Shown: one piece after another, positions 1-64,000 of the stretch
How positions within the stretch are numbered: position 1 is the stretch's first letter
Layout of the letters: each line of letters opens with the position of its first letter
Made by a program: the position numbers and the translations under genes
NCBI GenBank assembly: GCA_963768055.1
Contig: CAVYGN010000002.1
Location: 1,728,001 to 1,792,000, forward strand
Length of the DNA stretch: 64,000 nt
DNA from: an uncultured Spirochaetota bacterium
Lineage (GTDB): Bacteria > Spirochaetota > Brevinematia > Brevinematales > JAOACQ01
Direction: 5' to 3'
Notes under the pieces: generated by a model
What the model was told of the DNA's origin: nothing
Databases searched by the model: none
Seen by the model: only the letters and a program-made list of their open reading frames with translations

Positions 1-2
1 CA

Positions 3-2399
3 TTAAATTCCCTCTTTGACCATAAACTTTATTTCAAAAACCGTGCCCTCTTTTTCACCGCTGCGCACAGATATCATACCTTTGTTTTTTGTCACCAGGG
101 AATATACTATGGATAGCCCGAGCCCGGTTCCCTTGCCCGCTTCTTTTGTCGTAAAAAAGGGATTGAATATTTTGGTGATATTTTCCTGCGATATTCCTAT
201 CCCGGTATCCGACACGGAAGTTATTATCATATTGTTGCTGTAAGAAGAGCTGACGGTTAAAACCCCTTTTCCGTTCATAGCGTCAATGGCGTTGCTGTAT
301 AGATTGACAAATACCTGGTGTAAATCTCCGCCGTAGACAAAAACCGGGGGAATATCGGAATAGTCCTTTTTTACGGTTATATCTATAAAATTCCTGCTAT
401 ACCTCACTATCCTCAGAGCTTCGTCCATAATGTCGTTGAGGTTTAAATTCGCGGGCTTCTCTTCCTTAATGCTTCTCGAATAACTCGACAGGTCTTTGAC
501 TATATCTGAGGCATGAATGGTGAATTCTATAATCGTTTCAGCGTTTTCCCTTATATTTTTAGATTCCGCCTCGTCCCTTATTATTTCTGCATTGCCGAGT
601 ATTCCGTACAGCGGATTGTTGATTTCATGCGCGACGCCTGAAACCAGGGTGCCCAGGGCGGCCATTTTCTCCGCCCGGTATAATTGCTCTTTCATTTCTT
701 TCTGCGCCGTGATATTTTTCATGATTATCCCGGCCTCGCGCATATCTCCGTTTCCCGAAAGCTCAAACAGCGTATAACCCAGCGTTTCTTTGCCTATGGA
801 TAGCTCCTGATCGTCAAAAATGTTTCTGTTTCGGAGCATTTTTATCTGGTTGATGAAATAATCCCTGGTTGCGCTGTTTTCTATCCCGATAACATCAAGA
901 ATATTGCAGCCTGTGATCCTTGACGGCTCCAGCTTCATCTCTTTGATAAAAGATTCGTTAAAAAAAGATATCCTTAAAGTCACCGTGTCGAAAACCGCTA
1001 TCGATGAAGGGATGTTCGATATAATGTTCCTCGCGGCGTCGACGGCATATATCTTATTCAGGGCTACTTCGATCTGGTTGGAAATTGTTATGAAAAACTG
1101 CCTGTAAGATTCCCTCATGTTCGTCCTTGCGGACGGTATGTCGAAAATGATGTAGTATGAATATTTGTCATGTATTAATATTGGAAGGATGATGCTTTCA
1201 TGGTTATTATTATCTTCCCGGCCCGAATCGAACAGATCGAGATTGACCGCCGAATAATAATTGACGCTGGAATAGCCTTGAAGTTTATCCTTCCAGATTT
1301 GAGCCGTGTATTTATTGTTTAAAATTCTTTTTGGAGGTTTATCCATGTAAAAAACCGACGGTTCGTTCTGAATTTCAAACTGTTTATTAAAAACCAGGTA
1401 ATATCCCCTCAAAAACCCCATTTTTTCTATAATTATTTCAATTACCTTTTCCAGGGTATCCCTTTCCCCTTTGTAATAATTTATTCTTTCAGCCACTTCT
1501 TTTAAAACCGACAGTTTTTCAGCTTCCTCCCTGATAAACTTATTAGCGATCTGGAGTTCGTGAAGATCTTCTCTGCTGTCTACTATCGCTTTTTCGAGGG
1601 CCTTCGTCCTTTCATTTTCCGTTTCAATCGACTCGTTTTCTTTTCCGGCCGGGGGTTTGTTCATTATCAGGACAATTAATGCCGCCAGAAGGATCGTAAT
1701 TAATATGTCCTCCCGAACCGCAAATTTAAAATGAAATATATAAAAGCCTACCGTTTCCAGTACGACCATTATCAAAGCAATTGTTAACGTTATTATATTT
1801 TTAAATATCGGGTTTTTCATGTAAGAGATTTCATATACGCAGGAATCCGCCCCTTCAGCCTGACACTGGATTTCTTTTATTTTAGCCGGAGGCAGCCCCC
1901 ACATCGAGGGGAAGGCGGCATAAAGGCCTTTTATGGCATCGCAATTCAGCTTGCTCTGCGTGTGCCCGGGAAAAATAACGTATTTCAAAATACCCTTTGA
2001 ATTTCCGGTTGACGTATATTCGAACTTGCCGATCCTTGTATAAAGAGAACTGTACTCGGCGGCCTTTTTAAAAGCGATCAGAGGCGTTGAAACCAATTTC
2101 AATATATTCAGCATATAATTGAAAAAACTGTAGGAAAAATATCTTCCGGTTTCATACGCGACATCGGGATTTCCGGTAAATATCACAAGTTTTTCTAGGA
2201 ATGCATTGTAATAATCGAATGAAATCCAGTTATCCTTGTCCTCCAGGTAATCGAGATCCATGCCGGTTTCGATGACAAATTTCTTTAATTCTTCCTTGCC
2301 GAATCTTTTCTCTATATAAACAAGCACAGGTTTTATCACCATGCAGCTCAGATCGAAGGAAGCCTTGTCTATTTTTGAGAAATCCGGAGTTTTCAGCAT
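3..2399 (-). CDS. Membrane sensor histidine kinase: N-terminal HNOB/V4R-like ligand-binding region, 2 TM helices, GAF-like and PAS-like domains, HisKA-HATPase
   Basis: H-box AHEINNPL, N-box QVFVNLYSNAIDA, G-boxes DTGIGI and GKGTGLGLS; V4R-like C...EIQCQAEGADSCVYEI; two hydrophobic stretches near aa 200-245. The stop overlaps an ATG (TAATG) at 1-3, so another coupled gene starts at the window edge. Confidence 0.9.
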   Translation of the reverse strand: MLKTPDFSKIDKASFDLSCMVIKPVLVYIEKRFGKEELKKFVIETGMDLDYLEDKDNWISFDYYNAFLEKLVIFTGNPDVAYETGRYFSYSFFNYMLNILKLVSTPLIAFKKAAEYSSLYTRIGKFEYTSTGNSKGILKYVIFPGHTQSKLNCDAIKGLYAAFPSMWGLPPAKIKEIQCQAEGADSCVYEISYMKNPIFKNIITLTIALIMVVLETVGFYIFHFKFAVREDILITILLAALIVLIMNKPPAGKENESIETENERTKALEKAIVDSREDLHELQIANKFIREEAEKLSVLKEVAERINYYKGERDTLEKVIEIIIEKMGFLRGYYLVFNKQFEIQNEPSVFYMDKPPKRILNNKYTAQIWKDKLQGYSSVNYYSAVNLDLFDSGREDNNNHESIILPILIHDKYSYYIIFDIPSARTNMRESYRQFFITISNQIEVALNKIYAVDAARNIISNIPSSIAVFDTVTLRISFFNESFIKEMKLEPSRITGCNILDVIGIENSATRDYFINQIKMLRNRNIFDDQELSIGKETLGYTLFELSGNGDMREAGIIMKNITAQKEMKEQLYRAEKMAALGTLVSGVAHEINNPLYGILGNAEIIRDEAESKNIRENAETIIEFTIHASDIVKDLSSYSRSIKEEKPANLNLNDIMDEALRIVRYSRNFIDITVKKDYSDIPPVFVYGGDLHQVFVNLYSNAIDAMNGKGVLTVSSSYSNNMIITSVSDTGIGISQENITKIFNPFFTTKEAGKGTGLGLSIVYSLVTKNKGMISVRSGEKEGTVFEIKFMVKEGI

Positions 2400-2401
2400 A
2401 T

Positions 2402-2746
2402 TCAGTCCTGCCTGCTTGCCTTGAGACGCCTGTCAACCCCGGTGCGCCTGTCTTCATTCCGTCGTCTGTCGATGCCGGTATAATCTTCTCCCTGGGGTTT
2501 TGCGGAAACCACGGTTTCCTTCAGTTTTTCAATCGAATCATAAAGGTCCCTGACGGTTTTTATATGGGCTACTTTATTGATCGGAATGATAATGTCAAGC
2601 TTGTCTTCGATGTTTCCCATAATTTCCATTAGTTTTAACGAATCAAGGCCTAAATCGGCAACCAGTTCATCATCGGGCCGGTAAACCGAACCCGGTTTCA
2701 GGACGCCCTTCAATACTTTGTCGACTATTTCTTTTTTATTTTCCAT
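2402..2746 (-). CDS. Acyl carrier protein with Arg-rich C-terminal extension
   Basis: Phosphopantetheine motif DLGLDSL and typical IKTVRDLYDSI helix, then extra tail GIDRRRNEDRRTGVDRRLK. Start overlaps the upstream gene by 11 bp. Confidence 0.9.
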   Translation of the reverse strand: MENKKEIVDKVLKGVLKPGSVYRPDDELVADLGLDSLKLMEIMGNIEDKLDIIIPINKVAHIKTVRDLYDSIEKLKETVVSAKPQGEDYTGIDRRRNEDRRTGVDRRLKASRQD

Positions 2747-5150
2747 TCGAAGATACCCCTAATATGTGTTTATATTTTTCAAATATTTTCAAAGCCGCTT
2801 TCAGATCATCCCAATCATGCGTAGCAATATAGCTTGTCCTGAAGCCTGTGGCAATCTCAGGCACTGCCGGCTGGAGAACCGGATTCACATAGACGCCTTC
2901 GTCCATGAATATTTTGGCTGCGGCCAGCGTTAAAATTTCATTCCCCAGAATAACCGGTACGATCTGGGTCCCGAGAAATCTGGCATTGTAACCCATAGCC
3001 TCCAGACTGTCGCCCATAAACTTCGCTTTATCCATGATGTCTTTTCTCATTCCGGGCTTTTCCTTTATCAGTTTCAGAACCGCCCTGACTGTCGCTGCGA
3101 CCGATGCCGGAAGGCTGGCGCTGAAAATATGCGGGCTTCCTTTATGTTTGATATGGTCGATAACCCTGAAGTCTCCGGCGATAAATCCGCCCAGAGAAGC
3201 GAAACTTTTGCTGAAGGTACCCATTATCATATCCACGTCTTTTTCAATACCGGCAGCTTCGCAAGCTCCCCTTCCGTTTGCCCCGAAAACCCCGATCCCA
3301 TGCGCTTCGTCTACGAATAAACGCGATCCGTATTTCTTATTCAATTCGCTTATCGCCTTTAAATCGGGAATGGTGCCTTCCATGCTGAAAACAGAATCCG
3401 TTACAAGCAATACATTCCTGCCGGGCAGTTTGGATAAAACCTTTTCAAGGTTTTTCATATCATTATGACGGTAAACAAAATATGTCGCCCCTGAAAGTTT
3501 GGCAGCGTCGAACAAACTTCTATGGCTCCTCTCATCAAGGACTATTACATCCTCCGATCCGCATAATGCTGTAATTCCGGCCAGGTTGGTTTGGTACCCG
3601 GTGCTGCATATAACTACGGCCTCCCTGCCGAGAAATTCCGCAAGCTCGTTTTCCAATTTTTTATGTATGTCTAAAGTTCCGTTCAAAAGCGGCGAACCGG
3701 AGCATCCCGTGCCGTATTGATCTATCGCTTCTTTCGCCGCGTTCATCACTTCAGGATTACTGGCGGCCCCGAGATACGAGTTTGTGCCGAGCAGAACAAT
3801 TTTTTTGTCTTCGAGGTAAACGCAGGAATTCTGTGCCGTATTGAATTCCGGGTAATAATTGTAAATCCCCGATAATCGCGCCATGTTCGCCTTATAATAC
3901 TTCGATACTTTATTAAAAATATCACCGTCGGGGTAATCCAGTTGCAGCTTTTTAATTTCTTTTGAAATAAATATCAGGTTGGATCTGTTCAAAACATCCT
4001 CTTTAAAAGGATGGTGAAAAAAATTATCGGGTTGTTTGATCGAATCCGTAATCAGATGAGCCATAGTCCTTGAATATTCGCTGCTGTCACGGTGTCTGAC
4101 AAAATAAACAAGAGGCTGGGCAACGGCGCCCAGAACTAATTTGGGATCATAAGCCGTAATGCCCATTTCCAGTTTCTTCTTTCCAAGTTCGATTGCCCTT
4201 GAGAGGCTGAATATGTTATTTGCCTTGTATAAATGCGCGTTTTTATAATTGGTAAAATTATAATCGACCCCCCAGTACATTGTATAATAAGTATGCTCAT
4301 CAAAAATATTGAAACTGAAAGCGACGATTTGATCGCCGTATTTCATCAGCAAAACTTCACTGCTGTCTCTTAGCATGTCCGCCGCCGATTCGAAAAATTC
4401 CGGCGTAAAATATTCCCGTTCATATTCGGACGCTTTATCATAAACCTGTTTCCAGAGCGATGAGAGTTCATTTTTGTACTTTTTATAATCTCTGATAAAT
4501 TCATATTCAATGCCGAATTTCTCCTTGATTCGGAAAGACTGTTTATAGTAATCGGCGGCCCTGTTCTTTTTTTTCAAATCGGAAAAATATTCTTCGATGC
4601 TGTTCCATCTGACGTCCATAACGGCTTTTGGAAAACCGAGGGCCGGATAGAACCCGATAGGTTTCAGGGTTTGATAATAACGATCGAATTTTTCATAAGG
4701 GACATCGCGGAAAACCTGGATTTTTACGCCTTCCTCGTTGGAAATATCGTCCATTTCCCGGGCGGTTCTTTCCAGGATTGATTCGAAATCTTCATCATCT
4801 TTAACCATTAAACCTTCGCCCAGCAAACAGATATTCGCGCATTCAAGGGTTTTAAAATTTAAAAAATCCGGGTAAATCTGTTTGATCCTTTTTCTATAAT
4901 CGCTAAGGATAGAGGTATCCATCGAAGAAAAATCCGTGAATGCGATAAACAGGTTGGCCCTGGCTAATTCATACGTTTTGTCATGAAATAGAAGATAATA
5001 ATAGACCAGATTATTAATGCCCGACTGTTCGATCATTTTCAGAGAGTTGTACTTCAACTGGAATGGAAGGGAAAGATTTTTTTCCCATGTTTCTTTTAGA
5101 ATGCCGTTTAAGGAGCGTAGTTTCTCTATTTCGATATTTATCCTACTCAA
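2736..5150 (-). CDS. Bifunctional GNAT/FemAB-like acyltransferase plus PLP-dependent alpha-oxoamine synthase (SPT/BioF2-like)
   Basis: C-terminal half: LGTNSYLG, GTGCSGSPLLNGT, DSVFSMEG, DEAHGIG, PLP lysine in GTFSKS. N-terminal ~390 aa is GNAT-like (YWGVDY...AIELGKKKLEMGITAYDPKLVLGA). Confidence 0.88.
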   Translation of the reverse strand: MSRINIEIEKLRSLNGILKETWEKNLSLPFQLKYNSLKMIEQSGINNLVYYYLLFHDKTYELARANLFIAFTDFSSMDTSILSDYRKRIKQIYPDFLNFKTLECANICLLGEGLMVKDDEDFESILERTAREMDDISNEEGVKIQVFRDVPYEKFDRYYQTLKPIGFYPALGFPKAVMDVRWNSIEEYFSDLKKKNRAADYYKQSFRIKEKFGIEYEFIRDYKKYKNELSSLWKQVYDKASEYEREYFTPEFFESAADMLRDSSEVLLMKYGDQIVAFSFNIFDEHTYYTMYWGVDYNFTNYKNAHLYKANNIFSLSRAIELGKKKLEMGITAYDPKLVLGAVAQPLVYFVRHRDSSEYSRTMAHLITDSIKQPDNFFHHPFKEDVLNRSNLIFISKEIKKLQLDYPDGDIFNKVSKYYKANMARLSGIYNYYPEFNTAQNSCVYLEDKKIVLLGTNSYLGAASNPEVMNAAKEAIDQYGTGCSGSPLLNGTLDIHKKLENELAEFLGREAVVICSTGYQTNLAGITALCGSEDVIVLDERSHRSLFDAAKLSGATYFVYRHNDMKNLEKVLSKLPGRNVLLVTDSVFSMEGTIPDLKAISELNKKYGSRLFVDEAHGIGVFGANGRGACEAAGIEKDVDMIMGTFSKSFASLGGFIAGDFRVIDHIKHKGSPHIFSASLPASVAATVRAVLKLIKEKPGMRKDIMDKAKFMGDSLEAMGYNARFLGTQIVPVILGNEILTLAAAKIFMDEGVYVNPVLQPAVPEIATGFRTSYIATHDWDDLKAALKIFEKYKHILGVSSNGK

Positions 5151-6807
5151 TGTACTTTCCTTTTAATCTGCCTTGCATATATTCCTCTCTCATTAAATTC
5201 CGCTGAATTTTACCGCTTGGCGTTACCAGGATCGTTTTAGGTTTAACCGCGATTATTTTTAACACCTTTAAACCCGTTTTTCTCAAGATGATCCTGTCTA
5301 TTTCAGATTCGATAAACCTGAGATCGTCCCCATGGGAATATGTCGTTTCGTATATTACAATCAGTTCTACAACTCCGGAAGAAGACTTCGATGCAGGTAT
5401 ATCGAAACAAACAACACGGTTCCTTGCAATCTGTTTCAATTCTTTTATATATGATTCAATTTCATAAGGAAAATAATTTTCACCGTTAATAATGAACATA
5501 TCGTCGGAACGCCCCAATACAACAAGATCTTTTCCCCGGAAAAAACCGAAGTCCCTTGTATTTAAAAAACCGTCCCGATCGGATAGCCCGACTTCTTTTC
5601 CGTTTATGTATGCGCTCGAAGCCACATTGTTTCCGTATATTTTAATCAATCCGTACGGATCCCTGGGGTTTTCCTTTTCTATCTTTATTTCTATATTTTT
5701 TAAACACCTTCCTACCGTCGGATAAAAATATTCGTTCACTTTAAAGATCCTGTAAGGACGGAAAGGCTTCGCGATAGTGACCGCCAGGGTCGCCTCCGCA
5801 AGCCCGTAACATGGCGAAACTACGCCTTTTTTTAAGCCGTACGGGCGGAAAGCTTTTTCAAATTCCCTGATTTTATTGACGTTAATCGGTTCCGTTCCGA
5901 TGCCGATCCATTTTAATCTGCTTAAATCGAAGTTGTATTTTTCTTCCCTGTTGAGTCTGCGTAAAATCCACTCAATCGCAAAATTTGGCATGCAGCATGC
6001 CTGTATACCGTATCCGGAGAGAATCGTCATAAAATTTAACGGATGTTTGGCGAATTGCGCAGGTGTTAAAAGAACCAGTTCGCTTAATGTTAAAAGACTC
6101 CCCAGGAACGATCCGACAAGCCCCATGTCATGGTACAGTGGGAGCCAGTTTGCAGACCTGAACGCGGCGGGATTTATTTCAAGCGTTGTATAGATATCTT
6201 CGATGTTCGCCCTCAGGTTTTTATAGCGTATTATGACGCCTTTGGGTTGGCTGGTGCTTCCTGAAGTAAACTGTATGAAAATGGTGTCGTCATCTCCGGG
6301 TATCTGCCTTTCCGCATGGACATCACGTGGATTATCAAAACCGGCGAATATTTCACTGTATGTGAATATCTTGAAATCCAGGCCTCTTTCATAGCAAACG
6401 GATTTAATATCGTCTTTTTCATTTTCATCGCATATATAAAAATGGAATTGGCCCATAATAAACGATATGCGGTTTTTAAAAGCTTCTGCCGATATGAACG
6501 ATTCCCTGGGGGGCATCGGAACTACTGCCGCCCCGATCCATATATGTGCCAGCCATAGATAAACCAGCTCCATTGAGGTTTTGGATGACAGCAGCACGCG
6601 GTCGCTTTTTTTTATATTATGGCTTATAAGAATGTCCGCCAATATCCCCGCTTTTTTATATATTTCCGAATAACTGCTGAACTGCATTTTTCTTTCATTT
6701 TCATTATAAAAATATATTCCCCTGCTTCCGCAATGTTCAAGATCGTCCCATATTTGTTGAAAGCAGTTTAAATGATAGTCGAATTGCCGGTTCTTATGTT
6801 TAAACAT
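5143..6807 (-). CDS. Fatty acyl-AMP ligase (FAAL-type adenylating enzyme)
   Basis: FIQFTSGSTSQPKGV, WLPLYHDMGLVG, CYGLAEATL, GRSDDMFIINGENYFPYEIE, TPSGKIQR. Stop overlaps the next gene by 8 bp. Confidence 0.9.
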   Translation of the reverse strand: MFKHKNRQFDYHLNCFQQIWDDLEHCGSRGIYFYNENERKMQFSSYSEIYKKAGILADILISHNIKKSDRVLLSSKTSMELVYLWLAHIWIGAAVVPMPPRESFISAEAFKNRISFIMGQFHFYICDENEKDDIKSVCYERGLDFKIFTYSEIFAGFDNPRDVHAERQIPGDDDTIFIQFTSGSTSQPKGVIIRYKNLRANIEDIYTTLEINPAAFRSANWLPLYHDMGLVGSFLGSLLTLSELVLLTPAQFAKHPLNFMTILSGYGIQACCMPNFAIEWILRRLNREEKYNFDLSRLKWIGIGTEPINVNKIREFEKAFRPYGLKKGVVSPCYGLAEATLAVTIAKPFRPYRIFKVNEYFYPTVGRCLKNIEIKIEKENPRDPYGLIKIYGNNVASSAYINGKEVGLSDRDGFLNTRDFGFFRGKDLVVLGRSDDMFIINGENYFPYEIESYIKELKQIARNRVVCFDIPASKSSSGVVELIVIYETTYSHGDDLRFIESEIDRIILRKTGLKVLKIIAVKPKTILVTPSGKIQRNLMREEYMQGRLKGKYIE

Positions 6808-6854
6808 AAGGGCTGCCTCTCAACATATTATAATATGTATATTATATTAATCAA
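6793..6854 (-). promoter_or_regulatory. Putative sigma70 promoter of the FAAL operon with two perfect palindromes
   Basis: Minus strand TTGATT (6854-6849), 16 bp spacer, TATAAT (6832-6827). Palindromes ACATATTATAATATGT (6823-6838) and CTTATGTTTAAACATAAG (6793-6810). Confidence 0.55.
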
Positions 6855-6894
6855 GTACCCTTATTTATCTTATATCTGTTGAATTATTCTATTG

Positions 6895-7557
6895 TTAAAT
6901 CTCATTGAACAGGGTTTTTATCGTGTCGAGAAGCTGCTCTTTCGTGATTGGTTTCTGAAGATAGGCCATTCTCTCCTTTTTCAGATCGTAATGTTCTACT
7001 TCCGCATCGAAATCTATAGCCGTTATAAATATGATCGGGACTATCTCGTCAAGTTTCCGGATAAGCATAGCCAGTTCTATACCGTCAAAATCCGGAAGGT
7101 GGATGTCCGTTATCACCAGATCGGGGATCAGGTTCTGAAACAGTAAAAGACCTTCCGCAGCGTTCTTTGCCGTGAAAACACTGAAATTTTCCTTTTGAAG
7201 CATGTACGAAACGGTTTTAGTTATATACGCCAGATCGTCAATCAGCAGAATATTGGTTCGAGTTAAATCTTTTTTTATTTCCCCCAACTTGGCAAATATT
7301 TCTTTTTGAATGGATTTAATATGTATGCTGATTTTCTGGTCGATGTTCCCTGAGATCCAACTTGAAAAACGTTCCTTTATCATTTGTTCCCGGGACTCGC
7401 TGTCTAATTTCTCAATCAGTTTCTTTTTTTCAACTATGGGGATTTTCATATTAAGAATTTCTATTACCTTATTCTTGTTCTCCTCAGAACGGCTGCGTTT
7501 TAATAAAAAACCCAGCTCAATTAGCATATCGCCATTAAAAGGATTGTCAGTATCCAT
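6895..7557 (-). CDS. Response regulator: C-terminal REC domain, unknown helical N-terminal region
   Basis: ILLIDD, LVITDIHLPDFDG, IFITA, YLQKP motifs; no recognisable DNA-binding output domain. Confidence 0.85.
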   Translation of the reverse strand: MDTDNPFNGDMLIELGFLLKRSRSEENKNKVIEILNMKIPIVEKKKLIEKLDSESREQMIKERFSSWISGNIDQKISIHIKSIQKEIFAKLGEIKKDLTRTNILLIDDLAYITKTVSYMLQKENFSVFTAKNAAEGLLLFQNLIPDLVITDIHLPDFDGIELAMLIRKLDEIVPIIFITAIDFDAEVEHYDLKKERMAYLQKPITKEQLLDTIKTLFNEI

Positions 7558-7603
7558 CTTTAACCTTCAGTTGTTAATCTTCCCCAATGTAAGCATATAA
7601 TAT

Positions 7604-7800
7604 CACTCGTGTCCAAATTAAATTATGAAAAAGCCTAATCATGCCTTATAATAAATTGGGTCGGCAAACCTAAATCATTACATAATAAGGAGATTAGGCT
7701 TTATGAACAATTCTACCATAGTCGGTCAGTTATTGCAAATGTTTCCGAGATTTGAATTTCAGAAAGCCGTTAAGGAAACTGGGGCATAATACCATTTTGG
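7604..7800 (+). mobile_element. Left-end remnant of an IS4-family element (DUF4372-type transposase N-terminus)
   Basis: IS4-like end CACTCGTGTCC at 7604; RBS AAGGAG then ATG 7703 giving MNNSTIVGQLLQMFPRFEFQKAVKETGA*YH (stop 7787-7789). The rest of the transposase is absent. Confidence 0.65.
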
Positions 7801-7827
7801 ATCAAAGCAATATGGGTAAGGGATATA

Positions 7828-8985
7828 TCACAAGTTCACAGGTTTTACCGAATCGTTCAGCAATTTCCACCAGTTGTCAGCATATGCAGGATTCTGGTCC
7901 TTGCCGCTTAAAAACCTGTACACTATATCCTGGGTATTTCCGTCCGCATAAAATTTTGCATGCTCGACATTATTTACAGTAAACGATCTAAACGGCATTT
8001 TGTATATTAAAGAGCTGTCCGTATGGACTGTCCCGTCACCATCGTTATTTTTTACTGCGCCCTCAAAATTTACAAAATTATTTATTCCATTTTTGTCCTG
8101 AATGACTTCCAGCTTTTTTACTGTTTCTTTACCGGTCCCTGCCAGGATTATAATATTCTTTTTTATTTCATCCGGAAGCTTATTAAGGTCGAATAAATTG
8201 TTTCTATATTCAGCCATTGATACTATTCTTTTTTTTATTAAATTTGCATTATCATTCAAACCGTTCGTATCGGTATTTATGAAAAGATTGGATTGCCAGT
8301 TATCGCTTTGCGTAAGATCGACATTTGTTTCCGTTCCGCTCCAGACTATGGCTCCGTCATTATACGGGACAAGCTCGAAGATTGCCGGCAGGGTCCGGGC
8401 TATATGGCGGAACTTGTTGTTAAAATTAAAAATATTAAAGGGAACAGTCGTACCCATGATCAATGCCTGTATTGCGATGAAGGCGCCTCTGAACGGACAG
8501 GCACCAATAATAGCCCTGTCCAGCATGGATAAGTTATTTTCGTTAAAGAGCTTCTTCAGATAAAATAAAAAAATATTTCCGCCCCAGCTATGGGTGATAA
8601 AATTAAATTTAATATTCCCGCCTCGCGATGCTGTCAGCTTATTAGTGAGGTTATTTACATAGTCGGATAACATACTTGCGTTGTAATCGCATGGCTTTCT
8701 CCAGTCATAAGTAAAAAGATAAATTTGATCACCGAAATCTTTTTTCAAGACGGAATAGAAATGCCTGTAAATATCTCCGATGATAAGGTAATCTGCAAAC
8801 ACCTTATTCTTTTCCACCAGCACAGAATCGAGCCTATCGAAACGATAATCCTCTTGGAGGGTCCATTGGTCCGGATTGAATCCTGCCATCTTGGACAGAT
8901 CATAAATGTCGTCATAATCGAGCGAATTACTGTTGACTATATGACCTCCAAGGAAGCCATGGATAAATATGATCGGGTTTGACAT
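7828..8985 (-). CDS. Alpha/beta hydrolase, LCAT/PGAP1-like lipase or acyltransferase
   Basis: IIFIHGFLGG oxyanion region, FTYDWRK, nucleophile THSWGG, GDGTV and late His (VEHAK). Confidence 0.8.
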   Translation of the reverse strand: MSNPIIFIHGFLGGHIVNSNSLDYDDIYDLSKMAGFNPDQWTLQEDYRFDRLDSVLVEKNKVFADYLIIGDIYRHFYSVLKKDFGDQIYLFTYDWRKPCDYNASMLSDYVNNLTNKLTASRGGNIKFNFITHSWGGNIFLFYLKKLFNENNLSMLDRAIIGACPFRGAFIAIQALIMGTTVPFNIFNFNNKFRHIARTLPAIFELVPYNDGAIVWSGTETNVDLTQSDNWQSNLFINTDTNGLNDNANLIKKRIVSMAEYRNNLFDLNKLPDEIKKNIIILAGTGKETVKKLEVIQDKNGINNFVNFEGAVKNNDGDGTVHTDSSLIYKMPFRSFTVNNVEHAKFYADGNTQDIVYRFLSGKDQNPAYADNWWKLLNDSVKPVNL

Positions 8986-9113
8986 GATGACCCTCCTTAA
9001 TTTTTATAAAATATTTTATAACAAAACGATATTTAAGACTGCCAGAGGATCGCTGTACTCATCTACCGGGAGGAACAATCAAGTGTTAAATAACTCAATA
9101 TAAGTCTTAAATC

Positions 9114-10901
9114 CTAAAGATAATTAAGCAAGCTTATCTTAACCCATTCGTCAGGATAATATCCATAGTGAGCTTCAATAGTCTTATTTTTTAGATCTAA
9201 AAGAGATGTGCTCCCTTCGATCCTTTTAAAAGGCCTTCCTGACGGGTCATTATCCACAGGGTTATTACTAATATCAGCATAATTTTTGCAATCGCTGTCA
9301 TATGGATTATCGGGCTGAGGCGAGAGATAATCAATAAGGCTTTTAGCCTTTTTATAATCTATAACTCCCTTTGACAATTCATCGATGAAAAGACTGTTAA
9401 GTTTATCGTAACGCCATTGAACATCGTCGCTTTTCGGAATGTTCCCCGGATTGGTATTATTAACACCCGCGGACCACTCCCACATCATCGCCAATCTCAT
9501 TTCCGGTATGATGTAATTATTGGTTGTGAGGACATAATCACCGTTCGACTTTCTCATAGGACTAAAAAAATATGTCCTGGGACAGTTCTTTTCCTGAACA
9601 TTTTTATCTATATAACCGTTGTCGTCAAAAGCAGTTGCATTATAAGCAGCGGGAGATGGAGAATCGGGATATTTATTTTTATACCAGGACAAAAGCCCTT
9701 TGTTAAAAGAAAGATATTGCTTTTCATATTTATAGTCGTTCCAGCGAACCATAAGGCCGTTTTGCCAATCAGCGGTCTTATGCTCATTTAAAAACTCTGT
9801 GGAAGGGAGTTGAGCGGCTAATTCTTTATTACTGTTATGCGGATTCGGGTAGAACAGGAAATTGCTGTTTACCATAGATGAGCCGGCCTCGACAACGCAG
9901 GCCCTGTCATTGGCCCCGTCGCCTATCAGATAAATCCATGAAACTCCCCTGGGCAAACCTTCCATAATATCGACTGCGCTTTTTGCACTATCGGCAAATT
10001 GAACAGCGTATCTGACAAGAAGTAGAGAATTAATTCCTATGCTGTCAGGAGTGCAATTGCCTGAAGCAACGATCTGTACCCCGCAGGCGATTCCGAGACT
10101 GTTCATTGAAGTAGGGCTTCCCACAAACCCTGGTGCAGTCATATTGACCGTAGGAAGAGCCTTTAATCCGGAGGCTGAAGTCACGCCTATGAGGTTGTTG
10201 ATGATAAGACATGCTGTCTTCTGATATACCTGCGCAGTAGGAAACATAAAATCCCGACCCATGTAATGCCCGCTGCCTGCGGATTTCCCAAATACAGAAA
10301 AACCGTTGCACATCATAGGCATTTTAAAATGCTGCGGGCTTGTATTGGTTACCGGTTCGTTTAAACCAAGACTTAACCAGTCCCCCGTGTAAATGATGGA
10401 ACATAGAATATCATGTCCAAAGTTGAGCGCCAAAAGATTTTCTATCAAGACTTTCGTTTTCAGCCCTTTACTCTGCATAACATCCTGACATCCCTTCACA
10501 ATACCATTCATTTCTTCTCTAAGTTCCGGAGGCACAATGACATGATCATTTTTGGATAAGTTCTTTGCTATGTCAAGGATGATTCCGCCGAGCCAGTCTT
10601 CAAGAATCTTCACTATATCAGGTTCCTGCTGATCGTTTATAAACGATATGACTATACGATCGGCAAAATCAGTTGTCATTTCTGAAATTTCGGATTCAGC
10701 AAGGCATCCGAGCAGATAACCCATTTCGTAATGGCTTCCTTCTACGTAATAAGCCTTTTTAGGCTGACCATTTACACTGTTTTTTGCCGTATTATGTTCT
10801 GCCATCATCCCGATCCTTCCCTGATAGGATATAATATTCTCATCCCTCACGTTAAAATTATCTTTAGCAAAGGCAGCCTTCAGATCGTTTATGTTACCCA
10901 T
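9114..10901 (-). CDS. C45-family autoproteolytic Ntn hydrolase (acyltransferase/acid-ceramidase-like fold)
   Basis: EGSHYEMGY near the N-terminus, probable self-cleavage site MM/CNGF followed by GRDFMF, SMNSLGI; RBS AGGAGG. Confidence 0.75.
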   Translation of the reverse strand: MGNINDLKAAFAKDNFNVRDENIISYQGRIGMMAEHNTAKNSVNGQPKKAYYVEGSHYEMGYLLGCLAESEISEMTTDFADRIVISFINDQQEPDIVKILEDWLGGIILDIAKNLSKNDHVIVPPELREEMNGIVKGCQDVMQSKGLKTKVLIENLLALNFGHDILCSIIYTGDWLSLGLNEPVTNTSPQHFKMPMMCNGFSVFGKSAGSGHYMGRDFMFPTAQVYQKTACLIINNLIGVTSASGLKALPTVNMTAPGFVGSPTSMNSLGIACGVQIVASGNCTPDSIGINSLLLVRYAVQFADSAKSAVDIMEGLPRGVSWIYLIGDGANDRACVVEAGSSMVNSNFLFYPNPHNSNKELAAQLPSTEFLNEHKTADWQNGLMVRWNDYKYEKQYLSFNKGLLSWYKNKYPDSPSPAAYNATAFDDNGYIDKNVQEKNCPRTYFFSPMRKSNGDYVLTTNNYIIPEMRLAMMWEWSAGVNNTNPGNIPKSDDVQWRYDKLNSLFIDELSKGVIDYKKAKSLIDYLSPQPDNPYDSDCKNYADISNNPVDNDPSGRPFKRIEGSTSLLDLKNKTIEAHYGYYPDEWVKISLLNYL

Positions 10902-11209
10902 AAAAGTCCTCCTTTTCTATTTTATAATCAACAAAATAATATTGTCAATAAATAAATAATAATATTTTATTGCAAACTATGATTGTTGTCAAGGGTAAAA
11001 ACCAAATATTTTTTAAAGTGTATCTATAATTATTAAGTATAATATTAGCTGTGAATCTATAGTAATATATACAAAACAGTCAATGCCTCAAATCAAGATT
11101 AAAGTTTGAGCCCGTTCCCCGTGTCGTAAATTCGATGAACATGCGGTATGCATTTGAGGGCAATATAAGGTTAAATGAATAGCAAAATAATAACCCTCCC
11201 CGAATCCGG

Positions 11210-11467
11210 GTGATGAATTATTTATTCCAAAGGGAACTTTACAGAGTGGGGAATGCATTGCTCGAAAGGGGAGACCTCTCCGAAAATATTTCCTGCACGG
11301 GAAACCTCAAACTGAGGAATTCCGTGGTTGTTAATTTCAAGATATCCGGTACAGTGGCTGAGGTGATAGCCGATTTCAATCAAAAAATCAGGAAAGGACA
11401 GCCGCTGGCTTCCCTGGATTCCTTTCAGCACTACTCAGAAAATTCACCGTTTTACGGTCGTAAGTGA
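11210..11467 (+). pseudogene. Fragment of an RND/ABC periplasmic adaptor (HlyD/MacA family)
   Basis: LERGDLSENISCTGNL...VVNFKISGTVAEVIADFNQKIRKGQPLASLD matches the first lipoyl-like half only; no signal anchor or continuation. Confidence 0.65.
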
Positions 11468-11566
11468 TTAAAAACCTTAAACATTGACGGGAAAATCCAT
11501 GAAAATCAGGAATATTTCTGTTTTAACAAGCTATTGTAAAAATATTTCCTTTCCTCTTTAACACTA

Positions 11567-11595
11567 TTGACAATTTGCCAATCGGATATTAAAAT
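11567..11595 (+). promoter_or_regulatory. Putative sigma70 promoter of the chemosensory operon
   Basis: TTGACA (11567), 17 bp spacer, TAAAAT (11590), upstream of the Cache gene. Confidence 0.55.
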
Positions 11596-11750
11596 ATTTG
11601 CAGAATTTTTTTGCTTGTTTTACTGTAACATTTTTTTGATTAAAGTCATTACTCTCCGAAATTTAATAATTGTTTTCCATTACCGGCATATTGATTCTTT
11701 TTTGTGGGCGATTCAATATTCTAGTGTGCATGTTATTTAAGGAGATATTT

Positions 11751-12215
11751 ATGAATAAATTGTCATTGTTAATCACAGGTTTGCTTTTTATCTTCTCTTT
11801 GGTTTACAGTCAGGAAATAAAGAGCGCGGACAGGTACTCGGAAGCAGTCAATTTTGTCAACAAAGGCTTGGATTATATTAAAACCCGCGGGAATGATGAG
11901 GCCTTTACCGAATTCAGCAATCCCAGGGGAAAGTTTTCAAGCAAAAGGCTTTATCTTTTCGTAGTGGATTTCAAAGGAATGGTTCTTGCGCATGGAGCCA
12001 ACACAAACTTTATTGGCAAAAACCAGCTTGATTTGATGGATGCGGATGGAAAATATTTCATAAGGGAATTTATCAATATCGCTTCAAATAAAGGAGCGGG
12101 CTGGGTATCTTATAAATGGTCTAATCCCGCCACGAAGAAAATCCAGAACAAAACGACATATATAAAAAAAATAGATAGTATGGATGCATTCCTGGGATGC
12201 GGTGTTTACAAATAA
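11751..12215 (+). CDS. Stand-alone exported single-Cache (sCache_2) ligand-binding protein
   Basis: RBS AAGGAG before ATG 11751; signal peptide; YLFVVDFKGMVLAH, GKNQLDLMDADGK, GWVSYKWSNP, GCGVY. Confidence 0.85.
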   Translation: MNKLSLLITGLLFIFSLVYSQEIKSADRYSEAVNFVNKGLDYIKTRGNDEAFTEFSNPRGKFSSKRLYLFVVDFKGMVLAHGANTNFIGKNQLDLMDADGKYFIREFINIASNKGAGWVSYKWSNPATKKIQNKTTYIKKIDSMDAFLGCGVYK

Positions 12216-12251
12216 AACTTAATTCATCATTGTTCGTCAAATTTAAAACAG

Positions 12252-13910
12252 ATGGAGTATTATGAGATGAAAAATACTATAAGTAATTTTAAAATAATGA
12301 CCAAGTTGATGATTTTGCTTGTAATATCCCTGATTTTTTTAATAATACTGGGTATTTCATTCTTTATCCAGCTGACCCTTCAGGAAAACAGGACTGTAGA
12401 AATTTATAGCAACAGGCTAAATAATTATATGACATACTCTGAAATTCACAATGATATAATGGAAGTTCAAACCAGCCTTTTTCAAATGATCACATGGGTT
12501 AACGCAAATTACCAAACTGCAAGAATAAAGGAAATCGGAGACAAGCAGAAAGTGAACATTAAGAATGTCGAAACGATCATCGGGGATTTTCTGAAATCCG
12601 GGAAATCTTCTTCTGAAGAAAAACAGCTCTATGGGGATCTGTTTAAGAATTTCGAGGATTATGAAGACTGGGCTTTAAGGGTTATTGATATGGTCGGGGT
12701 GGACTCGGCCATAGCAACAATGCAGATGGGAACGGTTAATAATAAATTTTCTCTTCTTAAGGAAACGGTAGAAAAATTGCAGTCTCTTGAAAACAAAATA
12801 AGCAAAGCTAAATATTCTTCTTCGATTCAGCAGTCCCTATCGGTCTTAATCGCAATTATGTTAATTTTTATCATAACATTGATCGCCGTTTCACTTTATA
12901 TAAGCAGATCGATTACCGAACCGCTGAAAAATGTTGTTAATATTATAAAAGGCATAGTACAGTATGATTTTACAAAAAAAGTTCAAATAATTTCGAATGA
13001 TGAGATTGGAGAAATGGCCAATTGTTTTAATTTACTTGAAGAGCAGATAAAGGACCTCCTTATAAAAATAAAGAGCTCGTCAAAGGTTTTATTGAATTCG
13101 ATCCAGGGGCTTTCAGTCTCTTCTGATGAAATATTCGCTACCGCGGAATTGCAGGCAACATCAGTCAAAGAAATCGTAACGACAATGGAAGATTCGAATG
13201 TTATCAGCAATGAAATGTCTAAATCGATCAACGAAGTGGTGAAAATTGCCATGCAGACAAAAAACAATGTTGAAACCGGCGTTTCTTATGTAAAAAACAG
13301 CCTCTCCAAGATGGAGGAAATTAAAAATAAAAATATGGATACCATCAACGGTATCAAACAGCTTGGTGAAAAAATAGAGAATATATGGGACATCGTCAAC
13401 ATTATCAACGGCATAGTAAACCAGACAAAAATATTAGCCTTCAATGCTGCCCTTGAAGCTTCTTCGGCAAGCGAAGGAGGCAAGAATTTCCAGATTGTGG
13501 CGAGCGAGATCAAGCGTCTTGCCGATAACACTATGGTTTCCACCAAGGAAATAAAAGAGAAAATAAATGAAATCCAGAGTTCTTCCAACAATTTAATCAT
13601 TATTTCGGAAGACGGAACTGAAAGAATACGGGAAGGCTGGGAATTATCACAGAAGCTGGAAGATATTTTCGAAAATATTTTAAGATCGGCCGAAATTTCA
13701 GCGGAATCTTCGGAGGACATTGAATTATCCATCAAGCAGCAAACCTCTGCTTTTCAACAGATTCTCCTGACCCTTAAAGAAATATCCAAAGGAGTGGAGA
13801 ATTTCGTAGTTTCTACGAAACAAACAAGCGATACGACGGAAACACTTAAAAGCATGGCGGACAGTTTAAATAAAACAATCGAGAAGTATACTCTTGAATA
13901 CAGAATTTAA
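12252..13910 (+). CDS. Methyl-accepting chemotaxis protein (2 TM, four-helix-bundle sensor, HAMP)
   Basis: TM-sensor-TM-HAMP (DEIGEMA) layout; signalling hairpin QTKILAFNAALEA...GKNFQIVASEIKRLAD. Confidence 0.92.
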   Translation: MEYYEMKNTISNFKIMTKLMILLVISLIFLIILGISFFIQLTLQENRTVEIYSNRLNNYMTYSEIHNDIMEVQTSLFQMITWVNANYQTARIKEIGDKQKVNIKNVETIIGDFLKSGKSSSEEKQLYGDLFKNFEDYEDWALRVIDMVGVDSAIATMQMGTVNNKFSLLKETVEKLQSLENKISKAKYSSSIQQSLSVLIAIMLIFIITLIAVSLYISRSITEPLKNVVNIIKGIVQYDFTKKVQIISNDEIGEMANCFNLLEEQIKDLLIKIKSSSKVLLNSIQGLSVSSDEIFATAELQATSVKEIVTTMEDSNVISNEMSKSINEVVKIAMQTKNNVETGVSYVKNSLSKMEEIKNKNMDTINGIKQLGEKIENIWDIVNIINGIVNQTKILAFNAALEASSASEGGKNFQIVASEIKRLADNTMVSTKEIKEKINEIQSSSNNLIIISEDGTERIREGWELSQKLEDIFENILRSAEISAESSEDIELSIKQQTSAFQQILLTLKEISKGVENFVVSTKQTSDTTETLKSMADSLNKTIEKYTLEYRI

Positions 13911-13928
13911 GATGCATCGGGGGATAAA

Positions 13929-15650
13929 ATGTTAGCGAAAAAAGACCTGAGAAACATCAAATTCAAAATAGTACTGACGATATTTTTATCGAATTTCTTT
14001 GTCTTGGCATCCAGCAAATTCCATGATGCCATTTTCAGCAATTATTTCGATTCAATTAACGCAGGTTTATTGATCAGATTTCTCAATATCTTTGATCCAC
14101 TTGTCTTTTCAGTTTTTATAGTGATGGCCGTTTTTACCAGCATAGTTATTTTGAAATTTTTAAGCAATCTGTTTATTTACCTTGAAAAAAATACGGATTA
14201 CGACAAGGCGAGAACTTCGACAGTCAGCATTCCATGGATCATCCTTGTGGTTCAAACGATCTTCTGGGCGTTAGGGGCTACGGGATATTATATGATCAAC
14301 AACTGGCAGGCCGATAACGGCCAGCCTTATTGCTGGGAATTGTTGCTCAAAGTCAGCACCGGCATAGTCGGCTCGCTTTATACTTCTCTCGTGATAAACA
14401 TCATTCTGATGAAACCGAAAACATTGCTTGGCATGACAGATATCCGCGAAGGGGAAAACGACCTATTTGCAAGAATCAAAGATTACTTGATAATTTTCAG
14501 CCTCGCTTTTTATCTTGTTATCAATTTTTCCCTGCATGCTTATTACAGCATGAATGCAGGAAAAGCCTATGAAGGGGCTTTCATTACCGAAACGGTCATT
14601 TCCGGTGTATTTTTTATTGCGGTCTGTTATGGGCTTATAATTCTCTCAAAGAAGGAGTATTTTTACCAGGTTAAATTTTTAAAACAGAAACTCGAGGCAT
14701 TCTCGTCCGGCAGATTAGACCTTTCCAAAAGAATCTTCCTTATCAATTTCGATGAGATAGGTGAACTGGCAGTAAATGTAAATAAAGTTATCGGGAATAT
14801 CGAGGACCTCATAGGAAACGTGGAAAAGTCGACCAGGGAGCTTCATAAATCGACTCAGAATTTATCCGTTTCGACTAAAGAAATATCCGCGACGTCAACC
14901 CAGCAGGCTGCTTCTGTAAAGGAAATAGTTTCTACAATGGAAGACACCGACCAGCTTTCAAAACAGGTATTGAAATCGATAGGAGAAGTGGTAAAAAATG
15001 TTACGGCAACCAAATACAATGTGGAAATAGGCGTGTCTATCGTTAAAAACAGCCAGAGTAAAATGTACGAAATAAAGGACAAGAATAATGAAACCCTTGC
15101 GGGTATCAAATCCCTGGTGGATAAAATTGAAAACATCTGGGATATAGTGACTATAATTAACGGCATTGTTGAACAGACGAGGATCATTGCTTTTAACGCG
15201 GCCCTTGAAGCTATCTCAGCCGGAGATGCCGGTAAGAACTTCCAGATCGTGGCTAATGAAATTAAACGACTTGCGGATAATACGATATTGTCAACCCAGG
15301 AAATAAAAACAAAAATCAATGAAATACAGCATTCTTCAAATGATCTGATCGTGGTTTCGGAAAATGAAACAGAAAAAATCAACGACGGATGGGAGTTGTC
15401 TCACAGGCTGGAGGAAGTGTTCAATAATATTTTGAATTCCGCAGAAGTTTCGTCTTCAACATCGGGGAATATCGAACTTTCCACAAAACAGCAGGTTTCG
15501 GCCTTCGACCAGATTCTGCTGACGCTCAAAGAAATTTCTAAAGGGATAGAAAATTTTGTTATTTCTACAAGGCAGACCAGCGAAACTACGGAGACCCTTA
15601 AGAATATGGCCGACAGCCTTAATGAAATCATAGAAAAGTATAAGGTTTAA
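13929..15650 (+). CDS. Methyl-accepting chemotaxis protein with multi-TM integral-membrane input
   Basis: About six hydrophobic segments, DEIGEL HAMP, QTRIIAFNAALEA...GKNFQIVANEIKRLAD. Confidence 0.92.
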   Translation: MLAKKDLRNIKFKIVLTIFLSNFFVLASSKFHDAIFSNYFDSINAGLLIRFLNIFDPLVFSVFIVMAVFTSIVILKFLSNLFIYLEKNTDYDKARTSTVSIPWIILVVQTIFWALGATGYYMINNWQADNGQPYCWELLLKVSTGIVGSLYTSLVINIILMKPKTLLGMTDIREGENDLFARIKDYLIIFSLAFYLVINFSLHAYYSMNAGKAYEGAFITETVISGVFFIAVCYGLIILSKKEYFYQVKFLKQKLEAFSSGRLDLSKRIFLINFDEIGELAVNVNKVIGNIEDLIGNVEKSTRELHKSTQNLSVSTKEISATSTQQAASVKEIVSTMEDTDQLSKQVLKSIGEVVKNVTATKYNVEIGVSIVKNSQSKMYEIKDKNNETLAGIKSLVDKIENIWDIVTIINGIVEQTRIIAFNAALEAISAGDAGKNFQIVANEIKRLADNTILSTQEIKTKINEIQHSSNDLIVVSENETEKINDGWELSHRLEEVFNNILNSAEVSSSTSGNIELSTKQQVSAFDQILLTLKEISKGIENFVISTRQTSETTETLKNMADSLNEIIEKYKV

Positions 15651-15675
15651 TAATACGGTCTTGGCAGGATATTAT

Positions 15676-16188
15676 ATGAAAAACGGTAAAATAATGGATA
15701 ATGAGGAAATAATCCGGAATATTAAGGAAAACAAGGCGGCGTTTCCTGAAAAAATAGATCCTGGCGAACCCTTTCAAAAATATCTCGTTTTCAGCATCGA
15801 AAGCGGCAAAGTTTCTTTTAAAGCCGAATTGGTCAAAGAGATCGTATTAAACACCTCGGTTTATTTCATACCCTTCTGCCCGCCGTTTATAAGCGGCCTT
15901 ATCAACAGGCATGGGGAACCTTACACCGTTATCGATTTGAATGTGCTGCTTGAAAATCAAAAGCAGGAAACTAATAAATTTATAATTATGAATTTAAAAG
16001 ACGACCATATCGCCTTCAGTATTAAAGATATTCTTGAAATTGCAGATATTCCTCAGAGTGCGATTTTTAAAGCCGATTTACAGAAAAAAGAAAATGAATT
16101 TGTCCAGGGTTTCATTGATTACAATAACGAGAAGGTTTTTATTATCGATCTTGATAAAATTAATGAAAGGCTTGCAAATGAACTCTAA
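15676..16188 (+). CDS. cheW: CheW coupling protein
   Basis: IPFCPPFISGLINRHGEPYTVIDL; operon context; ATG at 15676 (ORF track starts at TTG 15661). Confidence 0.85.
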   Translation: MKNGKIMDNEEIIRNIKENKAAFPEKIDPGEPFQKYLVFSIESGKVSFKAELVKEIVLNTSVYFIPFCPPFISGLINRHGEPYTVIDLNVLLENQKQETNKFIIMNLKDDHIAFSIKDILEIADIPQSAIFKADLQKKENEFVQGFIDYNNEKVFIIDLDKINERLANEL

Positions 16189-16687
16189 TTTAAGTTATGA
16201 GTTCCTGCTTCTTCACTATCCGAACATCGATTTTTTAATAAGCAGCAGTGAAATACAGGAAACCCTGTATATAAGAAATTTCCGGGAGATACAAGGCAAA
16301 AACAAATATTTCGCTGGAATTGCGGAATATAAAAAAGGGAATATCCTTATAGCCGATTTTCAAAACTATTTAAATAAGACATTCAAATTAATCGTTAAAT
16401 CGGATTTTCATGTTGCGATAGTTTATAATGCCGGAAGTTCCGGTTTATTTAAAGATATTGCAGGCGAATTCTCAGGATGGGATGGTAGTAGCATCGGTTT
16501 GATCGTGACAAATAGTTTCGAGCTTAAAGAAATTCCTCTTGGCGAAATTAAATTGATCCCGGAGTCGATAAGGAAGAAAAATTTCGAACATGGAATTCTC
16601 GGGGTTAGATTTTTAGATGATAAAAAAAATCAATACTATCTTGATATGAAGAATACAATTAAAAACTTAATTCAGGGGGTTAATTAG
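16178..16687 (+). CDS. Second, divergent CheW-like protein
   Basis: YFAGIAEYKKGNILIADF resembles the CheW core; lies between cheW and cheB; ATG 16178 overlaps the cheW end. Confidence 0.55.
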   Translation: MNSNLSYEFLLLHYPNIDFLISSSEIQETLYIRNFREIQGKNKYFAGIAEYKKGNILIADFQNYLNKTFKLIVKSDFHVAIVYNAGSSGLFKDIAGEFSGWDGSSIGLIVTNSFELKEIPLGEIKLIPESIRKKNFEHGILGVRFLDDKKNQYYLDMKNTIKNLIQGVN

Positions 16688-17710
16688 ATGAAATTGCTGA
16701 TCGCTGACGATTCCGCCCTGGTGAGAAACATCCTTAAAGACGTTGTAAAGGAAAGCAAGGACATTATTGTGGCCGGCGAAGCTACAAATGGCAAAGAGGC
16801 TGTAAGAAAAAACATCGAGCTTTCCCCGGATCTGATAATCATGGATATCGATATGCCGATTATGGACGGAATCGAAGCGGCAAGGACTATCATGGAAGAA
16901 AAACCCGTTCCTATACTGATATTTTCAAGAAATGCCGATTCGAACAATTTCATAGCAATGAAATACGGAGTAGTCGATTGCATGCAGAAGCCTGAATTCA
17001 GTTTGTTTAACGACAGCGAATATAATAAAAATTTTATCAATAAACTGCTTGCATTATCAAAAATAAAGGTTAATGCATACAGGGTCGGAGAACCCTATAG
17101 AAATCAAATATCTGTTGACCATGGCCGGCAGTATAATATGATCGTAATGGGCGCATCTACAGGCGGGCCGACAGCCGTCTCAAAGATTTTAAGCGGGCTG
17201 CCTAAAGATCTCCCGGTCGGAATAGTACTCGTGCAGCATATTGAAACGGGTTTCGATAAAGGGTACGCCGAGTGGCTTGCCTCAGAATCCGGATTGAAGA
17301 TTAGATTAGCCTGTGATAACGATATCCCGTCCGCAGGAGAAGTCCTCGTAGCTCCAACAGATAAACACCTGATTTTCAGGAATGGGCTGCTTTTTCTGGA
17401 TGACGGGCAAAAAGTGCTGAATCAAAAACCCAGCGTCGATATTTTGTTCGGCTCGGCGGCGGACAGCTACGGAGATAAATTAATAAGCGTCTTGCTTACC
17501 GGAATGGGAACTGACGGGGCCAATGGAAGTGTAAAAATCAAGGGAAAAGGCGGATATTCGATCATTCAGGACGAAAGCACATCGATGATATTCGGTATGC
17601 CAAGGGCTGCTATTGAAAAAGGAGGGGCTTCAATAATTCTTCCATTGGATCAGATTTCAGGCGTTATCTTAAAGTTGATTAACTTTGACAGGAGAGCCAG
17701 CGCAAGATGA
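16688..17710 (+). CDS. cheB: Chemotaxis methylesterase CheB (REC + esterase)
   Basis: REC N-terminus; GASTGGP, VQHI, KPSVD, LLTGMGTDGA, GMPRAA. Confidence 0.95.
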   Translation: MKLLIADDSALVRNILKDVVKESKDIIVAGEATNGKEAVRKNIELSPDLIIMDIDMPIMDGIEAARTIMEEKPVPILIFSRNADSNNFIAMKYGVVDCMQKPEFSLFNDSEYNKNFINKLLALSKIKVNAYRVGEPYRNQISVDHGRQYNMIVMGASTGGPTAVSKILSGLPKDLPVGIVLVQHIETGFDKGYAEWLASESGLKIRLACDNDIPSAGEVLVAPTDKHLIFRNGLLFLDDGQKVLNQKPSVDILFGSAADSYGDKLISVLLTGMGTDGANGSVKIKGKGGYSIIQDESTSMIFGMPRAAIEKGGASIILPLDQISGVILKLINFDRRASAR

Positions 17711-19101
17711 AAGACAGCAAAACGAAGGATCAGGTTTTAATAAAAATTTTGAACCTGATCGAATTGCGCTTCGGATCGATCTTTCCCGAGGTACATTTCG
17801 ATATTATACAAAAAGCCGTCCGCGACAGGTCCGTATCATTGAATATGGCCCCAGAAGATTATTATTCATTCGCATATTCAAGTACCGAAGAATCGAAACT
17901 ATTATTCAATCTTGTTACCATCAATGAAACATATTTTTTCAGGGAGGAGAAGCATTATTATGCCCTGATACAAAACGTTTTTCCCGTCATAAGCAAAACA
18001 TCCGGTATAATCAATTTATGGTCGGTAACTTGTTCCACAGGAGAGGAGGCCATCTCAATGGCTGTGACGGCGGAAGAATTCTTCGGCGGCACGGATAAGA
18101 AATTTCGGATTTTTGCTACCGATATCAATACTCTTTCTTTGAATGTTTTAAGGAAAGGAGAATATTCAAATAATTCTTTTAGAAATGACGGCTCCTCCTT
18201 CCATGATATATTTCGAAAATACTGCACAAAGACAGGCGATACCTGGAAAGTCGGGAGCGCAATAAATGAAAAAATAGAAATCATCCCGTACAATCTTCTC
18301 CAGGACGATTTTGCCGATATACCTGATTGCAGCGTCCACACGGCTTTTTTCAGAAACACAATGATATATATGAAGAATGAATTGAAACAGAATGTCCTGG
18401 AAAATGTGCTGAAAAAGATCGTTCCCGGGGGTTTTTTGTTTCTTTCATCTGCGGAGATCCCCTCTATTTGTTCAAGCGGGTTGAAAATAATAGAGAATAA
18501 TGGAATCTATTATTTTCAAAAGTTAGAGAACGATAAGACCTATAATTCGCCTCCGGACTACATCGGACCGGAAGTTCTTCCCGATAACGGCCTACTTGAA
18601 TTGGATAAAGTCCTGGAATTATGCGGCCAATTTGTGGAATTCGGCGTTAACGGCGATTCCGGCGCTGAATGCGTCAGATATCAGGAGATCAGCAGCCTGA
18701 TATTAGAAATAATTTTTTTAATAAATAAAAATCAATTGTTAAAAGCAAGGGAATCCCTGGAGAAGCTGGAAAAAAGCTTTTCTTCAAACTACCTGACGCT
18801 GTATCTTTACGGATTGATAGAAATGCATAGCATGAATATGCGCAGGGCTGCAAACAATTTTGAAAAATCCATTTCAATGAACAATTGTTTCTGGCCTGCG
18901 CATTTTTACCTGGCAAGCATATCAAATCGGATAAATCCCGGCAAGGCTTTAATGGAATATAATATCTGCATGGATCTATTAAAACAGAATTCGAAAAGCC
19001 TGAAAAGGCATTACAATTTTTTAATCGAGAATTTTGACGAGATGTATTTTTATAAAATGTGTGAAAAGTGGATCAATAAATTGAAAGGCGTTGGGGTTTA
19101 A
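17707..19101 (+). CDS. cheR: CheR methyltransferase with C-terminal TPR region (WspC-like)
   Basis: TINETYFFRE, WSVTCSTGEE, ATDIN, FFRNTMIY; helical TPR-like C-terminus. Confidence 0.9.
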   Translation: MKDSKTKDQVLIKILNLIELRFGSIFPEVHFDIIQKAVRDRSVSLNMAPEDYYSFAYSSTEESKLLFNLVTINETYFFREEKHYYALIQNVFPVISKTSGIINLWSVTCSTGEEAISMAVTAEEFFGGTDKKFRIFATDINTLSLNVLRKGEYSNNSFRNDGSSFHDIFRKYCTKTGDTWKVGSAINEKIEIIPYNLLQDDFADIPDCSVHTAFFRNTMIYMKNELKQNVLENVLKKIVPGGFLFLSSAEIPSICSSGLKIIENNGIYYFQKLENDKTYNSPPDYIGPEVLPDNGLLELDKVLELCGQFVEFGVNGDSGAECVRYQEISSLILEIIFLINKNQLLKARESLEKLEKSFSSNYLTLYLYGLIEMHSMNMRRAANNFEKSISMNNCFWPAHFYLASISNRINPGKALMEYNICMDLLKQNSKSLKRHYNFLIENFDEMYFYKMCEKWINKLKGVGV

Positions 19102-19102
19102 A

Positions 19103-21259
19103 ATGGCTATTTCAAAAAGCAAATTCATTAGCAAATATCTTGATGAACTTAAAGAAAATATACAAACCGTCGAGAATGGAATCATCAACCTGAAGAAAAA
19201 TCCGGATGACAGTGAAGAAATCAACAGCGTCCTCAGGGCCCTGCATACGATCAAGGGTTCATCCAGGATGATGGATTTTCCCGAGATGGAAAAAATTTCA
19301 CATGCCCTTGAAAATATCTTAAAGGGATTGAGAGAAAAGCGTTTCAATATTTCGAATTACCTTGTACAGTGGATTTTTATTTCCGGAAGCGCAATGAAAA
19401 TTATAGGCGACCGGATAAGGGAAAAAGAAGAGGACTCCTTTCCTCTTACGGCCAAGTTTGTGGAAATGTGCGATAAAATTTGCGCAAATGAGCCCTATGA
19501 TATCGATTCCTTTAAAAATGAACTTGATTCACTGAAAATCCCTCTCGGGGATTCCGGTCTAAAAGAAAAGGAATATGAAGTCCGGAATTCTTCCTTATTG
19601 AAAGAAAGTTCGATAAGGATAGACGTCGGCCAAATAGATAATATCATCCAGCTCTCTAACACGCTTACCATAAAACAGCTACATATGAGAAAAAACTATG
19701 AAATGATAAATAAGATTGAAGACATGGCGCAGGAGATCGCCGGGAATTCTGTAAAAGGCAAAGAATTTCTCAAAGAAATCAAAAGAATTAAAATTGATTT
19801 CCAGGAATACTCCAGTGAAATTGAGAATAATATCATAGACCTTCAGGATAATATTGTCAATCTAAGGATGCTTCCAATTGAAATAATACTGGGTTCGATG
19901 CCAAAAATGGTGGAAGAGACGGCTATCATGCTTTCAAAAGAAATCGATTTTAAAATCGATAGAATGAATATAAAATTGGATAAAGTCATTCTTGAAAAAA
20001 TAAACGACCCGATCATACACCTGTTAAGAAATTCCATCGATCATGGGATAGAAACGCCTGATGAAAGGGAAAGAAAGGGTAAATCGAGGACGGGTAGGAT
20101 CGAAATAAGCTGCCAGGCCGAGGGAGGCCATATAATCATACAAATCAGGGATGATGGAAGGGGATTCGATTATGACAAAATAAGAATGAAGGCGATCGAG
20201 AACTTTCCTATGAGGGAAGAGGAAATTAAAAAAAGTAAAGACGCTGATTTAATACCTTTTATATTCATGCCGAATTTTTCAACGAAGGATAAGGTTACCG
20301 ATTTATCCGGAAGAGGCATAGGGCTGGATATCGTCAAAATGAATATTGAAAAAGTAAAGGGTAAGATACTTCTCGACAGTGAAAAGGATAAGGGCACCTG
20401 TTTTACACTTGTGCTTCCCCATTCCCTCGCTACAATAGACGGCCTTGTCGTTTTATCCGCCGGGAAAAATTTTATGATACCATCGAACTTTATTAAAGAA
20501 ACTTTTCTTATAAATCCGGAAGAATTAGTAACCATTCATAATAAGGAAATGTATAAACTAAGGGACGCCCTTATTCCAATCTACGAGCTGTCGTCTCTAC
20601 TTCAGCTTCCCATGGAAGAGGAAGAATCTAGCGATTTCGTAGTAGTAATAGGAAGTCTCAGGGACACTATCGGGTTGAAAGTAAATTTAATTACAGGATA
20701 TTATGATTCCCTGGTTTCGAAACCCCTGCCTAAAAACCTTCAGAAATTGAAATATATCCAGGGAATAGTTTTCGATGATAATTACAACATGATATCAATT
20801 CTGTATATAACCGCGTTAATTGAGAAATTTAAACAACTGAAGGATATCGATATAAAAAAAAGGGTCATTGAAAGAAAACATGATATCAAGACTATCATGG
20901 TGCTTGACGATTCTATCAACACCCTTGAAATAGAGAGGTCCATTCTTGAACTGGAAGATTATAAAGTGATAACAGCATTCGATGGGATCGACGGACTTGA
21001 TAAAATAAGGCAGCAGAAAGTGGATCTTATCATATCTGATATAAATATGCCTCGAATGGACGGCTTTACTTTTATTGAAAATATCAAAAAGGACAAAAAT
21101 TACAGAAATATTCCGGTAATAATAATTTCAACCTTTAATAACAACGAATATAAGCAAAAGAGTTCGGCCCTTGGCGTCGATGAATATATCATAAAATCGA
21201 GCTTTAACCAGAACAATCTTATTGGTGCCGTCCAGAAATTAATCGGCAAAGCGAGGTAA
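19103..21259 (+). CDS. cheA: Hybrid CheA kinase with C-terminal REC (WspE/FrzE-like)
   Basis: Hpt LHTIKGSS, HLLRNSIDHGIE, DDGRG, SGRGIGLDIV, CheW domain, terminal REC (VLDDS, ISDINMP). Confidence 0.93.
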   Translation: MAISKSKFISKYLDELKENIQTVENGIINLKKNPDDSEEINSVLRALHTIKGSSRMMDFPEMEKISHALENILKGLREKRFNISNYLVQWIFISGSAMKIIGDRIREKEEDSFPLTAKFVEMCDKICANEPYDIDSFKNELDSLKIPLGDSGLKEKEYEVRNSSLLKESSIRIDVGQIDNIIQLSNTLTIKQLHMRKNYEMINKIEDMAQEIAGNSVKGKEFLKEIKRIKIDFQEYSSEIENNIIDLQDNIVNLRMLPIEIILGSMPKMVEETAIMLSKEIDFKIDRMNIKLDKVILEKINDPIIHLLRNSIDHGIETPDERERKGKSRTGRIEISCQAEGGHIIIQIRDDGRGFDYDKIRMKAIENFPMREEEIKKSKDADLIPFIFMPNFSTKDKVTDLSGRGIGLDIVKMNIEKVKGKILLDSEKDKGTCFTLVLPHSLATIDGLVVLSAGKNFMIPSNFIKETFLINPEELVTIHNKEMYKLRDALIPIYELSSLLQLPMEEEESSDFVVVIGSLRDTIGLKVNLITGYYDSLVSKPLPKNLQKLKYIQGIVFDDNYNMISILYITALIEKFKQLKDIDIKKRVIERKHDIKTIMVLDDSINTLEIERSILELEDYKVITAFDGIDGLDKIRQQKVDLIISDINMPRMDGFTFIENIKKDKNYRNIPVIIISTFNNNEYKQKSSALGVDEYIIKSSFNQNNLIGAVQKLIGKAR

Positions 21260-21263
21260 TTCT

Positions 21264-23120
21264 TTGATGGATAAAAAAATTCTGTTAATCGACGATTCGG
21301 ATCTTGTTGCCGGCATAGTAACCGAAGCCCTTATTGGCGCAGGATTTACAGTTATCAGGGCTGGGAACGGAGTGGAGGGTATTATAAAAGCGTATAATGA
21401 GATTCCAGATTTGATCATAACCGATGTTGAGATGCCTCTCCTGAAGGGTTATCAGTCGAGCCGCCTGTTGAAAAGCAAGAGAGGCGTGAAGGATATCCCT
21501 ATCATTATGCATACGTCCCTCTCCGAGGACAAGGATCAGTTCTGGGGCATTTTAGCAGGGGCTGACGATTACGTTGTCAAGGATTTTGATGATCTTGACA
21601 ATTTAATAGCGAAATCGCGAAAGCTTTGCGAACACCCTCCATACAGGACAGAATTGATAATGGAAGATGCGCCGAAAATAAATCTGAACACCATATTCGA
21701 GATGCTCTCCAACCATCTGGATAATCAGCTTTTCCAGGCCAGTATCCTGAACCGGCTTGCGGATATAGGCAGGAATATTGAATCTGTCTCCGAAACAGTT
21801 CATAAGACGATGGAGCTTTTGAACAAGGTCTGCGAACACCACATAATTGTTATTATCCTTATGAAAGAAGGATCGTTTAAACCTTATATCATGCCTTCGA
21901 GAGAACTTTTTGAAAACGATGTTGAAGATTTTTACAAGATATGCCTTGGAGATATTTATAATATTTTTGATAAAATGAAGTTAAATGAAGAAAAAAAGAC
22001 AATTTTCGATATAGCGGACAGGAATGATTACAACAAGATACGCATGGATCAGAATAAAATAAGCTCATATAGCTGCCTTGAAATAACCGGAAAAGGTAAA
22101 ACAAAGATCGGAACCCTTCATATCGGCCATTTTAAAAATAATTATTTTTCCGAAACCATACTTTCAAACCTGTCGGTTTTTGTCAACGGAGCAGGCATTA
22201 TCCTTGAAAATGCATTATTATTCCAGAGGATATCGTACATGGAAAAGAACATAAGGAGCGTTTTCTCGAAATTCGTACCTGGAGATATTATTGACGACTT
22301 GGTTAATAGAAAATCGACCTCGGCCATGCTGATGGGCGAAAAAAGGGACGTTGCTGTTTTATTTTCCGATATCCGTTCCTTTACGACAATTTCCGAAAAT
22401 AATAAACCCGAAGATGTGGTAGCTTTTTTAAACATCTACCTGGAAATCATGTGCGGTATTATCATAAAGAACGGCGGCACTATCGATAAGTTTATAGGCG
22501 ACGCGATACTGGCGGTTTTCGGCGCGCCAAAAAGTTATGAAGATAATTATTACAGGGCTGTAAAATCGGCGTCAGAAATGATCCAGGCGATCAAAAAAAT
22601 TTCCCTTCCAAAAATAAAGCTTCCCGGGGAAGGTTTCAGAATCGGCATCGGAATACATGGAGGAGATGCGATTGTAGGAAATATCGGATCAAGGGACAAA
22701 TTCGACTATACGGTAATAGGAGATACTGTAAATCTCGCTTCCAGGCTTGAAGGATTAACGAAGTATTATAAGCAGGAGATAATCGTATCCGACGCCATCA
22801 GGGAAAAAATAAAGGACCTTGTATTTACAAGGGAAGTAGATACAGTGAAAGTAAAGGGAAAAGATGTTCCGACTGTTATTTACGCGGTTATAACGAAGGA
22901 AAACTCCGGCATAAATGAAGACAATCTCAAGGATTATTATAAGGGCCTGTCTATGTATAAAATCAGGAACTGGAAAACCGCAATCGATTATTTCAAAGAA
23001 ACCCGGGTAAAAATTCCCGGCGATTATGTGTCGGACATCTATATCAAAAGATGCGAAGAGTTTATCAAAAACCCTCCCGAAGACAACTGGGACGGAGTGG
23101 AAAGACGGGAGTTTAAATAA
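21264..23120 (+). CDS. REC-GAF-like class III adenylate cyclase with TPR-like tail
   Basis: REC (IDDS, TDVEMP); catalytic VLFSDIRSFT, IDKFIGDA, DYTVIGDTVNLASRLEG, VKGK. Confidence 0.92.
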   Translation: MMDKKILLIDDSDLVAGIVTEALIGAGFTVIRAGNGVEGIIKAYNEIPDLIITDVEMPLLKGYQSSRLLKSKRGVKDIPIIMHTSLSEDKDQFWGILAGADDYVVKDFDDLDNLIAKSRKLCEHPPYRTELIMEDAPKINLNTIFEMLSNHLDNQLFQASILNRLADIGRNIESVSETVHKTMELLNKVCEHHIIVIILMKEGSFKPYIMPSRELFENDVEDFYKICLGDIYNIFDKMKLNEEKKTIFDIADRNDYNKIRMDQNKISSYSCLEITGKGKTKIGTLHIGHFKNNYFSETILSNLSVFVNGAGIILENALLFQRISYMEKNIRSVFSKFVPGDIIDDLVNRKSTSAMLMGEKRDVAVLFSDIRSFTTISENNKPEDVVAFLNIYLEIMCGIIIKNGGTIDKFIGDAILAVFGAPKSYEDNYYRAVKSASEMIQAIKKISLPKIKLPGEGFRIGIGIHGGDAIVGNIGSRDKFDYTVIGDTVNLASRLEGLTKYYKQEIIVSDAIREKIKDLVFTREVDTVKVKGKDVPTVIYAVITKENSGINEDNLKDYYKGLSMYKIRNWKTAIDYFKETRVKIPGDYVSDIYIKRCEEFIKNPPEDNWDGVERREFK

Positions 23121-23166
23121 TGCCGCATGACGGTAAAGGCAACGAAATTTGGCGATTCCCTTCGTA

Positions 23167-23736
23167 TTATTTCTGCTTATATACGACCAGTTCGGCGGTA
23201 CCGTCCGGATGGACTACAAGCGTATCCGCGCCCTGTATTACGTCTTTATAATCCACCTCGGACAAATCCTCACCCGGTTTGGTATTATCATATTTGTAAT
23301 AAGTGCAGCCTTCAAGTTCCCCGCTGTCAAGTTTTTTAGCGTTAGGCGCATCCATAACAACCCTGGCCTGCCACACCCCTATTGAAACATTATGCTGCAG
23401 GAAATAAACCGTATTAGCTTTAAAATGCACTTTTACGGCTTCTCCGTTTTCGGCCCATGAAATCACGTACTTCGTGCCCGGTTCAATATCTGTTTTCGCG
23501 AAATAACTTTTTCCTTTTGTCACCCCGATCAGTTTCCTGTCAAGATAAGTTTTGAATTCAACTAAAGATCCGAAAGAGGTTGTCCTTGTAATAACGAGAG
23601 CCGCCTTTCCGGGCTTAGGCATAATACTGGATGCTCTGGGCGACTTATCCATCTTGATCATGTATGAAGGACCGCCGCAAGAAAAAAAAGCCGGCACCGA
23701 AAATAATAATACAGGCAAAATTAAAATCCTGTTCAT
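23167..23736 (-). CDS. Lipoprotein, DUF2846-like
   Basis: Hydrophobic leader ending FFSC; YLDRKLIGVTKGKSYF pattern. Confidence 0.7.
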   Translation of the reverse strand: MNRILILPVLLFSVPAFFSCGGPSYMIKMDKSPRASSIMPKPGKAALVITRTTSFGSLVEFKTYLDRKLIGVTKGKSYFAKTDIEPGTKYVISWAENGEAVKVHFKANTVYFLQHNVSIGVWQARVVMDAPNAKKLDSGELEGCTYYKYDNTKPGEDLSEVDYKDVIQGADTLVVHPDGTAELVVYKQK

Positions 23737-24052
23737 AACATCCCCCTTAAAAAATTAATGACAGATAATTTTAAACTTTGCATTATATTATGCAAGTTTT
23801 TAATATTTATTCGTTTATCTCAGAAGACGAGATTGTGAAGAGAGATACAATGAATTGATAAAATCGTACGATCTGAATATTACATTACAGGAAAGGCTGA
23901 GCGAGCCCGATCCGGACAACCTGCTTTCCAGATAACTGCCGGAAAGCAGGGGGGGCGGATCAGTGCATTCGGGCGACTTAATAAACCATAATTTGCCTTT
24001 AGAAAAAAAGGTAATTAGATTTAATTTCATTGTTAAAAGGAGGGACGTCTTT

Positions 24053-24961
24053 ATGAACGGAATAAGAAGGGTTGCCAGGATCATGAAAAGGAAACCAACG
24101 ATAGAGGGAGCAGGAGTCTATCTAAACAGAGTTTTCGGTTATTATGAGACTTCGCTGGTAGATCCGTTTCTTCTCCTCGATGATTTCAGGTCGAATGATC
24201 CGAATGATTTCCTGGCGGGTTTCCCATGGCATCCGCACCGGGGCATCGAAACAATAACGTACATGCTCCAAGGCAGCGTGGAGCATGGCGACAGCCTGGA
24301 CAACAGGGGCGTTATAAGCCCGGGCGATGTCCAGTGGATGACTGCTGGCAGCGGGATAATCCACCAGGAAATGCCCAAGGGAGACAAGGACGGATTCATG
24401 GGCGGTTTCCAGCTCTGGGCTAATCTTCCGGCGGGGAAGAAAATGACCGATCCGAAATACCGTGACGTTAAGGCCGGGATGATCCCGGCCGTGAAAACAG
24501 GCCAGGGCGCCCTTATAAGGGTGATATGCGGATCTGTTGACAACGTAAGCGGTCCGGTAACCGACATATCGATAGAACCGGAATATCTCGATGTCACCGT
24601 CCCTGCGGATACGGTTTTCAAACATGGCACGAGGGATAATCATACTGTTATTGCCTATGTCATCGAAGGAAACGCCTGTTTCGACGACAGGTACCAGGAA
24701 GAACATAAGATCGACAGTCCGAGATACTTCGATTTCGAGAAAAAGAACAGGGTGGACAACGGGCACCTGGTAGTATTCGACAAGGGCGATGAGATAAATA
24801 TCAAAACATATGATAACCCTGTAAGGTTCCTGCTCATTTCGGGAAAGCCTCTCAAAGAGCCGATCGCCTGGTATGGCCCGATCGTGATGAATACTGAGGA
24901 GGAACTTAATTTAGCTTTTGATGAATACAGGAAAGGCACGTTCATAAAAAAACGGAGTTGA
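24053..24961 (+). CDS. Pirin-family cupin protein
   Basis: DPFLLLD, GFPWHPHRGIETITY, QWMTAGSGIIHQE, QLWANLP, GPIVMNT; RBS AGGAGG before ATG 24053. Confidence 0.95.
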   Translation: MNGIRRVARIMKRKPTIEGAGVYLNRVFGYYETSLVDPFLLLDDFRSNDPNDFLAGFPWHPHRGIETITYMLQGSVEHGDSLDNRGVISPGDVQWMTAGSGIIHQEMPKGDKDGFMGGFQLWANLPAGKKMTDPKYRDVKAGMIPAVKTGQGALIRVICGSVDNVSGPVTDISIEPEYLDVTVPADTVFKHGTRDNHTVIAYVIEGNACFDDRYQEEHKIDSPRYFDFEKKNRVDNGHLVVFDKGDEINIKTYDNPVRFLLISGKPLKEPIAWYGPIVMNTEEELNLAFDEYRKGTFIKKRS

Positions 24962-25086
24962 AAATCCTTAAGGTATTTTAAAAAATATTTGTGAAATGCT
25001 AAGGAATCACCGAAACGGCCCGAAACAATATCATCGTTAATCTAATATCATATGAGACAAGGTTCGAATCCATCGATTGATGCATA

Positions 25087-26607
25087 TCAATTATTTGTCC
25101 CGCTCTGCTGTTTTTTCAGCTCATCGAGGGATTTTTTATAAAAATCCTCCACAGCCCAATTCGCCTGGTAATCCGGGTAATCGGTAAGAAAGGCCTCGCA
25201 TTTCTCTTCAAGGGATTTATAATCCTTTAATTGATTTAAAGCTAAAAGCTCTTCATAAAGGATATTCGGAAGGAATTTGTCTCTTATGAATTCAACGCGT
25301 GATTTCTCCGATATCCGGATGATCTCCTTTAGAATGACAGAATTTTTCTCTTCTATGGATCTTTCATCCTGTTCCTTATTCCGGTCTATTAAATTTTCTT
25401 CCTGATCCAGGATTTTCTCCTCTTCCTCATGCTTTTTCTGCAGTTCATCCCCTTCTTTTCTCAATTGATCTATCTGTATATTTCTCCATTCCCCCAGTTC
25501 AACCTTTTTTTTCTTCTTCAAATCGTTATCAGCCGCCGTATCAATCTCATCCGCTTTTTCTCTGTATTCCTTTTCAAAAGCCCTTTCTTTTTCCTTCTGT
25601 TTATTGTTTTCTTCGTGTTGCCGTTTTTCAATACCGTCTTTCTTTTTATTAAAGTCACTTTCCGTCTCATCCCATTTTTCGGAAATAAAGGTTTCTTTTT
25701 TATCAGAAATCTCCATTAGCGTGTTCTGTATTTCCAGAGTGCAGAGGGATGGCGTTGAATAACTGATGTAGATTTCATTCTCCCTGTTGAAAGCATCCCT
25801 CTCCTCCGGCGTCATTTTTGCCCAGCTGTCGTTCGTTATCATTTCCAGGTAATTTTTGTAGGATTTGATATCGAGGGCCTTTTTTAATTTGGCCAGCTTT
25901 TCGTAAAGCTGGTTTACTTCCCTCTGGTATCGGCGCATTTTAAAATCCTTGAGGAATTCATAGGCCTTTTCCAATCCCTTCTGAGGCCGGTCATAAAGAG
26001 GGTCGATTTTAGCCGACTGGTTAAAATTCGAGAGCGCGTTCTGGAAATCGCCCTCGTCGAGGAAATCTACGCCCTCGTAATAATATTTCATCGCATCAAG
26101 CGGAGCGCTCCCGGTTTGCGTCTGCAGAGGTGCGGCAAGGACAAGTTGAGAAAAGATGTTTGTCGCCAGGTCTTCCGTGATTTCCAGAATGGATGTGATT
26201 TTACCCGAATTCTTTATTCCCGTTATCCTTCCGGTCTGCGTGTCAATGATTTTCGCATCTATCCTGACCGTATCGTTTTGAATGATGAAACTCCCTGTTA
26301 TAAGGTTGTCTGCATTCAAGAGTTCCCCTACTTTAATGGCGTTCTTATCATTAACCAGCCCGGCCAGGGCAAGCTTCTGCTCGGATAGCACTTTGTTAAG
26401 CTGTTCCCTTTCCACAACGATCACGGAACCGGACTGAGCCACATCCGTCGTCAACATATCGGCAAGGCCTTTACAGAGCCATTTATAATCTTTATTATTT
26501 GCCGTGTTATCGAAATATAATACCGATATGACCTTCTTATCCCTGGAAAATGCGAAAAAAGGCAGGCTGCAAAGAAGAACGGTAATGATAAAATATTTTA
26601 TTTTCAC
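25087..26607 (-). CDS. Exported CsgG/HfaB-like domain protein with TPR and long coiled coil
   Basis: Signal peptide; SVLYFDN, VVEREQLNKVLSEQKL, VGELLNADNLITGSF, RIDAKIIDTQTG; TPR helices; K/E-rich region. Confidence 0.75.
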   Translation of the reverse strand: MKIKYFIITVLLCSLPFFAFSRDKKVISVLYFDNTANNKDYKWLCKGLADMLTTDVAQSGSVIVVEREQLNKVLSEQKLALAGLVNDKNAIKVGELLNADNLITGSFIIQNDTVRIDAKIIDTQTGRITGIKNSGKITSILEITEDLATNIFSQLVLAAPLQTQTGSAPLDAMKYYYEGVDFLDEGDFQNALSNFNQSAKIDPLYDRPQKGLEKAYEFLKDFKMRRYQREVNQLYEKLAKLKKALDIKSYKNYLEMITNDSWAKMTPEERDAFNRENEIYISYSTPSLCTLEIQNTLMEISDKKETFISEKWDETESDFNKKKDGIEKRQHEENNKQKEKERAFEKEYREKADEIDTAADNDLKKKKKVELGEWRNIQIDQLRKEGDELQKKHEEEEKILDQEENLIDRNKEQDERSIEEKNSVILKEIIRISEKSRVEFIRDKFLPNILYEELLALNQLKDYKSLEEKCEAFLTDYPDYQANWAVEDFYKKSLDELKKQQSGTNN

Positions 26608-26972
26608 AATGAAAACTCCTTATTCCGGGGCCCATTCGCAGACTATACGGCCGTGCATGATTATACTCCCATCTTCATCTCTTGTCATTTTTAGTAATTC
26701 AAATTTCAACCAAAACCAAAATTTTACTTATACAAGGATTGTATATAGGGCGGTTCTAAAAAATAACATTGTTATTAAAAAAAGATGTTCTTACAGTAAT
26801 AAAACCGCCCAATGGTGCCCTGGTGCCTGGCCCCAGGACAGGCCATTTGTCCCCGTAAGGGTTTATCCCCGTCAGGGGGGCAGTTATTAAAAGGACCCTA
26901 TATAAAATGTATAATCATATGGGGGCAATGGTATGAATACTAGCACGGTCCGGAAGCGATCGAAGTCCTATG

Positions 26973-29216
<2,244 letters not shown>

Positions 29217-29474
29217 TCACTTATATTCAGTGCGAAATATCTGTTCATCAGTATCTCATCTCTCTATAGAATATATTAGGCAATATGAAATAAGTCAATG
29301 CGCGCCAATAGTCGCATCTACCGGACTTTATCAGAACCTCCATGAAGGATAATATTGTAAATTATTACCCGGTAAACTCAATATTCGAATTTGATTAATA
29401 ACTGTTATTATTAAAAATATTGAATAATTTGCTTTATCATGGCATAATATACCCCTTTATTTTAAGGGGATTAT

Positions 29475-30155
29475 ATGAATATCTATATAAAAAGTATATT
29501 AACTGCTGCCGTTATATTGTCCTTGCTATATTTCGGCGGAATGTTATTCGGACGATGCTATGCCGATCTTAAAGAATATTCAAAGATTAAAAAGACTAAA
29601 GAAAAAATCGATTTTCTATATTCGGAAAACCGTATCCGATTGAATGAAAATCTTTGTTCGGATATTGCAAAATCGATAATTGAATCATCGGTTAAATATC
29701 ATATTGAAGAAAATCTGATCACTTCCATAATTAAATGTGAATCGGATTTTAACCCAAAAGCTACCTCCTATACTGTTAATTTGAAACAAATTATAAATTC
29801 GGACAGTGATAAAGTCAGGACTAATATTATTCCGCTTGCAATGGGTTTAATGCAGGTAAATTTCTCAAAGAATGCATGGGGAGACGTATTTACCAACACG
29901 AATAAATATTATGATGTTTGTTATAATATCAGCTGCGGGAGCTATATTTTTTCCTATCTTTTAAAAATGGAAGGGAATGATGTAGTTAAAGTTTTGGTAA
30001 AATACAACGGGGGTTATGAAATTCATACCGGCAATAATAAGACTATTTTTAATTCTTATTCATATTGTTATGCGAAAAATGTTTTAAAAATCAAATCTGA
30101 ACTGGATGAAATGGATTCAAGAACAATATATTTCCTTGGCTGTATTTCAATGTGA
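29475..30155 (+). CDS. Lytic transglycosylase, SLT domain
   Basis: N-terminal TM/signal; IIKCESDFNPKA, GLMQV, YNGG. Confidence 0.85.
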   Translation: MNIYIKSILTAAVILSLLYFGGMLFGRCYADLKEYSKIKKTKEKIDFLYSENRIRLNENLCSDIAKSIIESSVKYHIEENLITSIIKCESDFNPKATSYTVNLKQIINSDSDKVRTNIIPLAMGLMQVNFSKNAWGDVFTNTNKYYDVCYNISCGSYIFSYLLKMEGNDVVKVLVKYNGGYEIHTGNNKTIFNSYSYCYAKNVLKIKSELDEMDSRTIYFLGCISM

Positions 30156-30420
30156 TCTCCTTTATCTCTTTGACAAGGTGGTAATCCTTCCCCTCAAATT
30201 TACTCCAATGATGAATCGCCTTTGCCGGACACCACTCGTCACAGGCAAGGCACATCTCACAATGGTGCTGCCAAACAGGCTTATTTTCAATTATTTTTAT
30301 ATTTTGGACAGGACAAACCTTAGCGCAAGTCACACAACCATTACATTTTGCGTTAACAGGGCCATAACAGCCATAAGTGCATACTGCAAAAATGTTTTTT
30401 AACTAACGCTGTCAGGGCAT
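30091..30420 (-). pseudogene. Decayed EFR1-type flavodoxin-ferredoxin gene (2x4Fe-4S C-terminus retained)
   Basis: RBS GGAGG and ATG at 30420, immediately followed by in-frame TGA and TAG; then IFAVCTYG joined to CNGCVTCAKVCP...CEMCLACDEWCP. Confidence 0.65.
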
Positions 30421-30669
30421 TATTCCTCCCCCTCTTTTCATAAAAACCCGACAGTACACCCACCTATATTTTAATTATTACTCGATTCTGATTACCCGGA
30501 TACACCAACTCCAAAAAGTAGTCTGAGTCTATGCATTCTTCCGAGGATGGCTGCGCGATTGGCTCATTAAAAAAAAGCACGTAAAGAAAAAGCTCGTAAA
30601 TTGACATTGAACTTAGAATTCTTTAATCTTATTTTTATGAAAAAAATTATTATCGGTTAAGGGGGAGTT

Positions 30670-31071
30670 ATGGAAAACTATATTTATCATCTTGTATCAG
30701 AAGAAGAATTTAAGAATTTATTAAAAGATGGGTATTATTTACCTTTAAGATTTGAGAATGATGGTTTTATTCATTGTTCAAGTGAAAATAGTGTTATTTC
30801 GGTAGCCGAAGCTTATTATTCAAAAATTATGGACCTGATATTATTAAAATTAGATAAAAATAAAATTGAATCTGTGGTAAAGTATGAAGATCCTGCTCCT
30901 GTTGAAGGAACAGGAAATAAGCATATTCAGAACAGCGTTAAATTTCCGCATATATATGGGCCATTGAATCAATCGGCCATATGCGGTATTGGAAAAATGA
31001 TAAATTCCGATGGAAAATATAAATGGCCGAATGAATTTATAATGATTAATAAAACATATAATATCGATTAG
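30670..31071 (+). CDS. DUF952 family protein
   Basis: IYHLV, DGFIHCS, FPHIYGPLN. Confidence 0.9.
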   Translation: MENYIYHLVSEEEFKNLLKDGYYLPLRFENDGFIHCSSENSVISVAEAYYSKIMDLILLKLDKNKIESVVKYEDPAPVEGTGNKHIQNSVKFPHIYGPLNQSAICGIGKMINSDGKYKWPNEFIMINKTYNID

Positions 31072-31201
31072 AAAAATTGCTTTGCGAAATTGTAATTGAG
31101 ATATTCTAAGGAATTTTGGGAAGCCTGCCGCTTGCCCTCAAGGTGAAGATTTAAATGAACTGGATTTAAGTCTTGAAAAAATAAAGAAACTAAAAATCAA
31201 C

Positions 31202-31726
31202 ATGGTAAATCCCGGTTATGGAAATCCCAATAATATGATAAAACAATTGAATAAAGATAACTTAAATGAGGTAATGGCGATTATTAAAGAAGTCATTGTC
31301 CATATGAATCAGCAAGGTATCAACCAGTGGGATGAGTTTTATCCGGATATGGAAATCATTACCAGGGATTTAAAAGATAATTGTGCTTATGGATATTTTG
31401 ACAACGATGAATTATCAGGCTATGTCGCAATAAGCGAAGACTACTACCCGGGTTATGATGCCATTGAGTGGAAAATTAGGGGTAAATTTACAGTGATTCA
31501 CAGACTGTTCGTAAAGCCTGATAAACAGAGAAAGGGGATTGCAAAAAAGCTAATGGAGTTTGCCGAAAAACTTTCCCTTGAGAATGGATATAAATCGATC
31601 AGATTGGATGCATTCTCAAAAAATCCTGCGGCTTTGAAGTTTTATGATGATACCGGATATAAAAGAGTCGGATCCTTTGAAGCCAGAAAAAAAGGTTTAT
31701 TCTTTTGCTATGAAAAAGAACTATGA
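31202..31726 (+). CDS. GNAT-family N-acetyltransferase
   Basis: QWDEFYP, IHRLFVKPDKQRKGIA, IRLDAFSKNPAALKFY. Confidence 0.9.
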   Translation: MVNPGYGNPNNMIKQLNKDNLNEVMAIIKEVIVHMNQQGINQWDEFYPDMEIITRDLKDNCAYGYFDNDELSGYVAISEDYYPGYDAIEWKIRGKFTVIHRLFVKPDKQRKGIAKKLMEFAEKLSLENGYKSIRLDAFSKNPAALKFYDDTGYKRVGSFEARKKGLFFCYEKEL

Positions 31727-31819
31727 AGCCGCGCCAGTTCTTTTTACCTGCGATAAAAAACGCACAACTGCAAGATCACCCCGACACCCGGCCGAAAACC
31801 GTAAGATATAGGAGTTTAA

Positions 31820-32458
31820 ATGAATATTAGTTTCTTGCTCAGTGGTCTAATTATAGGGCTTTCTATTGCTGCGCCTGTCGGTCCGATTGGAGTTTTATGC
31901 ATACGCCGTACACTGGCCAAAGGACGGATATATGGTCTTATATCAGGTTTAGGAGCTGCTTCAGCTGACGCATTCTATGGATCAATAGCCGGATTCGGAT
32001 TAACATTCATTTTAAATATTTTAGTTAGCTATCAAGTATGGTTGCGTCTTATAGGTGGTTTGTTTCTATGTGTTTTGGGCATAAAAACACTATTATCAAA
32101 ACCCGCAGAAAAAGAAGTGTCAACAAAAGGGAACAGTCTCATTGCCGCCTATAGCTCAATATTACTACTTACTCTTACAAATCCAACGACGATTTTTTCC
32201 TTTTTGGCAGTATTTACGGGTTTAGGTTTGATTGGCACAAGTGGAAATTATTTATCAGCAGGAATCTTAGTGCTTGGAGTATTTATTGGTTCAGCGTTAT
32301 GGTGGCTCATTCTAAGTAGCGGCATTAGTTTATTTCGAGAGAAATTTAATAATCGCGGATTGCTTTGGGTGAATAGAATTTCAGGTATAATAATTACATG
32401 CTTTGGTTTGTTTGCGTTTATTAGCGTTTTCGCTCCGCTGTTCGGCCGACTGTTGTAA
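31820..32458 (+). CDS. LysE-family translocator
   Basis: SIAAPVGPIGVLCIRRTL, LTLTNPTTI; six TM segments. Confidence 0.92.
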   Translation: MNISFLLSGLIIGLSIAAPVGPIGVLCIRRTLAKGRIYGLISGLGAASADAFYGSIAGFGLTFILNILVSYQVWLRLIGGLFLCVLGIKTLLSKPAEKEVSTKGNSLIAAYSSILLLTLTNPTTIFSFLAVFTGLGLIGTSGNYLSAGILVLGVFIGSALWWLILSSGISLFREKFNNRGLLWVNRISGIIITCFGLFAFISVFAPLFGRLL

Positions 32459-32502
32459 ATGATGCTTTATCAAAGCAGTAAGAAGGCTTTTGTGAGGTTT
32501 AT

Positions 32503-33174
32503 ATGCGTATCAAAAACAAAAGCATCGACCTGATCATATTCGATATGGATGGTTTAATGTTTGATACAGAAAAATTAGCATGTGTTTCCTGGAAGCAAGC
32601 ATTGACAAAATACGGATATAATTTCGATAATAAGGTTTTTTTGGAAACAGTGGGTTTAAATTCAAAAATGGCAAAAGAAGTATATATGAAATTTTATGGA
32701 AACAATTTTCAGTTTGATAAAATCTTTTTAGAAAGAAAGGATATTTTTGATAATATTGTCGAGAGCAAAGGAGTTCCTGTTAAAGAAGGATTATTAGAAC
32801 TGATAAAATATTTGGATTCTAAAAAAATAAAAAAAGCTGTTGCAACTTCAACGAGTAAGACCAGAACTGAAATTCTATTATCAAAAGCTAATATGAAAGA
32901 ATACTTTGATTCAATTATATGTGGTGATGAAATAAAAAATGGAAAGCCTGACCCTGAAATATTCCTGAAAGCAGCAGACAAATTAAATATCAATGTTTAT
33001 AATTGCATAGTTTTAGAAGATTCAGAAAATGGAATTAATGCGGCTTATAACGCCAATATGATTCCAATTATGGTTCCGGATATAAAGGAACCGAGCAATG
33101 AAATAAGAGATAAGGCTTATAGAATATTTAAAAGCTTAAGAGATGTAAAATATTATTTTGAAAACACAAATTAA
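32503..33174 (+). CDS. HAD-family phosphatase (beta-PGM-like)
   Basis: FDMDGLMFDTE, ATST, KPDPEIF, LEDSENG. Confidence 0.92.
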   Translation: MRIKNKSIDLIIFDMDGLMFDTEKLACVSWKQALTKYGYNFDNKVFLETVGLNSKMAKEVYMKFYGNNFQFDKIFLERKDIFDNIVESKGVPVKEGLLELIKYLDSKKIKKAVATSTSKTRTEILLSKANMKEYFDSIICGDEIKNGKPDPEIFLKAADKLNINVYNCIVLEDSENGINAAYNANMIPIMVPDIKEPSNEIRDKAYRIFKSLRDVKYYFENTN

Positions 33175-33228
33175 ACTATTTTAGTTGACTAAAAATAGAG
33201 TATAAAGCGGCGGAGAAAGGAATCAAGT

Positions 33229-33837
33229 ATGAAAGCAAATGTTATTTTAGCACATCCATATTCAAAAAGTTTCAATCATGCGATTTTTCAAACTGTTTGT
33301 TCAAAACTTGTAAATTTAAATTTATCAGTATTTAAACATGATTTGTATGAAGAACAATTTAATCCGATATTAACATCGGAGGAGCTTGGTTCTGATAAAT
33401 CGACTGATAATCTTGTAAATCAATACCTTCGGGAATTGCTGGATTCTGATATTCTGTTTTTTATTCATCCGAATTGGTGGGGGCAACCTCCTGCAATACT
33501 AAAAGGTTATATTGATAGGGTTATTCGTCCGCCGTATACATTTGATTTCCCTCCCGGTGATTCAGGAGGCGGTTTGCCAGCAGGTAAATTAAAAGGGAAA
33601 TACGGTGTTGTTTTAAATACATCAAATACAGACAAAATGAGAGAAGAAAATTATTTTTGCGATCCATTGGAAAATATATGGATAAAATGCATATTTGGAT
33701 TCTGCGGTATAGAGAAATATTACAGAAAAATGTTTGGTATTATTTCTGATAGTGATTATGAGAAAAGAAAAATATGGCTTTCCGAAATCGAAGAAATTGT
33801 TGAAAATGTTATAAATGATTTTAAGGATGTCGGTTAG
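33229..33837 (+). CDS. NAD(P)H:quinone oxidoreductase, flavodoxin_2 family
   Basis: LAHPYSKSFNHAI, HPNWWGQPPAILKGYIDRV. Confidence 0.9.
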   Translation: MKANVILAHPYSKSFNHAIFQTVCSKLVNLNLSVFKHDLYEEQFNPILTSEELGSDKSTDNLVNQYLRELLDSDILFFIHPNWWGQPPAILKGYIDRVIRPPYTFDFPPGDSGGGLPAGKLKGKYGVVLNTSNTDKMREENYFCDPLENIWIKCIFGFCGIEKYYRKMFGIISDSDYEKRKIWLSEIEEIVENVINDFKDVG

Positions 33838-33963
33838 AATTTGAGAATGTCGCCGTCCGGAATTTCCGGGACGGGAGCGGTTAAAACAACGCCAAAAAGT
33901 GGCTTTTACGGCAGTGACCAGACTCCTGTTTTTTACAAATGGGCGGTAAGGGTAGAATTAAAT

Positions 33964-34497
33964 ATGAAAGAATCCGGTATAATAATTTACACGATAGGGC
34001 ATTCCTCAAGGTCTTTAGACGAGTTTGTAGAGTTGCTGAAAATAAATAATATCTGTAGAGTTGTAGATATAAGGACAATTCCCGGTTCACGGCACAACCC
34101 TCAATTTAACAGGGAAGTATTTTCGAAAAGTATAAGAAACCGCCATTTTTATTATTCATATATGAAAGCTCTTGGCGGACTGAGAAGGCCTTTAAAAGAT
34201 TCCATTAATACCCAATGGAAAAATTCTTCTTTCCGCGGTTTTGCCGACTATATGCAGACTGCAGAGTTTGCTGAAGCTCTGGATCGGTTAATGAAAATTT
34301 CTTCGGGAAAAAGAACGGCAATTATGTGCGCGGAAGCTGTACCCTGGCGCTGCCATCGTTCGCTCATTGCCGATGCCCTGACAATACATCGTATTGAAGT
34401 GGAGCATATAATATCAAAAAAAAGCATAAAGAAGCATGTGATGACTCCGTTCGGGAAAATAGAACATGGCAGAATTTACTATCCCGAAGCCAGGTGA
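33964..34497 (+). CDS. DUF488 family protein
   Basis: YTIGHS, VDIRTIPGSRHNPQFN, LGGLR, MCAEAVPWRCHRSLIADAL; probable start ATG 33964. Confidence 0.9.
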   Translation: MKESGIIIYTIGHSSRSLDEFVELLKINNICRVVDIRTIPGSRHNPQFNREVFSKSIRNRHFYYSYMKALGGLRRPLKDSINTQWKNSSFRGFADYMQTAEFAEALDRLMKISSGKRTAIMCAEAVPWRCHRSLIADALTIHRIEVEHIISKKSIKKHVMTPFGKIEHGRIYYPEAR

Positions 34498-34511
34498 ATC
34501 CGGAGCGGGTA

Positions 34512-34634
34512 TTATCTCGGCGCTTCATCTTCAATTTCTATAGGCGCGACTGAAAAATAAACTGTCCCGCTGTCCTTGCCGATATTTCCGGTAAACAATT
34601 CCGGGATAAAGCTCACATATTCATCTTTCAGTAA
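34512..34634 (-). pseudogene. Displaced 3' end (40 codons plus stop) of the IS-interrupted gene at 36299-37531
   Basis: Removing the IS and one TTTAA gives an open frame ...GQTVTIK|LLKDEYVSFIPELFTGNIGKDSGTVYFSVAPIEIEDEAPR*. Confidence 0.85.
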
Positions 34635-34745
34635 TTTAACCCACATTTCCCAGATGAAATTTTGTTTTCTTAGAGAAAACATGGCATAATCATATATCAG
34701 GATAGGAATTAGATTACTAAAAAACCTTCATAACTGGAGGATTCA

Positions 34746-36083
34746 ATGGGTGAAAGCCAAAATCAGGCATTACGAGTCGATTTTGATAAGAGTCTAAGGC
34801 TTGAATTTCATGGTTCAACCATTACTTCTGATGCCGGACTACTTGCTTATCGTGAACTTGATGACGCATTGGGATTGACAGACATTGCGGCAAAGTGCCT
34901 GAAAGATATCAGATTTGGAAAGAACAAACAGCATAGTATTGCAGCACAATTGCGGCAATCCGTATTCAGCAGGCTTGCGGGATATGAAGACACAAATGAT
35001 GCGGAACGTCTTTCCGTTGATCCTGCCATGAGGCAGGTTGTCGGGGGAAGAGCTCTTATTCATACGGCTGCGTCAACGAGCCAGATGGGAAGGTTTGAAA
35101 CTGAAGTTCTAACTCTTCCGGATAACATCAAAGCCCTTATGAATCTTTCCGGGCAATGGATTGACAGGTTAAGGGATCAGGTTCCCATGAGAAATCTTGT
35201 TCTCGATATGGACAGCTCTGTGAGTGAAACATATGGAAGACAGGATGGGACTGCATATAATGGACACTTTGGATGTACTTGTTACCACCCCCTTTTTTGC
35301 TTCAACCAGTTTGGCGATGTCGAGTTTGCCCTTCTTCGGGAAGGTAATGTACACAGCGCTGATAACTGGAAAAAAGTATTAGATCCAATTGTTGCCCGTT
35401 ACCGTAATAGAAAATTTCCTCATTACTTCAGAGGGGATGCCGGCTTTGCCAAACCCGAGATTTACGAGTACCTGGAATCAGAACATTTCAAGTATGCCAT
35501 TCGCTTACCAGCCAATGATATTTTATACAGTGAAATCGGACATCTCCTTACAAGGCCGGTAGGACGGCCGTCATATACACCTGTTGTCTGGTACCATGAA
35601 TTCCTGTATAAAGCGGCATCCTGGGCTCGTGATCGCAGGATAATAGCAAAGGTGGAATGGCACCAGGGAGAACTCTTTCCCAGGGTCGGTTTTATCGTTA
35701 CAAATCTAAGGGCTAAAAAGAAGAAAGTAGTCCATTTTTACAATATGAGGGGAACAGCGGAACAATGCATTAAAGAGGGTAAGAATGCTGTAAAGTGGAC
35801 AAGGCTCTCCTGTCATGATTTTATCGATAATCATGTCCGGCTCCAGTTATTTGTCCTTGCCTACAATCTTGGAAACTTCTTCCGGCATTCAGCTTTACCC
35901 AGAGTAATGAAACACTGGACCATGACGACACTCAGGGAAAAGCTAATAAAAATCGGTGCAAAGGTTGTCAGCCATGCTCGCTATGTGGTTTTCCAGATGG
36001 CGGAAGTCGCCGTCCCGAAAGGGCTGTTTGCCGTTATCCTTGATAGATTACATAGATTAAGGCTACTGTTTGGCGTTGGTTAA
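34746..36083 (+). CDS. IS1380-family DDE transposase
   Basis: [47 protein letters not shown]; uninterrupted 445 aa. Confidence 0.95.
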
Positions 36084-36218
36084 TACTATTTATTTGATAT
36101 CGGATTTTTCAAGGGGTTACTGTCGCCTTTTTGTTTAAAGGTTAGCAGAACATCGCCTGAAATCTGATTTTATGTTATTATCGAATGAATTTTATATAAA
36201 GAAACCTGGATTTTAATG

Positions 36219-36247
36219 TTGACAAAGTTATTTTACGGAATCATAAT
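36219..36247 (+). promoter_or_regulatory. Outward-facing promoter inside the IS right end
   Basis: TTGACA (36219), 17 bp spacer, CATAAT (36242), just inside IRR. Confidence 0.55.
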
Positions 36248-36298
36248 AAATCAATCCATTAAATGGGAGAGTTTGGGGTGTCATTTGGGAAATATCGG

Positions 36299-37531
36299 TT
36301 TAATGGTAACAGTCTGCCCCTTCGTCTTTTCTTCGGCCTTTTTTCCTGATTTTTCGGCTTCGCTGCTGCCGATACGGTAATCGTATTTCTGAGGAAAGCG
36401 ATCCACTAATACTGCAGGCCTGTTTGTATAGATGCAGGTCCTTGTTACATACCCGGAATAATCGAAAACATAATAGGCTCCCCTGTTAAATTCAAATTTA
36501 TATGTGCCGGATTTTTTTGCCGTATAAATTATTCCGGCCCCGGAAGTGGCGACATCCACTGCTATTTCTTCAGGTGATTGTCTATTATCGACGGACTTAT
36601 CCGCCCCGTTTTTAAAAACGACTACCTTTGTAGTCCCTTCTTTTATAACAATATTTGTGGTTTCGCTGTTTTTCAAAGCAATCCTGTTCTCTTTCCCTGC
36701 TTCCACATCGGGTATTATCAATTCACCGGAACCGTCGGTTTTCCCGATTATTTTCCCGTTAAGGTAAACATCGGCGCCGCTTTCCATGGCCTCTATTATC
36801 AATACTCCGGAAGGGTTGAAATTCAGCTCGTTCGTTACCCCGCTCTTCATCTCTAGTATCTTTCTTAAAACTTCATCTTCGGATTTTTCCTGTTTCAAAC
36901 TGATATCGATCGACTGTCCCGATATGAATTTGTCAAAGTATCCGTCCCTATTGTCGACAGTTTTCACGAAAGAGCCGTTAATAAATAACCTGTACTTTGT
37001 ACCAATCGGCTTGATATTTAGCCTGAAATATCCGAGCGATATGGTCTTCCCGATCAGCAAGCCCGATACGTCAAGTATCATTTTGTCGATTGTAGTAAAT
37101 ATTTCAAGCCCGGAGTCTCCTTTGTACACTCTTGTGAATAGCAACTGGCCGTTAATTACATTGTAAACATATACGTTGATCGTTATTTTACCGCTTTGAT
37201 CGTTAACAAGGTAATCGCCGGTGATCACCTGTTCCGAAGAAAACTGCTGGGCTATATTTATAGCCTTTCCGATGTTCAATTCCTTCATTTCCCAGAACCC
37301 GCCGCCTCTGGCCGATTCCTCTATGTCTTTGTAAGGAGTTACCTTTTTTGATATTTTCGAAAGAAAGGTGGAAAGGGATTTGACCATCATTATGTTGATA
37401 TTGCTCTGGTTCGGCTTACCCCTGTTAATGAATCCCGCCACTGTCACGGATTTCATCTGGAAGTCTTCCGGCCTTATTAATCCCTGGGAAGCGAATAAGA
37501 TCAACAGGATTACAAATACCTTTTTTGGCAT
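36299..37531 (-). pseudogene. Exported TolB_N/CsgG-like plus PEGA-domain protein, truncated by IS1380
   Basis: Signal peptide; SVTVAGFIN...EQVITGDY; PEGA-like GADVYLNGKIIGKT. The ORF-track ending PIFPK* is read from IS sequence. Confidence 0.75.
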
Positions 37532-37982
37532 GCTTTTTACCCTCCGATATCAGGGAATATTTTATGTAACTGTCAGGTGTTTGTCAAATCAAATTAGCGG
37601 GGAAACGTTCCAATAATTCCCGGCGGAATAACTTTATATCAAACAGAACATCCGGACAAACTCATCGATGATATTCAATGGTACCGGCCGGAATTAGTTA
37701 TAGGGTGGAATACTTGAACTATCTGTCTTTTTTCTTCAAAAGAGGATCGTTTTCCGCAATGAATTTTCTGATGTTGTCGGCATGTGCAATCTCAATGTTT
37801 ATTATTTTGATAAGCCGAGTCAGTCATTGCCGCAGAATCAGTGAAATTTTGAAAAATGCACCGATTAGGGGGTAAAATAATAAGACGGGCCGGCCTGATG
37901 TTGAAAAATCAAGGATCCTGGGTCAAAGACTGCTTTTGTCCCGCTTGTATGTTAAAATATTATAATTTTAGGAGAGCCAAAC

Positions 37983-38807
37983 ATGCCTCAATCGACAGGC
38001 CTCGTTCTTTCAGGCGGCGGTTTAAAGGGAGCGTACCAGGCCGGAGCCTGGAAAGCGTTATGCGAGCATCGGATCGATAAACAAATATCGGTCATATCGG
38101 GATGTTCGATAGGGGTTTTAAACGCTTTGCTGTTCCTTTCCGTACCGCCCGAGAAAATTATCGATGTCTGGCTTGGCTTGAAAAAGGATGACGTCTTACA
38201 GGATAATAAACATCTTGAAAATTTTAAAAAACTCGGCAAACCTGGTATCGATCTCATGAATATACTTGCAGTTCTTGGTATCCAGGCAGTGAATCTGTTT
38301 TTATTCGGGGCGTTCAGCAGGGCAAAGCATTTGGAAATTCTTGAAGAAATCGTCAACTGGGACATTCTTAAAAATAAAAGGGTGAAGGTTTTTGCTTCCT
38401 GCTCCAGAATAATAAGCCCAATAAAACTTGAACCGGAATATTTTGAGCTTAATTTAAGTGATAAAGAAAATACGATAAAAACGGTTATGGCGTCATCGGC
38501 GATACCGGTGGTTTTCCCCGTCCAGTTATTCAACGGCTCTTTTTATTATGACGGGGGTTTGACGGATAATGTCCCCGTCAGTCCTCTGGATAATGAGGCA
38601 TGCAGCGACATTATTGTTATCCATCTTTCGGGACGGAATAAAATTAAAACGGGGGATAATATCAAAAACCCTGTCGCTCATATTTTTCCTTCCAGGCCGC
38701 TGGGACAGGCTCTGGAATTTAATAAAAATAATATAAAAAGCAATATTGAGCTGGGATACCGGGATATGAAAATGAGATTGACAAATGGAAAATATTTGTT
38801 AGAATGA
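37983..38807 (+). CDS. Patatin-like phospholipase
   Basis: GGGLKGAYQAG, GCSIG nucleophile, ASSAIP, DGG. Confidence 0.92.
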   Translation: MPQSTGLVLSGGGLKGAYQAGAWKALCEHRIDKQISVISGCSIGVLNALLFLSVPPEKIIDVWLGLKKDDVLQDNKHLENFKKLGKPGIDLMNILAVLGIQAVNLFLFGAFSRAKHLEILEEIVNWDILKNKRVKVFASCSRIISPIKLEPEYFELNLSDKENTIKTVMASSAIPVVFPVQLFNGSFYYDGGLTDNVPVSPLDNEACSDIIVIHLSGRNKIKTGDNIKNPVAHIFPSRPLGQALEFNKNNIKSNIELGYRDMKMRLTNGKYLLE

Positions 38808-38823
38808 TAAAAGGGGGATTAAT

Positions 38824-39930
38824 ATGCCGGATGAAGTTTTAAAAGGCAGGGAAATAATCACAAGTGAAAATGTGCAGGAAAAGTTTGAAGAAAAAATTAA
38901 TGAAGAAAAAAGAAATTCAAAAAAAGCCAACGTTTTAGTTTGCGGCTATACGGGATCGGGAAAAACAAGCCTATTGCAAATTATTTTTGGAAAAGAAACA
39001 GTCCCTGATTCCGCGATCGGACATGGTTCATCAACAACTGCAGATTATATACCGTATGAAAATGCAAAAGTAAAAATATGGGATTCCGAAGGATTCAGTT
39101 TCGGTAATGCAGAAGAAAAGTTTTTGGAAAAAACCAGATCCTTTATCAGGAATTTGCAGGATGATATTGATATAGATAATCATGTTCATATAGTCTGGTA
39201 TACAATTCAAGGCTGCATGGCAAGAGTTACAGAATATGATTTGGATCTGATAAGGAAAATTTTCAAAAATGTAATAGTTATTATTACAAAAAAAGATATA
39301 ACAAAAGAAAAACAGATGGATGATATTTTAAATAATCCCCGGACCGGGCTGATTACACATGACATACAAATGGATCGAATTCTTGCTGTTGATGAAACCG
39401 ACAGGGAATCAATTAAAAAACTTATCGATTTAACATATAATTTACTGCCGGCGGCATATCGAGACGCATTTATTGCGGCGCAAATGATCGATTTAGAAAA
39501 AAAAAATAACCTGGCCCGGGTTATTATTCATTCTTCCTCGGGAGCCGCTGCCCTTGCCGGAGGAATAAACCCCCTTCCAATTTCTGATGCCGCATTGATA
39601 ACGCCGATTCAACTTGGATTAGTGGCTTCCTTAAGCGCCTTATACGGATTTTCGAATCAATTGACCAGAAAAATGTTCCTGCCCTTGCTTGCACAAGGAA
39701 TAGGGATGTTTACTGCAACCAGCCTTGTTAAGTTATTCCCTGTAATTGGAGAAATTATTCAAGCATCCGTTGCAGGGGCATTGACCGAGGCGATCGGGTT
39801 CGTAGTAAACGATCATTTGATTAAATGTTTTAATGCAAGGGCTAACGAAGAGCCTCTGCCGGATTTCCTGTTTAATTACAATGAAATTATGAGCATTTTT
39901 GAAGAATTCTTAAAAGCGGCTAAAAAATAA
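38824..39930 (+). CDS. GTPase fused to DUF697/YcjF-like hydrophobic C-terminus
   Basis: G1 GYTGSGKTS, G3 DSEG, G4 TKKD; C-terminal PLPISDAALITPIQLGLV...LFPVIG. Confidence 0.8.
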   Translation: MPDEVLKGREIITSENVQEKFEEKINEEKRNSKKANVLVCGYTGSGKTSLLQIIFGKETVPDSAIGHGSSTTADYIPYENAKVKIWDSEGFSFGNAEEKFLEKTRSFIRNLQDDIDIDNHVHIVWYTIQGCMARVTEYDLDLIRKIFKNVIVIITKKDITKEKQMDDILNNPRTGLITHDIQMDRILAVDETDRESIKKLIDLTYNLLPAAYRDAFIAAQMIDLEKKNNLARVIIHSSSGAAALAGGINPLPISDAALITPIQLGLVASLSALYGFSNQLTRKMFLPLLAQGIGMFTATSLVKLFPVIGEIIQASVAGALTEAIGFVVNDHLIKCFNARANEEPLPDFLFNYNEIMSIFEEFLKAAKK

Positions 39931-39937
39931 ACACTGA

Positions 39938-41608
39938 TCATATCAGCATATCCTTTAACCCTGAAAGCCGCACGGTCCTGTTGCATAAAGCCTTGAAGAA
40001 TGCCGTTTCGTCGCCCCATACCTCCGCTTCCTGTTTTGCTCGCGTAAGGGCGGTATATACCAGTTCTCTTGTAAGGATCCTTTCCCGGTCTTCATGGTCT
40101 TCCGGCAGGGGAGGAAGAATGAGGACTACCCTGTCGAATTCCGCCCCCTGCGATTTATGGATAGTCAGGGCGTAGGCGCTTTCCGAATCGGGCAGGACCT
40201 GGGGCGTAAATGAACGCGGCACTGCTTCTCCGCCCGAATCCGGCGGGAAAAATACCCCGAAGGAGCCGCCGAGTTTCCTCACGACGCCGAGATCGCCGTT
40301 GAAAAGCCCTAGCTCCCTTGAATTCTCCGTTACCAGGAGCGGCCTGTTCTCATACTGGCCCTGTTCGATTTCCCCGATCTTTCCCAGGCCTTTCAATGCG
40401 TCCCTTACAAGGGAGTTAAGGCCCTCCGTCCCGAACGGCGTCCGCCTGTAAGGCGTCAGGATTATAAACTTTTCGAGGGCTTCAAGGGCAGATATCTCGT
40501 CACCCGAAGCGCAGAGGGGGTAGAAACCGGCGCATCTCTTTTGAATTCCTTCGGCAAGGTCTTTCCTGTCTGCCAGGCGGCTGAAGGATAGACCGTAATT
40601 CCCGCTTTTCAATATATCGAGGGCCTCCTGCCCGCTGCCGTTGTTTACAGCGCGGGCTAAATCGGCAAGGCCCGGATTTTCCTTAACCCTGAAATTTTCG
40701 GTGAGGACGGCGATATTGGACCTTTTTAAAGCCTCGCTGTCGCATATATCGGCAAAGGCCTTCCCTTCTTCAACCGAGGCCAGCTGGTCCTTGTCCCCGA
40801 TGAGTATTATTCTGCACCTTTCCGGAAGGGCCGCGAGCAGCCTGTACATAAGCGGTAAACTGCACATCGATGCTTCGTCAAGCACAAGGACATCGCAGTC
40901 AAGGGGTTCTTCAGGGCCGTAGCGGAACATTACGGGGCCCGGCCGCCATTTAAGAAGACGGTGGACGGTTTCAACGGTATCCGGAATAAATTCGAATACT
41001 TTTTTATAAATCTCAGGTATTTTAAGGGATTGCGAGGCTTTTAATAGGGAAATGCCAAGCCTGGCCGCAGCTTTGCCTGTCGGCGCCGCCATTTTAATCT
41101 TCAGGGGATTTTCAGCAAGTAATTGGAGAAGAACAAGGACCTTGAAGACTGTTGTTGTCTTTCCGGTCCCGGGCCCCCCGGTAACAACCGCGAAGTTCGT
41201 ACCGCAGCATAACTCCGCGGCTCTTCTTTGGCCGTCATTTCCCTGGTTCTCCCGGCTGAATAGTATATCCAAATATTCATCCAATTTTTTCCTGTCGGGA
41301 TTAACATTTACAAGCCTTGATCTAACCGCATCTGCCACTCCCTTCTGCATGACCCAGTGCCTGTTCAGATAAAGAAGCCCCTGCGCGTCGATAACAAAGG
41401 GCCTGTGATCGCCCGGCCTGCCGCATACCCTGGAAGCAAGCAATTTCTCCGGTTCCGGCGCTCTGACGCATATATGGCTTTCCTCCAGAGAGCTGCATAG
41501 TTCACTGCAGGCCCTGGCGATAATATCCTTATTATCCGGGTCGAATCCGGAGAGAAACGAGGCGAGCCTGTCTGCAGCGACGTTTGCTTGGATCTTATCC
41601 GGGCTCAT
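39938..41608 (-). CDS. recD: Exodeoxyribonuclease V alpha subunit
   Basis: GGPGTGKTT, APTGKAAARL, TVHRLL, DEASM, GDKDQLASV, TIHKSQGAEF, YTALTRAK. Confidence 0.95.
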   Translation of the reverse strand: MSPDKIQANVAADRLASFLSGFDPDNKDIIARACSELCSSLEESHICVRAPEPEKLLASRVCGRPGDHRPFVIDAQGLLYLNRHWVMQKGVADAVRSRLVNVNPDRKKLDEYLDILFSRENQGNDGQRRAAELCCGTNFAVVTGGPGTGKTTTVFKVLVLLQLLAENPLKIKMAAPTGKAAARLGISLLKASQSLKIPEIYKKVFEFIPDTVETVHRLLKWRPGPVMFRYGPEEPLDCDVLVLDEASMCSLPLMYRLLAALPERCRIILIGDKDQLASVEEGKAFADICDSEALKRSNIAVLTENFRVKENPGLADLARAVNNGSGQEALDILKSGNYGLSFSRLADRKDLAEGIQKRCAGFYPLCASGDEISALEALEKFIILTPYRRTPFGTEGLNSLVRDALKGLGKIGEIEQGQYENRPLLVTENSRELGLFNGDLGVVRKLGGSFGVFFPPDSGGEAVPRSFTPQVLPDSESAYALTIHKSQGAEFDRVVLILPPLPEDHEDRERILTRELVYTALTRAKQEAEVWGDETAFFKALCNRTVRLSGLKDMLI

Positions 41609-44600
41609 TTGTCCTCCTTCGATAATACGTCGGATAGTTCTGTAATAAAGTCCATGTCAGGGTGGTCCTCGAATATTCCCTGTGCAGGCCCGTCGATACC
41701 GCGCAGAAATACATAGAATACCCCGCCGAAATTCACGGCGGTATTTTGATTACCATACTCCTTTAGATACTTCAATAGCGCAACCATATAGATATGATAC
41801 TGGAAAAAATACGCATGGCCGTTAACTGCCCGTGTAAGGCATTCAAGGTCATAACCCCGGGGATTTTCAGCCAGAGTGTTGGACTTCCAGTCGACAATAT
41901 AATATTTACCGCCAGCCTCCGCAACAAGGTCCATCTTTCCGTTCATCCAGCCCAGCAGTTCCCTGTCATGCAGACGATTCATGATATTCTTCATTTCGAG
42001 GGTTATCCTGCCGGAATCCGAATAAAGCCGCCTTATATCTTTGCTTTTTTTCCCGGAAAGGGGGAACCAGAACTCCATTTCCTGCGTCATCTTTACCTGG
42101 GGAATATCCCTGAATGCGACTCCCCCGCACGGGGAAAGGTTTATTGTCTTTTCCACAAGGCTAAGTACTTTATCCCCGTAATCTTCGTATTTCCAGCCGA
42201 AAGCCCTGAATTTTTCCTTGACAACTTCCCTGATATTTGTTCTATCCCATTTGCCGCCTGCAAGAGTCGATTCGAGAATGGAATGAAGGAGTGTGCCTGT
42301 TTCCTCTCCCCGGGGAATGTCGTCTTCGTTATAGGGGATAGGGTAGTAATCTTCAGCCAGTCCCCTTGAAAGCGATGTATAACTGTTTTGAGATAGGGAT
42401 AAAGCCTTCCGGGATTTTTCAGGTTTTACTATCCGCTTTTCAGTTTCAGTCTTTTCGGGCGTTAATAAGTTTTCATTTACGGCCCGGATGACCATATCCC
42501 TGCCGATAACATCCTTAAATTTATCCTCAATAGTTTCTATGACACTATCCCGGGTGCTTTCTTTTGTAATATTCAACATCTCCAATAGTGCAGAACCTCT
42601 ATGCTGACCGGCTGATCTTCCTATAAACAAATAACATAAATCCTCCGCCCGCGTGACCGCAACATACAACAGATGAGAATTTTCAACCCCGGCTTCTTTT
42701 TTTTCCCTGGCCTTCCTGCTTTTATCCAGATCAGGCGTTATATCAAAAACCGGTATGTTATTATCATCATGATATCTGACGCCGAATTTTTTATTGGGTG
42801 TATGGTAATACCATAGAAAAGGCACGAATACAATCGGATACTGCAGGCCCTTGCTGTTATGGATCGTGGCGATCTTTACAGCCTTGCGATCCGAATCCAG
42901 GCGGATTTCATCCTCCGAACCGTTAATTAAGATAAGAGAGAACCAGTTCAACAAAACTTCGGGACTGCCTGCTAACCTGTTGTCGGCTTCCTGGAGCCTT
43001 TCAACGAGGTGGAAAATATTAGTCAATCGCCTTTCTCCGTCCGAATATCCTGCCAGGCGTTTCTTCATATCATTGTAATTCAGTAGTTTCAAAATCATCG
43101 GCATAAACCCATGGTCTGTCCATAGGGCCTTGAGTTCGACGAAGGAAGAGATGCATTCGCTCCATATAGCGGTATTTTTATTTATATTATCGATCTCATC
43201 GGCTGCATATCCCATTGTTTCTGTAGCCAGAGCCGATCTTACTTTATTGCTGTCCGAATATTCGTGGATGCCCGACAGTATCGAATAAAGGTCTTTGGCC
43301 TCTGTTGTTTCATACAGCCTGTCTTTTTTCATTGTTATCGCGGGTATGCCTGCACTGGAAAGGGAATTTCTAACCATATTCCCTTCATTGTTGGTCCGGA
43401 CAAGGACAGCAATTTCAGAAGCTTCCGCATCATGGGCTAAGATGGATTTGATTTCATCGACCAGTTTGGCAAGGCACCATTGCCTTAGGGTTTCAATGTT
43501 ATCCCTGTTATAATCCCCGTCATAGACAAGTAAACGGAAGGCCCCGGGTTCCCCCGGTTTATCCAATCCGGGGCTTACTTTTAGGTCCGAAAACTCTTTA
43601 GTGCCGATTAATCTGAAGAATGCATTAAACGCGTTTACAAGGCCTTCCGAAGACCTGAAATTTTTATTTAGCGAATACTTTTCCAAACAACTTTCAGCAG
43701 CCTTGTAATAGGATTCAATATCCGCGTTCCGGAAGCTGAAGATAGACTGTTTCGGATCACCTACAAAAAATACCGGGTTATCCGTTCCGTTATATATCCT
43801 TGAAAATATCTCGTATTGAACGGGGTCCGTATCCTGGAATTCATCGATAATCACAGCCGGGCAGGAAGTCCGAAGGCGCGATACAAGAGCCCCGTTATGA
43901 TCCGATTTAAGGGCTTCATTTAATTCCTCAATAAGCCCCTGGTATCCTACCATGTTTTTTAAAAGCGCCTGCCTCTTTGTCATTTGCCGGAATAGCATAT
44001 GCAAATCCCTCAAAAAAGAGATTTCATCGGTTTCAGGATCTATTTTATCCGGATCTATAGCCAATATCACCCGGTCATTGCCATAATCTTTCGTTGTTTG
44101 AATAAATTCAGTGCTGTCCGTAAAATATCCGGCATAATCGCCCTGTAATTCTGCGAGATATTCTTCCGGCCTGACATACACCTTCCTCCTTAAAAGGTCG
44201 GCGCAGCATTCCTGAGTCATTCCGGCATAATCAGTCTCTATGCTGATAATTCCCGTCATTCCGGTTTTGAATGGATTTTCACGCAGAGCCCGGAGGCAAT
44301 AAGCATGTATAGTCGATATTCGGGCCCTGTCAAACTCGGCTATAGCCTTTTCCACCCTCTCCAGCGCTTTTTCTTTACTTATCGTTGCTGAAAGTTTTTT
44401 CCAGAACCTGTCCAGGTTCATGTCGGCGCCGGCATTTTCCCGGCCCAGCAATATAGTTTTGAAATCTGTCAGGGCTTTTAAAATCCGGCGCTGGAGCTGG
44501 GCCACCGCCGCTTCGGTAAAGGATACCGTTACGATCTGGTCAGGCATAAGACCTTTTCTGATGATAAGATGAAGATAGAGAAATGTTATCGTATAAGTTT

Positions 44601-44682
44601 TACCTGTGCCTGCGCTTGCCTCGATAAGGCGTGTCCCGGCCAGGTCCAGAGAAATATCCGTTACGTCAAAGTTCCTGATCAC
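41605..44682 (-). CDS. recB: Exodeoxyribonuclease V beta subunit
   Basis: IEASAGTGKT, DEFQDTD, GDPKQSIFSFR, LYVAVTRA, nuclease GKMDL...IVDWKSN; probable GTG start at 44682 after AAGGAG. Confidence 0.93.
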   Translation of the reverse strand: MIRNFDVTDISLDLAGTRLIEASAGTGKTYTITFLYLHLIIRKGLMPDQIVTVSFTEAAVAQLQRRILKALTDFKTILLGRENAGADMNLDRFWKKLSATISKEKALERVEKAIAEFDRARISTIHAYCLRALRENPFKTGMTGIISIETDYAGMTQECCADLLRRKVYVRPEEYLAELQGDYAGYFTDSTEFIQTTKDYGNDRVILAIDPDKIDPETDEISFLRDLHMLFRQMTKRQALLKNMVGYQGLIEELNEALKSDHNGALVSRLRTSCPAVIIDEFQDTDPVQYEIFSRIYNGTDNPVFFVGDPKQSIFSFRNADIESYYKAAESCLEKYSLNKNFRSSEGLVNAFNAFFRLIGTKEFSDLKVSPGLDKPGEPGAFRLLVYDGDYNRDNIETLRQWCLAKLVDEIKSILAHDAEASEIAVLVRTNNEGNMVRNSLSSAGIPAITMKKDRLYETTEAKDLYSILSGIHEYSDSNKVRSALATETMGYAADEIDNINKNTAIWSECISSFVELKALWTDHGFMPMILKLLNYNDMKKRLAGYSDGERRLTNIFHLVERLQEADNRLAGSPEVLLNWFSLILINGSEDEIRLDSDRKAVKIATIHNSKGLQYPIVFVPFLWYYHTPNKKFGVRYHDDNNIPVFDITPDLDKSRKAREKKEAGVENSHLLYVAVTRAEDLCYLFIGRSAGQHRGSALLEMLNITKESTRDSVIETIEDKFKDVIGRDMVIRAVNENLLTPEKTETEKRIVKPEKSRKALSLSQNSYTSLSRGLAEDYYPIPYNEDDIPRGEETGTLLHSILESTLAGGKWDRTNIREVVKEKFRAFGWKYEDYGDKVLSLVEKTINLSPCGGVAFRDIPQVKMTQEMEFWFPLSGKKSKDIRRLYSDSGRITLEMKNIMNRLHDRELLGWMNGKMDLVAEAGGKYYIVDWKSNTLAENPRGYDLECLTRAVNGHAYFFQYHIYMVALLKYLKEYGNQNTAVNFGGVFYVFLRGIDGPAQGIFEDHPDMDFITELSDVLSKEDK

Positions 44683-47600
44683 CTGTGCGCTCCTTCTCTT
44701 CAAGAACCTCTTTCTTGTCAAAAAGAGGCTTGAGTACTTCCTCATACCAGTCTCTGAATTCGGTGCATTCAAGCGCTTCGCTTGATGAAGAAAAGCATCG
44801 GGCTACCCTGGGATCGTTCATATCCGAACCATAATCATTATATCCGGGTTCAAACTTTCTCCGGGCGCATTCAAGGGCCGCTTCCCGGTCGCCTTCATTT
44901 TCTTTCATTCTCTCCGCGTATTCCAGAGAACTTTTACTGAAAAGACAGGCCGGTTTAAGAAGGCCCTTTTTATAATAAGAAATGAGATTTTCCAATTCGT
45001 GTTTAGCTTCTGCGGCAGATTCCATAGGGTTCAATTTTAAACCTTCTCCCCTGAACACCGCCATACTTATTATCCTCTCATCGAGATTGATAATTAAATG
45101 ATCTATCCAGATCGAGAAAAGATCCCTCATTTTAATATTGGCGGGCCTGTAATATAATAGCTTATCCGGCGCTTTTTTAATATTCAGGTTTCCGATAAGC
45201 CGTGCGCCGTTAAGGCTCAGATCTATGTTCCTGCTGTGGATCAGGCACTGCTTGTAGAAAGGCGCCATTGCCTTTACCCTGTCGGCAAAATCCCGGGCTT
45301 TCGAAATGATTTTTTTTAATTCGATCTCGCCGATCCTGCCCGGAGGGAATTCGCCGGATTTTAACCTGACATCCCTTTCCCTTGTAAAAAGTTCTTCTTC
45401 GGTTTTTCCGTTTAGCAGGTCTTCGATCAAATCTTTCTGGAGAAGGAAGGATTCCAGATGGCTGACTCCGAAGGGTTCAAAATCTTCAAATTCTTCTTCT
45501 GGATTCCCGGCCCTGATCTTTAAAATATTTTCGAACAAATATTCCTGGGGATTGTCGTAAAAGCTTTTCAGATCGTCCAGGGCGAGCTCTTTCAGATCGC
45601 TGATTATATCAGGAGGAAGAACCTGCCTGAAAAAACGCGGGTATTCATCACCAGACCTGCCGGAAGCTAACACTTCGGCCGTATGAAAGGATGTTTCAGA
45701 AAAACTTTTCAGGCCGGAGCCGGGTTCAAAATACATCGGATCGAAAGAATGAAGCCGGTGTTTGAATATTTTTCTCCTATCGCCGGTGACATTTTCAAGC
45801 AGTTCGTCTATACACACGGAGGGAGGGATTTCGCTGTTATCTTTCATGTTCTGCCCGGTATATGTCACTATGAAAGCCTTCTCTGAATTATTAAAAGCCT
45901 CAATAAAGCCTTCTCTGTCATCGAGCCGCTGGGATCTGTCATGAGGCCGGGGTTTTCCCATCAGGTCAATGTCTGATATGGGGTCCATGCGGGGAAAAGC
46001 CCCGAATGCCATTCCCATAAAACCTGTCAACTTGGCCGGTATGCCCCGGCCGTTGGCGGGACTGCAGAAAGTTATTCCCCCGATCAGCGAAGACCTGCCG
46101 GGCCTGGATAGAGACAACCCTGATGAGACTGACTCAAAAATTATTTCGGATGAAACTTCCATTTCGCCCCTATATTCGCAAAGTTCGTTGATGATTGCCC
46201 TGAGATTACCGACATCCGTTTCTTCATCCTCATCCTGCCGGGGATCGTAAATGAACAGGTCGACAAGGTCCATCAAGGTTTCACGCCATGAGCTTATAGT
46301 CATCTTTACAGACATTTTTTCCCTGAATAGTATTGCCCTGTCAATGAACAGGTCGAACTTTGCAAGCGATTCCAGGTCGGATTCCTCAATATTGCCGGCA
46401 GGCAGAACCTCTTCAAAGATCTGTTTTCTTTTATCGCTCTGCGCTTCGGGCAGGAACACATAGGCCAGGAATAACCTTTTCAATCCCTCGCGCCAGGAAT
46501 TTTCCTCGAACGCGGGAACATTGAACCGTTCGGCGCGGTCTTTCCCGTCAACCCCCCATGCGATGCGTGATTGTCTTACCCACTCCCTGACTTTTATAAG
46601 GTCTTCATTGCTTGCTCCGAAACAGCGCATCACGGGTTCGTGTTCGAAAAGCCCGAGCATTTCCGATGCGGTAAACCGAATATCCGGAAGCCGCAGTAAT
46701 GTAAGGAAAGAAGAATAAACGGGCGATTGCCTTGAAGTAGTCCGGCCGGATATCATGTAATCGAGGGGATTGTCGCCCTCGCTTCCGAAAACAGCGCTGA
46801 TATATGGCGCATAGGCTTCGAGGTCAGGCACATTTATTATGACATCATCAAGGAGAATATCCTTATCTTTATCGAAGATCTCCAATAACTGGTCCTTCAG
46901 CGCTTCAGCTTCACGGAGCATACTGTGGCAGGAATGGATAAATACGGAAGGCTGTTTTTTACCGCTATTCGATCGCAGTTCTTCTTTTAATTCGCCTGTA
47001 AGTTCCGAACCCCGGCCAGGGCTGCCGAGCCCTATGTCGTAGAAATATATCTCGCAATGTTTCTTGAGAAAAGTTATGAGATCCCGGTGGAAGGGGGTCA
47101 TCAACCGGACGCCGAAGATAAAAATCGATCCCGGAAGTTTTTTAACCATCCTTCCCGATTCTAGTTTCGAAATCAGGTTAGCCTTGTGAATCTTCCCTTT
47201 CATAACCGTGCGCCAGAGTTCGGGCTGCCAGGGATGTTCTACAGCGGCGCTGTCAATTCCGGCTTCCCAATCCAATACCATTTCTCTTCGAAATACTGCA
47301 TACTGGTCAAAGAGGTCGGCAACCATCCTGGATAACCTGAAAAGCCGGAGGTCATATAGTATCTGCCTGTCCTTTTCATCTACTTCAGCCGGCGAAAGAT
47401 GGTCTTTGACTTCCTTGAATGACGTTTTTTCGAGCTGGCTTCCAATGGAGTCCATGATTTCCCATACAAGGAGACTTGAATTTTCTGAGAGCGCCGGACT
47501 ATTTTCACCGAGAAACGCTTCTATCGCCAGGGTCGTCAGCCTGTCGGGGAATTTCATTTCAAGATTAGCTGAAATTCCATTTTTTTCGGCGACACGGAGG

Positions 47601-47743
47601 GATATCCATTTCATCATTGTGAGAGTTGGGCTGACGATAAGGGTGCGTTCAAGAGGCGCTTCCCCGGTATGTTCCTTAATTCTCTCCGAGAGATGGGCAA
47701 TAAGGCTATCGGCCGAATCGCCTGAAATGATTTTCAATGGCAT
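44666..47743 (-). CDS. recC: Exodeoxyribonuclease V gamma subunit
   Basis: ADLFDQYAVFR, WQPELWR, HSCHSMLREAE, YAPYISAVFG, HRLHSFDP; recC-recB-recD order. Confidence 0.9.
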   Translation of the reverse strand: MPLKIISGDSADSLIAHLSERIKEHTGEAPLERTLIVSPTLTMMKWISLRVAEKNGISANLEMKFPDRLTTLAIEAFLGENSPALSENSSLLVWEIMDSIGSQLEKTSFKEVKDHLSPAEVDEKDRQILYDLRLFRLSRMVADLFDQYAVFRREMVLDWEAGIDSAAVEHPWQPELWRTVMKGKIHKANLISKLESGRMVKKLPGSIFIFGVRLMTPFHRDLITFLKKHCEIYFYDIGLGSPGRGSELTGELKEELRSNSGKKQPSVFIHSCHSMLREAEALKDQLLEIFDKDKDILLDDVIINVPDLEAYAPYISAVFGSEGDNPLDYMISGRTTSRQSPVYSSFLTLLRLPDIRFTASEMLGLFEHEPVMRCFGASNEDLIKVREWVRQSRIAWGVDGKDRAERFNVPAFEENSWREGLKRLFLAYVFLPEAQSDKRKQIFEEVLPAGNIEESDLESLAKFDLFIDRAILFREKMSVKMTISSWRETLMDLVDLFIYDPRQDEDEETDVGNLRAIINELCEYRGEMEVSSEIIFESVSSGLSLSRPGRSSLIGGITFCSPANGRGIPAKLTGFMGMAFGAFPRMDPISDIDLMGKPRPHDRSQRLDDREGFIEAFNNSEKAFIVTYTGQNMKDNSEIPPSVCIDELLENVTGDRRKIFKHRLHSFDPMYFEPGSGLKSFSETSFHTAEVLASGRSGDEYPRFFRQVLPPDIISDLKELALDDLKSFYDNPQEYLFENILKIRAGNPEEEFEDFEPFGVSHLESFLLQKDLIEDLLNGKTEEELFTRERDVRLKSGEFPPGRIGEIELKKIISKARDFADRVKAMAPFYKQCLIHSRNIDLSLNGARLIGNLNIKKAPDKLLYYRPANIKMRDLFSIWIDHLIINLDERIISMAVFRGEGLKLNPMESAAEAKHELENLISYYKKGLLKPACLFSKSSLEYAERMKENEGDREAALECARRKFEPGYNDYGSDMNDPRVARCFSSSSEALECTEFRDWYEEVLKPLFDKKEVLEEKERTGDQEL

Positions 47744-47758
47744 TGGCGTCTCCCACTG

Positions 47759-48877
47759 TCATTTCGGCAATGAGACATCGCAGTAATATGAGTAATCCCC
47801 TCCTGATGGGGCTGATACCGGTTCGCTTTTTTGCGTTTTAAAATCATAATAATAAAATTCGGTGTTTTTTTCATATGTTTGGACAGAATAAATTAAACCC
47901 ATGCTATCACCCGTCATGGAAGGGTATATTGGGACATCCGAGGAAGATTTTGAAGTATACAGCAACTTTTCATTTGAAACGGCAAGATTGGCAATGTCTA
48001 TTTCGGCGGTAGCGATAGATTTTTTTCCATAATAGATTATAAATTCTTCCCCTTTCGACCAGGTATTAAAAGGCATCTCATAAAAGGGTTTATGCCAGTA
48101 AGAATATTCCAGTTCGTAACTGAGCCGGTTTTCGTCCTTCGACAGGGTCAAGTGAAAGGGAAAACCCTCCAGTTTGCCCCGGAAACGAAGCTGCTCGTAT
48201 TTCCCGTTTTTGCCGGGATCGGGGGTCAAAACGAACATATAGGGCGGAAGGTAATATCCGTCCTTTTCAGGGCTTGACGAGAACAGGTAGGCGAATATGT
48301 TTTCAGCGTTCCTGTCGCTGAATATTATTATCCTCCCGTCCCTGAGGCATGTAAATCCTGTTTCATTACGCGAACTGTCGCTTATAAGAATTTCATCGCC
48401 GGGCTTTGCACCTACCGCTGTGCGGTAAATATACCATCTCCATTTGGAGTAATCGAAGCGGTTGAATATTATAAAATTCGAACCCTCCCGTGACCATGTA
48501 GGGCTGAAATCGTTAAATTTGTCCCCTGTAAGCTCCTGTAATCCTGTTCCATCGGGGTGTATTATACATATATAAGAGCTTGAGCCGTCCGATGTTTTTT
48601 TCGATAATCTGGAAAATAAGATCCATTTTCCATCGGGGGACCAGGACAGTTCCATATCGTAACCCCCGGTGATCTTTTTTTCCATTGTTTTTCCCGGTGT
48701 CACCGTATTGATGAAAATACTTCCGTTAAGGGTATATGCCCCATGAAAATCGGTAATATCCATGATCGTATTGGTAATCTGGTTATTGAAAGGAGGGGCC
48801 GAGGTATAATTTTGATGTCTCGCATGGACCAGGCTGAAAAACGATGCAAGCAGGATTAAGATTATACCCAACCGCAT
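47759..48877 (-). CDS. Exported TolB-like beta-propeller (PD40 repeats)
   Basis: Signal peptide; SWSPDGKWILF, IHPDGTGLQEL, SPTWS; ends 15 bp before recC. Confidence 0.75.
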   Translation of the reverse strand: MRLGIILILLASFFSLVHARHQNYTSAPPFNNQITNTIMDITDFHGAYTLNGSIFINTVTPGKTMEKKITGGYDMELSWSPDGKWILFSRLSKKTSDGSSSYICIIHPDGTGLQELTGDKFNDFSPTWSREGSNFIIFNRFDYSKWRWYIYRTAVGAKPGDEILISDSSRNETGFTCLRDGRIIIFSDRNAENIFAYLFSSSPEKDGYYLPPYMFVLTPDPGKNGKYEQLRFRGKLEGFPFHLTLSKDENRLSYELEYSYWHKPFYEMPFNTWSKGEEFIIYYGKKSIATAEIDIANLAVSNEKLLYTSKSSSDVPIYPSMTGDSMGLIYSVQTYEKNTEFYYYDFKTQKSEPVSAPSGGDYSYYCDVSLPK

Positions 48878-49113
48878 TGTAACTCCAGAAAATAACATCT
48901 ATAATTCCTTAAATTCTAATATAAAATCAGGGATTATTCAATAGGAATTTCAGCTTATATAATAAATTCGTGTGAATTATGCCATGTTATAACAATTAAT
49001 TCCAATTTTATTGGATTAATCTCATTTATTCTTTATAATAAAAAACAAAATGAATTCTCCGGGGTAAACGCCCTCCAAATTTTACATTCCCCCGGCGGAA
49101 AACCGGATTACAA

Positions 49114-50067
49114 ATGGGTTATTATATCTTCATTTTATATTTAATTTCCTATTCAACGGGTTTTGCCTCTCTGACCCTTTTGATTTTACTCTATATAAGG
49201 CATAAAACCGGGTCGATACTTTATTATATTATTTATCTGATAGTTTTTACCGGCACCCTGGTCCTGAATAATATCGAATTTTACAGGGTTTCCATTCTTT
49301 TCAAATACGACACTTACTCTAGCATCTGGGTGAAACTGATTTACAATCTCCTTTTCGGGGCCTTGTTCTATATTGTTCCCCTTTACAACCATAAATTCCT
49401 TAACCTTGCGTTTCACCTCTTTCATAAATTAATTTTTGGCGCGCTTTTCCTCTTCTCTATAATTATTGCGTTTATACCCTATTTATACGAGGGGATCAGG
49501 CGCGGCCAGGCAATGATATTAAGTTTTAAGATTACTGTATTTATAGCTATAGCGATAATATTGTATTGTATAATCCTATCCATATCCGGCATCAGGAAAA
49601 CCAGCGTCGAGGAAAAAAAAGCTGTAATCCGGTTTTTCCTTATTTACAATGCCCTTTATTTCCTGGTTCTCATGTTCGAATATTACTGGAATTTTAATTT
49701 TCAGAACAGGATAAGGCCTATCTCCTTCGGCAATCTTTTTTATTTCGTACTTAACCTTATTACCGTTTTATTCATTTCAAGGAACTTTTTCATCCCGCAG
49801 GCAAAAGTATCCCTTGACGACATACCGGACGGGATCCTCAGGAAGTTTAAGCTTACGCCAAGGGAAAAGGAGATAATAATAATGATATCGAAAGGCCTTA
49901 CGCATAAGATGATAGCTTCCGAATTGGGAATAGCCACGCTGACCGTCAAAAACCATATTTATAATATCTATCAAAAAACCAAGGCAGTCAGTAAGATCGA
50001 CCTTGTCAATAAAATAAACCTTGGAAATCCGGTCGTGGAATCGAAATTCAATTCCATTTTTTCATAG
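49114..50067 (+). CDS. Membrane-embedded LuxR-family transcriptional regulator
   Basis: About seven TM segments, then LTPREKEII...IASELGIATLTVKNHIYNIYQK. Confidence 0.9.
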   Translation: MGYYIFILYLISYSTGFASLTLLILLYIRHKTGSILYYIIYLIVFTGTLVLNNIEFYRVSILFKYDTYSSIWVKLIYNLLFGALFYIVPLYNHKFLNLAFHLFHKLIFGALFLFSIIIAFIPYLYEGIRRGQAMILSFKITVFIAIAIILYCIILSISGIRKTSVEEKKAVIRFFLIYNALYFLVLMFEYYWNFNFQNRIRPISFGNLFYFVLNLITVLFISRNFFIPQAKVSLDDIPDGILRKFKLTPREKEIIIMISKGLTHKMIASELGIATLTVKNHIYNIYQKTKAVSKIDLVNKINLGNPVVESKFNSIFS

Positions 50068-50112
50068 TTCATGGGCTTTAAAGCCAGTTCATACCGCTTT
50101 TTCCCGGCCTCA

Positions 50113-50158
50113 TGAGACAAATGGCTCACTTGTAAAAAAAATCGGGATAGTCTATAAT
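50113..50158 (+). promoter_or_regulatory. Promoter with adjacent 7-2-7 inverted repeat (candidate LuxR/NarL-type activator site)
   Basis: TGAGACA-AA-TGGCTCA (50113-50128) directly before TTGTAA (50130), 17 bp spacer, TATAAT (50153). Confidence 0.55.
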
Positions 50159-50251
50159 TCCCATTGAAATCGTATCATTATCAGTTTAAACTATATTGAA
50201 TTTTAAACAACCGGACTCGCTTATTTTTCAATAACTGCAAAGGGGTAATTC

Positions 50252-52462
50252 ATGAAACAAATTCTTCAGGCATCTTTAATTTTGTTTTTGGTTTTTTTTA
50301 TACCTCATATAATTTTCGGGGACGCGGCGGATGAGTTTTTCGATGCAATCGCGGTCAATGACCTGCCGTCAGTTATAAACTATCTGCAGGCCGGCGGGGA
50401 CCCCAATGTGAGGGATGAATACGGCACTACTCCGTTAATGCTTGCGGCTAAGACAGGTAATTACGACGCGGCCTGCCTGATCCTCCATGACTTTTCCTCG
50501 CCGGGGGTTGTTGCTTTAAAGAGATATGACCAGGTAAAGGCGTATCTTAAGTCGATAGAAAGGGGGCCTAAGTCTGATGTAAACATCAGGAATAATGACG
50601 GTATGACCGCCTTGATGGCTGCCGCTTTAAGCGGGAACCTCCAGATGGTAAGCCTTATTGTAAAAGCGAAGGCCGATATAAACGCTACCAATAACGACGG
50701 AATAACGGCCCTGATGGGCGCCGCGATTACCGGGGACCCCGATATTGTAAAGCTTCTGATCGAAAAGAGAGCCGGGGTGAATATCAAGAACAGGGACGGT
50801 TACACGGCCTTAATATTGGCAGCCGAGAACGACAGGTCCGACTTTGTCAGATTAGAGGTAAAGACAATAAAAGAGGCGAAAATAAAGCAGGACCTTGAAA
50901 AAGTCGCATTGATCCATGCCGCGCACAACAGGCATTCTGATGTAATAAAGATCCTGATCGAAGCAAAGGCCGACATCAACGCCAGGGATAAAAAGAACGA
51001 GACTGTATTGATGAAGGCCGCCCGGGACGGCCATGCCGATATAGTAAAACTTCTTGTCGATAACGGCGCCAATGTAAACGCGAAAGACGACGGGGGCGGA
51101 ACAGCCTTCATGGGCGCAGCCGAAAGCGGACAACCCGAAGCAGTGCGGATCCTCCTTGAAGCTAAAGCCGATGTAAATGCCAAAGATAAAACAGGAAAGA
51201 CAGCCTTAAACAGGGCGGCTGAAAAGGGTCAGTCCGATATCGTCAGGATGCTTCTTCTCGGCAAAGCCGATATAAATCTTAAAAATAATGAAGGCATGAC
51301 GCCGCTTATGCTTTCGGTTTCAAACGGGCGGACGGAAGCCGCCAAAACCCTTCTTGAATCAAAAGCCGATTGCAACGCAAGGGATAACGGGGGCTCGACC
51401 GCCCTGATACTTGCCGCATACTTCGGCAGGGCGGATATGGCAAAACTCTTGATAGATTCCGGCGCCGATATCAACAGGAAAAACAACGACGGGACGACAG
51501 CCCTGATGATTGCTGCCTCAAAGGGTTACGCCGACATCTTAAAACTCCTTATTAGCGCCGGCGGCGATTTTAATGCCAGGGACAACGACGGCATTTCGGC
51601 TTCAACAGCAGCGGCGTCTAAAGGCGACACCGAGATACTCAAGATCCTTGCCGGTTCCGGGGCGAATATAAACTCAGCCGACAGCGACGGTATGACCGCA
51701 TTAATGGCCGCGGCGTTGAAGGGAAATACCGACATTATGAAAATAATTATAGACGCGGGGGCCGACGTAAATGCCAGGGATAAAAAAGGCATGACAGCGC
51801 TGATAGGGGCGGCATACAAGGGGAAAACCGAGGCCGTTAAAATGCTTTTGGACTATAAAGCGAAGGTAAACATAAAGACGATTCAGGGATCTACCGCCCT
51901 TCTTGGAGCTGCTCAAGGCAATGAAAGCGACACGGTCAAGATTCTTATCGATTCCGGGGCGGATGTGAATCTGCAGGACAATGACGGAACGACCCCGCTG
52001 ATGGATGCGGCTTCAGGAGGAAATGAAGAAGTGATAAAGCGCCTTATCGACGCGAAAGCGGATGTGAACGCAAGCGACAAGTTCGGGCAAACCGCATTGA
52101 TCGAAGCGGTAAGGAATAATCATGACGGGGCCGTCAGGATCCTTATCGAGGCTAAAGCCGATGTAAACGCCAGGGACAGCGATAATCAGAGTTCTCTGAT
52201 GCATGCAGCATATAACGGTAACGAGGATATAGTAAAAATCCTTATAGATTCAAAAGCCGACGTAAATTCTAAGGACGTAGACGGCCAGACTGCCCTGATG
52301 CTTGCGGCCTATCAGGGGCGCGGAGAAGTCATAAAGATTTTGATCGATTCAAAGGCGGACGTTAACGCCAGGGACATGCATGGCCAGTCGGCTTTGATGT
52401 TTGCTCTGAATAAACAGAACAGCGAAATAATTAATTTATTGAAAGAAGCCGGAGCTAAATAA
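50252..52462 (+). CDS. Exported ankyrin-repeat protein (about 20 repeats)
   Basis: Signal peptide; about 20 G-x-TALM-x-AA...ADVNA units counted. Confidence 0.95.
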   Translation: MKQILQASLILFLVFFIPHIIFGDAADEFFDAIAVNDLPSVINYLQAGGDPNVRDEYGTTPLMLAAKTGNYDAACLILHDFSSPGVVALKRYDQVKAYLKSIERGPKSDVNIRNNDGMTALMAAALSGNLQMVSLIVKAKADINATNNDGITALMGAAITGDPDIVKLLIEKRAGVNIKNRDGYTALILAAENDRSDFVRLEVKTIKEAKIKQDLEKVALIHAAHNRHSDVIKILIEAKADINARDKKNETVLMKAARDGHADIVKLLVDNGANVNAKDDGGGTAFMGAAESGQPEAVRILLEAKADVNAKDKTGKTALNRAAEKGQSDIVRMLLLGKADINLKNNEGMTPLMLSVSNGRTEAAKTLLESKADCNARDNGGSTALILAAYFGRADMAKLLIDSGADINRKNNDGTTALMIAASKGYADILKLLISAGGDFNARDNDGISASTAAASKGDTEILKILAGSGANINSADSDGMTALMAAALKGNTDIMKIIIDAGADVNARDKKGMTALIGAAYKGKTEAVKMLLDYKAKVNIKTIQGSTALLGAAQGNESDTVKILIDSGADVNLQDNDGTTPLMDAASGGNEEVIKRLIDAKADVNASDKFGQTALIEAVRNNHDGAVRILIEAKADVNARDSDNQSSLMHAAYNGNEDIVKILIDSKADVNSKDVDGQTALMLAAYQGRGEVIKILIDSKADVNARDMHGQSALMFALNKQNSEIINLLKEAGAK

Positions 52463-52475
52463 AGGGGGACCGTTT

Positions 52476-55439
52476 ATGATGACAGTGATAAAATGCGTGC
52501 CGTATATTTGTTCATTTATCATACATGCAATGTTATTCGCCCTGCTTTATAATTCTTTTACAGGCGGAATTGGGCGGGAACAAAGCGGTAATGACATTAA
52601 GATCAGCAGGAAAGAAGCAGGGATGTTTAAACAAATATCACAGCCTAACAGTGCTTGTAGCGACGAACAAAAGAACAAAATTGAAAACGAATATAATAAA
52701 AAATACAGGGATGCTTACAGCAAAATAAACGATATAATGAAAGAAAACGGATCCAATACTAATTTCCGCATCGATGACTTTGTCAACGATATCAATAAAA
52801 GCCAGAAAACGATCGACTCGCAGTTCTCGGAATATACCAGGAAAATGATAGATGAAGATATTACGAACGGCATTTTGAAAAATACTTCAGAATATATAAA
52901 GAAAATGATAAACGAAGATATAAAAAGGGATTTAATGGCTTTGAAAGATAAAAGTAAAAACAACAAAAATTCCGACCGCTCTAAATCATTCAGGGAGCTT
53001 GCCGAAATCAACAGGGAGGCCGTCAATGCAACATTGAAAAAGTTTGACGAGTCCCTTTTGAATAAATACAAAGAAAAACTCGAAGCCGATATAAAGCAAA
53101 AATATTCCGGGATATCCCTTTTACCTGAAAACAGGAAAGAATTGAAAAAAATTATCGATGAAAGCGCCGAATACTTAAAATCGAAAATGTTAAAGGAAGT
53201 CGCGAAACTGGATATTTTTAAGGAAGAATTAAAAAACAACAATGAAAATAACATCCCCGATCTTAATACAAAAATCGGGAATGATATTGCAATTGAAAAT
53301 AATACGATTAATAAATTGGAAAAAATGATGGACCGCCTTGTGGAAAAAAGCGATGAACTTGATTCGAATCCGGATGGCAAGAATCTTGATGATTATAAAA
53401 AAGAATTGTCGGATATAAGAAATGAAATTAAAGGACAGCTGGGTGAGCTCCTGGATAAGGCTGATTCCCTTAGTTTAAAGGAAACCGCTCAAAGCATGAT
53501 GTCTGAAATAGATAAAAACGAGTTTAAAACTGCAAACAAGGACCAGTTGAAAGATGCATATAAAAAAAGTTTAGACGAAACAGTTGAAAATATTTCAATT
53601 CTTAATTTTATAGCCTCTCATTACAGCGATCAACCGGCCGCCTGGGAAGGGGTTTCAAACAATGATAGAAATCCGAAGCATGAAAATAATTTAAAAGATA
53701 AAACCGTGCTGGATAATAATCTTAAAAATAAGATCGATAAATCGGCTGAAATATCTGTCGATATAATCTCGAATTCCATTGAAAAAGAGATGAAAAAAAA
53801 TGTAAGTACTTACAACGCCCAATTCAGTTTAGATCAAGTTGAAAACAGCAGGACTTATGCTTTCGGGATTCACCCGGGGGATTATTATAAGGATGAAGAT
53901 TCAGTACGGAAAGACGATTCAAAGCCGGTAAATCAGACGATTGAAAACGGGACTCCGGGAGCATCCGGGTCTCCCATTTATGCCGACCTCAACAGGAAAG
54001 TAGAAAAATATGGGGATGGGGGCGGATTTAAAGAAATCGGTTTAGGGCCCGGGCACAATGACAAAAGGGAAGGCGATGAAAGGTTTACGAGAAAATTCAC
54101 TGCTGCTGATACCGGGATGGGTTTCAGGGTCAGGGACCTTATAGAATTCATGAAAAAATTCGGTAGCAGGTCCAGGGCATTAAATTTAAATTTCGAGTAT
54201 TCAGCGGCCCGTGGAGAAGCCACGGAGGCAACGCCGGTATCGTACAGCTACCCTAAATATGTATATATATCCGAAGAACAGAAATCGCAGATCGAAGAAT
54301 TAATGAAAAATAATGAGGATGAAAATAATAAAAAAGAAATGAGTTTATACAGCAGCTTCCCGGCTTACGCCCGTATCCCATATCAGCCCCATGAATTAAA
54401 GATCGACGGTGACCTCTCGGAGTGGGGCGAGCTCGATAACCCGGTACAGATGCAGTATGCTTCGGACAACGGCCATGATAAACTGACAAACGGCGTAAAA
54501 TTGTACATGCGCTGGAACGAATCCGGATTTTATTTTGCCTATAAGTCGGACAATACGAACAGGATAAATTTGCCCGACGAGATAGAAGACGATTATGACA
54601 GGGCGACCTATGACGTGACCCAGGACAAATGCGACGGCGACACGTTCGAATTCTGGATCGACCAGGCGGATAACCAGGAGCCGACTGCCTGGGAAAGCAC
54701 CTTTATAAGGCTTTTTACGTTCAGCCCCTTTGCCGCTCCCGGCCTTTATATCGATTATTTCCGCCAGTATGAGCATAGGCAGATAGAGGATAATTATCAT
54801 GTAAGGATCACGAACAGGCAGACTCCTACGGGTTATATAGTCGAGGCTTTTTTAAGCAAGGATGTCCTTCCGAAAAATGTGGCCCTTCATCCTAAAAAGC
54901 AGTTTGTATGCAACTTTTCAATAAACCAGGGATCAGATTGGGGCCCGTATTCGTCCCAGTGGTCTGCATCCAGGGCTATCGACAGCAGGGTCAGGCCTAA
55001 TACCTGGGGATGCATTGAGCTGATGGGTTATAAGCCTGAAATCGAGGTAAAGGATTATAACCAGGAGGGCCCTGGGGGGAAGGGGTCTGAATTTATATTC
55101 CCGGGCCAGGCTGTGAAAATTTATATAAAGGACCCTGAAAGGATATTCGATTCGAGCAGCCGCGAGATGATCCCCGCATATGTCGGGATCATAGGAAACG
55201 ATAATAAAAAAAAGATCAATCTTATTGAAACGGAGAAAGGTTCGGGTCTCTTTTATGCAAGCATAAATACAAAATCCTTTGAAAACTCGACAATGGCAGA
55301 CGCACTCCTTGTTAGGCCCGGCGATATTTTATTTGTAGAATACAGAAAATACAATGAATCTTCCACTGACGAGGCTTTCAATCAGAAATATTTCCTGTAC
55401 CTTCCGGTAGTAAATTCGTTTTATTCGACAATGAAATAA
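52476..55439 (+). CDS. Large membrane-anchored TonB/TolA-like protein: coiled coil, CBM9-like sugar-binding domain, Ig-like C-terminus
   Basis: N-terminal TM with S13-H17-L24-S27; long K/E/N-rich helical region; LKIDGDLSEWG...LYMRWNESGFYF; C-terminal LIETEKGSGLFYASI...GDILFVEY. Confidence 0.6.
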   Translation: MMTVIKCVPYICSFIIHAMLFALLYNSFTGGIGREQSGNDIKISRKEAGMFKQISQPNSACSDEQKNKIENEYNKKYRDAYSKINDIMKENGSNTNFRIDDFVNDINKSQKTIDSQFSEYTRKMIDEDITNGILKNTSEYIKKMINEDIKRDLMALKDKSKNNKNSDRSKSFRELAEINREAVNATLKKFDESLLNKYKEKLEADIKQKYSGISLLPENRKELKKIIDESAEYLKSKMLKEVAKLDIFKEELKNNNENNIPDLNTKIGNDIAIENNTINKLEKMMDRLVEKSDELDSNPDGKNLDDYKKELSDIRNEIKGQLGELLDKADSLSLKETAQSMMSEIDKNEFKTANKDQLKDAYKKSLDETVENISILNFIASHYSDQPAAWEGVSNNDRNPKHENNLKDKTVLDNNLKNKIDKSAEISVDIISNSIEKEMKKNVSTYNAQFSLDQVENSRTYAFGIHPGDYYKDEDSVRKDDSKPVNQTIENGTPGASGSPIYADLNRKVEKYGDGGGFKEIGLGPGHNDKREGDERFTRKFTAADTGMGFRVRDLIEFMKKFGSRSRALNLNFEYSAARGEATEATPVSYSYPKYVYISEEQKSQIEELMKNNEDENNKKEMSLYSSFPAYARIPYQPHELKIDGDLSEWGELDNPVQMQYASDNGHDKLTNGVKLYMRWNESGFYFAYKSDNTNRINLPDEIEDDYDRATYDVTQDKCDGDTFEFWIDQADNQEPTAWESTFIRLFTFSPFAAPGLYIDYFRQYEHRQIEDNYHVRITNRQTPTGYIVEAFLSKDVLPKNVALHPKKQFVCNFSINQGSDWGPYSSQWSASRAIDSRVRPNTWGCIELMGYKPEIEVKDYNQEGPGGKGSEFIFPGQAVKIYIKDPERIFDSSSREMIPAYVGIIGNDNKKKINLIETEKGSGLFYASINTKSFENSTMADALLVRPGDILFVEYRKYNESSTDEAFNQKYFLYLPVVNSFYSTMK

Positions 55440-55471
55440 AGGGCCGAAAGGTCCTGTAAAGGAGGAATTAT

Positions 55472-56107
55472 ATGAGCTATACCGAGATTTATTCGCCTGT
55501 TCTATACCCCATGTGGCTGATGTCGTTTATTCTGGTGGCTCTTGTTATCGACAGGCTCTGGTTCCTGAGGAAAAGAAGTATTTTCGACAAAAATATGATC
55601 AAAGACGTCCAGAAGCATGCGTTGCTTCTTGAGTTCGATAAGGCCCGGGAAAGGGCTGAAAGTTCCAAAAGCTTGCTGGGAAAGGCATGGAGCAAGGGCT
55701 TTCGGGAGTTTCTTAGCGGAGGGACAAATCTTATGGACGCTCTTTCCGAATCTACTTATTTAATGATGTCTCCTCTAAAAAGAAACATTACCGCGATCGG
55801 CACAGTTGCTTCGATAGCCCCTCTGTTCGGACTCCTCGGTACCCTCATCGGGCTCATAATAATCTTTTCACAGCTTGGGGGAGCCGGGGCCGATGAAAAA
55901 AAGCAGCTTGCCGTCGGAATAGGTCATGCCCTCTATTCTACTATCGGCGGACTTGCCGTAGCTATACCGGGAATAATATTTTACCGTTATTTTAAATCGA
56001 AGCTTTCCAGGTATTCGGAAAACGCGGAATACGAGATCGACCTGATCAAGCATAACTATATGATTTCAAAAAATATTAAAGCCGCTAAGTCAGAACAGGA
56101 AGGATAA
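55472..56107 (+). CDS. exbB: MotA/TolQ/ExbB proton-channel protein
   Basis: APLFGLLGTLIG, GIGHALYSTIGGLAVAIP. Confidence 0.88.
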   Translation: MSYTEIYSPVLYPMWLMSFILVALVIDRLWFLRKRSIFDKNMIKDVQKHALLLEFDKARERAESSKSLLGKAWSKGFREFLSGGTNLMDALSESTYLMMSPLKRNITAIGTVASIAPLFGLLGTLIGLIIIFSQLGGAGADEKKQLAVGIGHALYSTIGGLAVAIPGIIFYRYFKSKLSRYSENAEYEIDLIKHNYMISKNIKAAKSEQEG

Positions 56108-56111
56108 AGGT

Positions 56112-56552
56112 ATGAGAAGGATCATTAGTTTTGACGATGATGAAGAATTATTGAATCTCATCCCCCTTATAGACTGCCTGTTTATTCTGATTATATTCCT
56201 TGTAACCGCGCTGACTTTTAAAGAGCAGATATTCAAACCCGATGAAAAGAAAATGTACGGCATAGAACTGCCTCAATCAAAAAAGAATGAAACCATAAAT
56301 GTTGACGATCCCCTCATTATCTATGTCAAGTCGAACGGCGATTATTTTATCGAAGAAAAAAAATACGATGAGGATTCCATCGACGCCTTTTTCACGCTGA
56401 AGGGAAAAAGTGAAAACAAGGTCGTTATATATGGGGATAAAAAATGCCCGTATGAAAAGATCGTCTATCTAACCGAAATTGCGAGATCTCATGGGATCAA
56501 TTACATAGCCTTTTATGTTATGGAGAAAACGGCCCAGGAAGCTGTAAATTGA
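56112..56552 (+). CDS. exbD: ExbD/TolR protein
   Basis: LNLIPLIDCLFILIIF (conserved Asp), IELP, IYGDKKCPY. Confidence 0.88.
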   Translation: MRRIISFDDDEELLNLIPLIDCLFILIIFLVTALTFKEQIFKPDEKKMYGIELPQSKKNETINVDDPLIIYVKSNGDYFIEEKKYDEDSIDAFFTLKGKSENKVVIYGDKKCPYEKIVYLTEIARSHGINYIAFYVMEKTAQEAVN

Positions 56553-57469
56553 ATTGCGGGCCGGCGGTATGTTTTGACGACGTATCGTGCAAAATCTCCA
56601 GGAATACCGTGCTCAGCCATATAAATCTCAATATTAGTTATGGCAGCATTCAAGGCATTCTGGGCCCGAACGGCGCCGGTAAAACAACCCTTCTATCTAT
56701 AGTACTGGGCTTAAGGCGCCATACCGGAGGAAGAGCAACCGTATTGGGTGAAAAACTGCCCGGGGGAGGAAACGGTTTACTGAGGCGGATTGGAGCGGTT
56801 CTTCAGGAAACCGCTCTCTATGAAGAACTGACAGCCTATGAGAACCTTCTTTTTTCCGCTTCTCTTTACGGAATTTCCAATCCTAAAAAGAGAATTTTAG
56901 AGGTCCAGGAACTTCTTGGACTTTCTGATTGGTCCGGTAAAACCGTAAACGCTCTTTCCGGAGGCATCCGGCGCAGAGTCGCCATAGCCAGGTCGCTTCT
57001 GCATAAACCCGATTTGCTAGTGATTGATGAACCTACGCTGGGTGTAGACGCCGAAGCAAGGCATGACATCTGGTCTCATTTGAGACTGTTAAGAAAAGAG
57101 GGAACAACGATACTGGCGGCCACAAATTATATCGATGAAGCCCTGGCAATATGCGATATAGTTTCGGTCATAAGGTCGGGCTCTCTTATTGTTACTGAAA
57201 AACCCGGAATATTAATCGAACGTGCAGGGCGTTGCCTTGATATAGAATGTAAAGCGGAGAATTCCGCGGAAATAATGTCATTGCTTGAAAAAACCGAAGG
57301 GATTGTTCGGATGGAAAAGACGCCTATCGGTTTGACGATATTTATGAACGGCATTTCAAAGCCGGAAAAGCTTATCATGGATGTTATGAATTCAGTTAAA
57401 ATAAACTCCTTTCGAATCAGGCCACCGGATCTTGCTGAGGTTTTCAGCGCGCTGGAAAGCAATTTATGA
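56549..57469 (+). CDS. ABC-2 exporter ATP-binding subunit
   Basis: GPNGAGKTT, LSGG, IDEPTLGVD. Confidence 0.93.
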   Translation: MNCGPAVCFDDVSCKISRNTVLSHINLNISYGSIQGILGPNGAGKTTLLSIVLGLRRHTGGRATVLGEKLPGGGNGLLRRIGAVLQETALYEELTAYENLLFSASLYGISNPKKRILEVQELLGLSDWSGKTVNALSGGIRRRVAIARSLLHKPDLLVIDEPTLGVDAEARHDIWSHLRLLRKEGTTILAATNYIDEALAICDIVSVIRSGSLIVTEKPGILIERAGRCLDIECKAENSAEIMSLLEKTEGIVRMEKTPIGLTIFMNGISKPEKLIMDVMNSVKINSFRIRPPDLAEVFSALESNL

Positions 57470-58572
57470 AGATTATGTTAAACGCACTTCTTGGCGCCCT
57501 TCGGGCCGAGATTGCTCAAATGGGGCGTTCGAAGCTTCTCCTGGTATTGACCGCCATGCAATCTGTGATTTTTATATTGCTTTTGAGTATCTTCGGACTT
57601 ACCGGGAGCAGGGCCCCTACGGCGGTGGTCGATAAGGACGGCGGAAAGTATTCCGGGGCTTTTATCGATTGCCTGAAAAGGGCCCATAATTCTTTTTCAA
57701 TAAGATTAATGGATGAGAAAACGGCCGAAGCGGAAGTATCACGAGGGGATCTGGTATCGATGATAAAGATACCCCGTGATTTTTCACAAGAGATCGCGTT
57801 GTACAAAAATGTATTTATCGATGTCACTATTGATAATGTCGACGTTGATATGACGGAGGATATTCAGAGGGCGATACCCTCTGCAATAGTTAAATTTTCG
57901 GACACAGTCAAACTTCCCGGGATAAGGGTCAGGGTCAGTGAAGATGATTTAATAGATCATGACACTGATTTTATCCCTTATCTTGCCGTCAGTGCGCTGG
58001 CGCTGGCTGCGTTTGTCGTAGCCGGAATTTTGGGCGCCTCTGCGGTTTCACGCGAATTCGAGGCCGGGACAATAAAACTTCTTAAGTTAGCGCCTGTTCC
58101 GCCGCTTGTAACAATAATCGGCCGTATAATCGCCGCCGGCCTTTACTCTTTAACCGTACTGATTATTAGTGTGGGTGTAATTGTCATAGGGTACGGCATC
58201 AAACCAGCACATCCCGTCGAACTATCATTTGCACTTGTAATCTGCGTTATTATTTTCGGATGCGCAGGCGCAGCTCTGGGAGCTGTTTTCAAACGGACGC
58301 TTACGTCCGCTTCTCTTATTTTCGGGCTTGCTCTTCCGTTTTATATTGACAGCGGAGCTCTGGAACCAGAACGTTTTGACGGCAACGCCATCTGGGCGCT
58401 GGCCCATTTATCGCCGGTTTATTATGCGGTAGGAATTCTGGAACATGCCTTTCATGGTTTCCTGGTGACGCCGGAGTCTGTTTTTGTCGATTTTATCGCT
58501 CTCGGCATATGGGCAATCGTCTTGCTCATTATCACGGCAAAGATCATGAAAAGGAAAATATTATTATGGTAA
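57466..58572 (+). CDS. ABC-2 exporter permease
   Basis: TM, extracytoplasmic loop, multi-TM; SREFEAGTI. Confidence 0.88.
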   Translation: MKIMLNALLGALRAEIAQMGRSKLLLVLTAMQSVIFILLLSIFGLTGSRAPTAVVDKDGGKYSGAFIDCLKRAHNSFSIRLMDEKTAEAEVSRGDLVSMIKIPRDFSQEIALYKNVFIDVTIDNVDVDMTEDIQRAIPSAIVKFSDTVKLPGIRVRVSEDDLIDHDTDFIPYLAVSALALAAFVVAGILGASAVSREFEAGTIKLLKLAPVPPLVTIIGRIIAAGLYSLTVLIISVGVIVIGYGIKPAHPVELSFALVICVIIFGCAGAALGAVFKRTLTSASLIFGLALPFYIDSGALEPERFDGNAIWALAHLSPVYYAVGILEHAFHGFLVTPESVFVDFIALGIWAIVLLIITAKIMKRKILLW

Positions 58573-59696
58573 GAGGAATATGGATTATTTCCATTCTTGA
58601 CCTTCGGATCTGGATGAGAATGCCCCTGGCAATAGTCAGCGCCCTTGTTCCTCCATTCGGGATGGTACTTCTCCTGATTGTGTTAGCCCTGTCGGTAGGA
58701 AAACAGCCTGTCGCTCTTGTGGTTTCTTCCAGCGGTCCTTTTGCCCGGAGGATGGCTAAAATTATTGAAAAAGACACCGAGGCTTATCTTCTTGCCGTAA
58801 CGGACACAATAAGCGCGTCAAAAATGCTTGCGGGCCAGGAAGTCGCGGCTGTGATAACGATTCCGCTCGATTTCGATTCCACGCTGGCCAGTGGAAGCGC
58901 AAGGGTCAATCTGAAAATAAACAATATCGATATTGATTTTTCCGATGACATAAGGCGCTCAGTAGACCGTTCTGTCGCTCAGTTTGACGCTCCAGGACTT
59001 GGCTTAGGTGAAAACGAAAATGAAAATGAAAATATAGATATGCCGAATCCTTATCTAATTCATGTCGCTGAAGATAATCTCAGGACAACTAATGTCGATT
59101 TTTTAAGATACCAGGTTATACCCGCCCTGGTGCTCCTCGTCCTAAGCATAGGGCTGACGGGGACAGCTCTTATGTGCGCTCTGGACAGGGAAAGGGGTAC
59201 CGGCCGTTATCTTATTATTGCGCCAGCCTCATCGTGGTCCTTTATTTCAGGAAGGATATTGGGAGGATTATTAGCGGCTATGGCCGTCCTTGTACCTTCG
59301 GTTGCGGTTTGCATCCTGACCGGCATTGTATCTGTTCCTATGGGACACTGGCCGGCCCTGGTCTTTCTTTTTTTAGCGACAGGTCTGTGCTCTTCCGGAT
59401 TGGGAACGCTCGTCGGCAGCCTGTTGAATGGTTCGCGCCTTGCCGCAATGGCATCATCGACAATAGCAACTTTCATGTTCTTCCTTGGCGGCGGGTTTAC
59501 AACGATTGCTTTTCTGCCGAACTGGCTGAGAAATTTAAGCTCATTTATACCTTTCCGTTACTCGATTGAAGGATTGAGGCAGATCCTGTTCTACCCGGGT
59601 CTTGAAGGGGTTGCATTGGACCTGGCTGTACTAGCCGGAAGCGCCCTCCTGTCAGTATTCGCCGGAGCAGTTCTTTTTCGAAGGTCGATTTTTTAA
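58566..59696 (+). CDS. ABC-2 exporter permease
   Basis: Same layout as the preceding permease; DRERGT, LPNWLRNLSSFIPFRY; probable ATG 58566. Confidence 0.88.
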   Translation: MVRGIWIISILDLRIWMRMPLAIVSALVPPFGMVLLLIVLALSVGKQPVALVVSSSGPFARRMAKIIEKDTEAYLLAVTDTISASKMLAGQEVAAVITIPLDFDSTLASGSARVNLKINNIDIDFSDDIRRSVDRSVAQFDAPGLGLGENENENENIDMPNPYLIHVAEDNLRTTNVDFLRYQVIPALVLLVLSIGLTGTALMCALDRERGTGRYLIIAPASSWSFISGRILGGLLAAMAVLVPSVAVCILTGIVSVPMGHWPALVFLFLATGLCSSGLGTLVGSLLNGSRLAAMASSTIATFMFFLGGGFTTIAFLPNWLRNLSSFIPFRYSIEGLRQILFYPGLEGVALDLAVLAGSALLSVFAGAVLFRRSIF

Positions 59697-59705
59697 ATAA
59701 TCCTC

Positions 59706-59752
59706 TTGACAAAATAGATATATCATGATATTATATATCATATCGATATATA
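59706..59752 (+). promoter_or_regulatory. Promoter and probable PadR autoregulatory operator
   Basis: TTGACA (59706), 17 bp spacer, extended -10 TGnTATTAT; perfect IR TATATATC-N5-GATATATA (59732-59752). Confidence 0.7.
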
Positions 59753-59762
59753 AAGGACTGAT

Positions 59763-60299
59763 ATGTTAATTCCATGTATCCTTGGTTTTTTAAACATTAT
59801 GCCGATGACGGGCTACGAGATCAAAGCCTTTATGGAAAACAGCACCCGCTATTTCATGTTCGCAAGTTTCGGAAGCATATATCCCGCCCTGCGGAGGCTG
59901 GAGAAAATGAAACAGATCGAGTCTGCTCAAGAAATTTATAACGGCAGGCTTAAAATTATCTATTCAATTACCAAAGCGGGGAAAAAAGAATTTATGAAAT
60001 GGCTTTCTTCCGTTTGGACCTTTGATAAAGGCATGGAGGAAATGCTTCTGCGTATTTTTTTTGCGGGTTTTCTTCCGAAGGAAGAAATCAAAAATAAATT
60101 TATGGAATTGAAGGAATCCATTGAAAAGAAGCGCCTTGAATTATGCGAACTTGAAAAAGATATGCCGGAAGATCATATAAATTCATTTGAGCATTCCACT
60201 CTCGTTTACGGCAAGGATTTTTATAATTTTACTAAAAACTGGATCGAGAAAAATATGAATAGCTTGAAAATGAGAGATAATAAAGGAGAGAGCATATGA
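59763..60299 (+). CDS. PadR-family transcriptional regulator
   Basis: MTGYEIK, ASFGSIYPALRRLE, YSITKAGK. Confidence 0.93.
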   Translation: MLIPCILGFLNIMPMTGYEIKAFMENSTRYFMFASFGSIYPALRRLEKMKQIESAQEIYNGRLKIIYSITKAGKKEFMKWLSSVWTFDKGMEEMLLRIFFAGFLPKEEIKNKFMELKESIEKKRLELCELEKDMPEDHINSFEHSTLVYGKDFYNFTKNWIEKNMNSLKMRDNKGESI

Positions 60300-60856
60300 A
60301 AGCCGTCATTATATCCGACAAAGATTTCCAGACTGAGCTTTATATGAAACTGGAAGGGCAGGTTACAAGTTTTTTAAAAAGCAGGGGTTTTGAAACAGAA
60401 ATAATAAAAATCGGCAGGGCTGAGCTCAAGTTTTGCATGGGCTGCTTCGGCTGCTGGGTTAAAAAACCGGGAGAATGTATCATTAACGATATGATGGGCC
60501 GGATTAACCGCAGTTTCGTTAATAGCGATGCAGTTCTGTATCTCAGTCCTCTGGTATTCGGCCAGTTTAGCGCGAATATTAAAAACGCTATAGATAGATG
60601 GCTTCCGAATATGCGGCCTTTTTTCATTACAAGGCCCGACCGTTCGACTATTCATCCGGCAAGATACAAATTAAACCCGAAAGTTATTATGATAGGTTAT
60701 GGCGAGAATCTTTCAGATGAAGACGAACAGCTTTTCAGCGACATTTCAAAAAAGCACAGGAGCAATGTCGAAGTCCTGATCTATAAAAATCCGTTTAATA
60801 ACATTACTGAAGAATTGAACGGCATAAAACTTGAAAAAACCGGGGGATATTTATGA
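60296..60856 (+). CDS. Iron-sulfur flavoprotein / flavodoxin-family protein
   Basis: CMGCFGCWVKKPGEC, SPLVFG, KNAIDR. Confidence 0.85.
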   Translation: MKAVIISDKDFQTELYMKLEGQVTSFLKSRGFETEIIKIGRAELKFCMGCFGCWVKKPGECIINDMMGRINRSFVNSDAVLYLSPLVFGQFSANIKNAIDRWLPNMRPFFITRPDRSTIHPARYKLNPKVIMIGYGENLSDEDEQLFSDISKKHRSNVEVLIYKNPFNNITEELNGIKLEKTGGYL

Positions 60857-61527
60857 AAAAAATAGTTTTACTCGAAGCCAGCCCTAAAGTCAATGAAGAA
60901 TCCGTCTCAAAATTTCTTATTGAGATGGCGGGTAAATATATTGATGATTCAAGCGCGGAGAAGACTTTTATAAGCGTCAGGGAAAGTTTGTCAAAGAACA
61001 CTTTGGACGAAGACTTTGAGTCTATTTTAAAAGCCGATGCTTTGATCATTGTTTTTCCGCTTTATATTTTTTGCATGCCCGGAATTTTAACGCGTTATTT
61101 ACAGGATTATTATCAGTTTTTTATTGAACATGGCGGATTTTCAAACAGAACAAGGGTATATTCAATTGTCAACTGCGGATTCCCGGAACCCGAAATAAAC
61201 CTTGAGGCGGTAAGGGTGATCAGAAGCTTCAGTCAGCATATCAACGCCCTTTTCCGTTTCGGTATAATGATAGGCGGCGGGGGGATGCTGCTTGGGCAGA
61301 TCGATGCGCCGTTTATGAAAGCGACAAGAGAAAAGCTTATCGACGGCTTTTCGAGAATATCGAAAGATATTCAAACCGATAATATTGAAAATATGGAGAA
61401 TATTCAAATTAAAATGAATTTTCCACGATGGCTTTACTTTTTTATGGGCGATTGGGAGTGGTTCGGGCTGGCTCACAAGAACGGGCTGCGCAGGAAAGAC
61501 CTATATAGAAAACCGTATTTAACATAA
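60853..61527 (+). CDS. NAD(P)H-dependent flavodoxin-like oxidoreductase
   Basis: ASPK, FPLYIFCMP, VNCGFPE. Confidence 0.8.
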   Translation: MKKIVLLEASPKVNEESVSKFLIEMAGKYIDDSSAEKTFISVRESLSKNTLDEDFESILKADALIIVFPLYIFCMPGILTRYLQDYYQFFIEHGGFSNRTRVYSIVNCGFPEPEINLEAVRVIRSFSQHINALFRFGIMIGGGGMLLGQIDAPFMKATREKLIDGFSRISKDIQTDNIENMENIQIKMNFPRWLYFFMGDWEWFGLAHKNGLRRKDLYRKPYLT

Positions 61528-61547
61528 AATCTCATTTTTTCTAAGAG

Positions 61548-61859
61548 ATGACGATGGATAAGCAATATTCGCTTTACATACTCCGCTGCAGCGATAATAC
61601 ATATTATACAGGAATGACTTCATGCCTGGAAAAAAGGATTGAAAGGCATAACTCGACGGGAAAAAATACCTGGTCTAAATACACCAGGCAGCGCCGGCCT
61701 GTGGAATTGGTGTTTTCTATAAATGGGATATCAAGCATAAGAGCCGCGTATTTAGGAGAAAACTATATAAAGTCGTTAAAGAGGCCAAGAAAGGAATTGC
61801 TGATAAACGGGGATGAAAAAGCAATCTGTTTATTGAATGAAGTTATAAAAGAGGGTTGA
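61548..61859 (+). CDS. Small GIY-YIG nuclease (UPF0213-like)
   Basis: LYILRCSDNTYYTG, RIERHN, KYTRQRRPVELV, ENYIK. Confidence 0.88.
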   Translation: MTMDKQYSLYILRCSDNTYYTGMTSCLEKRIERHNSTGKNTWSKYTRQRRPVELVFSINGISSIRAAYLGENYIKSLKRPRKELLINGDEKAICLLNEVIKEG

Positions 61860-61868
61860 AAAAAGTTT

Positions 61869-62299
61869 ATGAAATTAACAGAAAATTGCTACGCGGTAAC
61901 AGGCCTGTATTATGAAACTCCCTGGAATGTAAATGCAGGCTTCATTGTCGGCGGAAAAAAGACTTTGGTAATAGATTCCGGCAGCAATGCAATTTCGGCT
62001 CAAACTGTTTACGGTTACGCGAATATCGCCGGGCCTGGAAACGAGTTAGTCCTAATAAACACTGAAAGGCAGGCGACTGCATCCTGCCCGATTATATCCC
62101 CAATCTTGAAGAGGGAAATATTACCGATTGGCGGACATGGCTAGAATCTCTTGACAGAATTAATAATCTGGATATAGAGATAATTGTTCCGGGTCATGGC
62201 AATATCGTATCGGGAAAAGAAAATATCAAATTTGAAATTAAAAGAATAAAAGATATTATTTATACCGCGGTTAAAAATAATAAGGCTCCGACAATCTAA
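61869..62299 (+). pseudogene. Metallo-beta-lactamase-fold hydrolase with internal deletion and frameshift
   Basis: One frame reads NAGFIVG...VIDSG...LINTER. At AGGCAGGC (~62067-62074) another frame continues AGDC...WLESL...IVPGHG to TAA at 62299. The HxHxDH-type motif is missing. Confidence 0.8.
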
Positions 62300-62460
62300 T
62301 AAATGAACGGATTAGATTCACACGGAGTCACGGTGCGGGAGTCGAAATGACGAGAGACAAAGCCCTCTGTGTCTCTGTTTCTGTGTAAAAATTCTTAGTG
62401 ACTTTTGCTGTGAGATATAATCTCTTCTATAATTTAGTTAAGAATATGTCTATTTCCATC

Positions 62461-63165
62461 TTATTTTTTAAGCAATCTCAGTATGCCGTCGATAAAGGTG
62501 AGCGGGTGCGGAGGACATCCGGGTATATAAAGATCGATTTTGTTGCGATCGAAAAAATCTCTTTTTAATGCTGGTGAAGATGCGAAAATACCTCCGCTGA
62601 TTGCGCAAGTCCCGACGGCTATGATGATCCTGGGTTCAGGAACGGCTTTTAGCGTATCATCCAGGGCGGCGGACATATTTTCAGAAACAGGCCCTGTTAT
62701 GACAATCCCGTCGGCATGCCTGGGAGAAGCCGTGAATTCAATTCCATATCGTCCCATGTCGAAATTAGCGTTTGAACAGGCGGCAAGTTCCATCTCGCAG
62801 CCGTTGCAGCCTCCGGCCGAAACCTGCCTGAGTTTTAAGGAATTCCCGAAAATGCGTTTTATTTCTTTTCCGGAATCGGCCGATGCTGATGAGAAAGCGA
62901 ATTTATGTTCGCTGTTAAAACGTATTGATTTTTCAGGGCATTCCCTTTCGCAATCTCCGCAAAATACGCATTTTCCAAGGTCGATCCTAAGCGGGGCGAG
63001 TCCGATAGCGCCGGTAGGACAGACCTCTTCACAGATGCCGCACCTGCTGCAATTTTTATTATTTACAACCGGAAGGCCCCGGAATTTCTTGTCGATATGC
63101 GCCTTTCCCGGATCAGGAATATATTGACGGCCTTGATTCATTTTAATCCGAATAATATCAAACAT
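62461..63165 (-). CDS. Fused 2x4Fe-4S ferredoxin plus NuoB/HycG-like small subunit of a hydrogenase-related complex
   Basis: CSRCGICEEVCP, CVFCGDCERECP, AGGCNGCE, SPRHAD, GTCAISGG, PGCPPHP. Confidence 0.9.
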   Translation of the reverse strand: MFDIIRIKMNQGRQYIPDPGKAHIDKKFRGLPVVNNKNCSRCGICEEVCPTGAIGLAPLRIDLGKCVFCGDCERECPEKSIRFNSEHKFAFSSASADSGKEIKRIFGNSLKLRQVSAGGCNGCEMELAACSNANFDMGRYGIEFTASPRHADGIVITGPVSENMSAALDDTLKAVPEPRIIIAVGTCAISGGIFASSPALKRDFFDRNKIDLYIPGCPPHPLTFIDGILRLLKK

Positions 63166-63183
63166 TACTAACCCCTTCCCCAA

Positions 63184-64000
63184 TCATAGATCGAACCCGC
63201 AGTAGCTTAAATTAAAGCTCTTGTTGCAAAGCGGAAAATCCGAGATAGCGCCGTTTCTCATCGCCAGCGCAAGCCCATACCAGTTATTGAATGACGGGTC
63301 TTTGATTTTATAACGGAGAAAATTTCCGTCTTTGCCGGTTATCAACGAATGGGATACTTCTCCCCTCCAACCCTCGGTAAGCGATACTACAAGGCTGTCA
63401 GGTTTTATTTTTCTCACGGCAGTTTTGAGAGGTTTATATCCCGGAATGTTGTCAAGCTGTTCGATTATGTACTGGATGGACTGTTTAATCTCTACATAGC
63501 GAATATATGCCCTTGCGAATACGTCGCCGCTATTAAGGGTTATTTTATGAAACGGGAAATTCCGGTAAATTCCATAGGGATGGTCGGTCCGCACATCTAC
63601 CGGGACTCCCGATGCCCTTGCTGCCAGTCCTACCATGCCGATATCCCTGGCGATATCTTCAGATAGAACCCCTGTCTGCTCGAATCTGGATAAAACACCG
63701 GCGGAGGAAAACATGGCTTCAGCCATTAATCCTGTGTTCCTGTATATATCTTTCAGATTTTTTCTGATAACGGCCGTCGATTCCATATCAAGGTCAAAAA
63801 GGACCCCGCCCGGTCTGATAAACCCTCTTCCGAAACGGCTTCCACAAAGAGCCAGGGTAGTGTTTATTGCAAGCGTCCTTATCGTGCCGAAAAATGAGCT
63901 GCCCATAAGATACGCAACATCGTTTGCCAGGGCGGAAAGATCTCCGAGATGAACGGCTATTCTTTCAAGCTCAAGCGCGATAGCTCGGATAGACTGGGAT
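63184..64000 (-). CDS. NuoD/HycE-like large subunit (partial; 5' end outside the window)
   Basis: Open frame to the edge (ALELERIAVHLGD), GDVFAR, EGWRGE, KDPSFNNW, C-terminus DFPLCNKSFNLSYCGFDL. Confidence 0.9.
   Translation of the reverse strand, partial: SQSIRAIALELERIAVHLGDLSALANDVAYLMGSSFFGTIRTLAINTTLALCGSRFGRGFIRPGGVLFDLDMESTAVIRKNLKDIYRNTGLMAEAMFSSAGVLSRFEQTGVLSEDIARDIGMVGLAARASGVPVDVRTDHPYGIYRNFPFHKITLNSGDVFARAYIRYVEIKQSIQYIIEQLDNIPGYKPLKTAVRKIKPDSLVVSLTEGWRGEVSHSLITGKDGNFLRYKIKDPSFNNWYGLALAMRNGAISDFPLCNKSFNLSYCGFDL

Follow-up and report, generated by a model that had tools for sequence, protein, structure and literature searches.

Four coupled genes for a putative SPT-like fusion enzyme, its ligase and carrier protein, and a sensor kinase in an uncultured Spirochaetota bacterium

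The question raised by this locus of an uncultured Spirochaetota bacterium is whether four tightly packed genes at one end of the window would serve both to make a lipid and to sense it, the window being the whole stretch of 64,000 nucleotides that was analysed (contig CAVYGN010000002.1, positions 1,728,001 to 1,792,000). The genes lie on the minus strand in the order ligase-fusion-ACP-kinase (Table 1), the fusion gene encoding a GNAT-type domain joined to an alpha-oxoamine synthase (AOS). Their coupling, asserted in an earlier note on this DNA, is borne out by the ORF calls and by the junctions as read from the sequence, namely an 8-bp overlap of ligase and fusion (5143-5150), an 11-bp overlap of fusion and ACP (2736-2746), and a 2-bp gap between ACP and kinase (2400-2401). 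The same holds for the overlap of the kinase stop with a further ATG; in TAATG at 5..1, the stop codon TAA (5..3) shares a base with the ATG (3..1). Such short overlaps are everyday operon anatomy.

Table 1. Features of the operon and of its upstream region, with positions in the window
Feature	Positions	Strand	Basis
FAAL-like adenylating enzyme, 554 aa	5143..6807	-	Pfam AMP-binding E 2.9e-42
Fusion gene, 804 aa, TTG start	2736..5150	-	ORF call
FemAB-like / Acetyltransf_6 tandem-GNAT domain, fusion residues 1-405	3936..5150	-	Pfam FemAB_like 4.3e-9, Acetyltransf_6 2.3e-6
SPT-like AOS domain, fusion residues 406-804 plus stop	2736..3935	-	Pfam Aminotran_1_2 E 6.6e-55
Dedicated ACP, 114 aa	2402..2746	-	Pfam PP-binding E 2e-10; DSL serine motif
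Histidine kinase gene, 798 aa	3..2399	-	ORF call
Cytoplasmic H-NOX/V4R-fold sensor domain, kinase residues 1-200	1800..2399	-	AlphaFold2 pLDDT 93.3, Foldseek
Two hydrophobic segments, kinase residues about 200-247, membrane hairpin with 7-residue loop	1659..1802	-	Kyte-Doolittle scan
HisKA + HATPase_c kinase core, residues 582-793	21..656	-	Pfam 3.6e-11 and 8.2e-22
ATG of further gene, overlapping kinase stop	1..3	-	sequence read; rest of gene outside the window
Receiver-only response regulator, 220 aa	6895..7557	-	Pfam Response_reg E 2.5e-20
Promoter-like TTGATT-16-TATAAT	6827..6854	-	consensus match only; in the 87-bp gap upstream of the ligase gene

The ligase, the fusion, and the ACP constitute a real cassette. 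For the ligase, encoded by the first of the four genes, 'fatty acyl-AMP ligase' is the highest-scoring model in NCBIfam (257.6 bits, under the cut-off of 600), and the top matches of a PDB sequence search are all FAALs (3kxw, 7r7e, 3pbk, and FadD32). Its predicted role is to charge the dedicated ACP with a fatty acid; this ACP carries an Arg/Asp-rich C-terminal tail. The AOS half of the fusion is, by sequence, SPT-like and not CqsA-like. Its best NCBIfam model is SPT (CFB) with 402.8 bits, below the cut-off of 640; BioF scores 330, Kbl 312, and the CqsA-type model 190.5 against a cut-off of 428. In a PDB profile search, the Sphingobacterium SPT reaches 473 bits, all others at most 354, and CqsA 174, so that the analogy to CqsA/LqsA drawn in the earlier note is the weakest among the AOS subfamilies. 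Curated NCBIfam cut-offs lie above all scores of both ligase and AOS domain. The PLP lysine, Lys648, and His/Asp/His residues are invariant across the homologues, and the residues contacting L-serine in the SPT of S. multivorum are mostly kept. In an AOS tree, which had been suggested together with that analogy, all but one of the 40 AOS domains taken from fusions group in a single clade (SH-aLRT 99), whose neighbours are 76 stand-alone SPT-like enzymes and E. coli Spt; BioF and Kbl serve as the outgroup.

As a whole, the fusion belongs over its full length to the BioF2 (Rv0032)-type family, which occurs in several phyla and is still uncharacterised. The likeness of the trio to bioF2-acpA-fadD34 of Mycobacterium tuberculosis, pointed out in the earlier note, is supported by two proteins of Mycobacterium species (P0073 and P0082, 771 aa; 43-44% identity, 95% coverage), on which fusion architecture and full-length homology were judged; the trio, a conserved cassette of the BioF2 type, is also present in Agaribacterium haliotis. 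In the M. tuberculosis complex, the gene order is presumably bioF2-acpA-Rv0034-fadD34, and the bioF2-acpA-fadD34 cluster is not known to include a kinase. According to a 2026 review (PMC12910592), Rv0032 is an AOS extended by an additional N-terminal domain; it has no known function, is nearest to bacterial SPTs, and fails to complement a bioF mutant. Natural fusions of GNAT and AOS domains exist in either order (P0100 versus P0273); because the AOS domain of P0273 lies outside the main fusion clade, this argues for an independent fusion and hence for a functional link between both domains.

The designation of the N-terminal domain as GNAT can be retained and made more exact, since structure searches with an AlphaFold2 model (pLDDT 93.8) point to a Fem-type tandem-GNAT domain of about 400 aa, in keeping with the Pfam FemAB_like match. 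The best Foldseek matches (E about 5e-10) are FemX, aminoacyl-tRNA-dependent peptide synthases, and MprF C-terminal domains; for the Fem-type transferases among the top matches (FemX/FemA, MprF C-domain, and Sbb17/Sba18), E-values are 4.5e-10 to 1e-8 and TM scores 0.5-0.7. However, identity to these is 8-13% only, acetyl-CoA-using tandem GNATs (VipF, Eis, and the clavulanate tandem GNAT) match almost equally well in structure, and tRNA use is putative. Many polar residues of the domain are invariant across 36 homologues. A relationship to bacterial ceramide synthase (bCerS; CC_1154, YghO), which the earlier note had brought in as an analogy, fails as homology, given the hhalign probability of 0.2% between the family profile and E. 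coli YghO, that is, no detectable sequence relation, and given the Fem/MprF-type structural matches; YghO itself has no Pfam family at E <= 0.01. Both enzymes would, nevertheless, occupy one logical step, at which the amine of the AOS product is modified; for Caulobacter, an order in which the 3-keto base is acylated first has been proposed (PMC9386255). Since the best structural matches use aminoacyl-tRNA and not acyl-CoA, the product class is uncertain, and an N-acyl product is one option only.

A comparable set of enzymes is known from sphingolipid initiation in alpha-, beta-, and gamma-Proteobacteria, where the acyl-ACP synthetase AasR (annotated as fatty acyl-AMP ligase in E. coli BL21), the dedicated ACP AcpR, and the SPT-type AOS Spt are encoded together, as in Caulobacter (CC_1165/1163/1162) and in the E. 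coli BL21 cluster. That this mechanism feeds bacterial SPT is reported as an experimental result in PMC9386255. Ligase, ACP, and AOS of the window are homologous to the BL21 proteins with 27% (full length, E 3e-49), 36% (over 75 aa, E 2e-14), and 39% identity (E 5e-83), respectively. Unlike its counterpart, the AOS of the window is fused to the Fem-type domain, belongs to a separate clade, and stays under the SPT cut-offs; furthermore, a histidine kinase is translationally coupled, and neither a CerR/epimerase-type reductase nor a YghO-type N-acyltransferase is present in the operon. With substrates and GNAT-step chemistry as we infer them, the FAAL-like enzyme would adenylate a fatty acid and load it onto the ACP, and the SPT-like AOS domain would condense the acyl-ACP with a small amino acid, L-serine being the likeliest candidate. 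N-acylation or N-aminoacylation of the new amine by the fused Fem-type domain would follow. The outcome would be a long-chain alpha-amino-ketone (sphingoid-like) lipid built on a private carrier, and formation of an amino-ketone lipid by the trio is regarded as quite likely.

Next to lipid synthesis, the second function of the operon would be that of a co-expressed sensor kinase. According to Foldseek on the AlphaFold2 model, the sensor domain has a fold of the H-NOX/V4R/TRAPPC3 class (H-NOX domains, E 4.6e-8, TMq 0.64-0.71; V4R protein MJ_1460, E 3e-4), as found in H-NOX-associated kinases, DmpR/PoxR, and TRAPPC3/Bet3. The V4R domain named in the earlier note thus stands at the level of the fold class, whereas the Pfam V4R match is under threshold (E 0.0018; 18.8 bits versus a cut-off of 31). 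In contrast to these relatives, the domain forms the N-terminal part of a protein that continues with a membrane hairpin and a kinase, Pfam HNOB has no match in the kinase, and a conserved His of the heme-ligating type was not found elsewhere in the domain among 151 sequences. C153, C179, and C187 are kept in 89-95% of these sequences and, together with E176 in the window, form a Cys...Glu...Cys-x7-Cys motif comparable to the zinc site of DmpR (Cys151/Glu172/Cys177/Cys185; PMC7264223). The fold class is described as providing cavities for hydrophobic ligands, its members binding phenols, palmitate, or heme (PMC10933270, PMC7264223). Because the domain precedes a two-helix hairpin with a loop of 7 residues, it faces the cytoplasm or the inner leaflet, and no periplasmic domain is possible. 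It is one of a large family of signalling inputs, with 956 representative clusters at E <= 1e-3 and outputs including kinases, GGDEF/EAL proteins, cyclases, and a Ser/Thr kinase.

The heme-less domain of the membrane-anchored kinase would bind a hydrophobic ligand, for which the cassette's product or one of its intermediates is the most economical candidate, and the signal would be passed to a receiver-only regulator encoded just upstream. This regulator, absent from the earlier note, has an N-terminal extension of about 100 aa and no output domain, and its translation retains the DD, D, T, and K signature residues. As it is located 87 bp upstream of the ligase gene, likewise on the minus strand, the enzymes lie between the kinase and this candidate partner, which is proposed from position only. 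The promoter-like site in the gap is overlapped by an AT-rich palindrome (6823-6849); region-wide, promoter matches are not above shuffles (41 versus 33.4 +/- 6.3).

Linkage, suggested as a check in the earlier note, was followed at two other genomic fusion loci, L001 (A. haliotis) and L005. Ligase, fusion, and ACP are together in A. haliotis; neither ligase nor ACP is detectable near the fusion gene of L005. Linkage of the kinase was not found, the sensor domain being absent within 10 kb of the fusion gene at both loci (tblastn 1e-5; phmmer 1e-3, all ORFs); linkage of the kinase to the cassette is therefore weak and not general. A real connection between enzyme and kinase is argued for by P0154 (912 aa), a natural fusion of a BioF2-type GNAT domain (hhalign 99.9%, E 9.8e-33; HMM 191.6 bits), this sensor domain (33% identity to that of the window kinase, E 4e-37), and a kinase core; being a singleton on one 7.7-kb contig, it could be an assembly artefact. 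Among the matches listed, the GNAT domain occurs on one of 150 sensor-domain proteins, and AOS, ligase, or ACP on none.

Alternatively, the kinase would answer a cue unrelated to the product, such as oxidation of the Cys/Glu/Cys/Cys zinc site, the state of the membrane, or an exogenous hydrophobic compound, and would merely share the operon, which perhaps lets it control lipid remodelling under that cue. A ligand-independent mode is conceivable since heme-free H-NOX, as described in PMC7108781, can serve as a thiol/zinc redox sensor through Cys residues, and the conserved Cys triad, the general use of the input module with many output types, and the missing kinase at both other loci point the same way. 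Against this, the gene is tightly coupled to that of the ACP, P0154 unites enzyme and sensor domain, and regulator and kinase flank the enzymes, so that the unrelated cue is considered a serious, if rather improbable, explanation. In an unlikelier scenario, the trio would supply a building block of a secondary metabolite instead of a membrane lipid, with the Fem-type domain adding an amino acid from aminoacyl-tRNA and the kinase acting as pathway-specific regulator or being unrelated. Besides the aminoacyl-tRNA-dependent structural matches, the A. haliotis locus would fit, where the trio is part of a single same-strand run with a TauD dioxygenase, an AurF-like oxygenase, two class-III aminotransferases, a GMC oxidoreductase, an amine oxidase, an SDR, an MFS transporter, and a hydrolase; the acetyl-CoA-using matches and the window itself speak against it, no tailoring enzymes being coupled to the trio there (nearest candidates, LCAT-like and C45, at 128-270-bp gaps). 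With its tailoring enzymes and without a kinase, the A. haliotis locus resembles a natural-product cluster.

CqsS and LqsS are multi-pass membrane receptors. CqsA/CqsS, LqsA/LqsS, and Lgs/TetR share with the window an AOS encoded beside the proposed sensor of its product, but differ in that the window AOS is SPT-like, has a private-ACP acyl donor and an extra transferase domain, and that its sensor is a cytoplasmic H-NOX/V4R-fold domain on a two-helix-anchored kinase, neither a multi-pass receptor nor a TetR protein. A diffusible quorum-sensing signal of the CqsA/CqsS or LqsA/LqsS type with the kinase as receptor is very unlikely, for although such AOS-made signals with adjacent sensors are known, CqsA is among the PDB matches, Lgs of Bacteroides fragilis is described as producing a ligand that is released and acts on the adjacent TetR regulator (10.1101/2025.08.20.671311), and hydrophobic signals can cross membranes to a cytoplasmic sensor, the AOS domain is least CqsA-like, the sensor is cytoplasmic, the operon shows no exporter (the downstream gene lying beyond the window), and a C16-C18-type product, loaded via ACP with the help of a FAAL-like enzyme, would presumably diffuse poorly.

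Summarizing, the preferred reading is that of a lipid-making trio with a kinase that would sense its product or an intermediate and signal via the upstream regulator, and in its entirety it is offered tentatively, at somewhat less than an even chance. Its parts differ in strength; a functional tie of the kinase to the cassette is fairly probable, while direct sensing of the product is doubtful. Although sensing itself is unproven, a circuit in which this bacterium would both make and sense an amino-ketone lipid is plausible.

The cassette for a FAAL-like ligase, a fusion of a FemAB-like domain with an alpha-oxoamine synthase (AOS) and an acyl carrier protein (ACP) is encoded together with a histidine kinase in one operon. 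As claimed in the earlier note, the four genes are coupled: the junctions read in the sequence are an 8-bp overlap, an 11-bp overlap and a 2-bp gap, and the stop codon of the kinase gene is overlapped, in the string TAATG at positions 5..1, by the ATG of a gene outside the window. Between the ligase gene and that of a receiver-only response regulator lie an AT-rich palindrome and a site resembling a promoter. In a promoter scan, promoter-like sites in the region were no more numerous than in shuffled sequences, with one plausible site located 5' of the ligase gene. Neither Rfam at gathering thresholds nor ARAGORN gave any match in the whole window; from the Rfam result, no riboswitch accounts for regulation of the operon. 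PADLOC returned 0 matches on the 7 genes, which thus are not a known defence system.

Features of the operon and of its surroundings in the window
Feature	Position	Strand	Description
Histidine kinase gene	3..2399	-	ORF, 798 aa, HisKA/HATPase_c
ACP gene	2402..2746	-	ORF, 114 aa, PP-binding
C-terminal tail of ACP	2405..2518	-	~38 residues, Arg/Asp-rich, three DRR repeats
FemAB-like/AOS fusion gene	2736..5150	-	ORF, 804 aa, TTG start
FAAL-like ligase gene	5143..6807	-	ORF, 554 aa, AMP-binding
Receiver-only response regulator	6895..7557	-	220 aa, 87 bp upstream of ligase gene
LCAT-like alpha/beta hydrolase	7828..8985	-	PF02450, 4.4e-12
C45-family autoproteolytic acyltransferase/hydrolase	9114..10901	-	NF040521, 5.4e-22
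Divergent chemotaxis-like cluster	11670..23120	+	sCache protein, two MCPs, CheW, CheB, CheR, CheA-receiver hybrid; receiver-adenylate/guanylate cyclase as apparent output
DDE transposase (insertion sequence)	34746..36083	+	DDE_Tnp_1_4, E 5e-131
RecD-like helicase	39938..41608	-	
UvrD/PD-(D/E)XK protein	41605..44772	-	
Overlapping ORF	44666..47743	-	1025 aa

The LCAT-like and C45-family genes lie 5' of the operon, with gaps of 128-270 bp between, and are present in 0 of the 80 related loci kept; the products plausibly act on lipids or amides. The three last entries of the table may constitute an AddAB/RecBCD-type set.

The fusion is one polypeptide, in which Pfam assigns an N-terminal Acetyltransf_6/FemAB_like portion and a C-terminal AOS portion of class-I/II aminotransferase fold, and it thereby belongs to the BioF2-type family. 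A word-indexed protein search with the fusion yielded 428 proteins at E <= 0.001 among 8000 candidates scored, the best 120 of which are mostly 770-830 aa long at 90-100% query coverage. The relatives listed are from Beta- and Gammaproteobacteria, Mycobacterium, Nocardia, Streptomyces, a Spirochaetales MAG, and Bacteroidota; full-length homologues at 95-100% coverage include those of the three actinomycete genera, and the closest non-self relative among the matches listed is 52% identical. According to a 2026 review (PMC12910592), Rv0032 (BioF2) of M. tuberculosis combines AOS signatures with an extra N-terminal domain, resembles bacterial serine palmitoyltransferases (SPTs) most closely, does not complement a bioF mutant, and has no known role as of 2026. 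The window fusion is, hence, a new member of a known, uncharacterised family. Among 36 aligned fusion proteins, with a mean column identity of 56%, no variation is seen at the PLP lysine K648, at H543, at D614/H617 or at many polar residues of the N-terminal domain, E246 and R197 among them, which argues that both halves of the fusion are functional.

The AlphaFold2 model of the N-terminal domain (residues 1-405; 39 sequences) has a pLDDT of 93.8. Its best PDB matches are FemX (6snr, 1xf8), the aminoacyl-tRNA-dependent peptide synthases Sbb17/Sba18, the aminoacyl-phosphatidylglycerol synthase domains of MprF, and FemA (1lrz); the acetyl-CoA-using tandem GNATs VipF, Eis and the clavulanate tandem GNAT rank after these. 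The domain is thus predicted to adopt a tandem-GNAT Fem fold, and we infer that it would acylate or aminoacylate the amine of the AOS product. The analogy to bacterial ceramide synthase that had been drawn for this domain was not borne out. YghO, which is named by the Geiger group, in section 13 of PMC9386255, as a homologue of the Caulobacter N-acyltransferase, shows no relationship to the family profile in its E. coli BL21 form (hhalign probability 0.2%, E 0.29). When only the N-terminal domain served as query in a search for proteins near its own length, there were two matches, both apparently truncated fusions, and no close stand-alone form at that sensitivity. In a plasmid collection, tblastn with the same domain hit 24 records, all of them stand-alone GNAT/FemAB-like proteins of ~19-25% identity, and 0 fusions.

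For the AOS half, SPT is the top-scoring family, although none of the curated SPT equivalog cut-offs is reached. The NCBIfam models rank in the order SPT (CFB) (NF047600, 402.8 bits, cut-off 640), SPT-beta (NF047599, 339.5 bits, cut-off 500), BioF (330 bits), Kbl (312 bits) and the CqsA-type autoinducer synthase (NF005526, 190.5 bits, cut-off 428), all scores being under the cut-offs; the further SPT model NF047603 gives 262.4 bits (cut-off 670). The family profile run against the PDB follows the same trend, with Sphingobacterium SPT at 473 bits, Sphingomonas SPT at 354, ThAOS at 346, Kbl at ~338, BioF at 292, cysteate acyltransferase at 286, ALAS at 284 and CqsA at 174. On both scales CqsA scores lowest, against the CqsA/LqsA analogy of the earlier note. 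The residues holding PLP and L-serine, among them the PLP lysine, a His stacking on PLP and an Asp/His pair, are known from the S. multivorum SPT structures and are mostly conserved; Asn52, Tyr54, Gly80, Ser81, His138, Ser185, Asp210, His213, Thr241, Ser243 and Lys244 are kept in the window AOS, while Ala79, Arg82, Phe83 and Met271 are replaced by Ser, Pro, Leu and Ile, respectively. The kept L-Ser contacts do not by themselves prove serine specificity.

A genome-contig scan with two peptide patterns inside the AOS domain led to 80 loci kept among the matches listed, namely, 2 fusions and 78 stand-alone enzymes with 41-47% identity to the AOS half. SPT (CFB) is the best NCBIfam model in all 39 of the 80 loci that were scored; 37 stand-alone enzymes reach 494-690 bits (two at or above the cut-off) and the two fusions 403 and 442 bits. 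Two stand-alone SPT-like ORFs, read from stop to stop with the earliest start allowed, greatly exceed the others in length: L027:9989-12313 (775 aa) has its AOS match at residues 5-394 with ~380 unassigned C-terminal residues beyond, and L031:9875-11545 (557 aa) at residues 45-433 with ~120 beyond. In a maximum-likelihood tree of 119 AOS domains, from which L029 and L054 were left out (internal stops), 39 of 40 fusion rows including the window group together (SH-aLRT 99). Beside this clade are E. coli Spt and the stand-alone SPT-like enzymes, 76 in number; the outgroup consists of E. coli BioF and Kbl. The one remaining fusion, P0273, in which the order is reversed (PilZ-AOS-FemAB), falls outside the clade; it is therefore probable that the FemAB-like and AOS portions were joined on more than one occasion.

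The ligase has FAALs as its best NCBIfam models, at 257.6 bits versus a cut-off of 600, and its top PDB matches are all FAALs. Right after the YGLAE motif (residues about 346-410) it lacks 19 aa relative to E. coli AasR, and between the aligned blocks of the Legionella FAAL 3kxw it has 54 aa instead of 83 aa (29 aa shorter). The FAAL-specific insertion, which we take to sit after the YGLAE motif, may be reduced or absent in the window ligase. The ligase is 27% identical to AasR of E. coli BL21 over the full length (E 3e-49), and the ACP is 36% identical to AcpR (E 2e-14). As in the AasR/AcpR/Spt system, the proteobacterial acyl-ACP-dependent start of sphingolipid synthesis, a homologous ligase and ACP are encoded with an AOS in the window; the identities support homology but do not by themselves establish orthology or ACP specificity. 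According to PMC9386255, AcpR is loaded by AasR in the proteobacterial system, and the SPTs prefer acyl-AcpR as their substrate. That the trio is a BioF2-type set was upheld, since a dedicated ACP and a FAAL-like ligase adjoin the fusion in the window; elsewhere among the 80 loci kept, their homologues are next to the AOS in one of the two fusion loci, that of Agaribacterium haliotis (L001), not in that of an actinomycete MAG (L005), and in 0 of the 78 stand-alone loci. The ACP ORF of Agaribacterium comprises 90 aa and has no space for a tail as long as that of the window ACP.

In the kinase, the sensor domain (residues 1-200) is followed by two hydrophobic helices with 7 residues between them, a spacing that puts sensor and kinase core together in the cytoplasm. 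When 1.84 billion representatives were scanned in full by HMMER with the sensor domain, 956 proteins reached E <= 1e-3, 256 of them E <= 1e-10. Of the 150 proteins listed, 68 and 61 were scanned against Pfam; in most of these the domain stands N-terminally in a histidine kinase (HATPase_c in 62/68 and 35/61 proteins, resp.); within the 150 it is also found on GGDEF, EAL, cyclase, HD, SpoIIE, Ser/Thr-kinase and ABC-exporter proteins. Examples are P0137, with the domain at the C-terminus of an ABC exporter half-transporter (V4R E 1.2e-5), and P0208, where it is fused to a Ser/Thr protein kinase. The database protein P0123, given as 100% identical to kinase residues 1-200, carries Ala at residue 21, at which the window (2337-2339) encodes Val.

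The designation as a V4R sensor proposed by the earlier note is right for the fold superfamily, not for the Pfam family. V4R (PF02830) scores 18.8 bits versus a cut-off of 31 in the kinase (E 0.0018), under the gathering score, and the domain lies in an unnamed family, members of which match V4R at E <= 1e-3 in 5/68 and 2/61 cases and Arabinose_bd in 11 and 12. The sensor model, built on 21 short family members (pLDDT 93.3), is best matched by H-NOX domains (2o09, E 4.6e-8, TMq 0.64; 4u99, TMq 0.71), next by the V4R protein MJ_1460 (2osd/2oso, E 3e-4, TM 0.42-0.53) and then by TRAPPC3. W58, C153, C179 and C187 are 89-95% conserved in 151 aligned sensor sequences. At position 176, which belongs to the putative zinc site, the window has Glu and 35/151 sequences have His; no other column has His in at least 20% of the 151, and there is no Pfam HNOB match. 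The absence of a conserved histidine speaks against heme binding of the canonical kind. The motif C153/E176/C179/C187 resembles the zinc site of DmpR, for which PMC7264223 gives Cys151/Glu172/Cys177/Cys185; metal binding by the window sensor is predicted at most. Cavities of the H-NOX/V4R fold class are described, in PMC10933270 and PMC7264223, to hold phenols, palmitate or heme.

Taken together, the trio would form a long-chain amino-ketone by a route resembling AasR/AcpR/Spt, with the Fem-type transferase of the fusion as an extension, and it would be expressed along with a two-component pair whose kinase would bear a cytoplasmic domain for a hydrophobic ligand. The amino-ketone route with fused transferase and two-component pair is the best-supported reading of the operon. 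That the ligand of the kinase is the product of the cassette itself is the most economical guess. A complete make-and-sense circuit, in which a BioF2-type synthase would form an N-modified sphingoid-like keto-lipid that is read at the cytoplasmic face of the membrane by the heme-less H-NOX/V4R-fold sensor of the co-translated kinase and signalled via the receiver-only regulator, is put forward tentatively, and we consider it rather unlikely as a whole.

The strongest rival holds that the kinase senses redox or membrane state and does no more than regulate or accompany the cassette. The linkage of the kinase to the trio expected from the earlier note did not recur, as a sensor domain is encoded within 10 kb in 0 of the 2 other genomic fusion loci, the only fusions among the 80 loci kept, so that the comparison has very little power; of these two loci, that of Agaribacterium haliotis has the trio among tailoring enzymes and a transporter, and in that of the actinomycete MAG no ligase or ACP was detectable beside the fusion. 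In the plasmid collection, no member of the fusion family or of the sensor family was present, and tblastn with the sensor domain found nothing. In favour of a link are the 2-bp junction between the ACP and kinase genes and the position of regulator and kinase on either side of the enzymes. Further, in P0154, a database protein of 912 aa, a FemAB-like domain that matches the N-terminal profile of the fusion family (hhalign 99.9%, E 9.8e-33; HMM 191.6 bits) and whose closest relative is the FemAB domain of P0273, the fusion in reversed order, is directly followed by a sensor domain, 33% identical to that of the window, and a kinase core. P0154 shows that FemAB-like and sensor modules have adjoined or partnered each other in another, distant lineage as well; it could be an assembly artefact, being a singleton on a 7.7-kb contig and the sole GNAT-sensor-kinase case among the 150 sensor proteins listed. 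The predicted complex of N-terminal and sensor domains scored 0.01 against a mark of 0.32 and carries no weight either way.

According to a second rival, the trio supplies a building block of a natural product. In Agaribacterium haliotis (L001:3679-20019), the trio, in the order fusion-ACP-ligase, is contained in one same-strand run with genes for TauD, darcynin, an AurF-like oxygenase, an MFS transporter, two class-III aminotransferases, a GMC oxidoreductase, an amine oxidase, an SDR and a hydrolase, which by its gene content looks like a natural-product cluster; in the window the enzymes adjoin the two-component genes. A diffusible CqsA-like signal is disfavoured, as both the AOS subfamily and the topology of the sensor are contrary to it. 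An AOS making the ligand for an adjacent sensor is as such an already known kind of system, exemplified by CqsA/CqsS, LqsA/LqsS and, according to a preprint (bioRxiv 10.1101/2025.08.20.671311), by Lgs/TetR of Bacteroides fragilis. Within the openly accessible main texts searched, no paper was found on the product of the FemAB-like/AOS fusion or on its tie to a sensor kinase.

PilZ, a c-di-GMP-binding domain, is fused to both enzyme and sensor modules (P0100, P0112, P0113, P0273, P0151), which suggests that in some lineages both would be under c-di-GMP control. P0100 has the layout FemAB-AOS-PilZ; P0112 and P0113 carry PilZ (PF07238) as well. In P0151, PilZ directly precedes the sensor domain, and the kinase core is very like that of the window. 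The first 338 residues of P0151 appeared GNAT-like by eye and were rejected as such (HMM E 0.065, hhalign 2%, no Pfam match at E <= 5).

The BioF2-type fusion spans Proteobacteria, Actinomycetota including mycobacteria, Spirochaetota and Bacteroidota. If the make-and-sense circuit were true, it would provide a first function for the BioF2 (Rv0032) enzyme family and a first ligand class for an unnamed sensor family of roughly a thousand clusters, and the PilZ-fused variants of both modules would link the circuit to c-di-GMP lifestyle control. Should the kinase be unrelated, the finding would come down to one more member, and an ordinary one, of a biosynthetic family that is uncharacterised. A cassette that is coupled to a kinase in a non-pathogen offers a tractable route to the family product, to the role of a Fem-type domain that is joined to either end of the AOS, and to the ligand of a large family of heme-less input domains of the H-NOX/V4R fold.
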